Shown here: positions 1 through 64,000 of the stretch, piece by piece
Numbering within the stretch: the stretch's first letter is position 1
Layout: every line of letters starts with the position of its first letter
Virus record (IMG/VR): IMGVR_UViG_3300038520_001354
Location: 1 to 64,000 of that record
Direction: 5' to 3' (one strand)
Source: a virus
Lineage: Duplodnaviria > Caudoviricetes
Length of the DNA stretch: 64,000 nt
Program-made: the position numbers and the translations under genes
The notes under the pieces: generated by a model
Seen by the model: the letters and a program-made list of their open reading frames with translations, nothing else
Told to the model about the DNA's origin: nothing
Databases searched by the model: none

Positions 1-25
1 ACTTGCTACGATTTACTGATACGGC

Positions 26-247
26 ATGTCTGCTGAGAAAGAGGCATTAGAACATTTAAATCAGATATTCACCATAATCAAAGAAACCCTCCAAGATGTA
101 AATAAAGAACGCCCAAATATGCGAGAACTTACAAATGAGGAGAAACAATCTTTATCAAAAATAACCAAAAATATACAGTTAGTAAGGTCAAAACTGAACA
201 AATACTTAAAAAGTTTCCGTGTGCAAACCTCATTAGACGATTTTTAA
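26..247 (+). CDS. Small helical protein with C-terminal PIP-box-like motif
   Basis: ORF track, 73 aa; ends QTSLDDF (QxxLxxF). Confidence 0.6.
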   Translation: MSAEKEALEHLNQIFTIIKETLQDVNKERPNMRELTNEEKQSLSKITKNIQLVRSKLNKYLKSFRVQTSLDDF

Positions 248-371
248 AACAAATACTGAACAACGATTTATCACGGCGGCCAAACTTATAATCTTTAAAT
301 AAACAAAATTAAATGAATAGTTTTTATTCTGGGAATACAAATGATAAATTTTAAATGAGGGCGCAAGTGGC

Positions 372-400
372 AAAAAAATTCCACCACATTTTTTGAGAAA
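372..400 (+). repeat. 29-bp direct repeat, copy 1 (imperfect palindrome)
   Basis: aaaaaaattccaccacattttttgagaaa; 27/29 identical to 782-810. Confidence 0.85.
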
Positions 401-417
401 ATTAAGGATATGATAAC

Positions 418-774
418 ATGACTTGGCAAGATATATTGAAAAATACAAATTTCAATTTATATGAAATCAGAAGCAGGTTTGGTAAAGAAACCGCAGAAGA
501 AGTGGAAAGAATGATTTATCTTAGAGATAATGAAGATATATTGTTTGAATTGATTAATGACATAGAAAGAAATAAAATTAATTTTGGTCTTAAAGAGGCC
601 ACTAAAAATGCAGTGAATAACCTTAATCCATCAAGTAAATATGATGGTGATATTTTCTTTTATAATTTAGATTTAGACAAAAGAGAGAAATATGAAAGAT
701 TCAAGAAAAACCCGTCTGTTATTATTGATGATGAACTAAACGCTATGTTGTCAGGATTTGCAGGAGACATTTGA
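418..774 (+). CDS. Hypothetical protein with WxxILK leader
   Basis: Starts MTWQDILKN. Confidence 0.85.
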   Translation: MTWQDILKNTNFNLYEIRSRFGKETAEEVERMIYLRDNEDILFELINDIERNKINFGLKEATKNAVNNLNPSSKYDGDIFFYNLDLDKREKYERFKKNPSVIIDDELNAMLSGFAGDI

Positions 775-781
775 AGGCAGT

Positions 782-810
782 AAAAAAATTCCGCCAAATT
801 TTTTGAGAAA
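782..810 (+). repeat. 29-bp direct repeat, copy 2
   Basis: aaaaaaattccgccaaattttttgagaaa. Confidence 0.85.
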
Positions 811-849
811 TTTTACTTCATTATGGACAAATAATAGGAATTGGTTATT

Positions 850-1065
850 ATGACATGGAAAGATATAATTAAGAATGAAGAAAATGTATCTAATTTCATT
901 AAACTAGCAAAGGATAATATGGACAAGTTTGATAAAGATGAGAAAAAAATAGTTAACTATTTAATTAATTCTTTAGAAAATAAATATGACAAAAACACAT
1001 TTGAAGCACTAAGGTTTGAATTAAAGAAAAAAGACTTACTTCGTGCTAAAGGAAGGATAGGTTGA
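850..1065 (+). CDS. Hypothetical protein with WxxILK leader
   Basis: ATG at 850 gives MTWKDIIKN. Confidence 0.8.
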   Translation: MTWKDIIKNEENVSNFIKLAKDNMDKFDKDEKKIVNYLINSLENKYDKNTFEALRFELKKKDLLRAKGRIG

Positions 1066-1070
1066 TTAAT

Positions 1071-1220
1071 ATGACATGGAGAAATCAAATAACTAAAATG
1101 ATGACTCCATTAGATGCTTTAGATGAAATAGCAGATTTAATCAAAAAAGACGCATCTTCAGAAGAATTAAACAGATGGCTAAGAAAAGCGATTCAAGCAG
1201 GACATATAAGAGATGATTAA
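1071..1220 (+). CDS. 49-aa protein with variant leader (not in ORF track)
   Basis: Hand translation MTWRNQITKMMTPLDALDEIADLIKKDASSEELNRWLRKAIQAGHIRDD. Confidence 0.7.
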   Translation: MTWRNQITKMMTPLDALDEIADLIKKDASSEELNRWLRKAIQAGHIRDD

Positions 1221-1221
1221 T

Positions 1222-1329
1222 ATGACAAGATGCAATTTACTTGATACTTGGTTTGACGCTAAATCTAAAGAATTAGATAAGGCAGAAAAAGAAAAGAAAA
1301 GAGATTTAATTACAGGTGAAAAGAAATGA
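1222..1329 (+). CDS. 35-aa protein (not in ORF track)
   Basis: MTRCNLLDTWFDAKSKELDKAEKEKKRDLITGEKK; ATGA overlap with next gene. Confidence 0.6.
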   Translation: MTRCNLLDTWFDAKSKELDKAEKEKKRDLITGEKK

Positions 1330-1553
1330 CTTGGCAAGATATATTGAAAGAACAAATAAAACACTATAAGGAATTGCCAAAAAATATGCCTGATGCAACG
1401 AAATATGATTTTGCCGTTGATAAAGGAGAAGAAAAATCAAGATTGGCTTTTGCTAAAGAAATGCTTGAAGAAAAATTTAGTAATAAAACTCATAAGATAA
1501 TAAGTTATAATGACGATTTTGGACAAATGTTTTACAGGATTATTAAGAGATAG
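1326..1553 (+). CDS. Hypothetical protein with WxxILK leader
   Basis: Starts MTWQDILKE; first 24 nt identical to gene at 418; GGTGA SD. Confidence 0.85.
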   Translation: MTWQDILKEQIKHYKELPKNMPDATKYDFAVDKGEEKSRLAFAKEMLEEKFSNKTHKIISYNDDFGQMFYRIIKR

Positions 1554-1564
1554 GGTGAGAAGAA

Positions 1565-2659
1565 ATGATTATTAGGAAAATGGGAGAAGTAATGCGTGGT
1601 GACGAATTAGACACTGCCGCAAAAGAAGAAATTAAAGGATATGCAGAAGATTATGTGGATAAACTCAATGTTCCATCATCTGAAAGAAAAGAACTACTTA
1701 GTTTAATTCAAGAAGGAATGATGGGAAGATTTTATGTTAGAAATCAAAGGGCTGCTGGTGAAGTTAGTGAAAAGACAGGAAAAGAATATTCTCTAATTGC
1801 ACCATCAAGAAGATTAGGTTATGAAACTGAGGCTGAAGCAGAAAATAGAAATGCTACTCAAGTAAGGGCTGCGGCAGTTTCAAGAAGTAAAAGATTTAAG
1901 CCTGAAAAGACAGTTAATGAAATGTCATCCGAAATTACAACACAAGTTGCTGAAGATGAATTAAGAGAATTAGCAGCAGAAATAAAAGACACTAATCTGA
2001 AACAGGCTTTAGATAGAATGGTTCTCACCTTTACTCAAGAATTATCATCAGATAAGCAACACGCAGAAAATAGAAAGACAGTGGATAAATATGTTAAGGA
2101 AATGCGAGAAATGATAGAATTGGATGAAAGTTATACTCAAGATGATTTCCAAGCGATGAGTGCGCTTTTGTCTAAATTAAAAGGAAAACCTTTCTTTGAT
2201 AAACTTCATCGTATGCAAATAGAAGAAATACTTGGACAAATGGCTAGAAAATTAAGATTCGATGATAGTAAGAATGCTTCTTGGCAAGATTCATTAAAGA
2301 AAAGTAAACTCAAGAATTTGATAATGAGATTTGAAAAAGATGTTTTGGGAGATTCTGATGATTTGCCAATGGAGTTCAATAAGAGTGAAGATTGGCAAAA
2401 TGTTGTCAAAAAAAAACTAACATTTAATTCTATATCAGAGATTCACGGACATATTGATGAAATGGAAGATATGCTATATGATTTAATGATGGCAGATAGA
2501 TATGTGCTTTATATGGAAGATTTGTCCAAAGACCTGAATTATATCAGACAAGAAAAAGATTTACAAGCAGCGACAGAAATGTTTAATGGATTGCGAAATG
2601 AAATTAATAGATTGTATGATGATTACAATAAATCAACAGGAATGCTATACGATATTTAG
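1565..2659 (+). CDS. Hypothetical protein with two internal leader-like motifs
   Basis: 364 aa; internal SWQDSLKK and DWQNVVKK; GGTGA SD. Confidence 0.85.
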   Translation: MIIRKMGEVMRGDELDTAAKEEIKGYAEDYVDKLNVPSSERKELLSLIQEGMMGRFYVRNQRAAGEVSEKTGKEYSLIAPSRRLGYETEAEAENRNATQVRAAAVSRSKRFKPEKTVNEMSSEITTQVAEDELRELAAEIKDTNLKQALDRMVLTFTQELSSDKQHAENRKTVDKYVKEMREMIELDESYTQDDFQAMSALLSKLKGKPFFDKLHRMQIEEILGQMARKLRFDDSKNASWQDSLKKSKLKNLIMRFEKDVLGDSDDLPMEFNKSEDWQNVVKKKLTFNSISEIHGHIDEMEDMLYDLMMADRYVLYMEDLSKDLNYIRQEKDLQAATEMFNGLRNEINRLYDDYNKSTGMLYDI

Positions 2660-2667
2660 GTGATTAA

Positions 2668-2844
2668 ATGAGTTGGCGAGATATAGTTAAACAATGGGAT
2701 GAACGGGAAATAATGAGCCGTGTCCAAAGAACAGGCTATTGTCGCAGGTGTCAACAAATGGTAACTAAATATCAAGAATGTAATTTGAAATTACCTGCAC
2801 CTTCAAGTGGAGTTAAACCTAATTGCCCAATGAGGGAGGAATGA
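2668..2844 (+). CDS. 58-aa Cys-rich (possible Zn-binding) protein with leader (not in ORF track)
   Basis: MSWRDIVKQ...CRRC...C...CP; AGGTGA SD. Confidence 0.75.
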   Translation: MSWRDIVKQWDEREIMSRVQRTGYCRRCQQMVTKYQECNLKLPAPSSGVKPNCPMREE

Positions 2845-2846
2845 AT

Positions 2847-3704
2847 ATGTCTTGGCAAAAAATCCTAAAAGTCGAAGATATAGACTTTGATGGTGCTATT
2901 GAGGGTTTTGGGCATTATTCTATGGCTGTTAGTCATCCTACTCCTGAAAGAATGGCAGAATTATTATTCTTTGGAAGTCAAACAGGTAAAGCCCCTGCTC
3001 TAAAGGATTTCATAGAAGAAGAAATTAGAATTAATCATAAGAATGCTTATCAGTATCTCAAACAAAGAAATGAGCGAGAACCCACTGAAAAAGAAATAAC
3101 TGAGTTTATTATTAGAACTATTATGCACGAAGCGACTCATGCTGCTATGGGCTTTGAACAACAAGCAATGGCTGACCATCAAAGAGAATATGGCGCATTT
3201 ACAGGACAATTCCCTAATGAAACTTATTATAGATTAAAATCGTTCGTAATGCACCCTGCAACAGAACCAAGACTATTGCATCCCATGTTAGAACAATTAC
3301 TTGAAATTCAAGGAACTATCAAGATAGATGCAGTTGACAAGGTAAAAGATATTATTGGATTTGTTGATGCTTTAACTAGTGATTTAGATGCGCCTTCATC
3401 AAAAATAGAAGAATTTAAAGAAAAATTTGCTAGATTAGAAATACAAGCAAGAGGTCAAGGAAAATCTTTAATTAGAGACATTGATAAAAGAAAGGTAGGT
3501 TATGACTTTTTCATTGATAGATACGGTGAAGAAAATAAAGATTTCATAATGGATTATGTAAGTGTTTTAATGGGTCGTAAAATGACGGCAGAAGATTTTG
3601 AAAGAGCCGAAAAAATGGCTGGAACAGTTACTACTACATCAGCCCCCGCTATGTTTAATAAGGTAGTTAGGGGTCGAAAAAAGAAGAAGAAGAGGGATGA
3701 GTGA
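2847..3704 (+). CDS. Putative zincin metallopeptidase with WxxILK leader
   Basis: MSWQKILKV start after GGAGG; HEATH (HExxH) with downstream E (REYGAF); basic C-tail. Confidence 0.7.
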   Translation: MSWQKILKVEDIDFDGAIEGFGHYSMAVSHPTPERMAELLFFGSQTGKAPALKDFIEEEIRINHKNAYQYLKQRNEREPTEKEITEFIIRTIMHEATHAAMGFEQQAMADHQREYGAFTGQFPNETYYRLKSFVMHPATEPRLLHPMLEQLLEIQGTIKIDAVDKVKDIIGFVDALTSDLDAPSSKIEEFKEKFARLEIQARGQGKSLIRDIDKRKVGYDFFIDRYGEENKDFIMDYVSVLMGRKMTAEDFERAEKMAGTVTTTSAPAMFNKVVRGRKKKKKRDE

Positions 3705-4843
3705 TGGTAAAAGAGAAAAAGAACTTCAATCCACATAAAGGCAATAAAGTCAATCAAGGCGGAGGAAAGTTTCCTTTCGTTGATGAGTTTAATACTTGGA
3801 GGAAAAACTGCCAAAGTATTTCCGGTGGAGATTTGCAACTAAAGTATGTTGATAATTTGTATGTTTTCTTGAGAAATCATATGCAAGGAAATATACGAAC
3901 AGGAAGCCGTAACGAAGGATTAGACGGAGAAGGTGCTATTCAGTTCCTTTCGGTTATTGAGGATTTTATTGACAACAATTTATTTACTGTTGCTCAAGCC
4001 AAACTTATTGAAGGAATGGCAAAAAGATTAGAACAAATGAAAGATACAGGTAAAGATGCCGGAGGAAAAACTCCTGCTTTTGACCCTGCTTTTATTCTAT
4101 TTACTGAAACTGATTATAGCGGAACAGGAGAAAAACTCCGTGAAAGAAAGGTTCAAGGACATTATGCGACAGAATGGTATGTTAAGAATAATCCTGATAA
4201 GGGAGTTAGTAAAGTTCCCGATGATTGGATGGCTGGAAATAATCCTCCCCATCAAGCATTATTTTCAGAATCTTCAACAAAGTTTGCAAAACCAAGAGGA
4301 CTATTGTATATTATGCAAGATGCTGCAAAAGAATTAGATGAAGTTGAAATAGATGTTGTTATTGATAATCTTCCACAAGGCGTGGATGCAGTTGATATTG
4401 ACGAAATAAAATCTGTTGAGCAATTCTTCAATGCTGCAATTAAGAATCAATCTTTTTGGACTAATGGTGGTAAATTAAGAACACAGAAACTTAGAAAAGA
4501 ATTAGAAGCAACTGAGTTCAAGGTTAAACCTAATGAACAAGCCCCTACAAGAGAAATCACAAATCTTGGAAAAGTTGATGAAAGAGATGCAATTGCAGGA
4601 AGAATTGTTAGTTTCAGATTAACTGCAACTGCTACTCCTATTATTGAATTAGTTGACAGAGCATTGAAGAGAGCAAATACTAATAAAGCACCTAATGGTT
4701 ATAGAGCATGGCAAGGAGATACAAAGCGTGGATTCGATTACAGAAAAACCGCAAGAGAAAAATTCGGTGAAGATACAGGAAGATATAATCCTAATCAAAA
4801 GGTATTATCTAAAATGTGGCAAATGAATCTTTGGAGGCGATAA
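3704..4843 (+). CDS. Hypothetical protein
   Basis: 379 aa; ends SKMWQMNLWRR (leader-like). Confidence 0.8.
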   Translation: MVKEKKNFNPHKGNKVNQGGGKFPFVDEFNTWRKNCQSISGGDLQLKYVDNLYVFLRNHMQGNIRTGSRNEGLDGEGAIQFLSVIEDFIDNNLFTVAQAKLIEGMAKRLEQMKDTGKDAGGKTPAFDPAFILFTETDYSGTGEKLRERKVQGHYATEWYVKNNPDKGVSKVPDDWMAGNNPPHQALFSESSTKFAKPRGLLYIMQDAAKELDEVEIDVVIDNLPQGVDAVDIDEIKSVEQFFNAAIKNQSFWTNGGKLRTQKLRKELEATEFKVKPNEQAPTREITNLGKVDERDAIAGRIVSFRLTATATPIIELVDRALKRANTNKAPNGYRAWQGDTKRGFDYRKTAREKFGEDTGRYNPNQKVLSKMWQMNLWRR

Positions 4844-4844
4844 T

Positions 4845-5159
4845 ATGTTATGGAAAAAGATATTAAAAATAGATATGGAAGAAGCCCGAAGATTAGGTGA
4901 TAGATATGCACCTGAAGATATGGAACAAGGCAGACAAGATAGAATGTCAACAATTATAACAGAAAGAGTTCCCGCCATTAGAATGACTCTTGAAAGGTAT
5001 ATAGATACTAATGACCCTGATAAAATATTAAATTTTAGAGAGGCTATTATTTCTTTAATAAGAGATTTACCTAATCCTCCGAGATTATCAAGAAGAACTG
5101 ATTATGAAGGTAAAATGAAAAATTATCATCTTGTTGATGGGTATTTAGATTCGTTGTGA
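4845..5159 (+). CDS. Hypothetical protein with WxxILK leader
   Basis: MLWKKILKI; GGAGG SD. Confidence 0.8.
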   Translation: MLWKKILKIDMEEARRLGDRYAPEDMEQGRQDRMSTIITERVPAIRMTLERYIDTNDPDKILNFREAIISLIRDLPNPPRLSRRTDYEGKMKNYHLVDGYLDSL

Positions 5160-5163
5160 TATT

Positions 5164-5829
5164 ATGACTGTTAATCGTAAAAGGTGTGGTTTGTGTCAAG
5201 CCCCGAATAGAGAAGAGTTAGAGGCTTCTCTTGAAATGGGAAGTGTTACTTGTGATGAGTTAGATACAATTCACAATTGGCGAAGTGGAACTACTGCACA
5301 ACATCAAAGAAATCATATGGGAGAATACAAAATGTCATCAAATCCTAAGTGTGTTCTATGCACAGACCCTATGAGAAAACATTACGAACAAGCGTTAAAA
5401 GAAGGTAATATATCAAGTGAGGCTGTTTCTTCTGCCCTAAACACCACAAAATCACAGGTGCAAAGACACATGAAGCACCACTTGACACCAATCGTGCAAG
5501 AATCCGCAGCCGCTATCATAGCGAAAAAGGAAGTAAATGAAGTTGAATTGCTATCAAACAATGTTGCTAAGTTAGATACTCGTTTAGAACAAGTTTTCAA
5601 CAATTTGGGGAATGATTTAGACCCTAAGATGATTGATGCCTTAACTAAGTTAGCAAGAGAGATTAGAGAATCTTTAAAATATCTTATGGAATTTAAAGGC
5701 AAATTGGTTCACAAGAGACAAGATACAATTATTGTCGCACAAATGCAAATTGTTCAAGAAGTGCTTGCACAGAACAATCCTGAGATTTGGTTGGATATTA
5801 AGAAAAGAATGCAGGAGAAGTTACAATGA
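5164..5829 (+). CDS. Tandem Zn-finger/HTH protein with coiled coil (candidate terminase small subunit)
   Basis: Two CxxC...HxxxH units (CGLC..HQRNH; CVLC..HMKHH) then a helical region; TerS role is inference. Confidence 0.5.
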   Translation: MTVNRKRCGLCQAPNREELEASLEMGSVTCDELDTIHNWRSGTTAQHQRNHMGEYKMSSNPKCVLCTDPMRKHYEQALKEGNISSEAVSSALNTTKSQVQRHMKHHLTPIVQESAAAIIAKKEVNEVELLSNNVAKLDTRLEQVFNNLGNDLDPKMIDALTKLAREIRESLKYLMEFKGKLVHKRQDTIIVAQMQIVQEVLAQNNPEIWLDIKKRMQEKLQ

Positions 5830-6302
5830 CTTGGTTTTCGGTAATTAAAAAACCGAGAGTTGTAGGAGAAAAATACGGAATTAAAATAGACGAATATTTT
5901 TCTGATTCTATGAAAGAAAGTTACTATGATAATGATGTATATTTGAAAGACGAAATATGGGCACAAATATCTAATTACCCTTCTGATATGAAAATTATAG
6001 AAATGAATCTTGATAAAGGACAAAGCATAGATAAAGCCATTGAAGATGTAGTTAGAAAATATAGAGACTTAATTGATAAAGCAGATAATGAAATGTGGGA
6101 TGATGAAATCATTGAAGAAAAATTAGGCAGAAAACTAACTCCACAAGATTATGAAAGAACGAAAAGTTTTGAAGATGAAATAATAACTAATGTCGCAATA
6201 AGTCGGCTAATTATGAATAATGATAGAGCAAGAGAACTAATGGTGTATTCTATGAGACTAAGATTATTTTTAGATGAATTGATAAGGAGGCAAGAGGAAT
6301 GA
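5826..6302 (+). CDS. Hypothetical protein with leader
   Basis: MTWFSVIKK. Confidence 0.8.
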   Translation: MTWFSVIKKPRVVGEKYGIKIDEYFSDSMKESYYDNDVYLKDEIWAQISNYPSDMKIIEMNLDKGQSIDKAIEDVVRKYRDLIDKADNEMWDDEIIEEKLGRKLTPQDYERTKSFEDEIITNVAISRLIMNNDRARELMVYSMRLRLFLDELIRRQEE

Positions 6303-6481
6303 AATGGGAAGATACAATGAAAAGATACCCTCTTAGAGAAAATCGTGGCGAAAGCAGTTTTTATACTAAGAGAAAATTAAGAGCATTATTAGATTTATTA
6401 AACAGTGATATGGAACCTACTTCTAAAGTAGCACAAGCACAAGGTTTTATTGAAAGTATGTTAAAGCAGATGAGTGAGTAA
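6299..6481 (+). CDS. Small protein with variant leader
   Basis: MKWEDTMKR. Confidence 0.75.
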   Translation: MKWEDTMKRYPLRENRGESSFYTKRKLRALLDLLNSDMEPTSKVAQAQGFIESMLKQMSE

Positions 6482-6482
6482 T

Positions 6483-6752
6483 ATGTCTTGGCATGATATA
6501 ATTAAACTAAGGCAAGATTCTTGGAATGCCTTAACTCAAGTAATCATAGGAGAGTATGATTATGAGTTATGGAAAGATACTCCTATTCCTGAAGAACTAA
6601 AAGAAATGAAAAAGGAATACGATAAACAACCCGAAGATATTCAAAATACAATTAGGAATATGTTACAAGAGGGTAGTTTAGTAAATGATGAAATGAGAAT
6701 GGGAATATTTTCAATTATCATGGGTATTTTAAACAATGCTGGGTTCAAGTGA
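6483..6752 (+). CDS. Hypothetical protein with leader
   Basis: MSWHDIIKL. Confidence 0.8.
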   Translation: MSWHDIIKLRQDSWNALTQVIIGEYDYELWKDTPIPEELKEMKKEYDKQPEDIQNTIRNMLQEGSLVNDEMRMGIFSIIMGILNNAGFK

Positions 6753-6756
6753 TAAT

Positions 6757-8991
6757 ATGTCTTGGTTTGAGCAACTTAAAATGGTTCCTAGAGATAAGTT
6801 TTCTTTAGGTTATGTCATTGTAAATGCTGCTGAAACAGAAAAAGCCGTCAATGAAATAAAAAATCTTACAAAACCACCGCAAGCACTCAAAAGTTTGTTG
6901 CTTTCTATTGAAAATAATCAATTGAGTTTGGAAGAACTAAAGGAAACTTTTGGACAACCGCCTCATGGCGACCAAACTTTAGAGCAAATGAGAGAAAATG
7001 TTCAAAAAATCAAAAATGCTTCAAAATTATTGACTCTTTCAGAAGTCCGAGAGTTAATAAAAGAAGCCCTTGAAGCAAAAAGAAACACAAATCCTCAAAA
7101 AGTTAAGGAAATTTTGCAAAATTTAGACGAAAATGCTGATTTAAGCAAGAGAACCTTACAAAGACACCGTGATATTAGAGATTCTTTGGATATTTTACGA
7201 ATGTCTAACGATAAATCTGTAATAATGTTTGAAAATCCTCCATCAGATAAGAAAATTTTAGAAGAATTTGCAAAATTATTAGATGGAGAGGTTGTTGGAG
7301 ACACAATCGCTGTTAATTTTAAGTCTCAATCTGAATTTATTGCAGCGATGGTTCCTAAAAAAGAAGATTCTGATGCAATTAAAGAAAAAAAGTCAGAAAT
7401 TAAAGAAATGTATAACAAACATTTTAGAAAATCCGGCTGGTCACTAAGCATTGGACAAAAAACTGTGGATTTGAACAATTTAGTCGCTCAAAAGAAGATT
7501 TTTGTTGCTTCGGGTCAAAAATTAGAAGTCGTTGAGCCATTTACAGGTGCTTCTGTATTAAAATATATTAGAGCCGTTGATAAAGTAACAGGAAGTGTAA
7601 GAGCCTTTAGACCAAAAAGACTTCCTAATGGTTCAACTGTTCCTAAAGTTTTATTTTTGGATAAAGCCAGCCCTAATTCTATGAATTTAAATCCTTATGC
7701 TAAGTTAATTCTAACTAGTGACTTTTCTGGTGATGAATGGTTTAAGACTTTCTTTGATGTATTAAGAACTAACCAAATGTTAAGTGAAAAGGATGCAGAA
7801 CAATTAATTATTCAAGAAATCTATGAAACTTTGATGGGAAATGAAAATACTACTCCAAGTGGATTAAGTGTTTCCACTTTTAGAGGTGCTGATGGAATAC
7901 AGGATTTAGAAACTAAAACTCCTAAAAAGGTTAGAGCAGAAATTAGAAGTATTATTGACGAAAGTGCCCGACTAGAAGATACTATTATTAATGCTGGATT
8001 ACAACTACAACAAGAACAATTACAATACCTTGAAGGTAATTTTACTCTCAAAGAGGCGGCTGATTTTAAGAAATTTTACGAATCATTAGACCGAGAAGAT
8101 TTTCCTTTAGAAGATTTAGAAATAGAATACTTCAAAGATGGCCGCCCTACAAAATATGAATCAGATAAAGTTGATGAAGAAGGAAATCAAGTTAGAGATG
8201 AAAGTGGTGCAATAGTTACACAAACATTATCTGGTATTGAAAGGGCTAACTATGCTACTATTAAAATAGAAGGCGAAACACTTTCTCCTGAAGATGCTTA
8301 CGAGTTCGGTCTTAAAGTTACTTCTCCTGAGTTTACAGAAGAATCCACTAAAAGAACAGAAAAAACCATAGATACTATGAATGCTTCTTTAAATGCTGCT
8401 AAGACTAGATTGGCGAAAGTTCCTAAAGATAAAGCGGATTTACGAGAAAGATTACAAACTAAGATTTCTAATTTAGAAGAGAGAATAAAGAACGCTAAAA
8501 GTAAAATTACTGAAGGTAAAGATAAAACTGATATTGGTCAGCAAACTGCTAAGTTAAGAAATGAACTTTTAAACATGGATGATTTTTCACAATATCTTAT
8601 AGCAACAAGTAATAAACTTAAAGGCGAAGGAGGTCTAATTGGTTTGGTTTCTAAGATAGAAAGGTCTGCTTCTGCATTAGAGCAAATTACTCCCGAAAGG
8701 AGTTTAGGGTTCTTCGCACAGTTGGATGAACATGCAGGTAATAACGATGTGAGGGAAGCGTTTAAGGTCATAGACGACAAGCCGGAATCAGACGAGGCGA
8801 AAGACGCTGCTAAAGAGTTAAATGATAAAATGCCAAACATTCTTTCTAATGCGAAAGAACAACTAATTGGTGCATTTAAATTACATTTAGAAAAGTTTGC
8901 TAAGAATCCTGCATCATTCCCCGACAATCAAGTTATTTCTGCTAAAAAACAATTTGTCGATAAACAGAATCTATTAACATTAGGTGAGTAA
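6757..8991 (+). CDS. Large helical/coiled-coil protein with leader (candidate internal head or ejection protein)
   Basis: MSWFEQLKM; 744 aa; no recognisable catalytic motif. Confidence 0.75.
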   Translation: MSWFEQLKMVPRDKFSLGYVIVNAAETEKAVNEIKNLTKPPQALKSLLLSIENNQLSLEELKETFGQPPHGDQTLEQMRENVQKIKNASKLLTLSEVRELIKEALEAKRNTNPQKVKEILQNLDENADLSKRTLQRHRDIRDSLDILRMSNDKSVIMFENPPSDKKILEEFAKLLDGEVVGDTIAVNFKSQSEFIAAMVPKKEDSDAIKEKKSEIKEMYNKHFRKSGWSLSIGQKTVDLNNLVAQKKIFVASGQKLEVVEPFTGASVLKYIRAVDKVTGSVRAFRPKRLPNGSTVPKVLFLDKASPNSMNLNPYAKLILTSDFSGDEWFKTFFDVLRTNQMLSEKDAEQLIIQEIYETLMGNENTTPSGLSVSTFRGADGIQDLETKTPKKVRAEIRSIIDESARLEDTIINAGLQLQQEQLQYLEGNFTLKEAADFKKFYESLDREDFPLEDLEIEYFKDGRPTKYESDKVDEEGNQVRDESGAIVTQTLSGIERANYATIKIEGETLSPEDAYEFGLKVTSPEFTEESTKRTEKTIDTMNASLNAAKTRLAKVPKDKADLRERLQTKISNLEERIKNAKSKITEGKDKTDIGQQTAKLRNELLNMDDFSQYLIATSNKLKGEGGLIGLVSKIERSASALEQITPERSLGFFAQLDEHAGNNDVREAFKVIDDKPESDEAKDAAKELNDKMPNILSNAKEQLIGAFKLHLEKFAKNPASFPDNQVISAKKQFVDKQNLLTLGE

Positions 8992-8992
8992 A

Positions 8993-11455
8993 ATGGTTGA
9001 GTTAACAGAAGAACAAATAGGAATGCTTAACCTATCTCCAGAAAAAATTAATGATTTGGCTACTGCTAATCCTCTTCAACGAAAAAGCACCACTAATAAA
9101 ATTATTAGAACTTTAGAAGATAAGTTAAGAGATAAAGCAAGAGGCTCTTCTAATCAAAAAGAAGAACTTAAAAAGATTCCTGACATAATATCTGCTGCAA
9201 AAAAGTATATTAAAGACCAAATAAAAACAGGCGGAAGAGTTGCGAGAGATACCCAAGCCGCATTTGATACCTTTTTGCGACCTTTAACAGATATGAATTT
9301 GTATGTTGATGGCAATAAAATTAATGAAAGTTATTTATATAATCAATCAATTACAGGTAAAATTCAGATTAGAAATCCTAAGCCTGAAAATATGAAAGAT
9401 AAACAGGTCATGGCAGCATACGAAGCAGAAGCAACGCCACAAGCATTTAAGGATAATTATGATAAAATTCAACAAACTTTATCTGATATGATGAATGTTA
9501 GTGAATATAAGAAGGTAAGCGATATACCTATAAATAAGTTCTTAGGTGCAATTGATGTATCTAAAGCAACTAATAGAATAGAAGTCTATAATTATTGGGC
9601 AGAGATAGGAAATAAATATAATGAATTTGCTGATGCCTTAACTGATTTCTTTGTAGCAGTTGAAAAAATTAATTGGGAACCAGAAGTTAAAAAGGATTTT
9701 GATAAACTATATAGAGATGTAGCAACTGTTAATTTAGAATATATTGCTATCTTTGAAAATATTCCGAAGAATTTTGAATCAGCCCACCTTAGATTTTTTA
9801 ATTTAATTGCCGGAAGATTAGCAACAGAAAGATTACTTTCTATGGAAGATGAAGGAGTATCTTACGCTGATGACCCTGTTGAATATGCTGATGTTAATTC
9901 AGCATTAGCAGAAGAATTACAGTCAGAAGTAGCAGCATCTAGCAGCACACAAGGAGATACAATTGACCCCCGACAATGGGAAGAAATGCTTGATACTCAA
10001 GTTTCTTGGGATGAAACAATAATAGAAATTTTAGGTAATGCCGACCCTTTGTTAATTTATGAATATAACAAAGGTGATAAGTTATTAGGTATTAATGACG
10101 AAATGGAGGCGGCTCTTTTAGATGTTCTTCAAAATATTGAAGAAGAATTAGATGAAGGTCAAGGAGTTACTTTAGATACTAGAACTAACATTGAAGAATG
10201 GTTAGAACAATTAGAAGATACTAACATTCTTGAAGAAGGTGATGTGGATATAATGGCGTTACCTATTTCTGTTATGATGAATAAAGACTTTGCTGATATG
10301 TATGGAGGAAAAGATAATAAATTCACTTCAGTTGATGAAAAAGAAGATATAAGTTCTGATAATTTAGATGCTATTAAAAACTTCTTTAATGACTTATATC
10401 TTTTACTTATTAGTGAACCATTTAGAATGGAAGTCGAAGCAAGAAGCACTAAAGGAAGAAGAAGGGGTAGTGTTCAAGAGTTTAGAGAAGCAGCAGGGAC
10501 TTCTATGGAAGGATTAACAGGTGGTGCAAAAATTCCTATCTCTATGAATCAAGCAGGAGAATTAAGGGGAGAATTACAGCCATTTAAAGAAGAATTACAA
10601 AAGATGATGGATTTGGCAATTCAATATTATTTTGACCCTATTTACAGTGGCCGCCTACCAATTGAAATCCCTAACTTTGCGTCAAGTATTGGTTCAAAGG
10701 TTATGCAGGTATTAAGTTTAGATTTGGGATTAGAAACTGTAATGTCTGCTTCTTACGATACTCTTATGGAAGGTTCAGTCGAAGAAATTGATTCTGGAGA
10801 TATGAGAGCAATTGCTGATTTCTTAGAAAATATCTTTATGCCCGAAATAAAAATAGATGCTGATATTATTACTCAAGGTGAATTTGCTGCTGATGCACTA
10901 ACCGAAATATTTGGCCGTGAAGAAGCAAATAATGATTATGCTGCTGCTTTGATTTTTCACTTTATGGTTGAAACAGATGATTTAAGTCGTGGTAATAATG
11001 ATTTTAATGGACAAACTATTGCTGAAAGAGCAGAAAGATTTGAAGAAGATTTTAGAAATAGAAGGGCATTTCCTATATTCGCATTACCACATTGGTTAGA
11101 CCAAAATCAAGGTATTCTAACTAAAAAGAGTAGTGCTTCTAAAACACAATACAATAGATTAAAGGCTATCTTTGAGAATGCTCAAACTGATTTACCTGTT
11201 CTATTACATAAACTTTTGAAAGCCCATGATGCAGTTAGAAAGGAATTAGGTCTTGAAGTAGTATATGGGTTTGTTCCTCTTAATGAATACGGTATTGATA
11301 AAATGATTACTAAGATGCAGATTGATGAGAATATTGATTTAAGTTATCTTGAAGTTGAACAAATAGTAAAAGCAGTTGATTCTCACGATAGTATATCAAA
11401 AGAATATGGTATTAGTAAAGAACAAGTATATTTAATTAAAGCAAACTTTAGGTGA
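8993..11455 (+). CDS. Large acidic protein
   Basis: 820 aa, very D/E-rich; C-terminal LLKA, IVKA, LIKA motifs. Confidence 0.8.
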   Translation: MVELTEEQIGMLNLSPEKINDLATANPLQRKSTTNKIIRTLEDKLRDKARGSSNQKEELKKIPDIISAAKKYIKDQIKTGGRVARDTQAAFDTFLRPLTDMNLYVDGNKINESYLYNQSITGKIQIRNPKPENMKDKQVMAAYEAEATPQAFKDNYDKIQQTLSDMMNVSEYKKVSDIPINKFLGAIDVSKATNRIEVYNYWAEIGNKYNEFADALTDFFVAVEKINWEPEVKKDFDKLYRDVATVNLEYIAIFENIPKNFESAHLRFFNLIAGRLATERLLSMEDEGVSYADDPVEYADVNSALAEELQSEVAASSSTQGDTIDPRQWEEMLDTQVSWDETIIEILGNADPLLIYEYNKGDKLLGINDEMEAALLDVLQNIEEELDEGQGVTLDTRTNIEEWLEQLEDTNILEEGDVDIMALPISVMMNKDFADMYGGKDNKFTSVDEKEDISSDNLDAIKNFFNDLYLLLISEPFRMEVEARSTKGRRRGSVQEFREAAGTSMEGLTGGAKIPISMNQAGELRGELQPFKEELQKMMDLAIQYYFDPIYSGRLPIEIPNFASSIGSKVMQVLSLDLGLETVMSASYDTLMEGSVEEIDSGDMRAIADFLENIFMPEIKIDADIITQGEFAADALTEIFGREEANNDYAAALIFHFMVETDDLSRGNNDFNGQTIAERAERFEEDFRNRRAFPIFALPHWLDQNQGILTKKSSASKTQYNRLKAIFENAQTDLPVLLHKLLKAHDAVRKELGLEVVYGFVPLNEYGIDKMITKMQIDENIDLSYLEVEQIVKAVDSHDSISKEYGISKEQVYLIKANFR

Positions 11456-11459
11456 TAAT

Positions 11460-11579
11460 ATGAAGTGGTGGAATTTTCTTAAAAAATTAACAAAGACCTG
11501 TCCTGTTTGTGGAACAGAAAACGAAAAGGATGCTAAAAAGTGTAAAAACTGTGGTGCAGATATTTCTGATGTGAAGTGA
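11460..11579 (+). CDS. 39-aa zinc-ribbon protein with leader (not in ORF track)
   Basis: MKWWNFLKKLTKTCPVCGTENEKDAKKCKNCGADISDVK; AGGTGA SD. Confidence 0.8.
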   Translation: MKWWNFLKKLTKTCPVCGTENEKDAKKCKNCGADISDVK

Positions 11580-11583
11580 TATT

Positions 11584-11787
11584 ATGAAGTGGGAAGAAGT
11601 ATTAAAGAAGAAAAAGAAATCAACCGTCAATCAATCAGGTAACTATACAAAACCCGGATTGCGTAAAAGAATTTTTAATAGAATCAAAGCGGGAACAAAA
11701 GGTGGTGCAGCCGGTCAATGGTCTGCAAGAAAAGCACAAATGTTAGCGCAAGCGTATAAAAAGGCTGGTGGTGGCTATAAAAATTAA
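11584..11787 (+). CDS. Basic protein with leader; DUF5872-like N-terminal half
   Basis: MKWEEVLKK; YTKPGLRKRI..GGAAGQWSARKAQMLAQAYKKAGGGY, family recognised from memory. Confidence 0.75.
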   Translation: MKWEEVLKKKKKSTVNQSGNYTKPGLRKRIFNRIKAGTKGGAAGQWSARKAQMLAQAYKKAGGGYKN

Positions 11788-12052
11788 TTGGCGTGATATT
11801 CTCAAAGGTAAATCTAAAAGGCAACAAGATTTAACCCAATGGACAAATGAAGATTGGGGAAGTGCTGAACAACATAGAGCCAAAGATAAAGGTAAAAAGC
11901 CCAAGTCTAAAACTAAAGGAAGATATATGCCAAGAGCAACTTACAAAAGAACAGATAAAAAGACACTAAGATACCAAGACGCAAAGAAAAGAAAAGGTCG
12001 AAAAGCAGGAAAACAGCATGTTCCAACAGGAAAGAAATTTAGTCAGAAGTGA
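11783..12052 (+). CDS. Basic protein with leader; probable ATT start (GTG at 11768/11771 possible); resembles C-terminal half of DUF5872 proteins
   Basis: (I)NWRDILKG; QQDLTQWTNEDW..GRYMP..GKQHVP. Confidence 0.7.
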   Translation: MNWRDILKGKSKRQQDLTQWTNEDWGSAEQHRAKDKGKKPKSKTKGRYMPRATYKRTDKKTLRYQDAKKRKGRKAGKQHVPTGKKFSQK

Positions 12053-12056
12053 TACT

Positions 12057-12473
12057 ATGAATTGGAAAGATATTTTAAAAGCAGAAGAAAAAGCCCATTG
12101 TGGCTCAGAAAAAGCCGATGATGAGAAAGAAGAGTTTGAAAAGAAACTTATTGGTAATCAAAAGAGAATTGATGCTAATAAGGATGGTAAAATTACCGGA
12201 GAAGATTTCAAATTATTAAATAAAGGTAAAGATTCCACATTAACTGAAAAAACGAGGAAAGAACTAGAAAAGGCTACGCAAATGGTTCTTCGTGAAATTG
12301 AAAAAGAAGGCGGTGCTTTGGGTATGAAAAACCTAGATAAAATCTTTAGAGATAAACCTGAATTAGCAAAGAAGGTATTAACTAAACTAAAGAAAGAAGG
12401 TAAAATCTTTGTTCACCAAGATGGAGATATTTATACTCACAAACCAAGTCGAGGGAGAGGATTTACCGCATGA
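12057..12473 (+). CDS. Leader-tagged protein with EF-hand-like loop and C-terminal wHTH-like part
   Basis: MNWKDILKA; DANKDGKITGED loop. Confidence 0.75.
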   Translation: MNWKDILKAEEKAHCGSEKADDEKEEFEKKLIGNQKRIDANKDGKITGEDFKLLNKGKDSTLTEKTRKELEKATQMVLREIEKEGGALGMKNLDKIFRDKPELAKKVLTKLKKEGKIFVHQDGDIYTHKPSRGRGFTA

Positions 12474-12811
12474 GTTGGAAAAATCTCCTAAAAGCAGACC
12501 CCAAAAAAGGAACAGGTAAAAAACCTAAAGGTTCTGCAAGGAGATTATATACAGACGAAAACCCAAAAGATACTGTTTCTGTTAGTTTTAAAACTCCAAA
12601 AGATGTAAGAGATACATTTTCAAGTTCAGCGTTTAAAGGTAAATCACATAAAAGACAATCACAAATTATTAACTTAGTTGAACAAAGAGCAAGAGTAGCG
12701 GCTAAAAGAGCAAAAGACCCAAAAGCAAAAAAGAGATTAAATGCTGCACATAAAGTCGCTTTAGCAAGAAAAGAATCAAGTAAAAGAAAAACACAGAGGA
12801 TGAAAAAATGA
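12470..12811 (+). CDS. Highly basic protein with leader
   Basis: MSWKNLLKA; K/R-rich. Confidence 0.8.
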   Translation: MSWKNLLKADPKKGTGKKPKGSARRLYTDENPKDTVSVSFKTPKDVRDTFSSSAFKGKSHKRQSQIINLVEQRARVAAKRAKDPKAKKRLNAAHKVALARKESSKRKTQRMKK

Positions 12812-13209
12812 GTTGGGAAATAATTTTAAAACAATTGGCTTGTCCTATGGCAACACAAGATTTGATGCTTAATACTAAAAATAGAGATGCCGCAGTTAAA
12901 AACCCTAACATTAGATATGGCCCACTTAATCTAGAAGATGAAGAATATTGGGAAGAATATGGTAAGAGATGGAATACTACTGCGGAAGTAGCAAAAAAAT
13001 CTAATTGTAGTAATTGTGTAGCATTTGACATTTCTCCTAGAATGGAGGATTGTATGCCTTTAGAATTAGATGATGATGGCAGATTAGGATATTGTTGGAT
13101 GCACGATTTCAAATGCCATTCTGCAAGAACCTGTTATACATGGGCTAAAGGCGGCCCGATTACTGATGATAAGAGGTCAAAAGAAAATCAAATGAGGAAG
13201 GAAAAATGA
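12808..13209 (+). CDS. Cys-rich metal-binding protein with leader
   Basis: MSWEIILKQ; CSNC, GYCWMH, KCHSARTC. Confidence 0.8.
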   Translation: MSWEIILKQLACPMATQDLMLNTKNRDAAVKNPNIRYGPLNLEDEEYWEEYGKRWNTTAEVAKKSNCSNCVAFDISPRMEDCMPLELDDDGRLGYCWMHDFKCHSARTCYTWAKGGPITDDKRSKENQMRKEK

Positions 13210-13496
13210 CTGAATGGCAAGAAATTTTGAAAAAGAAAAAGAAGCCATTCAAAGGCTACAATAAAAAAATTCACGCAAGAACGGGAGGATTAAGTGCTAA
13301 AGGTCGTGCTAAGTTTAAGCGTGAACAAGGTTCTAATCTAAAACCTCCCGTTACTACTAAACCTAGTAAATTGAAACCCGGAAGTAAAGCGGCTAAAAGG
13401 CGTAAATCTTTCTGTGCAAGGTCAAGAGGGTTTAAGCGTGATGATGGCACTTATAGTGAAAAAGCGAAAGCAGCAAGAAGAAGGTGGAATTGTTGA
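13206..13496 (+). CDS. Highly basic protein with leader (DUF6321-like, from memory)
   Basis: MTEWQEILKK; GGLSAKGRA..NLKPPV..RRKSFCAR..RRWNC. Confidence 0.7.
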   Translation: MTEWQEILKKKKKPFKGYNKKIHARTGGLSAKGRAKFKREQGSNLKPPVTTKPSKLKPGSKAAKRRKSFCARSRGFKRDDGTYSEKAKAARRRWNC

Positions 13497-13837
13497 TGAA
13501 TTGGAAAAAAGTATTGAAGTTTGATAGAGCAAAAAAACTGCCTTATGAGGAAGAACAGGCTCACATGCTAAGTCGGAGAGAAAAAAGAAGAAAAATGGGA
13601 TTACCGCCAACTAGACGGGATAGAATTTTGGGAACGGCAGGAACTCCAAGAAGTGAAAGGGTTCATAGAATGAAACCCGAAGATAGGCCAAAACCAAGAA
13701 AAAAAGACCCTTTTGATGAATTACCTGAACCAAAAACAGAACAGGAAAAAGCAATAAGAATGCTAATGTCACCTCATTCAAGAAGAAAGCCACCTAAAAT
13801 GGGAGATAGAGGCCGACAGGGATTTAGAGGTCATTGA
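13496..13837 (+). CDS. Basic low-complexity protein with leader
   Basis: MNWKKVLKF. Confidence 0.75.
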   Translation: MNWKKVLKFDRAKKLPYEEEQAHMLSRREKRRKMGLPPTRRDRILGTAGTPRSERVHRMKPEDRPKPRKKDPFDELPEPKTEQEKAIRMLMSPHSRRKPPKMGDRGRQGFRGH

Positions 13838-13838
13838 T

Positions 13839-14132
13839 ATGAATTGGAAAAATATTCTAAAGGCGCAAAGAAGCCTAATTGATTTTGGTCTTGAACCTAA
13901 AAGCACTAATCTTGCAGGAATGCAAAGAGATGAGGCTATGACTCAAGAAATCGCTCAAATGCGAAATAAACTACAACAGAATGTAGGAAGGATGAAAACA
14001 CAAATTAATCAAAAGACTGTTGACTTGGCTACTCATCGTTTAAATCAACTAAAAGAAATAGAATCAATGAGTTTTCCAGAAAATGTTGAAGCGTTTAAGA
14101 AATTCAAACAAGAATATTCAGTTAATTTCTGA
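13839..14132 (+). CDS. Leader-tagged protein with PIP-box-like motif
   Basis: MNWKNILKA-QRSLIDF. Confidence 0.8.
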   Translation: MNWKNILKAQRSLIDFGLEPKSTNLAGMQRDEAMTQEIAQMRNKLQQNVGRMKTQINQKTVDLATHRLNQLKEIESMSFPENVEAFKKFKQEYSVNF

Positions 14133-14141
14133 GGGATAATT

Positions 14142-14711
14142 ATGCCTAAAGTCTTGTCTGCCATATATTCATATGAAGATATGAAAGAAAAATGGTCGCA
14201 AGATAATCCTAATGATGCCCCTTATACTCGTAGGCCGGATTTAGAATCTGGTATTTATGAATTAGATAAATGGATTATTCGTGTAAATGATGAAGGAAAA
14301 ACAATTTCCACTGTTGGTTGGAAAGAACATCCTTCACATACAGTAGTAGGAGGAATGCTTGCTACCACTGAAGGGAAGAAAATAGGTCAAAATAATCGTG
14401 TATTAAACGATGCAAGAGAACCACAGTTAAACCAATCAAAACCTTTAGTTGCTGCTTTTGGATTTAGAGATGGAGATAATGCCCGTTGGATTGCTAAAGC
14501 AAAACAAAACGGTTGGAAATTTCCAGATGATTCTGAATTTGAACAAATGAAACAATTACTTCCTGAATCAGTTTTTAATGAATGGAATAGTGCATATCCT
14601 AATGGCAATTGGGCTATTCGTTCTATTCGTGGTGAAGGAGAAATGGCTAAATGTGTTTATCTTGACGACCCTATTCCCGATTGGTTTAATATGTTAAAAA
14701 GGAGGAATTAA
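14142..14711 (+). CDS. Possible GNAT-fold protein with C-terminal leader-like motif
   Basis: Pattern GKTISTVG..VVGGM..GKKIG..QNGW; ends DWFNMLKRRN. Confidence 0.45.
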   Translation: MPKVLSAIYSYEDMKEKWSQDNPNDAPYTRRPDLESGIYELDKWIIRVNDEGKTISTVGWKEHPSHTVVGGMLATTEGKKIGQNNRVLNDAREPQLNQSKPLVAAFGFRDGDNARWIAKAKQNGWKFPDDSEFEQMKQLLPESVFNEWNSAYPNGNWAIRSIRGEGEMAKCVYLDDPIPDWFNMLKRRN

Positions 14712-14712
14712 C

Positions 14713-15300
14713 ATTAAATCTTGGAAAAAAATTCTAAAGGTTTTGCCTCCTGAAGATTGGGATGATTACGGAGGATATACTGAAGTTGACGGAACTCATG
14801 TTCAATTTCCTCCTAAAAGAAAAGATTATGGAACTATTGCTGCAATAGTTAGAGGACATTATCAAGATAGAATAATTAATAACACCAATAATCATGGAAC
14901 TACTTCTCGAAATACAGATGAAATAGAAGGTTGGGTTCGATGTGTCATTAATTATCCAAGAGGAAAATATTTCTTTTATAGAAACGATAACCCTAATAGT
15001 TACTCTATTATTTTAGTTGATATTATTGTTCAAGGAGATAAATTACCTAATACTAAAGATAAAGTTTTAAATCAAAGTATTAAAAATGCAGATGGAGAAG
15101 TTATCACAAAGATGATTATATTTACAAACTATTTTAACAATAGAAGAGGTATAATACCACAAAGAAGATTTATTCCGTGTAATGGACAAAATTCATTAAA
15201 AAGATTAAATATGCCTAAACCCAAAAAAGAAAGAGAACCAACTAATATATTTTCTGTGAAACCTAATCTAAGAGGTTCAGCACGAAGGAGTCGAAGATAA
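14713..15300 (+). CDS. Hypothetical protein with leader; probable ATT start
   Basis: In-frame (I)KSWKKILKV upstream of the track's TTG at 14743; GGAGG at 14701; in-frame TAA at 14695. Confidence 0.7.
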   Translation: MKSWKKILKVLPPEDWDDYGGYTEVDGTHVQFPPKRKDYGTIAAIVRGHYQDRIINNTNNHGTTSRNTDEIEGWVRCVINYPRGKYFFYRNDNPNSYSIILVDIIVQGDKLPNTKDKVLNQSIKNADGEVITKMIIFTNYFNNRRGIIPQRRFIPCNGQNSLKRLNMPKPKKEREPTNIFSVKPNLRGSARRSRR

Positions 15301-16730
15301 TGGAAATAGAAGAATTTAATTTTGAACATCAGATGGATATGGAGTTATCTAAAAACTCTTTTCCATATTTTTTTCAAAATGTATTAGGATTTGATTTTCC
15401 CTCTTATATTCAAGAATGGCATGAATTAATGAATACTACTCAAAGAACTGTAATTATTTGTAGTCGTGACCACGGAAAATCAGTATTTATGCACTCATGG
15501 GTTGTATGGAAATTAATCTTTGAAGAACCTCCATATCAGATGCTTTATATTTCTTCTAACCAAAAACAGACTTTAGTTCACATGAGAGACATTGATAAAA
15601 TGTTTACTCATCCTATGTTAAAAAAGTTCAAACCTGCAAGGGGTTGGGCTATTGGAAACATTACATTGACAAATGGAAATCAAATCCTTGAAAGGTCGGT
15701 TGGTTCACAGATTCGTGGATTGCACCCTCAAGAGATTATTATTGATGACCCGCTAAAAGAATTTAGTATGACGGGTATTCAAAAAGTTACAGATTGGTTT
15801 TATGGTGACATGATACCAACACTTCACCACACGGCTTCATTGAGGGTAATAGGCACTCCATTCAGTTATACAGACATATACCAACAACTAGCGGAAAATG
15901 CTGCTTATACCGTTAGAACCTATCCTTGCCTCAATGCCCTCAATGAACCCCTATGGCCGGATAGATGGAATTATGATGCTTTAATGGCTCGTAAGGCTGA
16001 AGTCGGTTCTTTAATGTTTACAAGGGAATATATGTGTGTTCCTATATCAACAGGAACATCATTATTTAATCCTGAACATTTAGACAATGCCAAGAATAAA
16101 GATTTAGTATTAAAGCCTTTGAAAAGAGAAGGCTACAAATATTTTGTTGGTGTTGACCCTGCTATTTCAACTGATGGTGACTATAATGTAATTACCGTTA
16201 TCGAAATGGATGAAGAAGAAAACAAATCTATTGTCTATGTGGATAGGTCTAAGAATGTTCAGTTTAGAGAAAACATACAAAAGGTTAAGTTGATAGGACA
16301 ATTGTTTAGACCCGAAGTTATTCTCTTTGAAACAAATACATTTGCTAAATCATTTACTCAGGAACTTCGTCAAGTGGCAGATTTGAATGTTCACGACTTC
16401 GATACAACAAGAAGAAAGAAACAAGAAATTATTCTAAACTTACAAATGACTCTTGAGAATGGTAAAATGCACTTTCCTTATGGTAATGAAGAAAGTAGGA
16501 AAGTTAGTAGTATATTGATTGAAGAATTATCTATGTTTGCAATTACTGAAAGAGGAAAGTTTGAGGGAATAGGCGCACATGACGATATGGTGATGAGTCT
16601 TGCATTAGCAAATGCAGCCACATATCAGTCGTCAGAAACCTTCATACTTCTCGATGATTTGGGCTTGTTTGGTGATGAACCTAAAGATACAAAACGGCCA
16701 AATAGGTCACTCATAGGTTTGAATTTTTGA
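15300..16730 (+). CDS. terL: Terminase large subunit
   Basis: Walker A SRDHGKS, Walker B IIIDD, IGTP coupling motif, nuclease GVDPA and HDDMVMS. Confidence 0.95.
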   Translation: MEIEEFNFEHQMDMELSKNSFPYFFQNVLGFDFPSYIQEWHELMNTTQRTVIICSRDHGKSVFMHSWVVWKLIFEEPPYQMLYISSNQKQTLVHMRDIDKMFTHPMLKKFKPARGWAIGNITLTNGNQILERSVGSQIRGLHPQEIIIDDPLKEFSMTGIQKVTDWFYGDMIPTLHHTASLRVIGTPFSYTDIYQQLAENAAYTVRTYPCLNALNEPLWPDRWNYDALMARKAEVGSLMFTREYMCVPISTGTSLFNPEHLDNAKNKDLVLKPLKREGYKYFVGVDPAISTDGDYNVITVIEMDEEENKSIVYVDRSKNVQFRENIQKVKLIGQLFRPEVILFETNTFAKSFTQELRQVADLNVHDFDTTRRKKQEIILNLQMTLENGKMHFPYGNEESRKVSSILIEELSMFAITERGKFEGIGAHDDMVMSLALANAATYQSSETFILLDDLGLFGDEPKDTKRPNRSLIGLNF

Positions 16731-16739
16731 GGCGGTTAT

Positions 16740-18392
16740 ATGACAGAACAAGCAGACAAATACCGCCAAGCGGCTCAACAAATGAATCGTTTAGCCGAAT
16801 TAGATGAAGAAGAAGCCGAAGTAAAAGATAGCATAGAAGAACAGTTAGATACCGAATTAAAGAGTATTTTTTCTAATTCTTATGTAATGTCAGAACATGA
16901 AGAAATAACCAAACTATCTTCTCAATTTAATATTAATGCCACTGATGCTCGAAAAATGCTTAATGGATTTCCTAACGAATATGTTATTCAAGACCATACT
17001 ATTCCAGATTTAGTTAGAAAGATGAGAAAGGCTAGAAGGTCTTTAAAGGGAGAAGAAAGAATCAGGATGGCTAAAGCAATTGATACCATGATTGATGCTT
17101 ACTCAGACCACTTAAATAAGTGCATTGAATCTATTACATGGTTAAATGATTATAAAACTCCTTTATATAAAATGAGATATAATGAAAAAGACTTGTCTAA
17201 ATTACATAAAATGAAAAGTTCTGAATTAAGAAGAGAAACTATTGATGCTCTCTGTAAATATTGGGAAGCAGAACTAAATCAAAAAGATATGGCTTATGGA
17301 AAAGAATACAGTGATTTACATAAAGAAATGAGACAAGCCAAAAAAGATTTTAGAAATGTCATAGCAAAGATTACTAATCAATCTATAACTAAAAGTAAAA
17401 GGCAAAGGCAAGAAGAGTTTATTCTAAAAACTGTTTGTGAAAATCCCGGAATTACTGCAAAGGCTATACATGATAGAATGCCTAATCCTATGTTTAAAAG
17501 CACAAATGCTAATATAATATCTAAATCAATTAAAAAATTAGATATTACTTCGTGTGATGGTGCATACTATAAAATGCCTTCAATGATAAAGAAAAATATT
17601 TGGGCTTATACTGCTGCATTTATTGATTCAGATGGATATATTACTCTTGACCGTAATATGAATCCAAGAGTAGGACTGATAGCAACAGGTGAAAGAGGAA
17701 AGGCATTTATGATGGAGATGCACAAATCAATTGGTTTTGGGCGTATGCACTTAGACCAAAAATCACCACAAGCAACTCGATTAATTAATAGATTAAACTT
17801 TTATTCTCAAGATGATGTAACTAATTTGTTAACTAAGTGTTTACCACATTTTAGATTAAAGAAGGGTAATGCTGAGTTATTACTTGAATTAATCCGTATG
17901 AAAAAATCTTACAAGAAAGCAGATTGGTATAAAAGCCGTTGTGATGAAATATTTAAATTAATGAAATGGGAAAACCATAAAGACCATGTTGGGTTTGATT
18001 GGTTAAAGGAAGGTATTTATCTTGATGATATTCAAAAATTCAAAGATAATTGTAAAATGTCAGTTATGGATGAATTAGAACAAGTAGGAGGAAATATTCT
18101 AAAAATAGAAGGAGAAACTTCTGATGGAAGAAAAATTGATGCTGAACCAACAGAAATAAAAGACTATCTTACATATCGAAATTGGGCTTGGCAATCTGAT
18201 AAAGCAAGGAAAGAAGAAGGTTTATCGGGAGAAGGATTTGATGATAAAGAACATTTAGAACTTATTACCACTCCAAGAGGAAAAGTTTTAGGTTATTCTC
18301 CTAAAGGAGAAGAATTAAAGAAATGGATTTTAACATGGAATAAAGAATTTGGTGAGAGACTGAATGCAATATATCTAACAGGTGATGAGTAA
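16740..18392 (+). CDS. Multidomain protein with single LAGLIDADG endonuclease-like domain
   Basis: YTAAFIDSDGYI motif; preceded by helical and wHTH-like regions. Confidence 0.8.
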   Translation: MTEQADKYRQAAQQMNRLAELDEEEAEVKDSIEEQLDTELKSIFSNSYVMSEHEEITKLSSQFNINATDARKMLNGFPNEYVIQDHTIPDLVRKMRKARRSLKGEERIRMAKAIDTMIDAYSDHLNKCIESITWLNDYKTPLYKMRYNEKDLSKLHKMKSSELRRETIDALCKYWEAELNQKDMAYGKEYSDLHKEMRQAKKDFRNVIAKITNQSITKSKRQRQEEFILKTVCENPGITAKAIHDRMPNPMFKSTNANIISKSIKKLDITSCDGAYYKMPSMIKKNIWAYTAAFIDSDGYITLDRNMNPRVGLIATGERGKAFMMEMHKSIGFGRMHLDQKSPQATRLINRLNFYSQDDVTNLLTKCLPHFRLKKGNAELLLELIRMKKSYKKADWYKSRCDEIFKLMKWENHKDHVGFDWLKEGIYLDDIQKFKDNCKMSVMDELEQVGGNILKIEGETSDGRKIDAEPTEIKDYLTYRNWAWQSDKARKEEGLSGEGFDDKEHLELITTPRGKVLGYSPKGEELKKWILTWNKEFGERLNAIYLTGDE

Positions 18393-18508
18393 TGGCTACA
18401 TATAGAGGTTGTTGTTATTTATATATTAAAAATGATAATTGCGAGCATTGTAGGCTTAGGGATGCAAAAGAGGTGAAAAAGGATGACAATGACTTGGAAA
18501 CAACTTAA
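18392..18508 (+). CDS. 38-aa Cys-containing peptide (not in ORF track)
   Basis: MATYRGCCYLYIKNDNCEHCR...; GGTGA SD. Confidence 0.45.
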   Translation: MATYRGCCYLYIKNDNCEHCRLRDAKEVKKDDNDLETT

Positions 18509-18722
18509 AGATGGCATCTTAAATGATGAGTTACCCAAAGATAGAACAAAGTATGTTAAATTTTCTAATCTCGAAAAGATAAATAAAGATATGGTAATAT
18601 ATTATTTGAAATTAGGTTTTAGAAAACCAGAAAATAGAGCCAAGTTTTTAAGAGGTATTTTAGATGAAATGCTTCGCTCAAGTAATGAAAGATATGATAT
18701 TGAGGATAGCGGCCAACCATGA
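18483..18722 (+). CDS. Hypothetical protein, variant leader
   Basis: MTMTWKQLKD; GAGGTGA SD. Confidence 0.7.
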   Translation: MTMTWKQLKDGILNDELPKDRTKYVKFSNLEKINKDMVIYYLKLGFRKPENRAKFLRGILDEMLRSSNERYDIEDSGQP

Positions 18723-18775
18723 CCGAAGCGTTCATAGGTGGGTATATCATAGGACAATAATAGGGGGTGTGAAAC

Positions 18776-20413
18776 ATGGCTGATGAAAAAAGACGATTTA
18801 GTTTAACTAATTTATTTAGGCGTTCAACTCCTAAACCTGCTGATAGAAAAGTCTATAATATGGGTATTCAAGAAAGAGAAACTAATCATATGATGACAGG
18901 GCCAATTATCTATAATATAGTTAATCAGTCTGTTATCGCAAGAACCTGTATTACTCAACTAAAACAGGAAGTATTTAGAAGAGGATATGTTTGGGAAAAA
19001 GCACATGAGGCAAGATGCAATAATTGCGGAAAGGAACATCAAAGACCCGTATCAGAATGTTCTAGGTGCGGAAGTCAAGATTTATCACCTCCTGACCCAA
19101 AACAAAAAGAATATGCTGAAAAGTTTATTGAAGGCTATGTTAATAAATCAGAACAGTTATTTATTGATGTATTTCAAGAATTAGAAGATGATTTAAATAT
19201 TATGGATGATGCTTATATTGTTTTGGTAAAAGAATACTTTATTGATGGCAATGGTAAAATAAGAATGCACCGTGTTAAAGAACTTTATCGAGGCGACCCT
19301 GTTACTATGTTTATTTATAGTGATGAATTAGGTCGAAGAGGCACAAAAGGATTCACTTGTGTAAATCACAGAAATGTAGTTCATACTGACCCCCACGAAT
19401 TATGTGAAGTTTGTGGAAGTAATTTATTTCCTATTCATTATGTAAATAGAGTAAATGGTCAAGACCAATATTTTTTGAAAGGAGAAGTCTTGCACTTTAG
19501 TAAATATAGTCCTTCTCGATTATATGGTATGTCTCCTGTTATCACTTTATTTAATGCTATTATGACTCTAATTGCTATGGAAAATTATGTAAATCAATCT
19601 TATACCAAGAGTCGTATGCCAAGAGGATTACTTGCAGTTCAAACTAGAAATATGGATTCAATGCGTTCTTTTTGGCGTTCAGTTAAAGAAAAAATGGAGA
19701 CTGACCCTCATTTTATTCCTGTTATGGGTATTGAAGCAGAAAGCGGAAAGGGTGCGGTTGAATGGATTAAATTCATGGATAGCCTAAAAGAAATGGATTA
19801 TGTTTCTGTTAAAGATGATTTGCGAGATAGAATTTCAGCGTTCTATGGTGTAAGTAAAGTATTCATGGCTGACAATACTACAAGCGGTGGATTAAACAAT
19901 GAAGGTATGCAAATTCTCGTAACAAATAGAGCAGTTCAAAAAGCACAGACTGTCTATAATAATTATGTTTTCCCATTCCTTGTGAAGCAATTTGGTATTA
20001 CAGATTGGAATTTAAAATTACCTCCAAGCGAAGAAGAAGATGAAATTGCTGTTCTTCGTAAGCGTGAGATTGAAGTCAATATTGCTGCTTCAACTAAAAA
20101 TTTAGGATTTGAAGTGGATATGGATGAAGATGGTAATTTTACTTTCACTAAGCCAAAACCAGAAGAACCTAAAGAAGAAGGTGGAGAAGAGGGAGAACAG
20201 ACTCAGACTGACCCTTATGCCGGAACAAACATTGATGCTTCACAATTAGGTCAAATGCAAGAACAGGCATTACAAGGTAAGCCACAAGAAAATCCACCGG
20301 CAACTAGAAATAAGCCTTCTATGAATCAAGGGCCGGATAAGAGACTATCGGGATTGCCTTTAGATGCTGGTAATCAAAATGTTGATAGAAGAACAGAAAG
20401 GAGAGTAGGTTAA
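18776..20413 (+). CDS. Portal protein with zinc-ribbon insertions
   Basis: Position after terL; EVLHF..YGMSPV, MPRGLL, ISAFYGV portal motifs; CxxC pairs. Confidence 0.9.
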   Translation: MADEKRRFSLTNLFRRSTPKPADRKVYNMGIQERETNHMMTGPIIYNIVNQSVIARTCITQLKQEVFRRGYVWEKAHEARCNNCGKEHQRPVSECSRCGSQDLSPPDPKQKEYAEKFIEGYVNKSEQLFIDVFQELEDDLNIMDDAYIVLVKEYFIDGNGKIRMHRVKELYRGDPVTMFIYSDELGRRGTKGFTCVNHRNVVHTDPHELCEVCGSNLFPIHYVNRVNGQDQYFLKGEVLHFSKYSPSRLYGMSPVITLFNAIMTLIAMENYVNQSYTKSRMPRGLLAVQTRNMDSMRSFWRSVKEKMETDPHFIPVMGIEAESGKGAVEWIKFMDSLKEMDYVSVKDDLRDRISAFYGVSKVFMADNTTSGGLNNEGMQILVTNRAVQKAQTVYNNYVFPFLVKQFGITDWNLKLPPSEEEDEIAVLRKREIEVNIAASTKNLGFEVDMDEDGNFTFTKPKPEEPKEEGGEEGEQTQTDPYAGTNIDASQLGQMQEQALQGKPQENPPATRNKPSMNQGPDKRLSGLPLDAGNQNVDRRTERRVG

Positions 20414-20414
20414 T

Positions 20415-20639
20415 ATGACAGAAGATTTACACCAAAAACAAAGAAGATTAACAAAAGAATTAGCCCAAGTAAAGGCTTTAACTGCACAAGAAAATAATAG
20501 AAAGACTAAAAATAGAGATATGTCTGTTGGTTTGCCATTAGACACTACTCATAAGTCAAGACCTTCTTCAGCAGATAATCCTGATGTTATTCTTTTACCA
20601 CCAAAAAAAGTAAGAAAGACCGAGAATATTCCATTCTGA
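20415..20639 (+). CDS. Hypothetical protein
   Basis: ORF track, operonic spacing. Confidence 0.7.
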   Translation: MTEDLHQKQRRLTKELAQVKALTAQENNRKTKNRDMSVGLPLDTTHKSRPSSADNPDVILLPPKKVRKTENIPF

Positions 20640-20648
20640 GGTGATTAA

Positions 20649-22268
20649 ATGATTTTTGAATTATCTAAAGATAAGTCATTACTTTCTTTGTTAAGTAAAG
20701 TTGATTTAGATAAAAACACTGAATCTTTAGTTAAATCAAATGCAAATCTTTATGAGATTAAAAAGTCATTAGAAGATAATATAAATTCAACAAATATAGT
20801 TGAATATAGAAAATATATTATTAAAGCCGAGGAAGAAATCAGCGAAGAGGAAGAAGAACAACAACGAATAGCAGATGAAGCATTAAGTGAAGTCGAAGAC
20901 TTTACTGAATCTGGTGATATTGTTGATTTATCTTCTGAAAGAGAAAGAAAATTACAAGCAGCATCCCGTAGTCAAACACTTAGGCAAGAAGATGCAGAAG
21001 ATAAGGCTTTTAAATTTTTAAGTAGTTTAGAAGTCATTATTGAGGGTCTAGAAAAAATTGCTGAAACAGCAAGAGTTACTAAGGAAGGTAATAAAAAAGA
21101 GATTACTAATGCTATGAAATCGTATTTAGAATTAGGTTCAAGTATTACTAATTCTTCTAAAGTATTAGATGTTTTGGCTTTGTTGAAGAAAGACCCTAAC
21201 TATATCAAATCTGCTTTCGGCAGATTTTTGTCTAATGGTATATTAACAGGAAAAACTCGTCAAAAAGGAAAAACAACAAGAACGAGAAAAGACATAGATG
21301 TTAATGAATTAATTGGTAAAGTTAATAGTATTCTTAATCTAAGATTTGATGTTGGAGATACAGATGAAGAAATAGATATTATAGAAGTGTTTACTTTACT
21401 TCATGTTCAAAGACATAAAAGAGAACCTCCTAATATTAAAGATAGAAAGAGACTAAGGCGTGAATATGAGGGAATACAACTATATTTGAAAGGCCAAAGC
21501 CCAAAAGCAGCAAGAGATTTTAAAAATGCTAAAAAGAAACTTTCTAAACTCCGAGATAATACTGATTTAATTTTACGAAGAAAGATAAGAGTTGATGAAA
21601 AAATAGAAGAGTTAGAAGAAATTCTGTCTGATACTGATAAGATTGTTGAAAATAAATTACAAAGATTAAATACTGCTTTAAGAACTCTTATGACTGATAA
21701 GAAAACAAAACTTAGCCCAGAAAAAATTACTTCTATGACAAGAAGAATACAAGAACTTCGTGATAATCCTGATAAATATATAGAAGAAGCAAGGGATGAA
21801 ATTCAAGAAGACTTAGAAACTGAAAGAGTTAAGTTAGAAAAGTATTCTGCTGATTTAAATGCAGTTGAAAGAGTTAAAGAAGTTTCTAAAAGATTTAATA
21901 AAATATTAGGTATGTTTAGAGATAATGAGCCCGTTGATGTAATTAAAAGAAACTTAACAAAAGGTATGAATATAATTACTAAATTAAACTTTAGGGCAAG
22001 AGGAATAGAAATTATGTCTGCTAAATTAGGAGATAAGATAGAAGATGGACTAGCAGCCTATTTGGAAGATAATCCTGAAGTTAAATTAACACTTGAAGCA
22101 GATGGTTTGTCATTTAATGGTGCGCCTACTATTGATGCAAAGGCATTAGTAAGAATGGATGAATTAACTGATAAGTTTAATGAATTAGTTCAGAAGTTAG
22201 AAGAAGTAACTAATGTTCTAGAAAATGATATTCAAGGTAAAAAACCTACACAGGAGGGAGAAGAATGA
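20649..22268 (+). CDS. Coiled-coil protein in head module
   Basis: 539 aa; GAGGTGA SD; LVKS, IKKS, IIKA motifs near N-terminus. Confidence 0.75.
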   Translation: MIFELSKDKSLLSLLSKVDLDKNTESLVKSNANLYEIKKSLEDNINSTNIVEYRKYIIKAEEEISEEEEEQQRIADEALSEVEDFTESGDIVDLSSERERKLQAASRSQTLRQEDAEDKAFKFLSSLEVIIEGLEKIAETARVTKEGNKKEITNAMKSYLELGSSITNSSKVLDVLALLKKDPNYIKSAFGRFLSNGILTGKTRQKGKTTRTRKDIDVNELIGKVNSILNLRFDVGDTDEEIDIIEVFTLLHVQRHKREPPNIKDRKRLRREYEGIQLYLKGQSPKAARDFKNAKKKLSKLRDNTDLILRRKIRVDEKIEELEEILSDTDKIVENKLQRLNTALRTLMTDKKTKLSPEKITSMTRRIQELRDNPDKYIEEARDEIQEDLETERVKLEKYSADLNAVERVKEVSKRFNKILGMFRDNEPVDVIKRNLTKGMNIITKLNFRARGIEIMSAKLGDKIEDGLAAYLEDNPEVKLTLEADGLSFNGAPTIDAKALVRMDELTDKFNELVQKLEEVTNVLENDIQGKKPTQEGEE

Positions 22269-22630
22269 CTTGGGATTTCTATGGAGATGGAGAAGATTTT
22301 GTTTTAAAAGAAAAGAAAGAAAAACCAAAAGAAATACTAGATTCAATGGATAGCAAAGCGAGAAAGAGACTTAAAAAAACTCTTCAAGCGGCTGAACCTA
22401 CTGAATTTTTTGGTCAAGATTTTACTAAATTAGGTGAATTAATTACTGTTCTTAGAGAATTAGATTTAACTAAGTCAGACAAGAAGTTAAACAAGAAAAT
22501 GAAATCAATGGATGAGCGCAACATTGATATTGTGGCTACGGCTACGAAGTTGCGTAAAGAATACGAATTACTTTACAGGCAATTACGAGATTTAGTTTAT
22601 CCTAAAGGAAAAGGGAGAGATAAGAGATGA
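22265..22630 (+). CDS. Hypothetical protein
   Basis: ATGA overlaps on both sides; starts MTWDF. Confidence 0.75.
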   Translation: MTWDFYGDGEDFVLKEKKEKPKEILDSMDSKARKRLKKTLQAAEPTEFFGQDFTKLGELITVLRELDLTKSDKKLNKKMKSMDERNIDIVATATKLRKEYELLYRQLRDLVYPKGKGRDKR

Positions 22631-22875
22631 CAGAAGAGAACACAATAAATGAAGATATTTTAGCGATTATAAAGGCTTTAACTGAAAAAGTTGAAAGTTT
22701 AGAAAAGATGATGTATTCAAAAGATAATCTATTGATGAAAGCAGGATTAGTTGTATCAAACAGCCCTATTCCTGCTATGGATAATTCTATTGGCGGTGTT
22801 AGTTCATTACCAACAACAGATGTTTCAAGCATGGATTGGTCAGATATTCATAAAATGGTATCAGATATGGAGTGA
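22627..22875 (+). CDS. Mini-scaffold-like protein sharing the scaffold C-terminal motif
   Basis: N-terminal coiled coil; C-terminal MDWSDIHKMV matches scaffold MEWSDIHKMV. Confidence 0.7.
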   Translation: MTEENTINEDILAIIKALTEKVESLEKMMYSKDNLLMKAGLVVSNSPIPAMDNSIGGVSSLPTTDVSSMDWSDIHKMVSDME

Positions 22876-22880
22876 TTAAT

Positions 22881-23432
22881 ATGCCGGAAAGAGTAACAAG
22901 AGAAGAAAGAACAATTAGCATGGCTATTGAAAAAGCCCGAAGCACAAAAGAAATATTGTATAATTCTTTAATGGATAATAATAGAAATCCTATGGAAGAT
23001 AAATCAGAAGCAGTTAAGGTAAAAAGACCAAAGGCTGAAAAAGATACAACTAAGTTTGAATCAAATGATGGGCCGACTTCTTTACACGCTTATGCTGGTG
23101 ATATTACAAAGGCTATTAAAGTCCTTAAAGCAGTTAAAGAATCAGATTACAGGACTAATCCATTTCTAGATGAAGAACAAAGAATGATGTTAATTGAAGA
23201 AATTGATAGAACAGAAGAGGCTCTTTCAGACATTAGAGAACAAATAAATAATGCAGATGACCCAAGTGATTTAGATAAATTAGATAGATTATTTGTAGCA
23301 TTAAGTTCAGCAATTACAAGTATGGAAAGAAGATTAGATAAAATCCCCGAACAAACTATGCGGTATGATTCGGAATATTCATCAGAAACTTTAGACCCTG
23401 ACTATGAAAGAACTTCTTTGCGCCTTAATTAA
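22881..23432 (+). CDS. Hypothetical protein
   Basis: IEKA, ITKA, VLKA motifs. Confidence 0.75.
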   Translation: MPERVTREERTISMAIEKARSTKEILYNSLMDNNRNPMEDKSEAVKVKRPKAEKDTTKFESNDGPTSLHAYAGDITKAIKVLKAVKESDYRTNPFLDEEQRMMLIEEIDRTEEALSDIREQINNADDPSDLDKLDRLFVALSSAITSMERRLDKIPEQTMRYDSEYSSETLDPDYERTSLRLN

Positions 23433-23446
23433 ACATAGTGGTTACT

Positions 23447-26368
23447 ATGAAATTAGGTTCTATTGAGAAGGATAAACAACCTTCTCAAGAAATTCTTAGG
23501 TTGTTTGAAAAAACAAGAGTTGCTTATTTATCAGCAGCGCAAGACCCCGATGAATACGGTGGTCGCTGGCGTAATGCAGTTGATACTATAATAGAATCTT
23601 ATGAAGAATTAGATGCCGCAGGTAAGGAATTGAAGAACTTTATTGATGAGAAAGATTTGAATGATAAAGATACTAAAGACCCTACTACAAGACAAGCAAA
23701 GGAATTATACGAAAATATTAAGTTATTAAGATATTCTTCTAGTATTGTAGCAGACCCATTTTCTGATATGTTTAAAGGAAATGTTCTTGAAGAATTATTA
23801 GATAATCCTGAAAGTATGGTTAAATTTGTTCACTATGCTTTGAGGGATGACAATAAAGCCCTTCCCGAATCCATTTTAGCAGTTAAAGGGATGCAAGCCG
23901 ACACAATTACGGAGGGTCTTATGGGGCTTGACCTAGAATCGGAGGATATTGCCCTGTATATTATAGAGCATTATGGGGATGGAAAAGACTCAAAGAAGGT
24001 CGAAGCAAAAGTAAATGCTGCTATGGATATGTTAGAGTTAATTTACTTTTCTCAGAACGAAGAAAAAGATTGGAAAGATTTGAAAGATATAGAAGGAATG
24101 AAGAAATCAGTTGAGAAAGATGAGAAAAAGTCTATCTCTCATTTTATTATTCCTAATAAACCAATGTATAGAATATTCGAAATAGACGATATTAATCAAT
24201 TAAAGGGATTTAGTGGCGATTGGTATGTTCAAGAAAAATATGATGGAATGAGAATACAATTGCATAAATTAGATGGCAAAGTTAAAATTTATTCCTTCAA
24301 TGAAAAAGATATTTCAGAAAAGTGTATTGCTCAAGTAAAAGAGTTAGAAAAGAAAGAGTATGGGGATTGTATTTTAGATGGAGAATTAGTTCTATTTGAT
24401 GGTGACGACCCTTTACATAGAGCAGATACTATTGCTCATGTTTTTAAAGGAAAGTATAAAGATGCTACATTAAAGTGTCATGTATTTGATATTATTAGGC
24501 ATGAGTCACAAACATTAGCGGATGAAGAATTAGAAAATAGAATGACTATTTTGTTTAATAATTATGCTTCTAAGTCAAGCCAAGCCATTTCTTTCCCATC
24601 AAAGAAAGATACTCGACAAGCGGATAGTTTAGAAGATGTTGAAAAGTATGCTAAAGAAATGATGGATATTCCTACATCAGAAGGAGTCGTCATTAAAGAT
24701 GCTACTTCAACCTATTACATAGGAACTAAAAAGAATCCCAAGTGGATTAAATGGAAAAAGTTTGTTGATTTAGATGTTATCGTTTTGGAAAAGAAAAAGA
24801 CAAAAAGTAATCTTTATTCTTATACTGTTGGTGTTGGCCCGATTATTGAGGAAATGGATGGTTTAGTCGAAGTAAATAAAACCAAATACTTAAATGTAGG
24901 TAAAGCCCTAAATACAAAAATTGCAGTTGATATTGGAGATATTATTAGAGTAAAGGTTGATGAAGTAAAGAAGAAAGGAGATGGATATAGTTTATTCTCC
25001 GCTAAAGTTATTGAAATACCTGAAGTCGAGCATCCTGATAAATTAGTCACTCTTGAGTTATTGTCTCAAGATACTAAGAAGTCTTTAAATTATGATGTAA
25101 CTGCTTTAGAAAAAGGAGTAAGAGTTACCGACCATATACACGGAGAAGCCGATGTTATTATCAAATATGATTTAGATGGTTTTACTATTTATGGTTTTGA
25201 AGAAAATAATCTAATGTCAAGAAACGCTACTGCTGATTTAGATATGTGGAAACAACAAGCGATTGATATTATGAAATCAAAGCAAAGCGAATTAACTGTT
25301 GCTATTTTTCAATACCTTAAAGAGAATGGCCCACAAAGAGTAAGTAAAGTCCATAATTTTTTAAAAGAAAAACATAAAGAATTATATGAAGATGTTTTAG
25401 AATCAGATTCAAAGAAACTTAAAAAGTGGTCTGTTCAAAGAGATGGCATCAGTGAATTTGAAAATAGATTAAAGGCTGATGAAGATAAAATAATGCAAGA
25501 AGAAGAGATTAAGAAATCTTTTTTGCTTAAAAACGCAAGGCTTATTGAAGAAGCACAAGAATTAGAAGAAGAAGTTACTATTGATTCTGATGCTGATATG
25601 GAAGGAGAATGTTGTTCTAACCTTAAATTAGGCTATGTATCTATACTTCATAATAGTTTAGAAGAGTTAGTGGCTGAAAATGGTAGTTATGAAAACTTTA
25701 TTAATAGGGCTGATGAAGGCATTAGAGAATCATACGCTTCGACATATGAAGAAGAATTGAAAGAAATGGAAGATAGTATTTTAGAAATGTCTTGTGAACA
25801 ATTAGTTGAGTATTTAAGAGAATTATTTGAAAAATATCGCTTTTCTGATGTAAAACAACTTCTTGATGAATATGAACAATGTCAGTTTGGAGAAGGTTTT
25901 TCAGATAAATATGCTATGTTAAAAGCATATAAAACTCCAAAAAAACTACAAGAAGGTTTATTCAAAATATATGCAAGAGAAGATAATAATGTTACATTAG
26001 CCATACAAGTTGGTGATGAAAATATGTTTTGGACTATTGATTTAGAAAACGATGAAGAAATGTTTGATTTATTCGGGGCGGCTGGTAAATATCCCGCAGA
26101 AGTTTCTAAAAACATAGAAAGAGGAAAGGTAATTGATTCCGGTAAAATAAGATTAGGTGTTCAAAGAGACGGCTATCACGAATATTTCTTAGAAGGTAAT
26201 AAGTTTGAGACTAAAATGCACATTAGAGTCATTAAAGTCGAAGGACAAGAAATGTGGCTTGCATGGACAGGCTACAAACAAGAACCTGCCGATACAGAAG
26301 GGGATAAAGGAAAATGGAATATCTATGAGGATAGGTATAACAAATTATCCATTCCTACAAATGAGTAG
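23447..26368 (+). CDS. lig: ATP-dependent DNA ligase with large N- and C-terminal extensions
   Basis: Motif I QEKYDGMR, III ILDGE, IIIa VFDII, IV EGVVIK, V WIKWK; OB-like domain follows. Confidence 0.92.
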   Translation: MKLGSIEKDKQPSQEILRLFEKTRVAYLSAAQDPDEYGGRWRNAVDTIIESYEELDAAGKELKNFIDEKDLNDKDTKDPTTRQAKELYENIKLLRYSSSIVADPFSDMFKGNVLEELLDNPESMVKFVHYALRDDNKALPESILAVKGMQADTITEGLMGLDLESEDIALYIIEHYGDGKDSKKVEAKVNAAMDMLELIYFSQNEEKDWKDLKDIEGMKKSVEKDEKKSISHFIIPNKPMYRIFEIDDINQLKGFSGDWYVQEKYDGMRIQLHKLDGKVKIYSFNEKDISEKCIAQVKELEKKEYGDCILDGELVLFDGDDPLHRADTIAHVFKGKYKDATLKCHVFDIIRHESQTLADEELENRMTILFNNYASKSSQAISFPSKKDTRQADSLEDVEKYAKEMMDIPTSEGVVIKDATSTYYIGTKKNPKWIKWKKFVDLDVIVLEKKKTKSNLYSYTVGVGPIIEEMDGLVEVNKTKYLNVGKALNTKIAVDIGDIIRVKVDEVKKKGDGYSLFSAKVIEIPEVEHPDKLVTLELLSQDTKKSLNYDVTALEKGVRVTDHIHGEADVIIKYDLDGFTIYGFEENNLMSRNATADLDMWKQQAIDIMKSKQSELTVAIFQYLKENGPQRVSKVHNFLKEKHKELYEDVLESDSKKLKKWSVQRDGISEFENRLKADEDKIMQEEEIKKSFLLKNARLIEEAQELEEEVTIDSDADMEGECCSNLKLGYVSILHNSLEELVAENGSYENFINRADEGIRESYASTYEEELKEMEDSILEMSCEQLVEYLRELFEKYRFSDVKQLLDEYEQCQFGEGFSDKYAMLKAYKTPKKLQEGLFKIYAREDNNVTLAIQVGDENMFWTIDLENDEEMFDLFGAAGKYPAEVSKNIERGKVIDSGKIRLGVQRDGYHEYFLEGNKFETKMHIRVIKVEGQEMWLAWTGYKQEPADTEGDKGKWNIYEDRYNKLSIPTNE

Positions 26369-26373
26369 TGTTC

Positions 26374-26381
26374 TTTATATA
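26374..26381 (+). promoter_or_regulatory. Archaeal TATA-box candidate for the capsid operon
   Basis: TTTATATA about 30 nt upstream of the protease ATG, in an intergenic gap. Confidence 0.55.
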
Positions 26382-26411
26382 CTGAAATGAACAAGAAGGG
26401 GATGAGGAAGA

Positions 26412-27641
26412 ATGACTTCTGCTGTATTACACAATAATACTCACGATTTCAGGATTCTAAAAAGCGATGATTTAATGATTGGAGGATATGCAAGCATTGA
26501 AATCGTTGATAAACAAAATGATTTAATCACACTTAAAGCACTTAACGAGGCAGTTAAAAAATATATGGAGAACCCTAAGTTTAGAAATGTAATGACAAAT
26601 CATTCAAATGTTCAAGTTGGGGAAGTAGTTGAATCATATAGAGATAAAACAGGGAGATTGTGGAAAACAGAAGTTGATGATGTTGGATTCTTTGTTGTTA
26701 TTAAGTTAAGAGATGATATAGAAAAAGCCAAAGAAATTAATAGAGGCATTAGAAAAGGTTCATTGAGGTCATTTAGTATTGGAGGACAGGCTTTAGAAAA
26801 AGTAAAGAAAAACCATCAAGAATTAGGCGACTACAATGAAATAAGCAAGTTAGAATTGCATGAAGTAACAATCTGTGAAAAAGGAATTAATCCCGAAGCA
26901 AGGTTTGATATTTTAAAACAAGACAAAAAAGAGGTGAAAAATTTGACCAAAATAGAAAAGGCTCTTGAAGAATTGGATGCTCTTATGGCAGAAGTCAATA
27001 CTTTGAGAAAAGAAGAAGAAGAAGAAAAAGAAGAATACATGGACATGGACAAAGAAAAAGGAATGCCTATGGACATGGATAAAGAGAAAGAAGATATGAT
27101 GGATGAAAAAGCCATGTATGATGAAAAGATGATGGATGAAAAAGGTATGTATAAGGATGATGAAGCCAAAGCCTATGTTCCAACCCTTGACGGCGCAGGT
27201 GTCGAAATTGGCGAACCTGCTGATAGGATTGTTATTGAAGGCGGTAGGCCAAAACCTTCCGATTTACCCGTTGTTAAAGCATTTAACAATGAAGAGTTAG
27301 AAACTCTTGATTTATCCGTTTCTAACATTGAAAAGGCTTATGATGCTTTCCGTCAAGAACAACTTGAAAAGTTGGCATATGACAATCTTCAAAAGCAGTT
27401 TGAAGCCCGTTTTGCTGCTGAAACTGCAACTAGAACCGATGCAATCGCAAAGGCTAACTACGATGCTCAAAGTGAAATTGCTTCTCTAAAGAATGAATTT
27501 GCATCTTTGAGAAAGTCTCTAACTGCTGAAAAGGAAACAATCCTAAAGGCTCAAGAAGAGGCTGAAATTAAACTCCCTTCAATGGATGAATTGGCTGAAA
27601 TGGAATGGTCAGACATTCACAAAATGGTAGGAGGTTATTAA
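26412..27641 (+). CDS. HK97-type prohead protease fused to scaffold
   Basis: GYAS..D..ND, NH, SFSIGG (catalytic Ser), HEVTIC..NPEA; acidic coiled-coil C-terminal half; directly upstream of MCP. Confidence 0.92.
   Translation: MTSAVLHNNTHDFRILKSDDLMIGGYASIEIVDKQNDLITLKALNEAVKKYMENPKFRNVMTNHSNVQVGEVVESYRDKTGRLWKTEVDDVGFFVVIKLRDDIEKAKEINRGIRKGSLRSFSIGGQALEKVKKNHQELGDYNEISKLELHEVTICEKGINPEARFDILKQDKKEVKNLTKIEKALEELDALMAEVNTLRKEEEEEKEEYMDMDKEKGMPMDMDKEKEDMMDEKAMYDEKMMDEKGMYKDDEAKAYVPTLDGAGVEIGEPADRIVIEGGRPKPSDLPVVKAFNNEELETLDLSVSNIEKAYDAFRQEQLEKLAYDNLQKQFEARFAAETATRTDAIAKANYDAQSEIASLKNEFASLRKSLTAEKETILKAQEEAEIKLPSMDELAEMEWSDIHKMVGGY
27038..27171 (+). repeat. Short tandem peptide repeats in scaffold linker
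   Basis: MDMDKEKG/MDMDKEKE/MMDEKA/MYDEK/MMDEKG. Confidence 0.75.
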
Positions 27642-27642
27642 G

Positions 27643-28992
27643 ATGGCTGGATATATTAACACAATTGCAGACTTAGAGGCACAGACATACGGAACAGGCG
27701 CAACAGGCCATATTAGCAATCAATTGCTAAAGGCTGCTGGAACAATTAGCGGTATTCATACTGCACACGATGGTTCATTCAGCGCACCAAGCGGAATTAA
27801 CGCAAATCTTTACAATAAGATTTACGGACAAAAAGTTTGGTCTATGCTAAATAGAGAATGTAATGCACTATCTGTTATTTCAAAGAGGCCATATTCTTCA
27901 AGTGGTTGGAGAATCCTAGCAAAGAGAGCAGGTGGTGGTTCTGGAAACTTCTTGGATATTTCTGCTGCTTCTAACACTACTTTGAATGATGCACTATATG
28001 GTGCTGATTCACTTAGAGCAGACCGAATTGGTGGTGTTGTTGAAAATGCAGCATTAGATTCTAATACAGATGGATTGGTTTCTATTGCACCAGAATATGA
28101 CACACTATTCACAAGCCCAAAGATTATTGCACATCAATTCTCTTTCAGTGAACTTTCAATGGAAATGGCTGCAATTGATGATGGAATTGGCGATATTAGA
28201 GCGCAATTGCGTGAAGATATGGGTAAGCACCACGCTGAAGCACAGAACAGTATGCTTGTAATGCCATTGGAGTTCTATTCTCCAACAACTGCATATAATA
28301 CAGCAAATGCTATTGATAGAGGATATACTTCTCTATACAAGATTGTTTCTTCTAAGGCTGAAATTGATGAATTGGCTGACAATTCTGGTGGAAACCTTGT
28401 TGATTCTGCTACTGACCAACAAATTGACCATCTTTATGGAAAACAAAGAAGCGATTCTATTGGTTATTTGGATGCAGAAGTTTCTTTCGGTGCAGGATAT
28501 ACTTCCGCAGAAGCACGACAATTGACTCTAACTGTTATTAATGACATGATTAGAAGACTTCGTGTTGCTGGTGGTTCACCAAAGGTTATTCTAACAGGAT
28601 ATGATACACTTCAAGTGCTTTCAGACCTATTGCAAGCACAAGAACGCTTTATGGATAGAAAGGAAATTGTTCCTACTGTTAATGGAGTTAGAGGTGTAAA
28701 GGGTGCTGAAGTAGGATTTAGAGTATCAACTTATTACGATATTCCACTAATTCCTGTTGCTGCTATGCCTTCAACCGGAAACAACTCAAGCGGAATTACT
28801 GACATGCTTTTCCTTGATACAGACCATTTGTGGCTATCTGTTATGAAACCAACTCAATACTTTGAAGATGGTATCAGCAACGGAAACCCATTCGGTGTCG
28901 GAACACTTGGAAACAAGGCACTTTACCGAACAATGGGTGAAATGGGTTGTTCTTACTTTAAGGGTCAAGGCAAAATTACCAACATACTGTGA
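27643..28992 (+). CDS. Major capsid protein (HK97 fold)
   Basis: 449 aa after protease; C-terminal YYDIPLI..MLFLD..QGKITNI pattern. Confidence 0.9.
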   Translation: MAGYINTIADLEAQTYGTGATGHISNQLLKAAGTISGIHTAHDGSFSAPSGINANLYNKIYGQKVWSMLNRECNALSVISKRPYSSSGWRILAKRAGGGSGNFLDISAASNTTLNDALYGADSLRADRIGGVVENAALDSNTDGLVSIAPEYDTLFTSPKIIAHQFSFSELSMEMAAIDDGIGDIRAQLREDMGKHHAEAQNSMLVMPLEFYSPTTAYNTANAIDRGYTSLYKIVSSKAEIDELADNSGGNLVDSATDQQIDHLYGKQRSDSIGYLDAEVSFGAGYTSAEARQLTLTVINDMIRRLRVAGGSPKVILTGYDTLQVLSDLLQAQERFMDRKEIVPTVNGVRGVKGAEVGFRVSTYYDIPLIPVAAMPSTGNNSSGITDMLFLDTDHLWLSVMKPTQYFEDGISNGNPFGVGTLGNKALYRTMGEMGCSYFKGQGKITNIL

Positions 28993-29002
28993 GGTGATTT
29001 AA

Positions 29003-29338
29003 TTGGCTCATACAGTAACATTGTTGGCAGACCATAAAGGTTTTACAAAGCCTAAAGCAAATGGTGACGAATATCAAGTTGATGCACTAATTAACATCAC
29101 TAACTATGTTTCGGGAGGAATTACTCTAACTGCAACAGAAGTAGGATTAAGTCAAATTACACAAGTAATGGTGACAGGTGTTGAAGAAATAGGTCATTCA
29201 GCAAGAGCAGTTATTTCATCTGCCGGTGCTTATGAATCTGTTTCAAGTGTAAAGATAATTCTTTCAACAGGTTCAGCCCAACAAAGCGGAACTGCTGATG
29301 AAGGAATGATTCGTGTTAGAGTATTTGGCTTGCTTTGA
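29003..29338 (+). CDS. Probable capsid decoration protein
   Basis: Beta-rich 111 aa directly after MCP; TTG start with GAGGTGA SD. Confidence 0.55.
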   Translation: MAHTVTLLADHKGFTKPKANGDEYQVDALINITNYVSGGITLTATEVGLSQITQVMVTGVEEIGHSARAVISSAGAYESVSSVKIILSTGSAQQSGTADEGMIRVRVFGLL

Positions 29339-29348
29339 GGCGATTTAA

Positions 29349-29672
29349 TTGGCAACAATTAAATTAAATCGAAATGGGCGATTTAACGAAATAGTCCTCA
29401 AGGGGCGGCTTTTAACAAGAAGTCAGCCCCTTGAGGCTATGACGGTTGATTTCGTCTTAACTTTCTTAGGCGACCCAAATCTAACTATTACTTTTGATGA
29501 AGCAGATAGAAAAGATTTAAAACAATTAGACCCTAAGCGGCTAATTCGTCTATCAAGAGCATTAGATAGAGATATTACTACACATGATGAATTGTGTAAA
29601 CTATTACTACCTTCTAAGCCAAAAGCAAAGAAACCAGCACCTAAGCCCAAAAAGTCTTCTTTAACTGAATAA
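29349..29672 (+). CDS. Hypothetical protein with K/P-rich tail
   Basis: TTG start; ends PKKSSLTE. Confidence 0.7.
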   Translation: MATIKLNRNGRFNEIVLKGRLLTRSQPLEAMTVDFVLTFLGDPNLTITFDEADRKDLKQLDPKRLIRLSRALDRDITTHDELCKLLLPSKPKAKKPAPKPKKSSLTE

Positions 29673-29733
29673 TCCTTACGATAGGGTTAAAAGGGAGAGG
29701 CCATTTAGAGGGATTGAACGAGAGTGATTATGA

Positions 29734-30009
29734 ATGCCAAGTTGTCGAAGTAGCGGATTATTAACAGGAGATGCCCAAGTATTTACCGGACAGTGCAAAT
29801 TAATTTCAATTCATGTTTGTGCTGACGGTGGCGCACCATTTCTTTGTAAAGTGTTTGATGGAACAGATAATACAGGTAAAGAAGTTGCAAGGTTTTCGTT
29901 ACAACCTGATGAAACAGTGGAATTTGATATGCACGGAGTAATTATGTCTAATGGCATATTTTACGAAGAAACAACCAATAACGGTTCTGTATTTATAAAC
30001 TTCGCTTGA
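29734..30009 (+). CDS. Small beta-rich virion-like protein
   Basis: 91 aa ORF; function inferred from position only. Confidence 0.6.
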   Translation: MPSCRSSGLLTGDAQVFTGQCKLISIHVCADGGAPFLCKVFDGTDNTGKEVARFSLQPDETVEFDMHGVIMSNGIFYEETTNNGSVFINFA

Positions 30010-30018
30010 GGTGATAAA

Positions 30019-30405
30019 ATGGCAGCACTAAGTCAAGATACAAGATTAGTTATGACAATTTTATTTGTCGGTGTATTAAGTGGAACAAATGTTTTTGTTT
30101 ATGCTAACTTCGGTGCAGGTTTCCCCTATACTACACTAGCCCATGCCACTTTATTTGGATTAGGAACAATAGGTTCAATTATGGTTATGAAAGCCATATT
30201 TGATTTAGTTCTTAATGATAGAATAGAAATGTGGCTACTTGATAGAAAAATACAATCCTATTGGGAAAGAAAGGCTAGAGATGAGCAACAAAGACAAAAA
30301 ATGCGTGAAAGCGCAAAACAATATAATACTTCTTTCTATACTGCCGCACCAGCACAAGAAGAAGTTAATGAAGTAGGAAATGAGTTTTTAGCCGCACTAC
30401 AATGA
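30019..30405 (+). CDS. Two-TM membrane protein with cytoplasmic coiled coil
   Basis: Hydrophobic segments LVMTILFVGVLSGTNVFVYA and LFGLGTIGSIMVMKAIF. Confidence 0.75.
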   Translation: MAALSQDTRLVMTILFVGVLSGTNVFVYANFGAGFPYTTLAHATLFGLGTIGSIMVMKAIFDLVLNDRIEMWLLDRKIQSYWERKARDEQQRQKMRESAKQYNTSFYTAAPAQEEVNEVGNEFLAALQ

Positions 30406-30414
30406 GGTGGTTAA

Positions 30415-30630
30415 ATGCTTTCAGATATAATGGGTCTTACCGACAACGATTATATTTATAACCAATCAAGAGCGCATTCAGCAGATATGCTCTTTTTTAA
30501 GATGAGAGCATGGTTTTGGGGCACTTGTGCTACATTATGTGCATTCTTTATAGGAAATATAATGGGTGTTTTTGATATTAATATCCTCGGTTGGATATTA
30601 GATACTTTTTGGCATTCATGGGAGGTTTAA
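30415..30630 (+). CDS. Small membrane protein
   Basis: AWFWGTCATLCAFFIGNIMGVF hydrophobic helix. Confidence 0.75.
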   Translation: MLSDIMGLTDNDYIYNQSRAHSADMLFFKMRAWFWGTCATLCAFFIGNIMGVFDINILGWILDTFWHSWEV

Positions 30631-30632
30631 TC

Positions 30633-31301
30633 TTGTCAATGATGACAGGATTTGCTATTCTTGTAGGTGAAGCATTTATTAGTTTTTACAGAAAAGTTCA
30701 TGCAATTAATTTCGGAGTTTATGGGGCTACAATGGTAGGTAAAACAACATTAAGCCATCAATTAAGAACAAGAGGCGAAGTGCCGCAAATTAATGAAAGA
30801 ACGGTTGGATTACATAGAGCATCAAGAAAAGGTATTAAAATTGATGGAGACTCTCATACAATTAAAAGCGCAGATGTTGGTGGAGAAGCGATTTATTGGA
30901 AAGAATGGGCTAAAGATATGCAAAAGCGCAGAGTTAAATATATTATATTTATGATAGACCATAGACATTTAGATAATGAAGTTAATTTAGACCACCAAGT
31001 AGCATGGAAATTTTTAGTTGATACTATTTGTTCTAATGTTTGGCCGACAGGAAGAAGAAAGAGAGAATCTGATTATCCAATGGCAATAGGAATATGGGCA
31101 AATAAATATGATATATGGGGAGAAAAATATCCATTAGAAGAAGGACAAACCATAGATAAACATAAAATATTTGAACCCTTTAAGTATGGAATGAGGCAAT
31201 TGAATGATAAAGGAATACCTTGTTTTAAGTATATAGTTTCAGCAAAGTCAGACCCCGAAATGGTATATAGGGGAGTAATGACCATGATAAAAGATTATTG
31301 A
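30633..31301 (+). CDS. Ras/Arf-superfamily small GTPase with N-terminal hydrophobic helix
   Basis: G1 GATMVGKT, G2 ERT, G3 DVGG, G4 NKYD, G5 SAK; start TTG 30633 or ATG 30639 after GGAGG. Confidence 0.9.
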   Translation: MSMMTGFAILVGEAFISFYRKVHAINFGVYGATMVGKTTLSHQLRTRGEVPQINERTVGLHRASRKGIKIDGDSHTIKSADVGGEAIYWKEWAKDMQKRRVKYIIFMIDHRHLDNEVNLDHQVAWKFLVDTICSNVWPTGRRKRESDYPMAIGIWANKYDIWGEKYPLEEGQTIDKHKIFEPFKYGMRQLNDKGIPCFKYIVSAKSDPEMVYRGVMTMIKDY

Positions 31302-31310
31302 GGAATAAAT

Positions 31311-31973
31311 ATGTATAACAACCAAATAATATCAGGACAAGCACAGGGATTTAATCCCCACTTAAAGCCTTTACAACAGGCTAGAGCAAGCGGAATAGTT
31401 ACTGAATATAAGTTTCAGTCATTTAAACCAAAGAAACAACTAAAAGAATTAATTACTGTATTGAAAGCAGAGCCTAAAAAATTTATAGGTATTAAATACG
31501 GTAAAAAATTTAATTTAAAAGATAGATGTGTTGTTTGTGGTTTTCATCATATTTGGGAAAGTGGAGATTATAGACGGCCTCCTATTCCTTTAGATGGAGT
31601 AGTTAAAGGAAGACCATTAGCAGGAACTTATTGCCCTAAACATGCTGCTATGTATATGCAATTAGAAATGTTACAACAACAAATACTTGCTGATAAACAT
31701 GGACTTGATTTCGCTGCATTTAAGCCAAGAATGCCTAAAATGCTTAAAAGTGGCCCAATTACTACTTTAACTAAGAACGATGTTGCTTCTTTGACTTCTG
31801 CCGGATGGTTTATTAAGCCACCCGCAATAGGAGATAACAGGTCAGCCACCGAAGAGGTAATTCGTTTAATTACTGAAATTAACATATTGACGGATAGAAT
31901 GAATCATTTGATGCTAACTAATAATGTTCAAGCAGTAAATGAATTACCTAAAGAAGAAGAAAAAGAGGCATAA
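31311..31973 (+). CDS. Zn-finger plus coiled-coil protein
   Basis: CVVC...CPKH; C-terminal heptads. Confidence 0.7.
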   Translation: MYNNQIISGQAQGFNPHLKPLQQARASGIVTEYKFQSFKPKKQLKELITVLKAEPKKFIGIKYGKKFNLKDRCVVCGFHHIWESGDYRRPPIPLDGVVKGRPLAGTYCPKHAAMYMQLEMLQQQILADKHGLDFAAFKPRMPKMLKSGPITTLTKNDVASLTSAGWFIKPPAIGDNRSATEEVIRLITEINILTDRMNHLMLTNNVQAVNELPKEEEKEA

Positions 31974-31975
31974 TT

Positions 31976-32629
31976 ATGGGCATATTAGGAACAAGTAATG
32001 GAACAGTCTTGGGTGCAGTTCAAGCACAAGGCGACCAGCAATTTAAGAATGTAAATAATTTACTTTCTTTACAGGATAACCATGTTGAAGAATTTTTTCA
32101 ATATCATGGAGAACAATTCTTAACTTCTCTTGAAAAATTAATGGAAGATGTAATAGAGAGAGTAGTTAGTCAAATGTTGGCTAAATTAAGTTTTGAGAGT
32201 AGTGGAGGTAATTTAACACTCAATAGGGACTCTCTAAGAGAATATGAAAGAATTACTCAAGAAAATATAGATTTAGATATTAAGAATCTATTAGATTCAG
32301 CAATCAATACAGAAGTGGTTATGCAGAGAAAAATGGCTAAACAACAATATCTTGAATCTCAAGGGTTTGGGGGTTCTAATACAGGAACTCCAACCGCAGG
32401 TGCAGCATTAGCGGGAGTTACCGGAAATATGGCACAATACCAACAAATGCAAGGTGCTATGAATAATGGCACAGGTTATCCCGTTCCACCATCCGGTCAA
32501 GACGGATATGGTAGGCCATATTGGATTGACCCACAAACCGGACAAATGAGTTATGAGCCACCAAAAGCAGGTTTAGGATTAGGTTCAGCAATTCAAAAAG
32601 GTGCGGCTTGGGCTAAATGGTTAATGTGA
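31976..32629 (+). CDS. Helical protein with G/Q-rich linker, WW-like motif and amphipathic C-terminus
   Basis: DGYGRPYWIDPQTGQMSYEPP; ends LGSAIQKGAAWAKWLM. Confidence 0.65.
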   Translation: MGILGTSNGTVLGAVQAQGDQQFKNVNNLLSLQDNHVEEFFQYHGEQFLTSLEKLMEDVIERVVSQMLAKLSFESSGGNLTLNRDSLREYERITQENIDLDIKNLLDSAINTEVVMQRKMAKQQYLESQGFGGSNTGTPTAGAALAGVTGNMAQYQQMQGAMNNGTGYPVPPSGQDGYGRPYWIDPQTGQMSYEPPKAGLGLGSAIQKGAAWAKWLM

Positions 32630-32639
32630 GGTGAATTAA

Positions 32640-34394
32640 ATGGTATCTTTTAGATGGGGTAATCAAAATTTATCTCTTCCACAATCTGAGGATTATATTA
32701 AATCCGAGATGAAAGATTTTATTGGTGACGGGGATAGAAATTTTATCGTTAAACTTAAAAGAGCCATAGAAAGCACACAAGGTAGCGAAGTAAATAATAC
32801 TGAACTTGTAAGTCAATTTAAGAAAATAAAAGATGAAGTATTAGGACTACCCTTAACTCCTTTTTTAGAACAAGATGCTGATGGATGGAAAAGATATTCA
32901 CAAACAAGAGCAAGGGGAAGTAAAGAACCTAAGCCCAATACTTCTAATATTAATTTTGTAAAAGACAAAACTATTGGTGATGTTACTGAAGGTGCAGTTG
33001 TTGGAAGATTAAGAGGCATGGGTGCAGTAAAATACATGAAAGGTGAAGAAGTGGATTTACCAGACTTCGATATAGAAGAATGGATGGATAATACTAGAAC
33101 TAAGTTTGTTTCATCTAAAAGTGTAGGATATGATATTGTTATAAGAGAATCAGAAGCAGAAGGTAGGGAAGGAACATTTAATTTTGCCCATAAACCTTCT
33201 GAAAGTAACTTAGATGGGCACATTGATGCTCTTTTTCCTATTATTGATGAAGGTGAATTAACTAATGCAAAATCAGAATATATCATGGAAAAAACCGGAC
33301 AACAAGCAACTTTTAGAACAAAAGCAGGAACTAGACAGGAAATAGCAAGAGAAATAATTGATTATAGTTTTAATATACCCGATGAGGATATTGAAAAACT
33401 AACAAAGAGAGGCGGAACAAGTTCTGTTTTAGAACAAACATTAAATGAAGATGGTGAGTTTGAACCTGTTGGGGGATTTGCTGGTTCTGGGGTAAGAATA
33501 AAATTAACTACTGACCCTAAAGCAAAGTTAAATATGCAAGCATTATTAACTGCAATAAATGATTTAAACAGAACAGAACAAATGAGAAATGATGGTATTG
33601 TTCAAATAGGTGATAAATTTTATTCTTATCAATTAGGTGATGCTGATGCAGCAATAAAGGTTAAACTTTCTTATCATCCAAATGAACAAGGAAGTCCTTT
33701 TTCTTTTTTACGAGATAATAAAAACATATTTTTAAGAATACTTAAACCTTATTTCTCAAATCCTCTTTCTGTTTATACGGCTGAAATAGTTGGTAATATT
33801 AAAACTTCAAAGAAACCTAAACCTATGTTTAGTCAAAGAGCCGCAGATGTTCAGTCAAAATACTTTGAGGGCAAAAGCGAAGACCGATATGAAAGGGTCA
33901 CAGAATGGACTCATAAAGAAAATAAAGAAAAAATTTCTCCAGAAGAATATAATAAATTATCTGATGAAGAAAAGAAAAAATATACACCAACGGTCAAACC
34001 ACTAACTCCATCGGATATTAAAGAATTAACAGATAAGGCTTTTGTAAATATGGAAACAGACCAAGTTATTTCTGAAAATGAATATAATACTCTTCCCGAT
34101 AAAGAAAAAAGAAAATACAAAAGTAAGATTATAGTTACCGAAGAAGGAAAAAGCGGTGGTGTAGGATTACAAACATTTGGTGGAACTGCTTATGATACAG
34201 GCTCAGGATTCCAAGCAGATGAATTACAAGAAGCGTTTAAAGAAGCATATGTTGATTGTAAGATTTATTTAAAGAATCATGGCTCATTTAATTTAAACCC
34301 ATTTAGACAAGGTAGCCCTAATAGAAGCATGGCTAGTCATGTCAATAAATTAAAAAAGAATGTTAGAAGATTAAGAAAGACTTTAGGTGAGTAA
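32640..34394 (+). CDS. Hypothetical protein with internal duplication
   Basis: ISPEEYNKLSDEEKKKY / ISENEYNTLPDKEKRKY. Confidence 0.75.
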   Translation: MVSFRWGNQNLSLPQSEDYIKSEMKDFIGDGDRNFIVKLKRAIESTQGSEVNNTELVSQFKKIKDEVLGLPLTPFLEQDADGWKRYSQTRARGSKEPKPNTSNINFVKDKTIGDVTEGAVVGRLRGMGAVKYMKGEEVDLPDFDIEEWMDNTRTKFVSSKSVGYDIVIRESEAEGREGTFNFAHKPSESNLDGHIDALFPIIDEGELTNAKSEYIMEKTGQQATFRTKAGTRQEIAREIIDYSFNIPDEDIEKLTKRGGTSSVLEQTLNEDGEFEPVGGFAGSGVRIKLTTDPKAKLNMQALLTAINDLNRTEQMRNDGIVQIGDKFYSYQLGDADAAIKVKLSYHPNEQGSPFSFLRDNKNIFLRILKPYFSNPLSVYTAEIVGNIKTSKKPKPMFSQRAADVQSKYFEGKSEDRYERVTEWTHKENKEKISPEEYNKLSDEEKKKYTPTVKPLTPSDIKELTDKAFVNMETDQVISENEYNTLPDKEKRKYKSKIIVTEEGKSGGVGLQTFGGTAYDTGSGFQADELQEAFKEAYVDCKIYLKNHGSFNLNPFRQGSPNRSMASHVNKLKKNVRRLRKTLGE

Positions 34395-34395
34395 T

Positions 34396-35700
34396 ATGGG
34401 AGTAACTATATCCCCAAGCGATTTTACTGAAATTAACCCTAGTTATAGTAATGGCAGGGGTTTTTATACTAATGCAACAGAAGTCGCTAATCTATTACAA
34501 GTTCCTGCTTTTACAAGTAGCACTTATCCTACTTTGGCTCAAGTAGGTTCTATTATTAAAAGAATTGAAGGAATGATAGATGAAAAGGTAAAGCGTTCTT
34601 ATAGACCTATTATAACTAAAAACGAATATCATAATTTTGAATTTAGTGAATTACCTCACAAAGCCTATTATGGTGGTCATGTTGGATTTATTCAACTAAC
34701 TCAATTAAAGGTTCGTAAAATTGTTTCTTTACTTGTTTGGCAAGGAAATCACCATGAAGAATTAGCATCAGCACAAGCCAAGTTATTATTAAAAGAAAAC
34801 TTTCGAGACTTAAACTCAGTTATTTTAGAACTTCCTAATAGTGGGGTATCATTTGAAATGGTTGCTGAAAATGATTTATCAGGGTTAGGCAACGATGAGT
34901 TTTGTAATACTTTTGGAATTAAAACAACAAATGAAGAACTCGTTGCATTAATAAATGAATCGTTTCCATCTTTAACTTCGCAGTTTACAGGGGCTACTGC
35001 ACCTAAAGCCCTTACTTCTTCTTCACTTTCCATTTCTGACTTTTTCTATGCTGCAAAGGATAGGGATAACGGCAAGCAATTACTTATCTCATCCCTACTT
35101 TCCGGTGATGATGGGGCAGATTGTGTTATCAAGGCAACAATAAAACAGTCATGTTCAACAGTAAACACATCAACGACTCTTACTGTTGCAGATTCTTCTA
35201 AATTACACGCAGGTATGACTGTAACAGGAACAGGCATTACAGGAACAATTACTATCGCTTCAATTACTGATTCAACAACTGTTGTATTAAGTGGTGCTGC
35301 TACTGCTACTGCAACTAATGTTTTAACTTTCACAAGCACTGATGAAATACCAACAGTTTGTGATTTAATTCCTTTTACAGATAAAGAAGATTTAAAGAGA
35401 CTTGGTTCTTATTGGACTATTAATGAAGAAGGCCGAGTATTCTTTTTGAAAGATTACCCTTATCATAGAGATAATTCCGTGATTGTTTCTTATATTGCTG
35501 GTGATGGCCGAGTTCCTGCAACAATACACGAAGCGGCAACTAAGTTAACTGCTGCTGAAATTATAAGACATGACGACCAAAGTATATTAATTACTGAATC
35601 TGGTGCAAATATTACTACAAAAGAAAAATATGACATACTTCGTAAAGAAGGATTAGATATTTTGAAAGGTAAAGGAGACATAGTTTATTTCTTGGATTGA
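34396..35700 (+). CDS. Probable head-tail adaptor with beta-rich insertion
   Basis: N-terminal VANLLQ..IKRIEGMID and C-terminal VSYIAG..VPATIHEAATKL adaptor-like pattern; Thr-rich insert. Confidence 0.6.
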   Translation: MGVTISPSDFTEINPSYSNGRGFYTNATEVANLLQVPAFTSSTYPTLAQVGSIIKRIEGMIDEKVKRSYRPIITKNEYHNFEFSELPHKAYYGGHVGFIQLTQLKVRKIVSLLVWQGNHHEELASAQAKLLLKENFRDLNSVILELPNSGVSFEMVAENDLSGLGNDEFCNTFGIKTTNEELVALINESFPSLTSQFTGATAPKALTSSSLSISDFFYAAKDRDNGKQLLISSLLSGDDGADCVIKATIKQSCSTVNTSTTLTVADSSKLHAGMTVTGTGITGTITIASITDSTTVVLSGAATATATNVLTFTSTDEIPTVCDLIPFTDKEDLKRLGSYWTINEEGRVFFLKDYPYHRDNSVIVSYIAGDGRVPATIHEAATKLTAAEIIRHDDQSILITESGANITTKEKYDILRKEGLDILKGKGDIVYFLD

Positions 35701-35705
35701 TTTCT

Positions 35706-35921
35706 ATGGCAATAAAAATAGACTTTAATGCCTTAAATAGATTTATACAAATACAAGAAGAAAGAAATCTAGCCATGAAAGAATTATCAGAACAGTTAGG
35801 AATAGATATATCTTTCAGTGACGAAGAAGTATTACAATATGCTATGGAAGAATATTCTAAATATATCTCAACTGAAATAAATAAGGAGGTGGAATTGTGG
35901 ATGAAGTCTCACTTCTCATAG
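35706..35921 (+). CDS. Hypothetical protein
   Basis: ORF track. Confidence 0.6.
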   Translation: MAIKIDFNALNRFIQIQEERNLAMKELSEQLGIDISFSDEEVLQYAMEEYSKYISTEINKEVELWMKSHFS

Positions 35922-36409
35922 ATTTACTAACAAACAATTGGTCATCTAATGCCACTGCTTTAGTTAGTGCGGGAACGATTAGTGCTTCTCATGCAGTTAC
36001 TCCTGATTTTATTGATATTAGAACAATAACAAAAAATAAAGGTGTTAGGGTTGATTTAAGCCGCTCACCTGCCACTGTTGTTATATTTGAAGATTCACAA
36101 AGCATTGAATATCCTACTATTCACTATGATATAAGAAACGAGTCATACTCATTTACGCTTCATATTAGAGTTTTACATGAGGAAAGGGGTGGGGCTGATG
36201 CCGATTACGGGAAGGATAGGCTAAGGGCTATATACTTGATTCTCCGTAGGACTCTTGAAGGTAAGCGCAAAGGCTATACTGCAAGTGATGGCTCTAAGTT
36301 TAATCAATTATTTTTAGGTGCAAGAAGCGAAAGTAATGACCGAGCAAAGCGTTTATTTGGTTACAAAGTTACATTAGAAGCAAAAAGATTCGCATTAACA
36401 ATCCCTTAG
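35897..36409 (+). CDS. Probable tail terminator/completion protein
   Basis: Size, position before tail tube, GGAGG-GTG start. Confidence 0.55.
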   Translation: MDEVSLLIDLLTNNWSSNATALVSAGTISASHAVTPDFIDIRTITKNKGVRVDLSRSPATVVIFEDSQSIEYPTIHYDIRNESYSFTLHIRVLHEERGGADADYGKDRLRAIYLILRRTLEGKRKGYTASDGSKFNQLFLGARSESNDRAKRLFGYKVTLEAKRFALTIP

Positions 36410-36438
36410 TAAGTTTGTAAGGTAAAGGGGAGATTAAT

Positions 36439-38061
36439 ATGGCAAACACAGATATATTTTTAGGAAGCGGCGCAAGTATAACATTTATACCAGAAAATGA
36501 CATTTATGTTGGAGGACAACATACAAGTGGTTTAGCATTTAACGGTTCAAGAGGAACAGTTGATACAATTAGAGTGGATAGTGATTTTACTTCTTCTTTT
36601 TTGTTAGTAACTAATTTATACAAAGGCTGTCTATTAGAGCGTTATAGTTCTGGAAATGTCTTGCAATCAACTCATAGAATCTCTTCTAATACTTTAGAAG
36701 ATATTACTTTTACTCCAAGCCTTACTGATATTCCAGCAAATGATTACTTTGTAATTAAATCATACGGTGCGCCTGTTCCTGCACATAAAGACGGAACAGG
36801 TGGAACTGCAACAAAAAGACTTCTATCTGATGAATGGTTAGGTATTCTTGAAAGTGCAACATTCCCGACAACGGAAGTTGAAATGAAACAAACTAATCTT
36901 TCTCTTGGTGGCTCAAGAAACTTTACTTATCAGTATAAAGGAATTACATCTTTTTCGGGAGGTAATCTTGGTATTGTTGCTAATCATGGTGCATGGTTAT
37001 ATTACTTCTTAGGAAAGTGTGAAAAGATAAATGCTACCGTTGCTCAACCTGCCGCTACTCCAACTATTTATGCTAATGGTAATTCAGGAGATAATAATAA
37101 AATCTTTATTGAAGCAACAGGAGTTTCTGCGGGAACAGGTGTTGATATTACAGGAATTAGTGAAACCGGCCCACTATTTTTCAGACAAGATAATAATAAT
37201 AAGTTTTGTCCTCCGCTTTCACCGCATTTACATACATTAGCAGACATGGACACTTTAACAAGACCAAGCGGAGATACTACTATTTCTAATGCTATTACCT
37301 ATACTTTCGGTGAACAAAATGGCGACCTTTTACCTTCTTTTGCTCTTGAAAACAACTTTTCAAAGTTAGCAGGTTCTTCAAACATATACAGAACAAATAC
37401 TGCTTCAGAAGCAGAAGATTTGAATTTTGTAAAAATCGCTAGAGGTTGCAGAGTAAATACTCTAACTATGACCGCTAACGAAAATGAAGAAGTTAAAATG
37501 ACTTTGGATTTAAATACAAGAAATGTTCACGACTTAGCACAGGATGAAAGATATGATGCAAGAAAGGGAGTTGAAGCAGAAACTTCTTTCTTTAACTATG
37601 AATCTTCAACAAACACAGACCAAATGCGTGAACCATTCTTTTTCTCCGATGGAACATTTAAGGTATTGGGAGAATCTTTCCTTAAAATTAATACTTTAAC
37701 TTTAACTATGAATAATAATCTTCAAGATAGAAGATTCTTAGGAGTTGGTAGTAAAGATGTTCAAGAAGCAATTCCAGCACAAAGAACTTATGAGATTGCA
37801 TTTACAGGTCATGTAACCGATGATGCGCTATATACTGCTCTGTTGAATGATTCAGAAAACACTACTCAAACTATTGAATTAATCTTTACTAAATCAAATG
37901 GAGAATCTATTACATTAAAGTTTGAAGATTACTTTGTTTCTGCAAACAATTTCCCTATGACAGATGATAAAGGGCCAATTGTTGTTGAAGCAACAGTAAT
38001 GCCGAGAAACTTAGCAACAGATGGTTGCGTAGTTAAGACTCATTGGGTATTACAGGGGTGA
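36439..38061 (+). CDS. Major tail (tube) protein with extra N-terminal domain
   Basis: GCRVNTLTMT, LTMNNNL, QRTYEIAFT tail-tube pattern; upstream of chaperones and tape measure. Confidence 0.8.
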   Translation: MANTDIFLGSGASITFIPENDIYVGGQHTSGLAFNGSRGTVDTIRVDSDFTSSFLLVTNLYKGCLLERYSSGNVLQSTHRISSNTLEDITFTPSLTDIPANDYFVIKSYGAPVPAHKDGTGGTATKRLLSDEWLGILESATFPTTEVEMKQTNLSLGGSRNFTYQYKGITSFSGGNLGIVANHGAWLYYFLGKCEKINATVAQPAATPTIYANGNSGDNNKIFIEATGVSAGTGVDITGISETGPLFFRQDNNNKFCPPLSPHLHTLADMDTLTRPSGDTTISNAITYTFGEQNGDLLPSFALENNFSKLAGSSNIYRTNTASEAEDLNFVKIARGCRVNTLTMTANENEEVKMTLDLNTRNVHDLAQDERYDARKGVEAETSFFNYESSTNTDQMREPFFFSDGTFKVLGESFLKINTLTLTMNNNLQDRRFLGVGSKDVQEAIPAQRTYEIAFTGHVTDDALYTALLNDSENTTQTIELIFTKSNGESITLKFEDYFVSANNFPMTDDKGPIVVEATVMPRNLATDGCVVKTHWVLQG

Positions 38062-38065
38062 TTAT

Positions 38066-38200
38066 ATGGTTTCAAGATATGAAAAGAATCTTAGAAGAGT
38101 TGAGTTATCTAAAACTAAGAAAGAAAAAAAGGCTGAAGCAAAAGCCGCTAAGGAAGAAGAAAAGAAAGAAACTCCTAAGAAATCACAATTAGCAGAATAA
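38066..38200 (+). CDS. 44-aa K/E-rich peptide (not in ORF track)
   Basis: MVSRYEKNLRR...PKKSQLAE; GGGGTGA SD. Confidence 0.65.
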   Translation: MVSRYEKNLRRVELSKTKKEKKAEAKAAKEEEKKETPKKSQLAE

Positions 38201-38249
38201 TATTCCACCAACACCGTTTGTTTGTTTGTTGGTATAGAAGGTGGATAAT

Positions 38250-38615
38250 ATGTTAAACGATAAGAAAATTGTTACAGATAAGAGTGTGCTATTTGCACTA
38301 CAAGAGCCTACGCTACATTACATTAAAGTAGCACCCGATAAAGAAGAATACCTAAAAGTATGGGTAAAAGACCCCTCATGGTTAGAAGTTGATAAAGCCA
38401 TGAATAGTCTTATGGACATTGATGCAAAGTCGCAATCAGTGGACATTGACCTAAATGCTATGTTTAAGTATATGGTCGAAAATTTCGTTGTAAAGACTGA
38501 ACCGAGTCTTTCAGCAATTGATATTCTCAAATTGACCCCCTATGTGGGCAATCAACTAAAAGACATTCTTCCAAATCCTTTAGATATGGGAGATGATACA
38601 GAAAAAAACGATTAG
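38250..38615 (+). CDS. Tail assembly chaperone (gpG-like)
   Basis: Between tail tube and tape measure; ends in slippery A AAA AAC. Confidence 0.8.
   Translation: MLNDKKIVTDKSVLFALQEPTLHYIKVAPDKEEYLKVWVKDPSWLEVDKAMNSLMDIDAKSQSVDIDLNAMFKYMVENFVVKTEPSLSAIDILKLTPYVGNQLKDILPNPLDMGDDTEKND
38603..38609 (+). other. -1 programmed ribosomal frameshift site
   Basis: A AAA AAC in X XXY YYZ register; -1 frame is open into ORF 38615-38821. Confidence 0.85.
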
Positions 38616-38821
38616 TGGGAAGGGCTTTGAGGGGTTTTGAAACAACCCCTCAGATTTCTTCTCAATTAATTGTTTATTCGCTTGCACAGGCATTTAGCAT
38701 AAGCCCATTAGAGGTTTATGAAATGCCAGCATCATTAGTTATGGATATGTTAAGGATTCATAAGGAAGTTAAAATATTAGAAGCCGAGGAATATGAAAAG
38801 GCACAAAAACAAATTAAGTGA
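38615..38821 (+). CDS. Tail assembly chaperone frameshift extension (gpT-like)
   Basis: -1 frame relative to upstream gene; ISPLEVYEMP motif; no SD. Confidence 0.8.
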   Translation: MGRALRGFETTPQISSQLIVYSLAQAFSISPLEVYEMPASLVMDMLRIHKEVKILEAEEYEKAQKQIK

Positions 38822-38826
38822 TTAAT

Positions 38827-41091
38827 ATGGCTGATGCACTTGCCCTCGCTAAAAAAAATTCTGATATGTTGAATGCTTTAATTCAACAAACTACAAAACT
38901 CGCAAATGCTCAACAAATAGCAAATAGAGTTCAACAAGAATACACTAAAGGTGTTAAAGAAGATACCGAAGCAGAAGAACAAAACTTTGACGCATTAGAT
39001 AGAAGAACAAAAGCCATCAATCGTGCAATTGAAACGATGGAAGGCATGGGCAAACAGTTTGAATTGCTCAATTATCAAAGTTTACAAGCCTTTAGAGCCG
39101 AACAAGGTAATATATTCGAGTATCTCGATATGTTACTTACTTCAACTAAAGAACAAGTTAAGATATTAGGAATTGAAGCCGGAACTGCAAGAAGAGTTCT
39201 TTATGGGTTTTTTCCGCCCGGAATGTTTTCTTTAGTCAGTAAATTATCAACAGGAATGAAATTTGCAGGTGCAGTAACAAGAAAATTTACTACAACTACT
39301 GATGAAGCAGGAAAGAAACAAAAGAACCTATTCACTTTAATAGGTTCAGGATTAGGCGTTTTAACTAAGTTTAGGAAAAAAACAGAAGAAATAACTGAGG
39401 CTCAGGCTGCTGCTGAAATGGGTGAAACAACTAAAAAAGCAAAGAATACAAAAAGAGGAATGTTTGGAAATAAAAGAAATCAACCTGTCGCTCATAGAAG
39501 AAAGGCATCCGGTGATACAGAAGATTTTACAGAAGATTTCCTTAGCACAGTATTAAGTGCATCTCCCGAAGCCTTGTATAAAAATATGGAATTGGCTGAA
39601 AAAGCAAGTAAAGAATTAAAATTAAAAGAAGCGGCAGATGCAAAGAAAGCCGCTAAGAAAAAAATGGATATACAAAAACATGAGATTACTGCAACAAAAT
39701 CAAGATTAAAAGTTGCTAGGCGATTTGAAGAAAAAGAACTTAAAGAAGTAAATAAAATTAAAAAAGAATTATCTAAAGAAGCATATGATAAATCAGTAAG
39801 AAGAATAGAGCAACAAATGAAAAAACAAATAGAAGCAGAATATAAGAAAAAGAAACTTACTGATGAGCAAATAAAATTAATGGAATATGAAACTAATTTA
39901 GAAATTCAAAGAAGAACAGAAGCATATAGAATTGGTGAAAACACAAGAGATATTTTCAAACAAATGAGAGAATTAGATTTCAAAGACTTAGCAGAAAACT
40001 CAACCGCACTTAGCCATGCTGCTGATAAATTAGAACAAGCCTCAAAACTAACTAGCGAAAGAAAAGGACAAGTCGATGCAGCAAAAAAAGAATTTGATAA
40101 TTTAAAATCAATAAGAGATACCGCAGTTAATGATTCTAAAATACTTAAACAAACTGCAAAAAGAAGAAAGAAAGCAGATAAGAAGCAACAAAAAGTAATG
40201 GAAAAGCAAAAGAAAATTGCTGAAAAACAATACAAGTGGGCACAAATTAGAGCAAAAATAGAAGATATTCGAGAAAATAAATTAGGCCCATTAAAAGAAG
40301 GTCTTAAAATGTTTATGTTTGGTGTGATGAAAGCCATATTAATAATTGTTGCTGCTTTAATTGTTTTACAAGCATTATGGCCAAGTATTAAAAATATTAT
40401 AGGAACAGTTATATCAGTAATGATGTTTGGTATTGGTTTGGTAATGGAAGGAGTATTACAAATATTTGCGGGATTATATGGCGTTTACGAAGCACTAATG
40501 AGCGGAGATTTAATGGACTTACTTATGGCATTAGCAGATGTAGTGATAGGATTTGGAAAAGTATTTTTTGGATTATTAGTTGCTATATTTGGAACTCTTT
40601 TGACCTTTGTTGGGGCATTAGTTGTGGACTTATTAGGTAGGGCTAAAAATTGGTTTATGAGTTTAGGTAAAGACATTAAATCGGTTGGAAAAATAGTTGG
40701 TTTAATTTTGGCAGTTGCGGGAATGATAGTGGCTGCTATTATGGGTGCGCCTATTCTATTAATTGCTGGTATTGGTATATTGTTATATAAGGTAGGAAAA
40801 TATATTGTTAGCAAAATTCCCGGATTTTCGAATGGTGGTGTTTCAACAGGAGGATTAGCAGTTGTTGGAGAAAAAGGCCCAGAATTAGTTAATTTACCAA
40901 GAGGTTCAAGAGTTCATTCTAATTCTCAAAGTAAAAGAATGGTCAGTAGTTCGGGCACGACAAATAACTTTAATATCACCATTAATGCGAGAGATACTTC
41001 TGATTCTGAATTACGAAGAATAGCAGATAAGATAGGACAGATGGTAAATAGCAAAATTAATAGGACTACAAGTTCAGCAACAATGAGGTGA
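38827..41091 (+). CDS. Tape measure protein
   Basis: Long helical region, hydrophobic C-terminal repeats, IPGFSNGG..VVGEKGPELV tail motif. Confidence 0.88.
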   Translation: MADALALAKKNSDMLNALIQQTTKLANAQQIANRVQQEYTKGVKEDTEAEEQNFDALDRRTKAINRAIETMEGMGKQFELLNYQSLQAFRAEQGNIFEYLDMLLTSTKEQVKILGIEAGTARRVLYGFFPPGMFSLVSKLSTGMKFAGAVTRKFTTTTDEAGKKQKNLFTLIGSGLGVLTKFRKKTEEITEAQAAAEMGETTKKAKNTKRGMFGNKRNQPVAHRRKASGDTEDFTEDFLSTVLSASPEALYKNMELAEKASKELKLKEAADAKKAAKKKMDIQKHEITATKSRLKVARRFEEKELKEVNKIKKELSKEAYDKSVRRIEQQMKKQIEAEYKKKKLTDEQIKLMEYETNLEIQRRTEAYRIGENTRDIFKQMRELDFKDLAENSTALSHAADKLEQASKLTSERKGQVDAAKKEFDNLKSIRDTAVNDSKILKQTAKRRKKADKKQQKVMEKQKKIAEKQYKWAQIRAKIEDIRENKLGPLKEGLKMFMFGVMKAILIIVAALIVLQALWPSIKNIIGTVISVMMFGIGLVMEGVLQIFAGLYGVYEALMSGDLMDLLMALADVVIGFGKVFFGLLVAIFGTLLTFVGALVVDLLGRAKNWFMSLGKDIKSVGKIVGLILAVAGMIVAAIMGAPILLIAGIGILLYKVGKYIVSKIPGFSNGGVSTGGLAVVGEKGPELVNLPRGSRVHSNSQSKRMVSSSGTTNNFNITINARDTSDSELRRIADKIGQMVNSKINRTTSSATMR

Positions 41092-41095
41092 TAGT

Positions 41096-41749
41096 ATGGC
41101 TTTAAGTGGAGGGTATGCAGTTTATTTAAAATTAAATAAGTTTGATAGAGATACTAATGATTTATCAATAGATACTATTCCTTTAAGAGTAAATACTGTT
41201 CAAGTCAGTGTTAGCAGAACTGTTCCAGCATTTCCAATTCCTTTGTCTAGTTTAGCAAAAGGTGAATCTGTAACAGTTGGTGCTGATTTAGGTATGGCTT
41301 CAAAAACTATTTCTATAAATGGTTTTATTACTGAAACTACTTTAAGAAGAAGTCATAGTAAATCAAGCGGAAGTCCTGTTTCAAGAACATTTACTGCACA
41401 TGAAATTGCTCAAATGATTGCATCTAATGTTGATTCTGCCGGTATTGCACATTACCAGAACATAAATGAATTAACGGTATTTATTGATTCTGCTGTAAAT
41501 GGACAGTATCAACAAAGAGGAACTACAAATCCATTACATACCGTCAATATTCCTTTAAATTTTGCATCAAGAGGTAATCCTTTAGAAAAAGACAATGAAA
41601 GAGTTCCTTTTCCTCACACAACATTTCCTGAAAATGATTCAGAAGAAAGCATTAAGGGATTTATTGAAACATTTAATTTTACTTTAGATTCTGAAACTGT
41701 TGAAGTTGCTTTTGATTTATCATTTAGACAAGCGACTATTTTCCCATGA
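41096..41749 (+). CDS. Probable distal tail protein
   Basis: Follows tape measure; beta-rich. Confidence 0.55.
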   Translation: MALSGGYAVYLKLNKFDRDTNDLSIDTIPLRVNTVQVSVSRTVPAFPIPLSSLAKGESVTVGADLGMASKTISINGFITETTLRRSHSKSSGSPVSRTFTAHEIAQMIASNVDSAGIAHYQNINELTVFIDSAVNGQYQQRGTTNPLHTVNIPLNFASRGNPLEKDNERVPFPHTTFPENDSEESIKGFIETFNFTLDSETVEVAFDLSFRQATIFP

Positions 41750-41759
41750 GGTGATTAAA

Positions 41760-42911
41760 ATGTATGATGTTCATGTAGGAGAGCAAAAAAGTTTAGTATT
41801 TCCTATTATGTGCAATGCGTTTGTTTCTATCGGTTATAGCGATAATATCCCCGATGTGGAAGGCACTCCAAGTGACACAACTGATGATATTCCTTATGGG
41901 TTATGGGCGCACGAAGGCGACTTTTCCTTTGAAGCAATCGTAACTCCCTATGATATAAATGGTGAAGCATTAGCAAGGAGTAGGGCTAATTCTCAACCGG
42001 AAAAGGTCATGCCATTCGGTGCAAGTGGAACAAGTCAATCTAATTATGTTTTATCGGAAACAGGAGACGGAAGATTAAATCACGAAATGATTATATTTCA
42101 TAATACAAGGCTTTCTATTAGTTTAGTTAATACTACAACAACTACAATTAATCAACCTTCTGAATACAAAATAAGAGTTTCATTCCATGATGGGCCAACT
42201 GTAAATATTGATTCATCAACAGTAATTACTGCTTCTAAAGAAAGATTAGATACTTTAGGAGATACTACTTATAAAGAAGAAATAGATGGTTTTAATGAAA
42301 ATGGATATAAAGTATTTGATAATGTTGGACAAAATAGTTTAGTTACATCAAGTGCAGGACAACCCGATATTAATTTTAGTTTAAATGCAGGTGTTAGTGC
42401 GGTTTTTACCGATTTTATTCCTGTTGGTTCTGAATTATTTTTAAGAGATGGATTTACATTTACTTCTTTAGGGACTGTTTTATCTTTTCCGGGTGGTAAT
42501 GCTGTAAGAATGTCACAAAACTTAACTGCTGATTTAACTAACGGAACAGATATTTATATTGAATCATTTAAAGAACCAAAATATATTGAAAATACTCATC
42601 ACATTGCAGTTAGTTACTTAGATTCTGCAAAATTAGCAAATATATTTTATAATGGGAGATTAGTTGGTTCGGGAAAAAGAACTTCAAATGATGCTTTTGT
42701 TTTTGAAAGAAGTGATTTTTTAATAGGCAGGGAAAACACAAATAATTTAAATACAAGTAATTACGGTTATACTGCAAAACAATTTATGGGAGAAATGCAC
42801 GAAATGTGTTTTGAAAGAGTTTACAAAAATAAGTATTCTAATTTTAATACTCTTTTACCTAAATTTGATGAAACTTTATTATATTTAAGGTTTGAAGAGG
42901 TGGACTTATGA
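41760..42911 (+). CDS. Tail protein with split LamG/concanavalin-like domain
   Basis: FSFEAIV...HHIAVSY..IFYNG..FLIG..FMGEMHE. Confidence 0.7.
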   Translation: MYDVHVGEQKSLVFPIMCNAFVSIGYSDNIPDVEGTPSDTTDDIPYGLWAHEGDFSFEAIVTPYDINGEALARSRANSQPEKVMPFGASGTSQSNYVLSETGDGRLNHEMIIFHNTRLSISLVNTTTTTINQPSEYKIRVSFHDGPTVNIDSSTVITASKERLDTLGDTTYKEEIDGFNENGYKVFDNVGQNSLVTSSAGQPDINFSLNAGVSAVFTDFIPVGSELFLRDGFTFTSLGTVLSFPGGNAVRMSQNLTADLTNGTDIYIESFKEPKYIENTHHIAVSYLDSAKLANIFYNGRLVGSGKRTSNDAFVFERSDFLIGRENTNNLNTSNYGYTAKQFMGEMHEMCFERVYKNKYSNFNTLLPKFDETLLYLRFEEVDL

Positions 42912-45900
42912 CAGTTACAGTTACAGGTTTGCCTACAATTCATAATGCAGATATTGATGATAATTATAATGTTCCTACAAATCCGTTCTTTACTACTGCA
43001 ATAGCAGCAGATACAGATAGAGTCTTTGGTGTAGTAGTTGAAGATACTACTGATACTACAACAATAAATGAACCTATTTCAAGTGCAGGATTAGTTACTG
43101 AATATTCTAATTTAGAAAACACAAACGGTTTTACTATTCGTTGCTATAATTCTCACACTACAACAGGATTAAATTTAGCAAGTATAGATTTAACAGTAAA
43201 TGATTTTTTTGTTTTAGTCCATTCAGATGATGCTAATTTACACCATATGGCTAAGATAACAGAAATTAAATCAGCCGATGCAAGTGGAGATATGTTTGAG
43301 TTTGAACCGAAGTTAGGTAATCAAATAGCAAAAGATACTAAGTTTATGGTATTTAAAGGGCCAACAGTTAGTAATAAAGTTGTTGCTATTACTTGTGGTT
43401 TAATTGCAAATCCTCATAATGATGTAGTTTGTTCTAAGCCATTATGGTATTTCTATAATGATAAGTTAGATAAAAAGAATGAATTGAATCATAGCACTAA
43501 ATATTTAGTTAAAATGATGGATGCTAATAGTGGGGCAAGTCTTAATTTATCGAGTCCTACTTATACAGGTGCATTTGTCACTATAAATGAACATAGAAAT
43601 AAAATAGTTGATTACAGTAAGTTTTCTTATAATATTAAGACAAAGGACTTGCTTAGAACAAAAGACGACCCCGATAGTTCTAATTCTTTAAGGCATTCAG
43701 AAGGACAAACAAAATCATTCAATGCCGATAATTATACTACAAGTTTTTATAATGCAAGAAGAAGTGCAAGTAATGAAATAGCCGCCACTGATTATACAGG
43801 GCCACATAGATATTTAACTTACGCTACTTCTCCTAATTCTGTTAATTTACTTCCTGCTACATTAAATACATATGTTCAAGAAAGTATAGATGGAAAGGCT
43901 GGGTTTGCTGAAACAAAACTAATTGATGATGGTAATATTTATAGTAGTAAATTAAGTATAGGTGATAAATATACAGTAAGACAAGAAATAGATAGTGGCA
44001 CATTTGAAGAATGGGTCGAAATAGCGACTTTAGGAACATTGGGTGCAAGTGTATCAAATAGAAGAAGTTATAGTATTAAAAATACAAATGGACTTCCTTT
44101 AGATATGACTAAATACATTAATTCTAATGACGAAATTAAAATAGGAAATAGAATTTTAAGAGTCCATACTGTGTTTGCTACTGCTATTGATGTTTATGAT
44201 TTTAGTCGATTAGAGACAGATTCAATCTTTGACACTTCAACTACTATGGATAATTTGGCAGAAGATTCAAAGATTTATAGAAGAAGATTTAATGCTACTG
44301 ATAATACTTTATTGGTTGATTTTGATTTCAACGATAGCAATTATGACAGTTTAAAAGTAGTATTATATTCTGAAGCATATAAAACAACAGAAATATCTGT
44401 TGTCGAACCGGATGCAGGAGTTACTTCTAAACATAAACTTCTATTCTTAAATCAAGATAAAAACCATAGAGGAACTTTAAATTCAACAAGAACAGGACTT
44501 CAATATGCTAGAGGCAGTTATATTATACTAAACCAAGTATTTACAGGACAGGTTGAAAATATAGAAACTAAGATAGAAGATGGAGTAAGTTACTTATCTT
44601 TAGAAGGAAGAAATACTCTATCTAAATTGATAGACCCTATAACAAATAAAGATACTGTATTTAGTGAAGATATTATTTATAGTAGTAAAAGCCCATTTAA
44701 CGACTTAACTTCTAAGAGTGCTACTGCTACTATTGCGTTTAATAGTAAAACTATTTCAAGTATAAATCCTGTAAGTAGTTTTAATAAAAATGATAAAATA
44801 TGGGCAGGTGGATTTTTTGTAGGAGAAGTTTCTGCCGCAGTTACTAACTCATCAACAGTTGTATTATATGATTATCCTTTACATGAAGGAACAGGTCTTG
44901 CTATTTCTGTTGAAAATAATAAAAAATATATTTATAATAAGGCTCTTGCTTCTAATCCATTAATTACAAGTAGTAGTGACTTAAATGGTGCAAGTGATAA
45001 AGGGCTATTCTTTAAAACAGGAAATCGTCTAAGTGATAGTAATGGGGTTGCTACATTTAATGCTTTAACAGAATTTGAGCCTTTACCAGCAAGTAGTTCT
45101 TCAACTCACGCAAATGCAAGAGGATATGAAATTAATAAAATAGAAAATATATTAAGTGATTCTATCTTCTCTTCGTTAATAGATGGTTATGGTCAAGATA
45201 TATTAAACACACTGATAGACTTTAGTATCATTTCAGTTATTAAAAATAATAATGAAACTATTGTTAAATTAGCACCTTATGTTCCTCTTACATTAGGAAG
45301 AAGTCAGCCTAATTATGCTAATATAAACGATGCAGGAACTTATACAAGTTTAGGAACTTGTATTGATTTTGTTGATGGTGCTTCTTCAGGTCTTGGTGCA
45401 AGTTTTACTTCTGCGAATGCTAATAAAAACATTTCACATATTGATATTCACCCAACACCTTCTTCTGCTCAAAAAACTGCTTTGATGAAACTAAAAGCCG
45501 GAGATGCACTATATACTTCGACTGATTTTATAGGGAGAGTTGCTGTAAGTATGGCGGCTTCTGATACTATAATACTAGAAAGCCCTGTTCCTCCTTCTTT
45601 AGTCGCATTAAAGGAAATTTTTGTTCACAATATATCTTCTGCTAGTGACAAAAAACAACACGATTTAATGTTAACTAATGCAGAACACTTACATGGAGGA
45701 AAATTAATTACTTTATTAGGGCCAAAAAATAAAATATTAAACTATGAAATTTATAATAATGGTTCTGAACACACTTATTATGATACATTCGGGGCTTCTA
45801 TGTTTAGATTATTAAGCATAGAAAAAGGAAATATAGGGCCAACCTTCTCCTTTTTAAGAGGGGAACATAACGGAGATGTGGATAATAGAAATTTACCGAA

Positions 45901-48900
45901 TATTAATTTCTATGAAAATGAACCTGAATATAATTACTATGCAACTGCTTACAAAGGAACTGATATAGTAACAGTCAATAAAAGAGGAACGGGTGTTAAT
46001 AACGGCTGGCCTCATGAACAATGTGGATTAATACCAATTACCGGTTCTAATTACTATGATAGAAAGCGGTTTCCTAATACGACTACTTTTAATATAATTA
46101 ATAGATTTAAACATGTAGTTTTACCAAGTTCTTTTGATGAAGAATTTGCAGATACGGCCTTTACCGCATCTCATTCAAAAGCAACTTTTTATCATATAGA
46201 CCCTAATGCAGCAAGATTATTTTTGTTTGTTAATTCTGATAAATATACTTATTCTTCAACGAGAAAGGATAGTTTATTAAGTTCTTCTTCTATCACTCTT
46301 AGTGACTATGGATTAATGAGCATTAAAAAACCTAAAATATCAAATGCTTCTCAAACAAAAGAATCTGTTGTAGGAAACACATTTAGAATGGGGCATTTAG
46401 ATACTTCTTATAATCATAGTAATATATTAAGTTCAGATAAACACCCTACTAATTTAACTAGGTTTGGGCTTATGAGATTAACTGAGTGCGTTTATGATTG
46501 GTTTTGGAATCCTATTAATCCTGAATCGGAAGCAGACTTAAAAAAAGTAATTGAGGGAGAACATAAGAATATTTCGTTTAATCTTGAAAATGTAGGAACT
46601 GCTGCTAGTTTTGCTGCACCTGCTGGTGGACATATGGTTATTACTTTTAATGCTGGACATAGTTGTGCAGTTGGTGATTTTTTAGTTGATGTTTCACCCA
46701 CTTACTCTAATAATTATTTAATAATGGGCGAAGTTACTAATGTTAGCAGTAATGATGTTACAATAACTGCATTAACAAGAACAAGAGAAAGTGGCGGAAC
46801 TGCTTCTATTCATGGAGGAACGGGTGAAGATATTTATGCGATTCGTGCAGCCGATATAGCACTTACAAATAAGGTTACAGGATTTGCTGATGCAGAAACA
46901 ATTATTCCTGAAGGATTAGATGTTAATTTATCTAAATCTATTGTTTTTGGTGGAGGTGCTGACGGAGGAACTTTTGGTTTTAGTTCATCAAGCGATTGGT
47001 TTAAAACATTTAATGGATTAAGTGGATTACCGACATTTTCTAGTGGGGAAGCAATACTTCCTATCTTTTTTGAAGTTGATTCAGTAAATTATACTAATAA
47101 TCCACGAATGGAAAGCAGAACAGTAGCGGTTAGTTGGACAGATGGGGCTAATACTGCATCAGTTCCTAATGCTTCTTTATTAAATTTAGGAGATAGAGTC
47201 GCTTCATATACAAGTTCTTCGGGTGTTGATTTAAACAAAATAAATTATATTTATCACATTACTGCTATTAATACTTCAACAAATGTAATTACATTTAACA
47301 GACCCATAAATAATAATTCGAGTGCCGCAAACGGAACAAATAATTTTGTTTTTATACAAAAAAGAAATACAAATCTTCATCACACTAATGCTTTCTTTAG
47401 ATGGTGGGATATGCAGGGATTAGATAACACACAGGAACTTGGTTATACTGCTGAATTAAATCTTCTTAAAGCAACTATTTTACAAGGTTCTGTAAGTCAA
47501 AGCGGAATATCAGATAATGGGTCAACTATTAGATTAAAAAGTTTAGGATGGAATACAGTTCAAACTGCAAGTAAATCATATACATATCCTCTAGTTAGGG
47601 GAAATGATGCAAGTATTGACTATGGTTATTTTGCTAGTAAAGTAAGAAGCAACACTGATTTTAGTGATACTGAAGTTGATGGTGTTGTATTAGGTATTAA
47701 GATGTCTATTTATGGTGGAGATGTTGGTGGTAGTCTCGGAATAACTGATAACGGTAATGTCAAAGGAAACAATAATGCTACTTTTAGGCAATATCATATA
47801 CCCTTCGATTCAACTAATTCCCAAAGATATAAATATTTACAGTTTGTTGATTTAACAGGATGTTATTTAGTTCCGATAGTAGGAAAAAGAGATGATTCTT
47901 CAGATGTATCAACTACAACGGATGACGATTTAGCAAGTTCTTCTGCACAAAATGTTACCGCTAATGATATAATTTATGTTGTTTCACATGAATATGATAG
48001 TAAACAAACTTCATTTACTCTTGTTTCTAGTGATTTTAACCCGAAGGTTGTTGAAGATGGATGTATTTTAACTTTAGATAAGGCTTTAGTCGATGATACT
48101 CATTATAAAATAATGCAACCGAATCCTGTTGCTTTTTGGCCTGATTCTCCTAACAATATAAATATTAATGAAATGAGCAGTAAATACACTAAACAAGCAG
48201 ATTCAGACAAAATGTATGGTGAAATTAGTGCTTGGGATATAAGAAATGGTAGTGATTCTCTTTCAGATAATAAAGAAAACACTTTAGAAGGGATTCAGTC
48301 AATGTATGTTGTAGTCGATGTGGATAATTTAGGAGGTTCAGATAATACTGTTCTTAAATCATTTACAGAAGTAAATAATGCAATAGGAGACATAAACAAG
48401 GAAGTTTGTATTAGTGATGGTAATACTAAAATCGTTACAAGTTTAGAAACTGATACATCAAATGGTTTTGGTGTAAAATGTGGATTTGGTGAAATAAAAC
48501 AAAAATTAAAGGGAGTTGTTTCTGTTTCAGAAACATTTGAATTGACTGTTGCAGGTGATATAGAAGTTGATGATGAAAGAGCATTAATAGGTAGCACTTT
48601 AAATATAGTAAAGGAAAGCGAAGATTTAGTTGAAGAGTTCCTTGAAGATAATGGAGTGAATTATAATCTTACAAAAGAATCTTATCCTATCTATGCTTCT
48701 CCTGATTTTCAGGGCGCATCCACTTATTCTGTAATTAATTATTTATTGTCGTTAAAAGATAAAAAAATAAATGATGATAGCGGAACTTTAGACATAGAAA
48801 ATACTTCTAATAAAGTAGTTAAGTTTACTTTTACCGATTCAGACATATTAGAATTTAAACAAATTAAGAGTAAATTTAATTTCTATAACGAGGTAACTGT

Positions 48901-49486
48901 TTATGGTGCAGGTTTAAAGTCCACTAGAAAAGACATTAAAAGCATTAAAAAAGACGGAAGAAAAACATTGGAAGTTTTCTTAGAAGAATTGATAACACAG
49001 GAAGATGTTGATAAAAAAGCATATTTGTTATTAAGAATACATAGTGACCCAGAAAGCAATTTAGAATTATCTTTACCTATTGATAGAGTTAAAAATATTA
49101 CAGTAGGAGATATAGTAAATTGTGAAATTAGAGCAGGAAATGTTCCTATGAATCAATACATTATTTTAGAAACAACGCATTCCACTGATGGTATAATCAA
49201 GTTAAAACTAGGCAGATATAGAATAGGCTTAGATGATACCTTTGCAGAACTATTATTGCAAAATAAAAAAGATAAATCATATAATCGAAAGAAAAACTTT
49301 TCAGAAAACGAAAATGATTTTGATTTCTTTAGTTCTGCAAAAATAAAAGAAATGCAATTAACTATTCGTAAAAGGTCTTTATCAGGAACAACGCTTGGGT
49401 TTGAGAATACTTTAAATACGAATGGCAACCAATTAGGTTTCGGTGGCAGCGTCACGCATACAGTTCTCTTGGAGGAAGATTTATGA
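42908..49486 (+). CDS. Giant tail tip/host-recognition protein
   Basis: 2192 aa, S/T/N-rich; VFTGQVE..LEGRN and C-terminal NEVTVYG..VGDIV hub motifs. Confidence 0.75.
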   Translation: MTVTVTGLPTIHNADIDDNYNVPTNPFFTTAIAADTDRVFGVVVEDTTDTTTINEPISSAGLVTEYSNLENTNGFTIRCYNSHTTTGLNLASIDLTVNDFFVLVHSDDANLHHMAKITEIKSADASGDMFEFEPKLGNQIAKDTKFMVFKGPTVSNKVVAITCGLIANPHNDVVCSKPLWYFYNDKLDKKNELNHSTKYLVKMMDANSGASLNLSSPTYTGAFVTINEHRNKIVDYSKFSYNIKTKDLLRTKDDPDSSNSLRHSEGQTKSFNADNYTTSFYNARRSASNEIAATDYTGPHRYLTYATSPNSVNLLPATLNTYVQESIDGKAGFAETKLIDDGNIYSSKLSIGDKYTVRQEIDSGTFEEWVEIATLGTLGASVSNRRSYSIKNTNGLPLDMTKYINSNDEIKIGNRILRVHTVFATAIDVYDFSRLETDSIFDTSTTMDNLAEDSKIYRRRFNATDNTLLVDFDFNDSNYDSLKVVLYSEAYKTTEISVVEPDAGVTSKHKLLFLNQDKNHRGTLNSTRTGLQYARGSYIILNQVFTGQVENIETKIEDGVSYLSLEGRNTLSKLIDPITNKDTVFSEDIIYSSKSPFNDLTSKSATATIAFNSKTISSINPVSSFNKNDKIWAGGFFVGEVSAAVTNSSTVVLYDYPLHEGTGLAISVENNKKYIYNKALASNPLITSSSDLNGASDKGLFFKTGNRLSDSNGVATFNALTEFEPLPASSSSTHANARGYEINKIENILSDSIFSSLIDGYGQDILNTLIDFSIISVIKNNNETIVKLAPYVPLTLGRSQPNYANINDAGTYTSLGTCIDFVDGASSGLGASFTSANANKNISHIDIHPTPSSAQKTALMKLKAGDALYTSTDFIGRVAVSMAASDTIILESPVPPSLVALKEIFVHNISSASDKKQHDLMLTNAEHLHGGKLITLLGPKNKILNYEIYNNGSEHTYYDTFGASMFRLLSIEKGNIGPTFSFLRGEHNGDVDNRNLPNINFYENEPEYNYYATAYKGTDIVTVNKRGTGVNNGWPHEQCGLIPITGSNYYDRKRFPNTTTFNIINRFKHVVLPSSFDEEFADTAFTASHSKATFYHIDPNAARLFLFVNSDKYTYSSTRKDSLLSSSSITLSDYGLMSIKKPKISNASQTKESVVGNTFRMGHLDTSYNHSNILSSDKHPTNLTRFGLMRLTECVYDWFWNPINPESEADLKKVIEGEHKNISFNLENVGTAASFAAPAGGHMVITFNAGHSCAVGDFLVDVSPTYSNNYLIMGEVTNVSSNDVTITALTRTRESGGTASIHGGTGEDIYAIRAADIALTNKVTGFADAETIIPEGLDVNLSKSIVFGGGADGGTFGFSSSSDWFKTFNGLSGLPTFSSGEAILPIFFEVDSVNYTNNPRMESRTVAVSWTDGANTASVPNASLLNLGDRVASYTSSSGVDLNKINYIYHITAINTSTNVITFNRPINNNSSAANGTNNFVFIQKRNTNLHHTNAFFRWWDMQGLDNTQELGYTAELNLLKATILQGSVSQSGISDNGSTIRLKSLGWNTVQTASKSYTYPLVRGNDASIDYGYFASKVRSNTDFSDTEVDGVVLGIKMSIYGGDVGGSLGITDNGNVKGNNNATFRQYHIPFDSTNSQRYKYLQFVDLTGCYLVPIVGKRDDSSDVSTTTDDDLASSSAQNVTANDIIYVVSHEYDSKQTSFTLVSSDFNPKVVEDGCILTLDKALVDDTHYKIMQPNPVAFWPDSPNNININEMSSKYTKQADSDKMYGEISAWDIRNGSDSLSDNKENTLEGIQSMYVVVDVDNLGGSDNTVLKSFTEVNNAIGDINKEVCISDGNTKIVTSLETDTSNGFGVKCGFGEIKQKLKGVVSVSETFELTVAGDIEVDDERALIGSTLNIVKESEDLVEEFLEDNGVNYNLTKESYPIYASPDFQGASTYSVINYLLSLKDKKINDDSGTLDIENTSNKVVKFTFTDSDILEFKQIKSKFNFYNEVTVYGAGLKSTRKDIKSIKKDGRKTLEVFLEELITQEDVDKKAYLLLRIHSDPESNLELSLPIDRVKNITVGDIVNCEIRAGNVPMNQYIILETTHSTDGIIKLKLGRYRIGLDDTFAELLLQNKKDKSYNRKKNFSENENDFDFFSSAKIKEMQLTIRKRSLSGTTLGFENTLNTNGNQLGFGGSVTHTVLLEEDL

Positions 49487-49830
49487 TAACAGATAAAGCA
49501 AGGAATTTATTAGCAAATCATCTAAAAACTCTTATTACCGCAGGTGAAGGTAAAATAGGATTAGGTGGAAATAACACAAGTCCAGCCGCCACTACTTTAG
49601 ATACAGCAATTACAGGAATTACCGTTACTAAGAGTATTGATGTAACAGATGAAAATGTTGTGCAAGTTAAATTAGAAATACTAGGTAGTGCAATATCTGG
49701 AAAAGTAATAAGAGAAGTCGGGCTATTTGATAGTGTTCCTAATATGCTTCAAAGATTTAATTTTGATGGAGTTGGGCCATTTAGTTCAACAGAAAGACTA
49801 CAAATATTCATAACGATGGAGATTGAGTAA
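49483..49830 (+). CDS. Minor tail protein
   Basis: IGLG...IREVGLF motif typical of tail fibre anchoring domains. Confidence 0.6.
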   Translation: MITDKARNLLANHLKTLITAGEGKIGLGGNNTSPAATTLDTAITGITVTKSIDVTDENVVQVKLEILGSAISGKVIREVGLFDSVPNMLQRFNFDGVGPFSSTERLQIFITMEIE

Positions 49831-49831
49831 A

Positions 49832-51130
49832 ATGACAGAACAAAATCCTTATTTTTATAGTAGGTTATCCACAACACCTACAACGCAAATAGAAGATAGT
49901 GAAGATAATCCACATACAGGATTAATAAAAGCACTATCAGTAGGAATGACAGGAAATTATGCAATAAGGGCAGGTAATGAATTTGATATTACTATTGCTT
50001 CTGCTTCAACTGTTACAGTTGCTTCGGGTGTAGTATTTAGAGATGGTGCATATCAAGCCGTTAATGCTACAAGTAGTCCATTAACACTAGGAACTGCTGC
50101 CGCTAATTCAACTTATTCATTAATAGTAGTTGATTCGTCAAATGCTTTAGCCATTAGAACTACTTCTAATACCAATAAAGTTCCGGCATATACTTTAGAA
50201 GATATTCCTATTGCATTAGTGCTATATACAGACAATCAAGCAACAACAGAAGTTCAATTCTTAACTACTAATAAAATGGCAAATTCTGTTTCTCTTGGTT
50301 ATAAAGATTCAAATGCCTTTACTGAAGGTATGACAATGAGTGCTGATTCTAATAGAACCTTACTTAAAAATAAAGGCGCAACAAGAGATGTTAGAGTTAT
50401 ATTAGGAGATGACAATGTTAATGCTAAGTTTGAAATTTATCAAGATTCTGATTCAGATGGAGATGAAGGGGATGATGAATTATTTAGCGTTAAAGCAAGT
50501 AGTGGAGAAATTGCTATGAAGAATGGCGCACTATTAAGAAACCCTGATGCTAATAACTTTACTATTGTTGAAAACCAAGTTAATTTAGGAGGAAATACTT
50601 TAACTATTGGGGCTGCTTCGCAATTTACAGTTGAAAGTTCTTCAAGTGATATGATAATAAGTAATACTGTTAATGATAAGGTTATACAATTTAGTGTTAA
50701 AGATGATGGCGGCACTTCAAGAACCGCTTCATTTACTGCTGTTACGCACGATAATAATATTCAATTAAAAGGAGTTGAAGAAGTTATTATTGTTGCCTTA
50801 TCTGATGAAACAACTGATTTAACAACAGGAACAGGAAAAGCGTCTTTTCATATGCCTTTTGCCATGACTTTAACTAAAGTAAAGGCTTCTGTAAATACTG
50901 CACCTACGGGTGCATCTATTATAGTTGATATTAATGAAGCAGGTAGCACAATTTTTTCAACTCAATCTAATCGCCCTACTATTGCCGCAAGCGGAACAAC
51001 AGCAAATGCGGCTGGTATTAATGATACTGCTTTAGCCGATAACGCTTTAATTACTTTCGATATAGACCAAGTAGGGTCAAGCGCAAAAGGAAAGGGATTG
51101 AAAGTTACATTATATGGATATAGGACATGA
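49832..51130 (+). CDS. Tail fibre-like protein
   Basis: VTVASG N-terminal domain; C-terminal TAPTGASIIVDIN..DIDQVGS..GLKV domain. Confidence 0.65.
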   Translation: MTEQNPYFYSRLSTTPTTQIEDSEDNPHTGLIKALSVGMTGNYAIRAGNEFDITIASASTVTVASGVVFRDGAYQAVNATSSPLTLGTAAANSTYSLIVVDSSNALAIRTTSNTNKVPAYTLEDIPIALVLYTDNQATTEVQFLTTNKMANSVSLGYKDSNAFTEGMTMSADSNRTLLKNKGATRDVRVILGDDNVNAKFEIYQDSDSDGDEGDDELFSVKASSGEIAMKNGALLRNPDANNFTIVENQVNLGGNTLTIGAASQFTVESSSSDMIISNTVNDKVIQFSVKDDGGTSRTASFTAVTHDNNIQLKGVEEVIIVALSDETTDLTTGTGKASFHMPFAMTLTKVKASVNTAPTGASIIVDINEAGSTIFSTQSNRPTIAASGTTANAAGINDTALADNALITFDIDQVGSSAKGKGLKVTLYGYRT

Positions 51131-51134
51131 TATT

Positions 51135-51575
51135 ATGGGAATAATTATAATTAATTCTTATGCACATGGAGTCGCTTCGGTTCCTTTAGCAGCCTCAAAT
51201 GATGCCGGAAGTTATATCCCCGATGTTGATATGTCAGATGTAGCAACAGGCTCAATTGTTAGTTTTACTACGCCTAATGGCGCATTAAGCGCAACAGTCA
51301 TTCCAAGTGGAGGAAGTGGAAGTTATACCTTTTCTTGGACATTAACTAAAGTTCAAGAAAATAGTTTGCCTTTACACCCAAGTTTTCCCTTTTTCTCAGT
51401 TAATACAATAGGTGCAACTAATACAAATACTTTAGCCCCTACAATAGATGGCGCAAGGGGCGCAAATGGCGGAGATGTTTTTGATGCTGAGTTTTTAGCA
51501 CGATGCACTGTAAGTGATGGAGTATCGACTGTTGTTGTTGATATTCCTTTTACCGTTATGGCGGCATCGTTCTGA
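51135..51575 (+). CDS. Ig-like virion protein
   Basis: SGGSGSYTFSW..CTVSDG. Confidence 0.6.
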   Translation: MGIIIINSYAHGVASVPLAASNDAGSYIPDVDMSDVATGSIVSFTTPNGALSATVIPSGGSGSYTFSWTLTKVQENSLPLHPSFPFFSVNTIGATNTNTLAPTIDGARGANGGDVFDAEFLARCTVSDGVSTVVVDIPFTVMAASF

Positions 51576-51631
51576 TTTAGCCCATATAAATTATAATAAG
51601 CGAAATAAAAAATTGGAATTTTTAAAAAACC

Positions 51632-51676
51632 AAAAAAAAATGAGGGAGGCCGAAGCCCCCCTCAAATTGTTTTTTC
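51632..51676 (-). terminator. Hairpin terminator with cUUCGg tetraloop, probably bidirectional
   Basis: Minus strand TGAGGGGGGC-TTCG-GCCTCCCTCA then T9; T-rich tract also on + side; sits at convergence of the two gene blocks. Confidence 0.85.
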
Positions 51677-51805
51677 AGACCATATTCCGTTACAGGCACG
51701 ACACTCCCACAATTTAACTTGTTGGGGCGAACCTACATAAAATCCAAGTAGCCTTCTTGCAACGGTTGACTCGTTACAATAAGGACAAACTTGTTTTAAT
51801 GCCAT
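51662..51805 (-). CDS. 47-aa zinc-ribbon protein (not in ORF track)
   Basis: MALKQVCPYC...WECRACNGIW. Confidence 0.75.
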   Translation of the reverse strand: MALKQVCPYCNESTVARRLLGFYVGSPQQVKLWECRACNGIWSEKTI

Positions 51806-51809
51806 ATAA

Positions 51810-51956
51810 TCACTTTCTATTTTCTTCGCCCATCAGACGCTTCATATATTCTTCAACGCTTTCATCGGTGATATTAGTTCCACCAAATGCCGCAAAGAAC
51901 AAAAGCATCAGAACAACGAGAAATACAAATAAACCAAACCATTCCCAGCCTGTCAT
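51810..51956 (-). CDS. 48-aa single-TM protein (not in ORF track)
   Basis: MTGWEWFGLFVFLVVLMLLFFAAFGG... Confidence 0.75.
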   Translation of the reverse strand: MTGWEWFGLFVFLVVLMLLFFAAFGGTNITDESVEEYMKRLMGEENRK

Positions 51957-52549
51957 TACCATTTCACCTCTAATTCTTTATGTTCACCTTTTTCTAAAGA
52001 AAAGGCTTTAACTATTCCATTTTCTTGACCGTATTTCCACAAGTCAAATACTAATTGAGTATCTTTCATGCAATACTCAACGACTTCATCATATTGCCCC
52101 ATTTTCCATAACTTAGGCGCATCTGCACTATCCATTAGTTTAGCATCATTCATAGTGCATTTTACAAGATTTTTTAACTGAAATCTTTCACCATGCTCTT
52201 TCATCAAGATTCTTGAAGTATCTATAAACTTTTCATTTTTTAAGTATTTATTTATACAAAAAATATCCATAGAATCCCTAAGAATAGGCAAATCAAATGC
52301 TTTGATATTATGTCCTAATAGGACTCCGCCCTTCTCTAAATGATTATCTAAATCATATTTTAGTTCAGATAATGGTTTAATTATGTGTCCAGACTTTGCA
52401 AATGAATCAACTGCTTCATCAACATAAACAGTTCCATTTGCGCCATCCCATGTAGCAACTGTTGATACTTGAAACATATGGGTATTACTAAACCCACCTA
52501 TGTCATAAGACATATTTTTAGTTTCTAAGTCAATTGCTAACACTGACAT
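51956..52549 (-). CDS. DEDD/RNase H-like 3'-5' exonuclease
   Basis: IDLET, GHNIKAFD, YCMKD. Confidence 0.85.
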   Translation of the reverse strand: MSVLAIDLETKNMSYDIGGFSNTHMFQVSTVATWDGANGTVYVDEAVDSFAKSGHIIKPLSELKYDLDNHLEKGGVLLGHNIKAFDLPILRDSMDIFCINKYLKNEKFIDTSRILMKEHGERFQLKNLVKCTMNDAKLMDSADAPKLWKMGQYDEVVEYCMKDTQLVFDLWKYGQENGIVKAFSLEKGEHKELEVKW

Positions 52550-52550
52550 A

Positions 52551-52778
52551 TTACTCACCATTAGACCAAAGTTTAGAAATCTTTTCTGTTTCTTTATCCA
52601 CTTTCGGTTTTTCATCTATATCTGTTCTTCTTTTTAGAAAACAAACAATCTGAGAACCAGCAACGATTAATTGAGAACAACATTCCCAACCATCGTCACC
52701 ATAAGTGTTTAAAGTTTCAATAATTACCTTTGGCCCTTTTGCTACTTCAAATACTAAATAGGTATTCTCCCATTTCAT
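52551..52778 (-). CDS. DUF4177-like small protein
   Basis: KWE...LNTYGDDGWE..FLKR. Confidence 0.6.
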   Translation of the reverse strand: MKWENTYLVFEVAKGPKVIIETLNTYGDDGWECCSQLIVAGSQIVCFLKRRTDIDEKPKVDKETEKISKLWSNGE

Positions 52779-54238
52779 TCTTCATCACCTTTTATTAACC
52801 TAACATAAGTTCTATTACCGCTACCTTTTTCTTCTTCAAACTTGTGTCTAACCACTTCATAATGTCTATACACTTGCGCTCTTGACTTTTTAGCCTTGTT
52901 ACGAACTTCTGTTAGGAGTGTTGTTTTATTGACGAAACCTTGCTCATCTTTCTTTATTTTGTTAAATACTTCTATAAAGACTGATTCAAGCGAATTTTCT
53001 GCGATGCTTTGTCGCTTTACCCGTAGGCTTCGCTCAAGCCAATCAACCAATGTCATATAACACTGTCGGACAATAGTAGCCGCTTGACGGACATTATGCC
53101 CTGTAACAACGAATTGTTTATCTTTTTCTTTGATTGATGGTGCAGAAGCGACACTACAAAGAACAGACATTTTATACAGTATTTTCATCAAACGGGTGGT
53201 AAAATTACCCGCTATTTTTGCAACATCGGTTCTAGTGTTTTGTAAATACATACGCATACTTTCATATTCTAATTTCAATACTTGGTTGAAATCTTCAGTA
53301 TATTTCATAGTTTTAAGTGGGTCGCCGCCTACTTCATTAAATCTTTCTTGAGTTAATTTATAGAGTTTAAATAAACCTTCAGAATATCTTTCAATTGGCT
53401 GATTAACTTCTTCAACTGTTCCTGCCTTTTCTATTTGCTCTAATCTCATTTTATGCTGAATAAACTCAGGAACTTCCCAAACATACAATAGCATTCTCTG
53501 AAGAACACCTTTTTCAGCCATAATTTCATTTAAGTTAGATGGAGGATAAGTCATAGCCAATACTGAACGCTCACAGAAACATTCCATAATCATACCGCCA
53601 AAAGAAGTTAATGCTTTTGAAATAATCCAAGATTCACCGGCTAATGAGTTCATTAGAGTATTTAGATACACGATTGAATTTTCTTTATGCTGGCTTTGTT
53701 TAAAGATTCCAGAATACTCAAATTCATCCCAATGAGCAAGTCCATTACCTTCTAAAACTCCCGGTCTTCTATTATAGAGGATTTCTCCCTCATCATCAAC
53801 TTCTTTATCATATCCACCAATAAGAACTGAATCGGTATAATCAGTCACACCAAAAACATCAAAGATTCTATTCATTGGAATATTTTCTTTGACAAAAGGA
53901 GGATGCCTGTTATATTCATTAATTCTCTTAAATACTCCTTGAGCAACCGGCCCAACAAAATTATATAATGTTGATTTTCCTGTTCCTGAAGTTTGAACCC
54001 AACAAAAGTGAACTCTTGTATCTTCGTGGTTTCTTCCATTTGGAATAATAATAAAATCTTTACAAATCTGTCCTAAGATAGTAAAGAAACTTATTCCTGC
54101 CGGTATATCATTATAGTGAGATACTTCAACTGCTGATTTTTGAAACTCTCTAACAATAGCCGGTAATGCTTCGCTAAATACACCTGCATTTTCTTCAAAT
54201 GCAGCCATATATTCTTCTTCATTATAATCTTCATTCAT
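52775..54238 (-). CDS. MCM-like AAA+ helicase
   Basis: Walker A TSGTGKS, Walker B AHWDE after PGVL; C-terminal wHTH. Confidence 0.75.
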   Translation of the reverse strand: MNEDYNEEEYMAAFEENAGVFSEALPAIVREFQKSAVEVSHYNDIPAGISFFTILGQICKDFIIIPNGRNHEDTRVHFCWVQTSGTGKSTLYNFVGPVAQGVFKRINEYNRHPPFVKENIPMNRIFDVFGVTDYTDSVLIGGYDKEVDDEGEILYNRRPGVLEGNGLAHWDEFEYSGIFKQSQHKENSIVYLNTLMNSLAGESWIISKALTSFGGMIMECFCERSVLAMTYPPSNLNEIMAEKGVLQRMLLYVWEVPEFIQHKMRLEQIEKAGTVEEVNQPIERYSEGLFKLYKLTQERFNEVGGDPLKTMKYTEDFNQVLKLEYESMRMYLQNTRTDVAKIAGNFTTRLMKILYKMSVLCSVASAPSIKEKDKQFVVTGHNVRQAATIVRQCYMTLVDWLERSLRVKRQSIAENSLESVFIEVFNKIKKDEQGFVNKTTLLTEVRNKAKKSRAQVYRHYEVVRHKFEEEKGSGNRTYVRLIKGDEE

Positions 54239-54924
54239 ATTTTCACCTTCTCTTCTGAGTGTAATGTGGAGAGTATTCTTTTGGCTAAGGTTTCTCCAAT
54301 ACCTTCAATTGACTGTAATTCAAATTCTGAACATTCGCCTATTTCCATTATAGAACCAAATTGTTTTATTAATTCTTTTGCTTTCTTTATTGATACGCCT
54401 TTTATACTGCTTAGTAAATCTAATCTTAAATCGTCTGTTGTGATTCTTTTAAATATTTGTGGTGCTATTGTATCTCTAGTCAATGGTTTCATTTTACTTA
54501 CTGCGGTTATTATTAATGCTGCTTCTTCTTCTGTTTTTACCCAAAAGGGTTTAATATCTGTATCTAATACTATTCTTCCTACTGCCCCTAGAAATTTATT
54601 ATTTAACATAATACTTCTTGAGCCAATTGGTGTATTACTTGGAGAATTAGTTATTATGTTATGTATTGCTTCATCTAATTCACCATAGATAATAACGACA
54701 TTAGTTTGATAATGTCTATCCATATTATCTAATTGTGTCCATAATCTTTTGGACATTACTGAACCTAAGAAATCTGTTGCTGATTTTGCTTCAAAACAAA
54801 CATCATCATAAACATAATCACCTATTTCAATCCAACGCTTTTCATGTTTAATTTGTAATGCGTGTGCTTTTTGCATCACTAATTTTGAAAGTCTTGAATT
54901 TTCTCTTGAATCAATTATTAGCAT
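54235..54924 (-). CDS. XPF/ERCC4 (Hef-like) nuclease with HhH motifs
   Basis: IIDSRE, GDY, EAKS..DF; IKGVS and IEGIG HhH. Confidence 0.9.
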   Translation of the reverse strand: MLIIDSRENSRLSKLVMQKAHALQIKHEKRWIEIGDYVYDDVCFEAKSATDFLGSVMSKRLWTQLDNMDRHYQTNVVIIYGELDEAIHNIITNSPSNTPIGSRSIMLNNKFLGAVGRIVLDTDIKPFWVKTEEEAALIITAVSKMKPLTRDTIAPQIFKRITTDDLRLDLLSSIKGVSIKKAKELIKQFGSIMEIGECSEFELQSIEGIGETLAKRILSTLHSEEKVKI

Positions 54925-55951
54925 CGTGATACCTCCAACATTTACCAACACAATATCCTTCACTTATGAGTTTATCACAATGCGGAGTATTATAATTATT
55001 GAACACTGTAAATCTTGCGTGTTTTTTGGTTTCTAATTTATCCCAATCTAACCATACTGTATCTGAATTAGCAAATACTCTTTCTAGTTCTTCAACTATT
55101 AACTCAAGAGTTTTCATTTTTTCTTCTCCTGAAACTAAATCACGATACCCCGAAATCAAATCTCTATACCAAGATACTAAGTATGCTCTTGACATATGCG
55201 AAGGATTCTCCGTCATAACGGCATTATGCAAACAGGGCAACATTGGAAGTTTCCCTATCGTATTCGGCACAGAAACTTCGCCCTCTATTGCCTTGATTGG
55301 GGGGGCATCGGGAAATGTGACCTCATTTTTTCCACCCTTCTTGAAAGGAATAAGGCGGGGTCTTTGGGCTAAAGTAAGAATAGCCTCTAAGTCTTTAGAA
55401 AGGTCATCAATTGTTAACGGAATACAATAATAGGGATTACCGTTCTTATCAGAAGAAGACATATTTACTGTATTAGGAACTCTTCTAAGTCTTGTTGTTT
55501 GTCCTACTCTATCATCAAGAGTATTGTTTTTACCAACTTTAGAAACCAAATATTCTTTTATTTCTTTAAATAAAACTTGAACGCTTCTCATGTCTTTTGC
55601 TCGCTTACCAAATAAGAATAAATGAAATCCTCTTCCCGAAAAGAAAAGAGTATGTAAATAATTTTTATTTACTACCAATTCCATCACCTGTTTTACATCA
55701 CGCCAAGCCATTTGTAAATTATCTGAATGAGCATCAAAATCTAAAAATATTCTATCAATAATAACTGAGGATTCTATCTTTGCTTTTTCTGAAAAATGTT
55801 CAAAGTCGTAAACGGTTGTATAAACATTTGTCCTATTATTTTGAGCGTTAACAAAGATAGCATAATCATTCCTCGATAAGACGACTTTTCTTTTCATTTG
55901 TGGGGCGTTCTTTATGTGACTCCCTGCCCACACTTCTCTCGGATATTTCAT
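54911..55951 (-). CDS. Archaeo-eukaryotic primase, PriS fused to PriL-like Fe-S domain
   Basis: LDFD, SGRGFH, RLRRVPNT; C-terminal LPC...HC...YC..KC. Confidence 0.88.
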   Translation of the reverse strand: MKYPREVWAGSHIKNAPQMKRKVVLSRNDYAIFVNAQNNRTNVYTTVYDFEHFSEKAKIESSVIIDRIFLDFDAHSDNLQMAWRDVKQVMELVVNKNYLHTLFFSGRGFHLFLFGKRAKDMRSVQVLFKEIKEYLVSKVGKNNTLDDRVGQTTRLRRVPNTVNMSSSDKNGNPYYCIPLTIDDLSKDLEAILTLAQRPRLIPFKKGGKNEVTFPDAPPIKAIEGEVSVPNTIGKLPMLPCLHNAVMTENPSHMSRAYLVSWYRDLISGYRDLVSGEEKMKTLELIVEELERVFANSDTVWLDWDKLETKKHARFTVFNNYNTPHCDKLISEGYCVGKCWRYHDANN

Positions 55952-56237
55952 TGTTATTGCCTCCAAAACTAATTGTTGCACCTTGTAATAATTCTCTTAT
56001 TGTTTGGGCGACTTCGCCGGATAAAACTATCATTACTGTTTCTTTTAGTATTTCATCAAAGTGCATACCTACATATTCATCTTTTATTCGTAAATCATGG
56101 ACTAGTTTAAATTTCTCAATTAAAGTCATTTCGCTATAAATGTCATTAGATAAAATAGTAACTGTTTCGTTTAAGTTAGATATTTCACTAAATGTCCAAT
56201 TTCTTTCTAATACTTTTTTCTTTATCAATTCTTTCAT
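55866..56237 (-). CDS. Hypothetical protein
   Basis: Likely start MKELIKK. Confidence 0.65.
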   Translation of the reverse strand: MKELIKKKVLERNWTFSEISNLNETVTILSNDIYSEMTLIEKFKLVHDLRIKDEYVGMHFDEILKETVMIVLSGEVAQTIRELLQGATISFGGNNNEISERSVGRESHKERPTNEKKSRLIEE

Positions 56238-56241
56238 TATA

Positions 56242-57147
56242 TCACAACCATGTGTTTTCTTGAGCCGCAGGACAAATGCCATAATAAGCACAATACTGCG
56301 AACAGGTCTTATGGAAGAAAGATGCTTCAAATTCGTTTTCATATGCCCAAATCATTTTTGCTATTGATTTAAACACAGAAGTTTTAGAAGCCTTCTTTAT
56401 TTCTTCTGCATAAACATAATTAGAAGCAGGGTAATACCAACCCCAATGAGTAACTTGCATATCTTTATTTAGACCATGCTTTGCTAAGACTTCTTCGGGT
56501 GCATTTTCTATCATTATTTGATAGAAAGCCATTTCCTTTCTCATATCGCTTTGTTTGCTATCTCTCCAAGCACCTGTTTTGTATTCAAAAGGAATAAGTC
56601 CACCATTTTCCATAAATATTCTATCAATAATACCTTGAAGATGAACAACATAATCTCTTGATAGAGGGTATTTTGGATTAGTATTTGCTTTAATTGTTAT
56701 TTCACAATCAAACATTCCTTCATTAAGAACAGGCAAATACTCTTCTATTTTATCTTCACTTCTTGCTTCAATAAATCTTTGTGCTTCAAAAGCCGCCACT
56801 GTTAGTGATATATCAAAATAATCATCAATAGGCATCAAACTTGTGCAGTATTCTAATACTTCACTATTGTTTAATTGTTCTGCTTTCTTAATATCAAAGA
56901 CATTGAAAAACTCTTCTCTATGATTATGTAATACTGTTCCTTTACGCATAGCCTCGGTTTGGTCTTGAGGCAATCTATCAATATAATTGAACTTGTATTT
57001 CATAGGACACCATAAGTAACTCATCATTGATGATTTACTAATTTTTAGTATTGGTTTAGAAGGGTCATTATAATTTTCTGGTTGAAAATCATAAGTATAT
57101 TCTTTCATAGAACCTAATCTTGCTTTGTATTTTTCATCTATATCCAT
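56242..57147 (-). CDS. Cas4-like PD-(D/E)XK exonuclease
   Basis: WCP, GTVLH, GIIDR..EYKTG, C-terminal C..YC.Y..IC. Confidence 0.85.
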   Translation of the reverse strand: MDIDEKYKARLGSMKEYTYDFQPENYNDPSKPILKISKSSMMSYLWCPMKYKFNYIDRLPQDQTEAMRKGTVLHNHREEFFNVFDIKKAEQLNNSEVLEYCTSLMPIDDYFDISLTVAAFEAQRFIEARSEDKIEEYLPVLNEGMFDCEITIKANTNPKYPLSRDYVVHLQGIIDRIFMENGGLIPFEYKTGAWRDSKQSDMRKEMAFYQIMIENAPEEVLAKHGLNKDMQVTHWGWYYPASNYVYAEEIKKASKTSVFKSIAKMIWAYENEFEASFFHKTCSQYCAYYGICPAAQENTWL

Positions 57148-57152
57148 TTTTG

Positions 57153-58046
57153 TCACCACCATTCGTCAAGGCTTGATTGTCTATGTCCTGTTCTAATAGA
57201 CGATATATCCCAACCCATAGCCTTGTAAATAGGTTCAGCCTTCTTTATTACTTGATTCGCATAGTGTTCCCAATCGGGCGTATAACCCTCAAAATCCTTC
57301 TCGGTTGTGCCTGATATGTATTCCACATCTCGCCTTTCTTGCGTTAAAGGATGGGTATAAAACGCATTATTAGTCAATACTTTTAGAAAAATATATGAAT
57401 CATCAAAATTAGTGTCTTTCTTTTCCCAAGCGTATAAAACCCCTGCTATACCCGAACCTATTGTTGGTTTCTTACCTTCAAGAGTTGTAAACTTAGAAGT
57501 TTCCGTAGCGCACTTTTTACAAACTGAATGCTTCAAATCTAAGCATTCTCTAATGTGATATTTAGTTTTACATTCGGGGCATTTTACTGTGAATCTTGCA
57601 GGTCTTAATCTGCTTCTTTTTAGAAGAGAACCTAAAGGTATATCTCCTGTTAAAACACTTTGATAAGTATTATGTAAATACTTATTTATTTCATCATAAG
57701 ATTTTTGAGAAACCCACATTTCTAGTGTTTTAGTTTGAACTTCTTTTGCTAGTTTAGTTTCACTTACTCTTTTCGCAGTAAATCCTGTCATGGTAAACTT
57801 TGGCTTATCTAACCAAACTCCATCCTCCCAAGATACCAAACCGGCATTACGATTTTTTGTTGTTCCTACACCTAAAGCAGAAAAATACTTTTCAAACTCT
57901 AATTGAACAGGGTGTTCATCTAATCCTAATACATTAGGAAAATGCTCTCTAACTTTAGATTCTATTTGTTTAATAGCAGTTTGAGCCTTTTCAACTGAAT
58001 CAATCTGAACATAGATTGAATCTGTATGCCCATAAACTACTTTCAT
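57153..58046 (-). CDS. polB: Family B DNA polymerase, C-terminal subunit
   Basis: MKVVYGHTDS motif C, KNRNAG, Zn-finger insert, C-terminal PIP box QSSLDEWW. Confidence 0.9.
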   Translation of the reverse strand: MKVVYGHTDSIYVQIDSVEKAQTAIKQIESKVREHFPNVLGLDEHPVQLEFEKYFSALGVGTTKNRNAGLVSWEDGVWLDKPKFTMTGFTAKRVSETKLAKEVQTKTLEMWVSQKSYDEINKYLHNTYQSVLTGDIPLGSLLKRSRLRPARFTVKCPECKTKYHIRECLDLKHSVCKKCATETSKFTTLEGKKPTIGSGIAGVLYAWEKKDTNFDDSYIFLKVLTNNAFYTHPLTQERRDVEYISGTTEKDFEGYTPDWEHYANQVIKKAEPIYKAMGWDISSIRTGHRQSSLDEWW

Positions 58047-58294
58047 TCTTCTTCCCCCGACATAGCAAGCCAAATGTCTAAAGCATTAGGCAATTCTTCT
58101 AGTATTATAGCCCTAACTTCATCCTTTAGATTCATTCTAACTTCTTGTGTAATATTGTCAATGGTTGATATAGATTCGAGTTTTTCACTAAGAATTACAT
58201 CACTTATTCTCCAAGCAATAGATTTTTTGATGTGATTAAACATCTTTTTATCATTAACAATTGCCTTTGCTATTTTCTCAGCATTATCCATCAA
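58043..58294 (-). CDS. Hypothetical protein
   Basis: ORF track, overlapping start/stop. Confidence 0.7.
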   Translation of the reverse strand: MMDNAEKIAKAIVNDKKMFNHIKKSIAWRISDVILSEKLESISTIDNITQEVRMNLKDEVRAIILEELPNALDIWLAMSGEEE

Positions 58295-58530
58295 ACACCA
58301 CCCACTTTATCGGGTGCATATACATTATTATTAAATGTCAATTCAGGATGCAACTTTTTAAGGTCATTTTGCATTTCATGAACTGCTTTTGCCACAATAT
58401 AATAAGGAACCCTATCCTCGCTTTCGTGTTCTAAAAGTCTTATTCTATTTTCAAGACCTTTTATTCTCTCCGCTAACCCTTCATTCTCCATAGTTAATCT
58501 TTTAATTTCTTGTTCTAATTTATCTGTCAC
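58291..58530 (-). CDS. Coiled-coil protein
   Basis: Heptad repeats. Confidence 0.7.
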   Translation of the reverse strand: MTDKLEQEIKRLTMENEGLAERIKGLENRIRLLEHESEDRVPYYIVAKAVHEMQNDLKKLHPELTFNNNVYAPDKVGGV

Positions 58531-58658
58531 ATTATCACCGTCACTATTGTTATAATGGTTGCTATGTTTACGATATTTACCATCATTAATATCCTATTTG
58601 ATTTTGCTATCATAGCCAGCAATTCCTCTAATAACTCATTCGTTTTGTCCATCATCAT
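58527..58658 (-). CDS. 43-aa tail-anchored membrane peptide (not in ORF track)
   Basis: MMMDKTNELLEELL...ILMMVNIVNIATIITIVTVIM. Confidence 0.65.
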   Translation of the reverse strand: MMMDKTNELLEELLAMIAKSNRILMMVNIVNIATIITIVTVIM

Positions 58659-58806
58659 GATTAACACCTTGTTCTATATCTATAATGATAGCATGACGCT
58701 TTAAGTTGTTCATCATTTGAAATAACTCCTTTACTTCTTGTAAGGTAGTTTCCCAAGTTTCTTCAGTATCATAAGATACTTTAACTGTTACATATTTAGT
58801 CATCAT
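58636..58806 (-). CDS. Hypothetical protein
   Basis: MMTKYVTVKV after GGAGG. Confidence 0.65.
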   Translation of the reverse strand: MMTKYVTVKVSYDTEETWETTLQEVKELFQMMNNLKRHAIIIDIEQGVNHDDGQNE

Positions 58807-59020
58807 TCTTAATCCTCCTATAAGTTTTAGAAGAATGACCTTTACAAATCTGTTCAACATTATCAAGTTTACCTAAAAGCCAACCTATTCCGGTAACACT
58901 ACCAACATAGGGACTAGAGCCCTTTTTTTCAACTATTTTCGTAAGAATAGTTTTTGCAGTAAATTCTCCATCTGTCTCTAATACGGCCTCTTTAATCCAT
59001 CTTTCCATATGTATATTCAT
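58796..59020 (-). CDS. Small winged-helix-like protein
   Basis: FTAKTIL..IGWLL..KTYRR. Confidence 0.55.
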   Translation of the reverse strand: MNIHMERWIKEAVLETDGEFTAKTILTKIVEKKGSSPYVGSVTGIGWLLGKLDNVEQICKGHSSKTYRRIKNDD

Positions 59021-59154
59021 ACAAACCTCTCCTTATGTCCACAAATATTACATAATAATATTGCGACTTCTTTATTATTTGAATTATATGAGTAATTAGT
59101 TTTCTTATAATAAGACATTTTAAGTTCTCCATTTTTACATACAGGACATTTCAT
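59017..59154 (-). CDS. 45-aa zinc-ribbon protein (not in ORF track)
   Basis: MKCPVC...CNICGHKE; ATGA overlaps on both sides. Confidence 0.7.
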   Translation of the reverse strand: MKCPVCKNGELKMSYYKKTNYSYNSNNKEVAILLCNICGHKERFV

Positions 59155-60809
59155 ACTTCCATCTCCTTTGCGCTAAATGCTGCTAATCTAATTGCTTCTC
59201 TTGCACTTGCAGTTATACTTGCGGCTAAATCAATGTCTGCCCATCCAAAGCCTTGAAAGGCAACAATTCCGTAAAATGAAGCCATTAATCGCTTTACAGC
59301 CATTTGATTGTTATACCATTTAACATACTCGCTATTATTATCCGCTTCTCTCGCCTCTCGCATAAGACGCTTATATTCGTTTCGCAACTCTTTGAGTTCA
59401 AGAACGGCTCTTGGTAATAGCCCAAGTTTATCCGTTTTATAATAAAGCATTTGTTCATGTTTTACTTCACTAAAGTCTCTTGGTGTGCTAATATTAACTG
59501 CAAATTCTGTTGGCTCTAATGATTTAGTTTCCCATGAAATGTTCCTAGAAATCATCATAGCGGGATATAGACCTGCATAATCAAATGCTGCTACATTAAG
59601 ATGTAATCCATTTGTTCCTTCACTTAATGGGTCATAAATCATAGCCCCGTCATATTCTCTTCTTTCTTCATTCTTATTACCTGTTGGTGCTTTCCATTCA
59701 GCATTACGCATAAAGTAAATAGAACCCATATGACTAGCATAAAAACAAGCATCAAATGGTGCTTTTAGTAATCTTTGCAAAGAAAGAATAGCCTCACTAC
59801 AAAAGTTTGTTTCATCTATTTCAACAATCAATTCAACATCTTTTATAGCATAGTCAAGATAAGTTTGTGTATCTTCTAACCAAGCCCTTCTATAAAATTC
59901 ATTTGTATCTGGAAACTTTTCTGAAACTAACTTCTTTTTACCAAGAACTATTTCACCAATATAATCAAGAGAAAGAGAAGGTAATGTTCCTCTTTGAGAA
60001 TCATTCCATTGTCTTTCAAATGCTAAGTCTAAAGATAAACATATTCTTCCACCAATAGGTTGCTCAATAGGGCTAAATCCCTTTTCAGCATAAGCAAAAG
60101 TATATTCATCTTTTTTCTTTTTAATACCTTTAACAAAACCAATAGGTGAAATAATAGAAGGATTTAATCCTACTGCACAAGCCCGTTCTAATAACTTAGG
60201 AATATCCGCAAAATTACCAAACCAAGCGATTAACATATCGGGGTCTTTTACAATCATTGTAGTCATAAAAGACTCAATCATTTCTTTTTCACTATTAAAT
60301 ACCGCTATCTTATCTGATTGTTTCCAATGTAAATGAGAGGGGGCATCGGGAAACCATACCCATTGATAATATTCTTCATCATAATTATCATAGACTACAA
60401 TAGTTGTAATACAATCGTGATATTTACCGCCTTGTTGCCATTCCATATCCCAATACCACTTTCGCAGTTTATATTCGGGCATTTCATGTAATTCATCAAT
60501 GCAATATCTAAAATGATAAGGAACATCTGCTTCATATGTTCTTGAAAACATATCTTTTGCTTTCTTAATATCAAAAGAAGTTTCAACATATACCTTTTGT
60601 AAAGGTTCTTTCTGTAAGTTTACCCAATCACCCTCTTCATATCTAAAATCTCTAGTAATATATTTACTAGGCTTATATGTCATAGGTTTGTTTTCTTGAG
60701 AAGAAATATAAAAATAAGGATTAAACTCCACCATTTCATATTTCTTCTCTCCGTTTTCTCTCCAAGATTTATAGATATTTTTACCGTCATTCATTTTACT
60801 AATAATCAT
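59151..60809 (-). CDS. polB: Family B DNA polymerase, N-terminal subunit (exonuclease, motifs A and B)
   Basis: WDMEW ExoI, FGNFAD ExoII, YAIKD ExoIII, FDYAGLYP motif A, KRLMASFYG motif B. Confidence 0.92.
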   Translation of the reverse strand: MIISKMNDGKNIYKSWRENGEKKYEMVEFNPYFYISSQENKPMTYKPSKYITRDFRYEEGDWVNLQKEPLQKVYVETSFDIKKAKDMFSRTYEADVPYHFRYCIDELHEMPEYKLRKWYWDMEWQQGGKYHDCITTIVVYDNYDEEYYQWVWFPDAPSHLHWKQSDKIAVFNSEKEMIESFMTTMIVKDPDMLIAWFGNFADIPKLLERACAVGLNPSIISPIGFVKGIKKKKDEYTFAYAEKGFSPIEQPIGGRICLSLDLAFERQWNDSQRGTLPSLSLDYIGEIVLGKKKLVSEKFPDTNEFYRRAWLEDTQTYLDYAIKDVELIVEIDETNFCSEAILSLQRLLKAPFDACFYASHMGSIYFMRNAEWKAPTGNKNEERREYDGAMIYDPLSEGTNGLHLNVAAFDYAGLYPAMMISRNISWETKSLEPTEFAVNISTPRDFSEVKHEQMLYYKTDKLGLLPRAVLELKELRNEYKRLMREAREADNNSEYVKWYNNQMAVKRLMASFYGIVAFQGFGWADIDLAASITASAREAIRLAAFSAKEMEV

Positions 60810-60813
60810 ATAC

Positions 60814-61578
60814 TCACCCACTAATATGTGGTGCTTTTAATAGCATTCTATCATCTGCTACAATTAAAAGCGGAAACTCATCTTTCATAAATACATTTAG
60901 CATTTGGTGTTTCTTAAAGAAAGAATACACCGGACTACTAAACTCGACTGTTGCTGGTTCTCCTGCTGGAAATGCAGGAGTAATAGTTTCTTCATATTTG
61001 TTTGTTACATCTAATCTTGTTGATACCTTCAACACATTATTATTATAATCAAACTTATAAACTCCGCTTTTAACTAATTCACAAGATTTAATTGCATCTT
61101 GCAGTTGCGGCTGAGTTAATACAAATACTCCTTCAAATTTAGATTTAGCGAAGTTAAACATTGTAGTTGGTTGCACTTCATATCTAATTGGATTCAACAT
61201 ATTTTGAAGTCTTGTTAAGGCATCAGCATTTGGATGAAGAACAACCAAAGGCACTGAAGCCTTTCTATTTCCTGAAGTTAGAGCAATAAAATCATTTACT
61301 GCAACAGAAACATCATCAAATGACTTTAGATAAGGAAGCATTTGAGGAATATACACACATACACTACCTTCTTCTATTTCTCCATCAAGAGGAATAGAAA
61401 TTTTTACACAGGCAGTTGGGCTACCATTCCAAACTTCTAATATATTATCTCTAATAACTAGATAAGCATAATCACCAAAACTAGTGTTACCAAATCCATT
61501 AGCAGTTTGACCTTTGCCTTTAACCTGCACACTTTCCAATGCTTCTTTTAAGACGCTTGCTTCTATATTAAACTTCAA
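60814..61578 (-). CDS. Sliding clamp (PCNA-like)
   Basis: 254 aa, two-domain pattern, ends FPLLI..LLKAP; adjacent to polB bearing a PIP box. Confidence 0.75.
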   Translation of the reverse strand: MKFNIEASVLKEALESVQVKGKGQTANGFGNTSFGDYAYLVIRDNILEVWNGSPTACVKISIPLDGEIEEGSVCVYIPQMLPYLKSFDDVSVAVNDFIALTSGNRKASVPLVVLHPNADALTRLQNMLNPIRYEVQPTTMFNFAKSKFEGVFVLTQPQLQDAIKSCELVKSGVYKFDYNNNVLKVSTRLDVTNKYEETITPAFPAGEPATVEFSSPVYSFFKKHQMLNVFMKDEFPLLIVADDRMLLKAPHISG

Positions 61579-62396
61579 ATTAATCCCTCACGCAATTCTT
61601 TAATGCCATTCCAAGTAACATTACCACTACCAACGGTTAATGTTTCCCAAGAATTGCCCACTAATTCGGTGTTAGTTTTACTTGACAATAGTTCTGCTTT
61701 GTAAACCACATCGTTCTTTTTGCGTGTTCTTCGGGTGCTAATAATTTGATGTAGGTAATCTCCCCAATTGTGCCAATTAGGTTTTGTTCCTACTACTTCT
61801 CCTGTTGAGCCATAATCAGCCTTAGCATGAGTAATATAGATTTGGTCGCATTCTAAGTTTTTACACATCATTAGAAGTGAATAGAATGGTGCATTACGCT
61901 TTCCCCATTCAAACTTCATCTTTTGTGGCTTTCCAATCTTAGAAGAACCTGTTACATGAAGTGTGCAACAATCGAGCCATTTATCAATACCATCGAATAC
62001 AAAGAGAACATCTTCTCCCGCTTCAATTTGTTCTTTTACCATTAAAACAAAATCTTCTGAATTTGCTTCAGACTTTTGTATATCTAATTCACCATTATGA
62101 TTTCTAACTTCAGGATTCCACAAAGTAATCCTATCTGTCATTTTATGGTTTTGTCTCCATGTTGGTTCGCAACCATCATCCCAATCTAAAACATAGATTT
62201 GTTTATTTGGAAAGTCTAAAGCCAAGCCGCTTTTTACAGTCTTTGGTTCTCCCCAAATACCACAAATTAAGCGATTACTACGACTTAATCTCTTCTCTGT
62301 TTGCGCTTTCAATTTATCACGAAATGCCATAACTCTTGCGTTATTTTCCATTCCCTTCGCTACTGCTTCTGTATTTTTATTGCTGGTTAATCCCAT
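61575..62396 (-). CDS. Sak4/AAA_24-like ATPase
   Basis: Variant Walker A GEPKTVKS, LDWDDG, Walker B FVFDG, YITH. Confidence 0.7.
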   Translation of the reverse strand: MGLTSNKNTEAVAKGMENNARVMAFRDKLKAQTEKRLSRSNRLICGIWGEPKTVKSGLALDFPNKQIYVLDWDDGCEPTWRQNHKMTDRITLWNPEVRNHNGELDIQKSEANSEDFVLMVKEQIEAGEDVLFVFDGIDKWLDCCTLHVTGSSKIGKPQKMKFEWGKRNAPFYSLLMMCKNLECDQIYITHAKADYGSTGEVVGTKPNWHNWGDYLHQIISTRRTRKKNDVVYKAELLSSKTNTELVGNSWETLTVGSGNVTWNGIKELREGLI

Positions 62397-62641
62397 AATT
62401 CAATCACCTCTTCATCTTTTATTTCTATTTTCTTACCTCTAATATCAGTCCATGCTAATAGTAAAGTCTTTACTTCTTCTATGGAGTTACAAACATAACG
62501 GGCTTCTTTACTACCAATATGTAGTTTCACCCAAAATGTTGACTCCATTTTATCGTTCTCTTTCCATGTTATAAAATCAACATTATACAAGTCAATAATA
62601 TAACTATTTGCTTTTATTAAATATCTTTTATTCTTAATCAT
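62387..62641 (-). CDS. Hypothetical protein
   Basis: ORF track; GGAGG SD. Confidence 0.7.
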   Translation of the reverse strand: MIKNKRYLIKANSYIIDLYNVDFITWKENDKMESTFWVKLHIGSKEARYVCNSIEEVKTLLLAWTDIRGKKIEIKDEEVIELWD

Positions 62642-62644
62642 AAA

Positions 62645-62835
62645 ATCCCTCCAAAGGGATAGGGCTTTGCACCCATTTGAATGTCAATTTCTCCACAAGT
62701 CACATTTATCTTGCTACCGTTCCCAATCTCAACATGAAATCTGTAATGTCGCCAACACATCATACCCCCAAACAAACTGTCTCTTTCTAGTGTAAAAAGA
62801 GTCACGACATTTCTAGGGGAGATTAGAATGGAGTT
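62645..62835 (-). ncRNA. Candidate structured non-coding RNA
   Basis: About 200-nt intergenic gap with nested complementary segments. Confidence 0.4.
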
Positions 62836-62840
62836 TCACT

Positions 62841-64000
62841 TCAAAACCAATCGAAATCTTCTTCAACAGGTTGAGATACTTCAACGGCTGAACCGTGTTT
62901 AATTACACAGAATAGACCCGTTGTGTTAATTGTTACAGGTTCAACTTCACCATCAATTGTTCTTTGGCTTGTTCGGCCAACAACAATAACAGAAGAACCA
63001 ATACCAAAGTCAAGGGTTAAATGACTTGGAATCCAACAAGTAGTTATTCCCGAATCATTATCATAATCCATTTCTGCATTCAAATCAGTTAGATTAATAA
63101 TACGATTACCGTTCTTTGTTGGAGTCATATTCATATTACAAACTGTTCCATCTGTAATAACAAATCTTTCCTTTGAAGGAAGTCCTTGTCTTTGAATATG
63201 TGCTTTATCCATATCAACCAATGGAACTAAGTGAGATGCAAAGTTATTTCTCAAACAATCTTCAAAATCAAAGTTTGACATATCACGATACAATTCACTT
63301 TCTGGACTCATATCAGCATTCATAGTTAAACTATTTACTGTTAAATCCTTAGCACCATAAAGGTCAGTTCCATTATCATTTGCTACACAAAGGAAATGAC
63401 ACCATTCAAAAGTATTTGGTGCAAAGTCCACTCCACCTTGATTCTTATATGAGAAATAATAAGACTTCATCTCTCCTGTTCCAATAGAACCAAAGAATAT
63501 ACCATTTCTTCTCATTTGTTCAGCAGGTAATGGCTTACCGTAATTGTTGTTTTTGCCACCATTCATATATGTTGGTGTATTATCTAATGGAATAAAGAAA
63601 CTACCATCTTCTGTTTCTTCTGCACCTGAAGGTAAAGTGGAAATAGTCTTTTCATCGTATTCACCGTGATGATAACGAGAAACTACCCATTTACCCAAAG
63701 CATTTTGATTTGCTACTGCAACAATTCCTTTTTCAAGAGCATTGTCAGCATCACGCTTAAATTCTTCTTTTGCTTGCATTCTATTCCAAGCCATCATATC
63801 TCTTGGTGCATCTAAAGCAACAAAGAATCCAAATGCCGACTTATAGTAAGAATCATTACCACCACTAGAAGAATCGCCGCTTTCTTGGCTTCTTCTTGCA
63901 TTAGCAACAAAGTTTCTCCAAAGTCCTTTAGCAATAGGATTTGTTGTTTCTATTCCATTTTCTGAACAAATTTCTTCAAACTTGTTCATCGCTTCTTCAA
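62841..64000 (-). CDS. RPA/SSB-like OB-fold protein (5' end probably outside window)
   Basis: ITDGTV..RIINLTD..TTCW..VIVVGR OB pattern; acidic-aromatic tail EEDFDWF; frame open to window edge. Confidence 0.7.
   Translation of the reverse strand, partial: EEAMNKFEEICSENGIETTNPIAKGLWRNFVANARRSQESGDSSSGGNDSYYKSAFGFFVALDAPRDMMAWNRMQAKEEFKRDADNALEKGIVAVANQNALGKWVVSRYHHGEYDEKTISTLPSGAEETEDGSFFIPLDNTPTYMNGGKNNNYGKPLPAEQMRRNGIFFGSIGTGEMKSYYFSYKNQGGVDFAPNTFEWCHFLCVANDNGTDLYGAKDLTVNSLTMNADMSPESELYRDMSNFDFEDCLRNNFASHLVPLVDMDKAHIQRQGLPSKERFVITDGTVCNMNMTPTKNGNRIINLTDLNAEMDYDNDSGITTCWIPSHLTLDFGIGSSVIVVGRTSQRTIDGEVEPVTINTTGLFCVIKHGSAVEVSQPVEEDFDWF

Follow-up and report, generated by a model that had tools for sequence, protein, structure and literature searches.

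A short peptide shared by the N-termini of unrelated magrovirus proteins, and its possible role in loading proteins into the procapsid

A common leader on unrelated genes

The first part of the window (the 64,000-nucleotide stretch of magrovirus DNA analysed here, from a 94.6-kb genome) carries 21 listed open reading frames (ORFs) whose products share an N-terminal leader, M-x-W-x-x-[IV]-[IL]-K, and that this peptide is a portable protein-level tag on otherwise unrelated proteins is well supported. We favour, at somewhat under an even chance, the reading that it is a portable docking peptide, copied from the tail of the viral scaffold, that would recruit accessory proteins into procapsids as the capsid-targeting sequence (CTS) of T4 does. 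The magrovirus literature that we searched was not found to mention a shared tag.

A preliminary description of this DNA had reported the 21 leaders, and the peptides are as it gave them at all 21 start sites; they lie at the start or at most six residues from it, and 17 of the 21 have the canonical form M-x-W-x-x-[ILV]-[ILV]-K or its M-x-x-W variant, with slight deviations in the others. All are on the plus strand. MTWQDILK opens the ORFs at 418–774 (118 aa) and 1326–1553 (75 aa), and the leader is found as MTWKDIIK at 850–1065 (71 aa), MSWRDIVK at 2668–2844 (58 aa), MSWQKILK at 2847–3704 (285 aa), MLWKKILK at 4845–5159 (104 aa), MTWFSVIK at 5826–6302 (158 aa) and MSWHDIIK at 6483–6752 (89 aa). 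Variant forms open 1071–1220 (MTWRNQITK, one residue longer; 49 aa), 6299–6481 (MKWEDTMK, with T at position 6; 60 aa) and 6757–8991 (MSWFEQLK, with Q at position 6; 744 aa). Among these genes lies an untagged 364-aa plus-strand ORF (1565–2659) that contains two copies resembling the motif in its interior, ASWQDSLKK (residue 239) and EDWQNVVKKK (residue 276). The second part of the array encodes a 39-aa zinc ribbon (11460–11579, MKWWNFLK; Pfam E 8.5e-8), a very basic 67-aa protein (11584–11787, MKWEEVLK), a 138-aa protein with a weak EF-hand-like stretch (12057–12473, MNWKDILK), two basic 113-aa proteins (12470–12811, MSWKNLLK; 13496–13837, MNWKKVLK), a 133-aa member of a conserved Cys/His-rich family (12808–13209, MSWEIILK), a 96-aa DUF6321 protein (13206–13496, MTEWQEILK) and a 97-aa distant paralogue of the head-module family of 22265–22630 described below (13839–14132, MNWKNILK). 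The zinc ribbon and the basic proteins (pI ~11) of the preliminary description are upheld, whereas its protease reading of 2847–3704 has no support, as Pfam, PHROGs and the Atlas gave no family match. Two of the ORFs, 11783 and 14713, open with ATT codons. The true start of the former is probably a GTG at 11768, which gives a gene at 11768–12052 that overlaps its upstream neighbour (11584–11787) by 20 nt and places INWRDILK at residues 6–13; the ATT start of the latter (14713–15300, 195 aa, (I)KSWKKILK) is plausible because GGAGG stands 6–7 nt upstream, and in relatives this body is fused behind the C-terminal motif of an acetyltransferase (below).

The strict motif occurs 14 times in the six frames of bases 1–16000, where 200 shuffles of the same bases averaged 0.03 occurrences and never exceeded 1, and it occurs neither in 16001–64000 nor in the remaining 30 kb of the genome. 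The leader is on 17 of the 24 called plus-strand ORFs up to position 15300 versus 0 of 126 elsewhere. Sequence likeness among the tagged ORFs ends after Lys8, as had been claimed, and BLAST among the 21 bodies found none similar except for one marginal 25-residue match.

The same holds beyond this genome. Across 164 related loci, 686 tagged ORFs fall into 220 body clusters, 133 of which occur in a single locus, and each of the five other complete genomes tested carries 8–12 tags, with no match there to a reversed control pattern. The bodies have a median length of 100 aa and are hydrophilic, membrane proteins are almost absent, acidic bodies are as common as basic ones, and a soluble PAP2-like phosphatase with all its catalytic motifs is among the tagged bodies of relatives. 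The cultured relative HVTV-1 has no leaders and no scaffold-tail motif (below).

Conservation at the protein level

The leader is conserved at the protein level. Leu7 is encoded by all six codons (TTA 89, CTA 63, TTG 57, CTT 56, CTC 32, CTG 12), the information content of codon 7 is 0.22, 1.96 and 0.14 bits at codon positions 1, 2 and 3, and Ser2 is encoded by AGT as well as by TCT/TCA. Among 467 ORFs that fit the motif at its other positions, 445 have Lys8; the invariance of W3 is set by the search pattern itself. Since the codons vary and copies of the motif also stand at C-termini and inside ORFs, a nucleotide-level signal, which the preliminary description had named as the finding that would undo it, was rejected.

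Motif copies at C-termini and module junctions

The best five non-N-terminal matches in a PSSM scan of the whole genome include the tails of the S78 protease-scaffold, of an 82-aa head-module protein and of a putative acetyltransferase. The last of these, encoded at 14142–14711 (plus strand), ends in DDPIPDWFNMLKRRN and in relatives is followed by 0–504 variable residues after the motif. Its product has no match in Pfam or NCBIfam, and its AF2 model (pLDDT 86.5, pTM 0.80) is a GNAT fold by Foldseek comparison, which returned GCN5/PCAF and bacterial GNATs at E 7e-6 and probability 1.00, and also phage GNATs; the motif itself is modelled with low confidence, as a helix at the end of the chain that lies apart from the confident fold. 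The family has an invariant GG and a G-R-x-I-G-G-N stretch that fits acetyl-CoA-binding motif A (Q/R-x-x-G-x-G/A) inexactly. Within the motif W181 is invariant and K186 is present in at least 90% of sequences, down to ~20% identity. Relatives contain 54 internal and 13 C-terminal copies of the motif, mostly at module junctions; one locus, L004, encodes a GNAT-motif-module-motif-module fusion, and fused and unfused arrangements diverge exactly at the motif.

The scaffold tail and the head module

The head module lies on the plus strand downstream of the tagged genes. The S78 prohead protease-scaffold fusion (26412–27641; Pfam Peptidase_S78) has the C-terminal tail AEMEWSDIHKMVGGY, and the 82-aa protein (22627–22875) has the tail SSMDWSDIHKMVSDME. 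In 120 close homologues the scaffold tail reads M[DE]W[SA]DIHKM[VA]GG, and protease-scaffold homologues at 39–60% identity keep [ML]-[SD]-W-x-[DE]-[IVL], so that the short motif in which the scaffold ends is conserved beyond the rest of the scaffold region. At positions 7–11 the scaffold and 82-aa tails covary across clades (HKMV/HKMV, NELV/DELV, NDVI/NDIV and HxIVE/NxIIE), and because they change together they point to one shared binding partner. By analogy that partner would be the major capsid protein (27643–28992), an HK97-fold protein of the SU10/HCTV-1-like type with an invariant K30 after LL, which is the candidate receptor of tails and tags.

Leader positions 7–8 (L-K) do not track scaffold-tail positions 7–8 (H-K, H-N, N-E, N-D) across clades, and Lys8, near-invariant in the leaders, is absent from the scaffold tails of other clades. 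Leader and scaffold tail have only M-x-W-x-[DE]-[IV] in common, and they could have different partners. A further head-module protein (22265–22630) carries a tag split by an insert (MTW-DFYGDGED-FVLK), which retains MTW plus F[IV]LK; its orthologues in other clades begin MTWQEILK.

Between 1326 and 18392 the longest gap is at most 11 nt, so that tagged genes and terminase form one continuous run. The last of them overlaps the large terminase gene (15300–16730, plus strand) by 1 nt, the portal protein gene follows at 18776–20413 (plus strand), and terminase, portal, prohead protease and tail genes are all in the genome. In other clades the interval from the portal to the protease gene holds tagged genes, a conserved 107–109-aa family among them. 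The tagged genes stand outside the opposite-strand replication block, in which a ThiF/E1-like gene, found in all five complete genomes tested, is located. This gene context fits any late function as well.

Discussion

If the tag is a docking peptide, the leader would probably form a short amphipathic helix with W3, I6 and L7 on the same face, and would be a copy of the head-assembly docking motif in which the S78 protease-scaffold and a second, small scaffold-like protein end. Whether it stands at a gene start, at a domain end or between fused modules, the peptide would dock the attached protein inside the assembling procapsid, most likely at the same place on the capsid protein as the scaffold tail. 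The head would thereby take in many small soluble proteins, a set that changes fast, along with a few enzymes, and these could reach the next host cell together with the DNA; the near-invariant Lys8 is a candidate cut site of the head protease. We infer each of capsid-protein binding, packaging, cleavage and delivery. Of the cargo-loading tag proposed in the preliminary description, the portable protein-level tag is what stands; its link to the capsid is circumstantial, through the tail likeness, the gene context and the small, soluble, fast-changing bodies. The further suggestion of a role in DNA condensation or delivery to the host is conjecture; acidic bodies are as frequent as basic ones, and enzymes (phosphatase, GNAT) are among the motif-bearing proteins. 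It also counts against capsid loading that 20 or more kinds of cargo in one virion would be an unusually high number for a ~95 kb genome, and that the 195-aa tagged protein just upstream of the large terminase holds the usual place of a small terminase, which would not be packaged.

Other readings were weighed. The tag may be a recognition or processing site, where a viral or host protease cuts after W-x-x-I-L-K to free modules and trim N-termini, or where the Lys is covalently modified (acetylated, or joined to a virus-encoded ubiquitin-like protein). Such a site would fit a Lys8 that is almost invariant in leaders and not in scaffold tails, internal copies exactly at the junctions of fused modules (as in L004), a split tag in 22265–22630 whose retained MTW and F[IV]LK suggest two separable elements, the ThiF/E1-like gene in 5 of 5 complete genomes and the precedent of phage 80alpha and Prp (PMC5744158). 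We nevertheless consider it unlikely, since it leaves the scaffold-tail likeness unexplained and the extreme C-terminal tails keep the motif though nothing stands behind it to be released; moreover, the motif-bearing GNAT is present in only 2 of 5 genomes with tag arrays, so the tag is independent of it, and the E1-like gene, in its opposite-strand block, accompanies every conserved gene, which makes the link uninformative. Processing and packaging are in any case compatible, as the T4 targeting sequence does both.

Quite unlikely, in our estimate, is docking to some shared partner that is not the capsid, for example the portal, the terminase, a compartment in which the virus replicates or assembles, or a host machine such as a chaperonin, the proteasome or the ribosome, with the tagged proteins acting inside the cell as host-takeover or anti-defence factors. 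Short amphipathic helices at protein ends are generic docking modules, fast-changing ORFan bodies are typical of phage host-takeover genes, and the array ends at the terminase, which one motif-bearing gene always adjoins; but a tag that resembles the scaffold tail suggests a partner in head assembly, other clades have tagged genes within the head module itself, and here these genes are contiguous with the late structural genes and outside the replication block. Finally, a nucleic-acid-level function with a functionless peptide, either a translation-start enhancer or a recombination junction for the shuffling of gene cassettes, would suit the translationally coupled genes with Shine-Dalgarno-like GGAGG/GGTGA upstream, and fused and unfused arrangements that differ exactly at the motif are what exchange there would give. 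It is highly improbable and largely refuted by the freedom of the synonymous positions in codon 7 and Ser2 (above) and by retention of the same peptide at C-termini and within reading frames, positions that call for no translation start.

The docking-peptide reading has a broader form, which we regard as doubtful: a general loading code, under which any protein that gained the eight-residue peptide, which would descend from the capsid-binding tail of the scaffold, would be packed into the head, where the HK97-type protease would trim it after the Lys, and would be injected along with the DNA. In the surface ocean, magroviruses rank with the most abundant viruses of archaea. Were such a code true, each virus would deliver ~20 effectors drawn from hundreds of interchangeable, mostly uncharacterised ones, a phosphatase and an acetyltransferase included; this injected arsenal would be far above that of any known virus of similar genome size, and the system would be the first of its kind among archaeal viruses. 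Beyond the N-terminal leaders, what is new here is the C-terminal and fusion-junction copies, the covarying tails and the placement of the tagged genes.

Comparison with known systems

Encapsulins resemble the proposed arrangement in that varied cargo is anchored to the inside of an HK97-fold shell by short peptides at the protein ends, but those peptides are usually C-terminal, differ in sequence and belong to a cellular compartment that takes up one or a few cargo types, whereas the DNA studied here is that of a virus with terminase, portal, protease and tail genes and is not an encapsulin system. In Staphylococcus phage 80alpha, the host protease Prp cuts an N-terminal motif that unrelated phage proteins have in common with ribosomal protein L27 (PMC5744158). 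The likeness lies in a conserved N-terminal peptide on non-homologous phage proteins, removed there by a specific protease and with an obscure role in assembly; that motif, however, imitates a ribosomal protein of the host, whose own enzyme cleaves it between F and A, while for the magrovirus leader no host counterpart was found within the limited scope of the search, and the magrovirus encodes its own head protease.

Herpesvirus UL26 and UL26.5 are a protease-scaffold and a smaller protein with a common capsid-binding C-terminal tail. In the 80alpha scaffold and SaPI1 CpmB, too, a C-terminal tail that binds the major capsid protein is reused by a second protein for the same site (PMC5644958). 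The magrovirus protease-scaffold and its smaller partner likewise have the same tail, and here both tails covary, capsid binding being assigned by analogy. In the UL26/UL26.5 and 80alpha/CpmB pairs only scaffold-like proteins reuse the tail, whereas here a related motif is on the N-termini of hundreds of unrelated proteins.

The T4 CTS has the sequence MKTYQEFIAE, to which the leader consensus has no known resemblance. In the T-even phages one capsid-targeting sequence is carried by diverse, fast-evolving internal proteins (PMC3012670, PMC9026906) that are thought to act in counter-defence (PMC3012670), and targeting by the T4 CTS is governed by an aromatic residue at position 4 and a hydrophobic one at position 7, followed by a protease site (PMC9026906). 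The magrovirus tag, like the CTS of IPI–III and Alt and of the polymorphic internal-protein loci of T-even phages, is a short N-terminal peptide common to unrelated fast-evolving proteins; W3 and I6 parallel T4 residues 4 and 7, a candidate protease site comes directly after, and enzymes are among the cargo of T4 (Alt) as among the motif-bearing proteins here (the candidate phosphatase and GNAT). The head protease is gp21 in T4 and of the S78/HK97 type here, and the putative P1 residue is Glu in the CTS and Lys in the leader, which would thus be CTS-like in its working and not a member of the CTS family. A handful of proteins are tagged in T4, versus ~20 genes per genome and 220 families in 164 loci here, and the magrovirus motif, unlike the T4 CTS, also stands at C-termini and fusion junctions, resembles the tail of its own virus's scaffold and belongs to an archaeal virus.

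Tagged genes and their position in the genome

The strict pattern M-x-W-x-x-[ILV]-[ILV]-K matches 14 times in the first 16 kb of the window, compared to 0.03 matches in shuffled sequence, and it has no match in the other 78 kb of the genome; the tag is carried by 17 of the 24 called plus strand ORFs up to position 15300 and by 0 of 126 elsewhere. All 21 of the tag sites listed in the preliminary description are present with the peptides given there, and each has a Shine-Dalgarno-like GGAGG/GGTGA sequence upstream. The start sites hold with one correction, in that the gene placed at 11783 more likely begins at a GTG at 11768, which makes the motif its residues 6–13; the gene at 14713 probably begins at ATT, and the motif has a variant form at three sites (1071, 6299 and 6757). 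The tagged protein bodies of the window, compared among themselves, have no mutual relationship, and similarity ends at residue 8, immediately after the lysine, both as originally described; the label “protease” for 2847–3704, on the other hand, found no support. In the +1 frame, the ORF that carries INWRDILK (within 11584–12052) shares 20 nt with the tagged ORF before it. The stretch upstream of this motif (..K[CR]WLKRIKGLVVAI..) is open and conserved in many relatives, which may simply reflect the overlapping gene or may indicate a frameshift fusion.

The complete virus genome is 94,643 bp long, and the window, whose G + C content is about 33%, is its first 64 kb. Up to about 51.5 kb almost every gene is on the plus strand; the remaining genes are on the minus strand, and the replication genes lie on the strand opposite the tagged genes and have no tags. 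Pfam matches on the plus strand identify the large terminase (15300–16730), the portal (18776–20413), a fusion of an S78 prohead protease with a long scaffold-like region (26412–27641) and an SU10-type capsid protein with the HK97 fold (27643–28992) whose closest cultured relatives, at about 24% identity, are from haloarchaeal tailed viruses. Inside this head module, between the portal and protease genes, a 973-aa protein (23447–26368) contains an ATP-dependent DNA ligase domain (PF01068, E 1e-29), and a ligase within the structural module is reported as a trait of magrovirus groups A and B (PMC5434244). By this ligase and the thousands of marine homologues of its protease, the virus is a magrovirus. 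No intergenic gap from 1326 to 18392 is longer than 11 nt and overlaps of 1–4 nt are frequent, so the array of tagged genes is continuous with the terminase gene; several other clades have tagged genes placed between those for the portal and the protease. Neither leaders nor the tail motif discussed below were found in the cultured relative HVTV-1, and its virion data are therefore uninformative here.

Spread of the tag and nature of the tagged proteins

In 80 loci whose terminases are 83–94% identical there are 547 tagged ORFs on the structural strand and 3 on the opposite strand. Addition of 80 loci around more distant proteases gave 686 tagged ORFs whose bodies form 220 clusters, 133 of which occur in one locus only and 18 in at least five (for locus L084 the IMG/VR copies were used in place of the whole metagenome record). 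Five other complete genomes of different clades (94–103 kb) have 8–12 tag matches each, on the structural strand, and a reversed control pattern has none in these five genomes.

The tagged bodies have a median length of 100 aa and are very hydrophilic, acidic about as frequently as basic, and almost never membrane proteins. Pfam gave almost nothing for 20 window proteins and few matches among 150 cluster representatives, and searches for body functions in PHROGs and NCBIfam returned nothing and in the ESM Atlas nothing usable. Among the very few bodies with a family is a very basic 96-aa protein (13206–13496; DUF6321, E 3e-16). The tagged 133-aa protein at 12808–13209 is from a well conserved family with invariant C12, C67, C70, C82, C96, H99, C103, H104 and C109 and probably binds metal; its AF2 model (pLDDT 35) is unusable. 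About 20 related loci encode a tagged, soluble, 191-aa PAP2-like phosphatase without membrane segments (for example L046:7799–8371, L056:784–1359 and L014:7890–8462) that has the complete signature K-x6-RP / PSGH / SR-x5-H-x3-D; none was detected in the window.

The tag is conserved as protein

Codon use was analyzed in relatives, across 427 distinct start regions. At codons 6 and 7 the second base hardly varies, bases 1 and 3 of codon 7 carry about 0.2 bits each, all six leucine codons are in use at residue 7, and Ser2 is encoded by AGT as well as TCT/TCA. These free synonymous positions bear out the initial view that codons vary and that conservation is at the protein level; they largely refute the opposing possibility, raised in the same description, that the conserved feature is a nucleotide-level translation signal, which we now regard as very improbable. 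Lysine is present at residue 8 in 445 of 467 ORFs that fit the rest of the motif (with W3 fixed by the search pattern), and tryptophan at residue 3 in 445 of 516 when W3 is left free.

Copies of the motif away from the N-terminus

A leader-derived PSSM was scanned over the whole genome, and its best non-N-terminal matches are two inside a 364-aa untagged ORF (1565–2659) and three at C-termini: the extreme end of the 82-aa head-module protein at 22627–22875 (..MDWSDIHKMVSDME), the end of the 189-aa ORF 14142–14711 (..PDWFNMLKRRN) and the end of the protease-scaffold (..MEWSDIHKMVGGY). In relatives, W-x-x-[ILVM]-[LIVM]-K occurs 54 times internally and 13 times at C-termini; these copies frequently have K-K or K-S in place of the leader's M-S, and the 14142 family accounts for most of them. 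Members of this family share a conserved, roughly 180-aa domain with the motif at its end in every case. Among sequences with identities as low as about 20%, W181 is invariant and at least 90% have K186; 0–504 variable residues follow. In L004:6868–8754, L015:7917–9998 and L009:8616–9995 the ORF extends 67–504 highly variable residues past the motif, an arrangement similar to that of polymorphic multi-domain phage head proteins. The order in L004 is domain-motif-module-motif-module, and its first module is the body that the window encodes separately as tagged gene 14713–15300. The 14142–14711 domain, just upstream of the terminase region, has no sequence-family match; its confidently predicted fold (pLDDT 86.5), closest to GCN5/PCAF-type and bacterial GNATs, is that of a GNAT acetyltransferase, and in the model the motif is a low-confidence terminal helix that lies apart from the well-predicted region.

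The scaffold tail hardly varies across 120 close homologues, and homologues at 39–60% identity retain it as [ML]-[SD]-W-x-[DE]-[IVL]-[HNE]-x-[LMA]; M-[ST]-W-x-[DE]-[IV] is common to leaders and scaffold tail. In other clades, counterparts of the 82-aa protein have tails that track the scaffold tail at positions 7–11: HKMV for both in the window, and NELV / DELV, NDVI / NDIV and H-x-IVE / N-x-IIE (scaffold / counterpart) in other clades, with complete tails of MSWEEVHQLA / MSWEEIHEMA in a relative at 45% identity. This covariation speaks for a single partner of both tails. At positions 7–8 the leaders have L-K in all clades and do not track the tails, so the leader is a related but distinct version in which Lys8 has a leader-specific role. 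In the window's clade the tag of the conserved head-module protein 22265–22630 is interrupted by an insert, MTW-(8 residues)-F[IV]LK, and its orthologues elsewhere begin MTWQEILK; retention of both halves around the insert suggests that the tag has two parts, with MxW as an anchor and [IV]LK as a site.

ILK before and FDILK after the protease domain were considered as autocleavage sites and set aside; even very distant S78 proteases retain both stretches, which are probably structural strands. In residues 1–31 of the capsid protein (27643–27735) K30 is invariant and the preceding L29 nearly so, and this ..ALLK|SAG.. pattern matches the end of the leaders and could be a maturation cleavage site.

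What the tag might do

The findings above fit the reading, by analogy, that the tag is a portable peptide for docking in head assembly, and we tentatively favor it at somewhat short of an even chance. A prediction of the complex between a tagged protein (alignment A2) and the capsid protein (A1) scored 0.00 but was run without controls, and it weighs neither for nor against binding. The tag could instead be an enzyme recognition or cleavage site that has nothing to do with packaging, a reading we consider unlikely, although the invariant lysine, the motif copies at module junctions and the precedent of 80alpha and Prp (PMC5744158) all speak for it. The neighboring GNAT was rejected as an enzyme with the tag as its substrate because it is missing from three of five genomes with tag arrays. 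The five complete magrovirus genomes tested all have a minimal, roughly 192-aa ThiF/E1-like protein (encoded here on the minus strand outside the window, G000:C1:74934–75395 in the whole genome; PF00899, E 1e-16), but they all have each of the core genes too, the protease for example; a weak JAB-like match is in two of the five, below the family cut-off. That the tag docks proteins to a hub other than the capsid is, in our estimate, distinctly unlikely. A search for a host counterpart with a degenerate DNA pattern in 185,579 species genomes (Poseidoniales not singled out) gave, among the matches listed, only scattered lone ones in unrelated taxa, which leaves room for a host-derived motif.

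Implications and comparison with known systems

Magroviruses are reported to be dominant in the archaeal virome of surface seawater (PMC5434244), and a text search of magrovirus papers found no N-terminal leader described (“motif” occurs there in an unrelated context only). No function is known for the majority of magrovirus genes. A rule based on one eight-residue tag would give a common fate to at least a fifth of all their genes and would pick out hundreds of proteins as candidate injected effectors or counter-defence factors of uncultured archaea. Should the tag prove to be a loading signal, viruses of the HK97 type that have S78 proteases independently evolved a counterpart of T4 targeting by copying the scaffold tail, and the tag would be a minimal peptide for putting foreign proteins into HK97-fold shells; if it is an enzyme recognition site instead, it would point to a system in archaeal viruses, as yet undescribed, that processes or modifies proteins.

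The closest analogue in working mode is the T4 capsid-targeting sequence, a 10-residue N-terminal peptide that brings diverse, fast-evolving internal proteins to the prohead core, in which residues 4 and 7 control targeting and 8 and 10 control processing, and which is cut off by the head protease (PMC9026906, PMC3012670). The magrovirus W3 and I6 have the same spacing as the T4 targeting residues and are followed by L7-K8. However, the magrovirus protease is of the S78 type and the tag has no apparent homology to the T4 peptide (judged without a tool comparison), so it falls outside the T4 family; what stands of the T4-like loading system first proposed is that the tag is portable, conserved as protein and found in a head-assembly context. 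In 80alpha/SaPI1 a second protein reuses the capsid-binding tail of the scaffold (PMC5644958), and the magrovirus tag similarly resembles the tail of its scaffold.

Follow-up and report, generated by a model that had tools for sequence, protein, structure and literature searches.

A conserved terminal helix of a magrovirus protease-scaffold, its second carrier, and its partial likeness to an N-terminal leader on unrelated proteins

The DNA analysed here (the window) is a stretch of 64,000 nucleotides, the first 64 kb of an IMG/VR record of 94,643 bases that is rated 100% complete. Judged by gene content and size, the source is an uncultured magrovirus, one of the viruses of marine group II (Poseidoniales) archaea (PMC5434244). 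We base this assignment on two magrovirus hallmarks inside the structural module, an ATP-dependent DNA ligase gene (23438-26368) and a homing-endonuclease-like gene, and on the ~95-kb genome, all of which fit the published description (PMC5434244). The features on which the analysis bears are as follows.

418..15300, + strand: leader array, ~20 genes whose products open M-x-W-x-x-[IV]-[LI]-K (motif scan)
15300-16730: large terminase gene, upstream of the protease-scaffold gene
18776-20413: portal gene, upstream of the protease-scaffold gene
22627..22875, + strand: ORF for an 82-aa helper protein, the second carrier of the W-tail, with tail MDWSDIHKMV at 22831-22860
26412..27641, + strand: prohead protease (S78) fused to scaffold (Pfam PF04586, PHROG, AlphaFold2 model)
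27540..27551, + strand: I377-L378-K379/A380, candidate maturation cleavage site 20 residues upstream of the putative anchor Trp (conservation)
27600..27629, + strand: MEWSDIHKMV, residues 397-406 of the protease-scaffold, core of the putative C-terminal anchor helix (sequence, conservation, model)
27643..28992, + strand: major capsid protein, HK97 fold, SU10_MCP, phrog_24667 (Pfam and PHROG matches)
27724-27735, + strand: L-L-K30/A, ending the conserved N-terminus of the capsid protein (conservation)

The 409-aa product of the ORF at 26412-27641 carries an S78 prohead protease domain (PF04586, residues 21-176, E 4e-10) and matches the PHROG head maturation protease with an E value of 1e-15. 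H64 and S122 are invariant among 36 protease sequences; they lie in the contexts N-H-S and F-S-I-G, for which the counterparts in HK97 gp4 are N-H-K and M-S-V-G. The capsid protein gene begins 2 bases past the stop codon of the protease-scaffold gene. The protein has what is expected of an S78 protease-scaffold, namely the family domain with its His and Ser, a gene placed directly 5′ of the capsid gene, and a helical C-terminal extension. A blastn search of the protease-capsid region against isolated phages gave no match.

The extension was examined in an AlphaFold2 model of the protease-scaffold built from 36 relatives (mean pLDDT 65). After the protease domain the model places a helix at 180-210, followed by a disordered, acidic, Met-rich linker (211-300) and then a helical hairpin made of helices 303-349 and 352-383. 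A Pro-containing break (384-390) and a short helix (391-395) lead to an end helix at 399-407, modelled with pLDDT ~60-70. The codons at 27600-27629 on the + strand (ATG GAA TGG TCA GAC ATT CAC AAA ATG GTA) encode MEWSDIHKMV, which sits 3 residues from the end of the ORF, where the protein terminates in MVGGY. The earlier note had placed this peptide near the end of a protease/scaffold protein, and its sequence and position are borne out. Since the model forms an end helix at 399-407, MEWSDIHKMV forms the last helix of the scaffold domain to which the protease is fused.

Searching 1.84 billion representative proteins brought up 1212 relatives. In 80 close relatives (75–97% identity) the tail reads M-[DE]-W-[SAN]-[DE]-I-H-K-M-[VAM] while its flanks vary, a pattern that holds in both of the tail's carriers, and many full-length relatives terminate in [KN]-M-[SD]-W-x-[DE]-[IV]-[HN]-x-[LMI]-[AV]. 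In the 36-sequence alignment A3, which extends down to 39% identity, W399 is the sole invariant residue among the last 40. The conserved tail is ~18 residues long and, as expected of a scaffold anchor, conservation is higher in the short helix at the very C-terminal end than on either side of it. We conclude that the tail is a genuine, ancient and functionally constrained terminal helix. Haloarchaeal viruses searched by tblastn matched the protease domain only, at ~31% identity. No cultured virus with a virion proteome could be linked to the tail in this way: the HVTV-1 protease tail lacks M-x-W-x-[DE]-I. The C-terminal end of the HK97 gp4 protease carries an encapsidation signal, according to the passage of PMC7411985 that cites Duda, Oh and Hendrix 2013. 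Although gp4 is likewise an S78 protease, the relation of the two tails is one of analogy only: the gp4 tail has neither the Trp motif nor a scaffold domain, and the scaffold of HK97 is the delta domain of its capsid protein.

The same tail is found on a second protein. The 82-aa ORF at 22627-22875 terminates in MDWSDIHKMVSDME, and its 10-codon core is identical to that of the scaffold at 27 of 30 bases, with two synonymous differences, while the flanks are unrelated. The helper is modelled on the same plan as the scaffold: an N-terminal helix spans 2-29, a short helix covers a conserved L-L-M-K-A-G, and past a disordered linker comes the end helix (71-81). A helper with a W-tail accompanies the protease-scaffold in all clades examined, and the paired tails vary jointly by clade (HKMV/HKMV, H[NS]IV/N[QN]II, NELV/DELV and HQLA/HEMA). 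Tails from one genome are alike at an average of 4.82 of 8 variable positions, compared with 3.92 for shuffled partners, and none of 2000 shuffles reached 4.82; this comparison is inflated by shared ancestry and is descriptive only. Recent gene conversion as the sole cause of the identical tails was rejected, because the flanks show no relation and paired tails are found in every clade, with sequences that have diverged. Two proteins bearing one co-varying terminal peptide point to a single common docking partner, and the tail is most likely, as judged from these sequences, a procapsid anchor of two head-assembly proteins.

A similar arrangement has been described in a bacteriophage and its satellite. 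The 80alpha scaffolding protein (SP) and CpmB of satellite SaPI1 share a C-terminal helix-and-hook (RIIK) and both bind the capsid protein at one site, next to its N-arm helix (PMC5644958). There, as here, two proteins have near-identical C-terminal peptides (~16 residues in 80alpha) formed of an amphipathic helix and a short end, and a long scaffold is matched with a small helper (~70–80 aa, dimeric) that has an N-terminal helix and a flexible linker. In contrast to 80alpha and SaPI1, both carriers belong to one virus and are kept together across clades, with no satellite piracy. The magrovirus motif also differs (M-x-W-x-[DE]-I-H as opposed to RIIK), the scaffold is fused to the protease, and the system is known from sequence alone.

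Conservation also points to candidate cleavage sites in these proteins. In the scaffold, alignment A3 (36 sequences) shows I377 and K379 conserved at 90% or more, and the site reads [IVF]-x-K-[AS] in 19 distant sequences. The helper has a conserved L-[LM]-x-K/A-G before its linker, which is LLMK/AG in this virus. The N-terminal 30 residues of the capsid protein are strongly conserved, with K30 invariant and L29 at least 90% conserved (36 sequences). In HK97, the type member of the protease family, the capsid protein is cut after F-N-K/S, and the candidate sites here likewise fall after Lys. An I-L-K near the N-terminus of the protease was also considered as a cleavage site and dropped, since HK97 gp4 has I-V-K there and the residues probably belong to the fold. 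I-x-K/A and L-L-K/A could themselves be structural features and not cleavage sites. Herpesvirus UL26/UL26.5 is a protease-scaffold whose extreme C-terminus holds the capsid protein, and cleavage at the M-site slightly upstream frees the scaffold. The magrovirus protein has the same layout in kind but no sequence relation to it, and its putative cleavage site is suggested by conservation. A nested scaffold gene was not seen here; instead, a separate small gene has the second tail.

The tail might anchor its carriers to a partner other than the capsid protein, for example the portal, or it might fold back on the protease as a self-substrate or inhibitor. The helper gene does lie near the portal gene, and in the window's clade the tail ends I-H-K/M, which fits the candidate cleavage pattern; however, most tails lack the Lys, and the monomer model leaves the tail free, unpacked against the protease domain. 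The precedents (80alpha, P22 and the herpesviruses) all bind the capsid protein, and we consider either alternative improbable. A complex prediction for the capsid protein (alignment A2) with scaffold residues 350-409 (alignment A3) scored 0.00 against a mark of 0.32; run without controls, it speaks neither way on binding.

At the left end of the window, a short peptide recurs at the start of many predicted proteins. Leader ORFs begin at 418, 850, 1326, 2668, 2847, 4845, 5826, 6299, 6483, 6757, 11584, 11783, 12057, 12470, 12808, 13206, 13496, 13839 and 14713; those at 418 and 1326 open with MTWQDILK. Two leader ORFs appear to begin at ATT. All of the leader genes are on the + strand, directly upstream of the terminase gene, and a scan of the entire 94.6-kb genome found the motif at no ORF start outside 418-15300. 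The pattern W-x-x-[ILVMT]-[ILVMH]-K occurs 32 times in six frames, compared with 6.6 in shuffles, and when the prefix [MN]-x is added the counts are 17 observed and 0.5 in shuffles. Across all fetched loci, 242 distinct leaders give the consensus M-[SNT]-W-[QKEF]-[DEN]-I-L-K, in which the Lys is invariant, and the residue that follows is most commonly Ala (54 of 242).

The leader is always at the extreme N-terminus, and past residue 10 the protein bodies are mutually unrelated (best pairwise E 0.006). Synonymous codons vary at its conserved residues, and Shine-Dalgarno-like sequences of the ordinary kind (GGAGG or GGTGA) lie upstream of the starts. On these grounds a cause at the level of DNA or RNA was rejected, and selection therefore acts on the leader peptide. 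The tag itself does not change, but the set of tagged proteins turns over, and few bodies are common to two leader-bearing clades. Searches of 20 left-arm proteins against Pfam and PHROG yielded nothing usable, and no leader protein fits a known family, structural families included. For the Cys-rich leader protein (12808), a homologue search gave close magrovirus relatives only, and a leaderless homologue was not found among them. Six leader proteins of 67–113 aa are strongly basic, with net charges of +16 to +26. The data support reading the leader as a portable, protein-level tag on unrelated proteins.

The closest parallels for such a tag are found in bacteriophages. The T4 capsid targeting sequence, present on IPI-III and Alt, docks on the core of the prohead, whose protease removes it (PMC7411985), and DarB of P1 has a comparable N-terminal signal (PMC9024508). 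As in T4, one short N-terminal peptide is carried by otherwise unrelated proteins (~20 ORFs), the gene set is variable, and the putatively packaged cargo includes small basic proteins. Unlike in T4, the peptide has another sequence, the candidate cleavage is at Lys (Glu in T4), ~20 genes are tagged as opposed to a handful, and the host is an archaeon. We know of no report that the T4 tag resembles the scaffold's own anchor. Encapsulin cargo-loading peptides are likewise short terminal peptides on diverse cargo that dock inside an HK97-fold shell. Here, however, the motif is unrelated and the tag is N-terminal and probably removed. An encapsulin cargo-loading system would lack portal and terminase genes and have a Gly/Ser/Leu-rich motif; this genome has terminase, portal, protease and tail genes. 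In its closing I-L-K, which frequently precedes Ala, the leader resembles the candidate sites of the capsid protein, the scaffold and the helper, and one reading fits all four candidate sites: a single Lys-specific maturation protease that would act on each of them.

We then asked how far the leader resembles the tail. As the earlier note had proposed, M-x-W-x-D-I-x-K fits the leader MTWQDILK and the tail MEWSDIHK alike, and the agreement exceeds chance. A profile built from 72 distinct leaders was scored on all 27,301 8-mers of the genome's longer ORFs, and among the ~27,290 non-leader 8-mers MDWSDIHK of the helper ranks 1st and MEWSDIHK of the scaffold 6th. The core [ML]-x-W-x-[DE]-[IV] is found in this genome in 7 leaders and 2 tails, and at only 2 of ~335 other Trp; a leaderless relative has it at 2 of 487 Trp, precisely those of its two tails. 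The background rate of the shared core is ~0.5% of Trp positions. Over the first half of the motif, M-[ST]-W-x-[DE]-[IV], the likeness is genuine. The second halves differ, being H/N-x-[LM]-[AV] in the tails and L-K in the leaders, and the tail's His or Asn at W+4 never equals the leader's Leu. Some caution applies in weighing this likeness: one matching position is the initiator Met, amphipathic helices commonly have a Trp followed three residues later by a hydrophobic one, and the comparison of two motifs amounts to one event, not twenty.

These figures bear on whether the leader has to do with the capsid at all. It could instead offer an acceptor Lys to a ubiquitin-like system, or serve as a degradation or localisation signal or as a host-takeover signature, its likeness to the tail being due to chance. 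The invariant Lys and the lack of any match between leader proteins and known structural families are consistent with such a role. However, the terminase gene follows the tagged genes directly and on the same strand, and some tagged genes of relatives sit within the head module, adjoining the small tail protein gene. With the tag always at the protein's extreme end and the shared core so rare at background Trp positions, we think a role apart from the capsid quite unlikely.

If the leader were a mimic of the tail, the two might be expected to change together, and the earlier note had looked to such co-variation across related viruses. It is absent. The tail Lys at W+5 is restricted to the window's clade, and the leaders remain W-x-x-I-L-K as the tails change. 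In the relative L082, the tails are WNEIHAT and WGDINNL and the leaders WKEILK and WKDTLK; L085 and L086 have the tail WNDINAL with leaders WQDIIK and WENILK. A large intermediate group has tails WGDIHNLA or WSDIHNIV and unchanged leaders, and in the P0008 clade, where the tail is WEEVNELV, the complete 94-kb IMG/VR relative G005, used for the leader count, has ~21 W-x-x-I-L-K leaders. Taken strictly, then, leaders are kept in viruses whose scaffold tail lacks WxDIxK (WNEIHAT, WNDINAL, WGDIHNL, WEEVNEL), a pattern that the earlier note had named as refuting its proposal.

The P0010 clade provides the opposite case. It keeps both tails, as MSW[DE]EVH[QA]LA and M[ST]Wx[ED]IH[ED]MA, yet leaders are absent from four of its genomes (95–107 kb, 88–100% complete), and gene-by-gene inspection of one complete genome, G004, revealed no alternative shared N-terminal motif. 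Because tails occur without leaders in one clade, and leaders stay constant over varying tails, the tail is older than and independent of the leaders, and the leaders do not track it. For the same reasons the data do not require a common site. The clade pattern would fit a tag that came from the anchor and later became fixed; it would fit equally well if the two had no relation.

Of the proposal that the leader mimics the scaffold helix, then, the common M-[ST]-W-x-[DE]-[IV] and the conserved terminal helix stand, while the Lys match turns out to be clade-specific and the second halves differ. The further step, that leaders mimic the tail and dock at the same site on the capsid protein, is weakened by the comparative data and now seems doubtful. 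The same holds for the version in which leaders imitate the coat-binding helix so closely that cargo and scaffold compete for an identical capsid protein pocket, which we regard as rather unlikely: leader and tail are both terminal peptides with a common core, the two tails show one anchor serving two proteins, and 80alpha SP and CpmB set a precedent for competition at one site (PMC5644958), but, besides the comparative data and the differing second halves, in T4 the reported contact of the targeting sequence is with the scaffold core and not with the shell (PMC7411985).

That T4 precedent (PMC7411985) suggests another possibility, in which the leader serves as a tag for targeting and cleavage whose binding partner is the scaffold core, either the coiled coil of the protease-scaffold or the helper, instead of the capsid protein; the leader would then have come to resemble the tail by convergence. 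The failure of leaders to co-vary with tails is in keeping with this, as is the I-L-K, mostly followed by Ala, that resembles the candidate sites in the scaffold, helper and capsid protein. On the other hand, the leaderless clade has the same scaffold architecture, we found no scaffold feature specific to the leader-bearing clades, and the leader-tail likeness is statistically unusual. Binding of the leader to the scaffold core can be put forward only tentatively.

From the sequences and their conservation, the predicted helices, the co-varying tails, the portability of the leader and its distribution among clades, we infer binding, cleavage and packaging of the tagged proteins, and propose the following course of assembly. 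The amphipathic end helix would tether the protease-scaffold inside the assembling capsid, probably at the conserved N-terminal arm of the capsid protein, and the small coiled-coil helper would be tethered likewise through the same tail. At maturation the protease would cut I-x-K/A, 20 residues upstream of the anchor Trp, freeing the scaffold; the helper would be cut at L-M-K/A-G, and the protease may also trim the capsid protein and free cargo from its tag. The leader would be a separate and younger device, a capsid-targeting tag of the T4 kind in which the last three residues also serve as a Lys-specific cleavage site; a copy of the anchor may have been its origin, and it may occupy the same pocket. 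Taken as a whole, the reading in which the tail is an ancestral procapsid anchor released at I-x-K/A, and the leader a later, T4-like cleavable tag that perhaps uses the same site, is one that we hold to be somewhat probable. A more specific proposal is that an anchor-derived tag with a Lys-specific site loads ~20 fast-evolving proteins, six of them polycationic and resembling DNA-condensing proteins, through the scaffold's docking pocket, and that the protease frees them for delivery to the archaeal host, in two magrovirus clades. This proposal is speculative, and we think it less likely to be right than wrong by a good deal.

The magrovirus literature searched makes no mention of the tail, the leader or the helper protein. 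The parts are new in sequence and familiar in kind: a C-terminal anchor on a protease-scaffold, an anchor shared by two proteins, and a cleavable N-terminal targeting peptide. Magroviruses are among the most abundant archaeal viruses of the surface ocean, and because none has been cultured their assembly is known only through their genomes. A conserved scaffold anchor with an invariant Trp offers a testable handle on how an archaeal HK97-fold capsid is built, and the clade that has tails and no leaders is a natural control. If the leader is a loading tag, these viruses would deliver into their hosts a large and quickly changing set of proteins, probably including counter-defence and DNA-condensing proteins, and the tag would allow foreign proteins to be packed into HK97-fold shells by means of a very short peptide. 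Should the reading of anchor-derived loading prove true, archaeal viruses would have their first described capsid-targeting tag in this leader, and it would form a living link from viral scaffolds to the cargo peptides of encapsulins.

A row of small proteins that open with the N-terminal Trp leader occupies positions 11584–13837 of the window. Of the six leader proteins that are very basic, with a length of 67–113 aa and a net charge of +16 to +26, this row holds five (starts at 11584, 11783, 12470, 13206 and 13496), and these very basic proteins resemble DNA-condensing internal or core proteins. Further upstream, a 285-aa leader protein (2847–3704) contains an H-E-x-x-H motif (MHEATHAAMG). 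On the basis of this motif it could be a metalloprotease that is packaged; it had no matches in Pfam or PHROG.

Two of the leader ORFs lack a start codon of the ATG, GTG or TTG type:

11783–11806, plus strand, leader ORF reading (ATT)-N-W-R-D-I-L-K
14713–14745, plus strand, leader ORF reading (ATT)-K-S-W-K-K-I-L-K

In each, an ATT with GGTGG or AGGAGG upstream sets the Trp at its usual spacing, an arrangement which suggests that both ORFs are initiated at ATT.

Leader-like motifs were also seen away from the N-terminus. The 364-aa ORF at 1565–2659 starts without a leader and carries two such motifs internally, ASWQDSLKK (around residue 238) and EDWQNVVKK (around residue 275); this ORF could have arisen when once separate tagged genes fused, or it could bear internal processing sites. 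The 189-aa ORF at 14142–14711 ends in PDWFNMLKRRN, whose motif ranked 19th among the 27,301 8-mers scored with the leader profile.

The window region 20649–22630, which comprises a 539-aa coiled-coil ORF and the 121-aa ORF behind it, corresponds to a single 755-aa protein in the relative L089 (L089:3967–6234). The 121-aa ORF starts with MTWDFYGD, a look-alike of a decayed leader; its 111-aa counterpart in a second relative, L082, opens with a true leader, MDWKDTLK.

Within the left arm, upstream of the terminase gene, a 221-aa Cys-rich, zinc-ribbon-like protein (5164–5829) has no leader. Among the left-arm proteins it alone has homologues in each of the three clades, and in every homologue P-E-x-W-x-x-I-[KR] lies ∼15 residues before the C-terminus. 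This protein could be a small terminase or a DNA-binding protein with a Trp tail of its own.

Four representative proteins of relatives (P0014, P0017, P0019 and P0038; 209–227 aa) begin, with M..KLEKALEEL, exactly past the protease domain and end in the W-tail, the C-terminal Trp helix of the protease-scaffold. Thus, scaffold and protease seem to be encoded by separate genes in some relatives.

Residues 1–30 of the capsid protein (27643–27735) are unusually conserved, with T7, D10, E12, Y16, G17 and K30 invariant, and are followed by a hypervariable stretch. These residues are a candidate removable mini-propeptide and also a candidate docking arm for the W-tail anchor.

Follow-up and report, generated by a model that had tools for sequence, protein, structure and literature searches.

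A conserved five-gene cassette with an Arf-like small GTPase in a tailed magrovirus: a candidate for viral action on the host membrane, perhaps exit

How do the tailed viruses of archaea get out of their hosts? The egress machinery of these viruses is unknown (PMC10791045), and the locus described here offers a candidate. It belongs to a tailed magrovirus of the abundant marine group II archaea with a genome of 94.6 kb (~95 kb), 64,000 nucleotides of which form the window analyzed here. Positions 30019-32629 of the window, on the plus strand, hold five ORFs with gaps of 2-10 nt between them: a protein with two transmembrane (TM) spans (g1), a protein with one (g2), a small GTPase, a protein with a CxxC...CxxH pattern (g4), and a Q/G-rich protein with an amphipathic C-terminal end (g5). 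The genes flanking this cassette encode the capsid protein (27643-28992) and the tail tube (36439-38061). An earlier note made from the sequence had described a tightly linked five-gene membrane module lying past the capsid gene, and both the linkage and the position are confirmed. The window has no small TM proteins other than the cassette products, three of which belong to the few credible membrane proteins of the whole 94.6-kb genome. Other products of the virus include a tail tube protein and a protein with six TM spans that resembles a tape measure, and a further small 3-TM protein, possibly the true holin, is encoded outside the window at genome positions 76329-76649. The genes of the cassette are as follows.

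30019-30405, plus strand: g1, 128 aa, ORF with a GAGGTG ribosome-binding site (RBS)
30415-30630, plus strand: g2, 71 aa, one hydrophobic span
30620-30625, plus strand: GGGAGG, RBS of the GTPase gene, within the 3′-terminal part of g2 and 7 nt upstream of TTG 30633
30633-31301, plus strand: Arf-like small GTPase, 222 aa (start given as 30591 by the ORF finder)
31311-31973, plus strand: g4, 220 aa, soluble, with a putative zinc site at 31527-31643
31976-32629, plus strand: g5, 217 aa, Q/G/N-rich

These five ORFs are genuine genes rather than chance reading frames, as seen from the confident model of the GTPase (pLDDT 91.7), the 234 and 240 relatives found in IMG/VR, and pN/pS values of 0.14-0.36 across the cassette. 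TTG 30633, rather than 30591, is the most likely start of the GTPase. The upstream TTG is disfavored because it falls inside the preceding gene and lacks an RBS, and TTG 30633 is favored because GGGAGG precedes it and because Met occupies that position in 50 of 63 unique homologues from the first of the two deep magrovirus clades that keep the cassette (clades 1 and 2). The protein would therefore be 222 aa long with a hydrophobic N-terminal helix of ~18 residues. Its features are listed below.

30636-30692, plus strand: N-terminal hydrophobic helix, residues 2-20, followed by RK
30723-30746, plus strand: G1 (P-loop), GATMVGKT, residues 31-38; GxxxxGKTT invariant in 130 sequences
30801-30803, plus strand: G2, switch-I Thr57 of an RT pair; R and T invariant in both clades
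30873-30887, plus strand: G3, DVGG (residues 81-84) and Glu85, the counterpart of the catalytic Gln in Arf/Ras
31041-31079, plus strand: basic loop W-P-T-G-R-R-K-R-E-S-D-Y-P between helix 3 and strand 5
31101-31112, plus strand: G4, NKYD, residues 157-160; N, K, and D invariant in 130 sequences
31239-31247, plus strand: G5, SAK, residues 203-205; A-T-K/R in clade 2, as in the C-A-T of Arf

The five G motifs that the earlier note had read are all present in canonical order, and G1, the switch-I RT pair, D-x-G-G, NKxD, and two Trp residues past switch II are invariant or nearly so among 130 unique relatives from the two clades. Within D-x-G-G, the second Gly is invariant in these relatives and the first almost so. 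With its nucleotide-binding motifs intact, the protein is predicted to bind GTP. Residue 85 is Glu in 63 of 63 clade-1 sequences and varies in clade 2 (Gln in 35, Glu in 24, Asp in 7, and His in 1), and a non-Gln residue at this catalytic position may make GTP hydrolysis slow or dependent on a partner. The basic loop is a K/R-rich insertion retained in both clades, for which lipid or partner binding is a conceivable role.

The N-terminal helix is what would bring the GTPase to a membrane. In the AF2 model it spans residues 2-22, and its sequence MTGFAILVGEA is invariant in 63 unique clade-1 GTPases, with three Gly positions common to both clades. The helix is Gly/Ala-rich and hydrophobic on all faces, carries one invariant Glu, and belongs to a protein that begins with MS. 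Its Kyte-Doolittle mean of ~1.4, calculated by hand, is borderline for a full TM span, and a hydrophobic-moment calculation does not separate an anchor from an amphipathic helix. It seems closer to a short anchor of the SR-beta kind or to an element of helix packing. The hydrophobic helix noticed earlier stands, and membrane association is supported as likely, but the helix does not look like the amphipathic one of Arf/Sar1.

By its motifs and its modeled six-stranded alpha/beta fold (pLDDT 91.7, pTM 0.87), the protein is a Ras-superfamily G domain. All 1000 Foldseek candidates are small GTPases and score Z ≥8, and the best 35 entries in VIA-align all belong to the Arf family (Z 18.9-17.5), led by Arf6 (2a5d; Z 18.9, rmsd 2.4 Å over 162 residues). 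The best Rab scores Z 17.2 and SR-beta (7nfx_v) Z 16.9. Arf/Arl proteins, a group that includes Arf1, Arf6, Arl1, Arl3, and Arl8, are therefore the nearest structural neighbors of the model, with a margin over Rab of less than 2 Z units that is suggestive, not decisive. Profile searches of the PDB point the same way, with 8oun, an entry of Asgard GerdArfR1 (PDB 8OUN/8OUM), as the best match to the family profile (E 9.5e-11); a single-sequence search of the PDB with the GTPase gave no match, so that GTPases were reached by the family profile only. The family is isolated by sequence: it has 63 matches among 1.84 billion representatives, tblastn against the GenBank phage collection gave no match, and no close cellular relative was found. 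Pfam Arf (PF00025) is not matched by the window GTPase at E ≤0.1 and is matched by 6 of 52 family members, distant ones among them (best E 4.2e-9). The Pfam matches of the window GTPase are all below threshold (MMR_HSR1, Roc, Ras, and SRPRB); SRPRB (PF09439) reaches 12.6 bits against a cut-off of 25 and also gives sub-threshold matches in 16 of 52 family members (best E 8e-5).

Likenesses to Arf extend to the sequence, in which DxGG is followed by a Trp at the spacing of Arf W78, an N-terminal helix precedes the G domain, and G5 of clade 2 reads A-T-K. There are also differences. The G3 region reads A-D-V-G-G-E with no Trp before the Asp, in contrast to the WDxGGQ of Arf; the invariant N-terminal helix appears hydrophobic instead of amphipathic; the protein begins with MS where an MG would permit myristoylation; an inserted basic loop precedes strand 5; and the gene belongs to a tailed archaeal virus. 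SR-beta shares the combination of an Arf-like G domain and an N-terminal hydrophobic anchor on a membrane, but no neighbor resembling SR-alpha, SRX, or longin was detected beside the cassette, and no link to the SRP pathway was seen. Viral switches of the Ras superfamily do exist in giant viruses of eukaryotes, such as the mimivirus Rab (PDB 5XC5, Z 17.2), where they are recent captures of host Rab genes. In contrast, the cassette GTPase comes from a prokaryotic tailed virus and has no close cellular relative. In the literature examined on magroviruses and archaeal viruses, we found no mention of a virus-encoded GTPase, nor did we find one for Poseidoniales, GTPase, and virus in combination.

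The partners of the GTPase fit a membrane setting. The hydrophobic spans of g1 fall at about residues 10-28 and 43-65 and are followed by a charged C-terminal tail rich in K, R, E, and Q that is probably cytoplasmic, a layout that appears holin-like, of the class-II type. The span of g2 covers about residues 37-59, and basic residues ahead of it suggest an N-in topology. Neither g1 nor g2 matches a holin family in Pfam or PHROGs. The putative zinc site of g4, C73-x2-C76 ... C108-x2-H111, is invariant within clade 1; C73, C108, and H111 are invariant across both clades, and the second Cys of clade 2 is spaced differently (CxxxxC). The protein has a Q-rich N-terminal end and long predicted helices. 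Its AF2 model is poor (pLDDT 62.7), and a wide structural search returned helical hairpins only, with a best Z of 4.3. A complex prediction for the GTPase with GTP, Mg, and g4 scored 0.00 in two runs (52- and 45-row alignments; partner fold uncertain) and counts neither for nor against binding. We rejected g4 as an ArfGAP, since Pfam PF01412 is unmatched in the genome at E ≤10; the g4 site is of the C2-CH type with a 31-residue spacer, in contrast to the C4 zinc finger of ArfGap. In g5, a WW-like stretch (residues 177-196, DNA 32504-32563) precedes a C-terminal amphipathic helix (about residues 199-217, DNA 32570-32626) with the conserved end ...AIQKGAAWAKWLM. The 1334 homologues of g5 include none with an annotation, and language-model look-alikes of g4 and g5 score 0.80-0.84, which is noise level. 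The membrane spans of g1 and g2, the amphipathic end of g5, and the zinc-finger coiled-coil character of g4 had all been proposed from the sequence; hydrophobic spans, a conserved amphipathic tail, a putative zinc site with conserved Cys/His residues, and long predicted helices are indeed seen.

A cellular parallel had been proposed in ArvA/OapA. The ArvA-ArvB-ArvC (OapABC) operon is a vesiculation operon of Euryarchaeota that in Haloferax is tied to membrane deformation (PMC10927574). Like the cassette, it combines a small GTPase bearing an N-terminal helix with a zinc-binding protein. However, the two are not homologous, and ArvB and ArvC come without TM partners. A diverged ArvABC operon is ruled out by profile comparison with real ArvA-ArvB-ArvC operons. 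When hhalign was run with the GTPase against 18 ArvA sequences of Thermoplasmatota operons, only 41-76 columns around the P-loop aligned (E ~1e-7), and the G3 motif of ArvA is DTPG. The probability for g4 against ArvC is at most 0.8% and that for g5 against ArvB is 0.1%, and OapC (PF09845) has no match in the virus genome at E ≤10. The parallel survives as an analogy only, with similarity at the level of the P-loop in the GTPase.

The host order, as far as sampled, appears to lack such proteins. OapB (PF09846), OapC, and the Arf profile have no match in 101 sampled Poseidoniales genomes, and Ras-profile matches in these genomes are weak and lie in ORFs of 370-680 aa. OapC, absent from the 101 sampled Poseidoniales, is present in 94 of 201 genomes of the phylum. 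The virus therefore appears to supply this protein class itself. Where the sampled host genomes show no Arf-, Ras-, or Arv-type small GTPase, a viral copy could add a new regulatory axis, and the complex might then alter traffic, transport, or the cell surface or block entry by further virions instead of serving release. The probable membrane location would suit such a takeover or superinfection exclusion, the latter being a frequent role of small phage membrane proteins. Nevertheless, such functions are usually early, accessory, and patchy, while the cassette is core, late-positioned, and highly constrained, and we consider this explanation quite improbable.

Conservation of the cassette is extensive. 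The earlier note had named beforehand a lack of synteny among relatives as a refuting result; the gene order is in fact kept in clades 1 and 2, deep lineages between which GTPase identity is 30-34%. In clade 1, every one of the five genes occurs in 73-80 of 80 loci (g1 in 79 of 80 with a median identity of 79%, g2 in 79 of 80 with 66%). In clade 2, the same architecture occurs in 72-76 of 76 loci, together with a sixth small gene for a 2-TM protein. Orthology across the clades is indicated by profile similarity for the GTPase, for g4 (hhalign 93.5%, E 2e-7), and weakly for g5 (56.6%, E 1e-4; negative controls ≤1.5%). The clade-2 analogue of g1 is identified by position (~170-220 aa, a TM span, and a charged tail; nonsignificant profile match, E 0.015), as is that of g2 (~80 aa, one TM span; profile match not significant). 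A g5-like protein in the remote lineage L198, with an MGI-G start, a Q-rich composition, and a G-rich hydrophobic tail, is alike by eye, with a BLASTP E of 13. Extra ORFs occur inside the cassette of some relatives, in which no homing endonuclease or other family was recognized. All five genes are under purifying selection (pN/pS 0.25 for g1, 0.36 for g2, 0.14 for the GTPase, and 0.25 for g5). The median identity of the GTPase is 85%, compared with 79% for the capsid protein, a comparison biased by the choice of loci by GTPase similarity. In this virus, the capsid gene precedes the cassette by 1 kb; in three clade-2 genomes the cassette comes first, with the portal gene following 10-13 kb later and the capsid gene ~20 kb later, all on one strand. 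The cassette thus relocates as one unit. Its downstream neighbors in clade 2 have no family names, save for a weak HTH match, and a place directly ahead of the terminase genes is therefore only conjectural for clade 2.

The main rival to a role in exit starts from this genomic setting. The GTPase complex could form a membrane-anchored platform for assembly or packaging that marks the site of procapsid nucleation or maturation, in which the low-complexity proteins g4 and g5 would act like scaffolds or form condensates. T4, whose head assembly begins at the inner membrane by way of gp20/gp40, provides a precedent. The cassette is always within the morphogenesis block and on its strand, adjoins the capsid genes here, and in clade 2 stands at the head of the block with the portal and capsid genes; it is as conserved as structural genes are and, like them, core; and both g4 and g5 carry Q/N/G/M-rich regions. 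However, HK97-type tailed viruses are, to our knowledge, not generally known to require membranes for assembly, the position of the cassette relative to the capsid gene varies, and searches with the cassette proteins revealed no resemblance to scaffold, portal-chaperone, or head-completion families. On balance, we regard an assembly platform as unlikely. A structural-block location would also be expected of virion-borne ejection or pilot proteins, which would be packed in the particle and inserted into the membrane of the next host during genome delivery. Known examples, such as T7 gp14-16 and P22 gp7/gp20/gp16, are typically helical, hydrophobic, and of low complexity, and the named clusters nearest to g5 are T7_gp14 and P22_gp7, a weak lead given that scores of 0.80-0.81 are at chance level. 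We found no Pfam or PHROG signal for ejection proteins in the cassette, genome delivery is normally the work of the tail tube and a tape-measure-like protein such as the six-TM one here, and we know of no precedent for a packaged GTPase. This explanation is the least probable of those considered, and we hold it to be very improbable.

The reading that we favor, tentatively and as a possibility well short of even, is that the cassette encodes a late, GTP-switched membrane complex for virion release. We infer lysis, like vesiculation or assembly, from gene content, late-operon position, and analogy. The five genes would be expressed late as one unit, and their products would assemble into a complex on the inner side of the host membrane. 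The N-terminal helix, g1, and g2 would keep the GTPase membrane-bound, the tail of g1 and the N-terminal end of g2 would point into the cytoplasm, and GTP loading would recruit or release g4 and g5. The output would be a timed membrane change at the end of infection, most likely permeabilization or rupture that frees the virions from a murein-free host. In such a scheme, g1 and g2 would take the holin-like part, and the GTPase would be the timer or trigger that stands in for a wall-degrading enzyme.

Several observations count in favor of release. Lysis cassettes of lambda, Mu, and P2 classically occupy one of two sites, the late-operon head or the head-tail junction, and the positions of the magrovirus cassette, which relocates as a unit, match these. 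The class-II holin layout of g1 counts likewise, as do the genuine GTPase, the operon-like packing with RBSs, the synteny in two clades, the cassette's share of the credible membrane proteins, and the lack of counterparts in the sampled host genomes. Phage lysis cassettes such as S-R-Rz-Rz1 of lambda and Y-K-lysA-lysB-lysC of P2 are compact late cassettes of small membrane proteins and one enzyme, and they share with the magrovirus genes a location at the late-operon head or head/tail junction and movement as a unit. In contrast to them, the cassette has no sequence or fold similarity to a holin, endolysin, or spanin, its enzyme is a GTPase rather than a muralytic protein, and its conservation is far above that of typical holins. 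Phage lysis genes usually evolve fast and are often swapped, so the median identity of the GTPase above that of the capsid protein and the core status of the cassette in two clades count against release. So do the lack of demonstrable homology of g1 and g2 between the clades, the borderline N-terminal helix, the variable catalytic position, and the other 3-TM protein (76329-76649) as a possible holin. No S-layer-degrading enzyme was seen among the genes examined, which also counts against it. The more specific proposal, that tailed virions are released by an Arf-like GTPase machine of the virus able to bend, pierce, or sever the archaeal cell membrane, is rather doubtful. If true, such GTP-powered egress would be unrelated to holin-endolysin lysis, virus-associated pyramids, and ESCRT budding, and it would act in a host lineage whose sampled genomes yielded no Arf-, Ras-, or Arv-type small GTPase.

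Arf-like membrane switches are best known from eukaryotes and Asgard archaea, and the magrovirus GTPase extends them to a prokaryotic virus. This virus appears to bring the switch itself, which bears on the origin and spread of GTPase-driven membrane remodeling. The cassette is an undescribed candidate for viral action on the host membrane, perhaps for exit, and it places five concrete, highly conserved genes before the open question of how archaeal tailed viruses leave their hosts. If the favored reading is true, these genes would represent the first case of a prokaryotic virus encoding a small-GTPase system for membrane remodeling, and the tailed viruses of archaea would gain their first named machinery for egress.

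The virus is a magrovirus-type tailed virus (record of 94,643 bp, of which the window covers the first 64 kb; CheckV completeness 100%), and its five-gene cassette is located on the + strand between the capsid and tail genes with intergenic gaps of 2-10 nt. The genes are as follows, in window coordinates:

15300-16730, terminase large subunit
18776-20413, portal
26412-27641, prohead protease
27643-28992, HK97-type capsid protein
30019-30405, +, g1, 128 aa, two hydrophobic spans and a charged tail
30415-30630, +, g2, 71 aa, one hydrophobic span
30633-31301, +, GTPase, 222 aa, start revised from TTG 30591
31311-31973, +, g4, 220 aa, CxxC...CxxH site
31976-32629, +, g5, 217 aa, Q/G-rich, conserved amphipathic C-terminal helix
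36439-38061, tail tube

The GTPase gene was placed at 30633-31301 because TTG 30633 is preceded by a ribosome-binding site (GGGAGG, with GAGG-type sites for g1, g2, g4, and g5), database homologues are 220-222 aa long, and Met occupies this codon in 50 of 63 unique close homologues, whereas the ORF-finder start at TTG 30591 overlaps g2 and has no ribosome-binding site. The open reading frames, G motifs, AlphaFold2 fold, and conservation of the cassette all confirm the five-gene module with a Ras/Arf-like GTPase described in the earlier note.

The GTPase is real and Arf-like, yet isolated at the sequence level. It carries G1 (GATMVGKT), a switch-I Arg-Thr pair, DVGG, NKYD, and SAK, and 130 unique family sequences show little or no variation in G1, RT, D-x-G-G, NKxD, and two Trp that follow switch II. 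The catalytic Gln position is occupied by Glu in every GTPase of clade 1 (the window virus and its close relatives) and by Gln (35), Glu (24), Asp (7), or His (1) in clade 2, a second deep magrovirus clade. An AlphaFold2 model from a 16-row alignment (pLDDT 91.7, pTM 0.87) retrieved only small GTPases with Foldseek, and after VIA-align re-ranking the top 35 entries were all Arf family members in GTP-type conformations. Arf6 (2a5d; Z 18.9, rmsd 2.4 Å over 162 residues) was followed by Arl1, Arf1, Arl3, Arl6, and Arl8, with the best Rab at Z 17.2 and SR-beta at Z 16.9. With the family profile, the best match of known structure was Asgard GerdArfR1 (8oun, E 9.5e-11), ahead of EngA and Arl3; the single sequence had no match in the PDB and matched Pfam MMR_HSR1, Roc, Ras, and SRPRB only below threshold. 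Affinities were mixed across 52 family members as well (MMR_HSR1 31, Roc 26, Ras 22, SRPRB 16, Arf 6), the strongest single E-value being for Arf (4.2e-9). Exhaustive phmmer against 1.84 billion cluster representatives returned 63 proteins at E <= 0.001, and the ones inspected all belonged to this same family, as fragments or at full length. A hypothetical protein of Poseidoniales virus YSH_150918 is 75% identical to the GTPase, and in the JGI automatic annotation some homologues carry the label "GTPase SAR1 family protein." A third, remote lineage is represented by P0142 (264 aa, with a Cys-rich insert; Logan contig SRR31155651, 10,957 bp), whose gene is followed by those for proteins of 230 and 174 aa and has neighbors with Tad2-like, Acb5, and phage-integrase domains, anti-defense genes of a kind usually found in bacteriophages.

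The N-terminal helix of the GTPase has about 18 hydrophobic, Gly- and Ala-rich residues, after which comes Arg-Lys. In clade 1 a run of eleven residues never varies, and both clades share three Gly positions, a constraint that exceeds the need of a passive anchor and suggests, from sequence, that the helix may pack specifically, with either the G domain or g1 and g2 as its partner.

Synteny across magroviruses holds in both deep clades. Among the best 80 of 234 close GTPase relatives in IMG/VR, each cassette gene is present in unchanged order in 73-80, and the same layout recurs in 72-76 of 76 clade-2 loci (from the best 80 of 240 contigs, in records of 90-110 kb), where the GTPase is only 30-34% identical to that of clade 1. 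In clade 2 the genes encode, in order, two TM proteins (170-220 aa and about 80 aa), the GTPase, a protein of 290-360 aa with CxxxxC...CPEH, a Q/M/G-rich protein of 190-227 aa, and an extra protein of about 80 aa with two TM spans. Comparing the profiles of one clade with those of the other matched the GTPase (99.9%, E 1e-36), g4 (93.5%, E 2e-7), and g5 (56.6%, E 1e-4), with mismatched control pairs at <=1.5%; g1 and g2 gave no significant match (E 0.015 and 0.011). Against the window sequence, pN/pS is 0.25 for g1, 0.36 for g2, 0.14 for the GTPase, 0.30 for g4, and 0.25 for g5; synonymous sites are close to saturated. The GTPase has a median protein identity of 85%, against 79% for the capsid protein and likewise for the protease, a contrast inflated by the choice of loci by GTPase similarity. 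Some relatives keep the five core genes despite additional ORFs of 96-189 aa exactly at the g2/GTPase or GTPase/g4 junctions (L007:5445-5996, L011:6678-7247, L063:5479-5988, L073:3814-4317 and 4994-5533, and L079:5224-5514, all relatives' loci). These ORFs belong to no recognizable family, save for one weak GNAT-like match, and resemble morons that have entered a conserved operon.

The conserved and constrained cassette moves as a unit. In the window virus its start is 1 kb downstream from the capsid gene; in three clade-2 genomes it is found on the same strand as the portal and capsid genes, 10-13 kb upstream of the former and about 20 kb upstream of the latter. In these three genomes it adjoins homologues of the window genes located at 5.2, 12.0, and 13.2 kb, or a gene for a protein of 2200-2300 aa. 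Both clades have giant ORFs (2190-2360 aa; window 42908-49486, +; clade-2 loci such as L113:497-7108) that match nothing in Pfam, and in one clade-2 subgroup the giant gene is immediately upstream of the cassette. Other genes of the window virus also deserve mention. A 976-aa protein (23438-26368, +) whose ATP-dependent DNA ligase domain matches Pfam DNA_ligase_A_M (E 1e-29) is encoded within the head-gene block, between portal-region genes and the prohead protease, and both its place and its size are unusual for a ligase. Downstream of the tail tube gene, a 757-aa protein (38818-41091, +) with about six strongly hydrophobic spans (residues ~499-665) is probably tape-measure-like with a membrane-inserting region.

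The cassette was also compared with ArvA-ArvB-ArvC (OapABC), the vesiculation operon of Euryarchaeota (PMC10927574), using twenty Thermoplasmatota loci. Both systems pair a GTPase that has an N-terminal helix with a zinc protein (putatively so for g4). The parallel with ArvA drawn in the earlier note goes no further: the GTPases align over only 41-76 P-loop columns, the G3 motif of ArvA is DTPG rather than DVGG, and g4 and g5 lack similarity to ArvC and ArvB, respectively. We therefore reject ArvABC membership and regard that operon as an analogue in design, not a relative. ArfGAP membership was likewise explicitly rejected. A clade-2-like cassette was found in Poseidoniales single-cell genome AG-422-I20, on a contig of magrovirus-genome size (contig 2, 106,262 bp; GTPase against the family profile, E 3.7e-64). 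This finding fits the assigned host and suggests that AG-422-I20 was an infected cell, giving direct support for the assignment. Apart from this contig, searching 151 Poseidoniales genomes with the viral GTPase profile gave no convincing match. In 101 sampled Poseidoniales genomes, many incomplete, Pfam Arf, OapB, and OapC each had no match and Pfam Ras had only weak matches, in ORFs of 370-680 aa; of 201 Thermoplasmatota genomes sampled, many also incomplete, 94 had OapC. Judging by the sampled genomes, marine group II archaea seem to lack the ArvABC operon.

We are highly confident that this is a late-block, membrane-associated cassette centered on a functional-looking Arf-like switch. That much of the earlier interpretation stands, and the release, vesiculation, or assembly roles attached to it are ones we would only infer. 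Release of virions is the function we tentatively favor, at well short of even confidence. The cassette is put together like a phage lysis cassette, one enzyme being surrounded by several small membrane proteins, and the layout of g1 is that of a class-II holin. In lambda, Mu, and P2, lysis cassettes sit at the head of the late operon or at the head-tail junction, and the cassettes of the two clades occupy these two classic positions. Release is further favored because the cassette moves independently of its structural neighbors, no egress genes are known for archaeal tailed viruses (PMC10791045), and a murein-free host needs no wall-degrading enzyme. Against release are the unusually high conservation and core status of the cassette, the absence of any S-layer-degrading function, and another small gene at a distance from it. 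The product of that gene (genome 76329-76649, +, outside the window) is 106 aa long with three predicted TM spans, the only small multi-TM protein of the genome besides those of the cassette and an alternative holin candidate. The main rival to release, a membrane-anchored platform for assembly or packaging, is unlikely in our estimation, and takeover of the host membrane or superinfection exclusion is less likely still. That the cassette encodes virion-borne ejection proteins is quite improbable; the lead for it is a noise-level language-model signal for g5. Residues 177-196 of g5 (32504-32563) contain G-R-P-Y-W-I-D-x-Q-T-G-Q-M-S-Y-E-P-P in register with WW-domain strands 2 and 3 (Pfam WW E 0.048; at least 90% conserved in clade 1), and a canonical WW domain was rejected for want of the first Trp and a normal loop length.

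No GTPase is mentioned in the magrovirus or archaeal tailed virus papers PMC5434244, PMC11706807, PMC10160649, and PMC8651126, the sole GTPase in an egress review is host OapA/ArvA (PMC10791045), and our search on Poseidoniales viruses and GTPases found nothing relevant. New here are the corrected start of the GTPase gene, the pN/pS values, the differing location of the cassette in the two clades, the rejection of both ArvABC and ArfGAP as families to which its proteins belong, and the host-order profile results for Arf, OapB, OapC, and Ras. The system is a viral membrane cassette with a small GTPase of Arf-like type.
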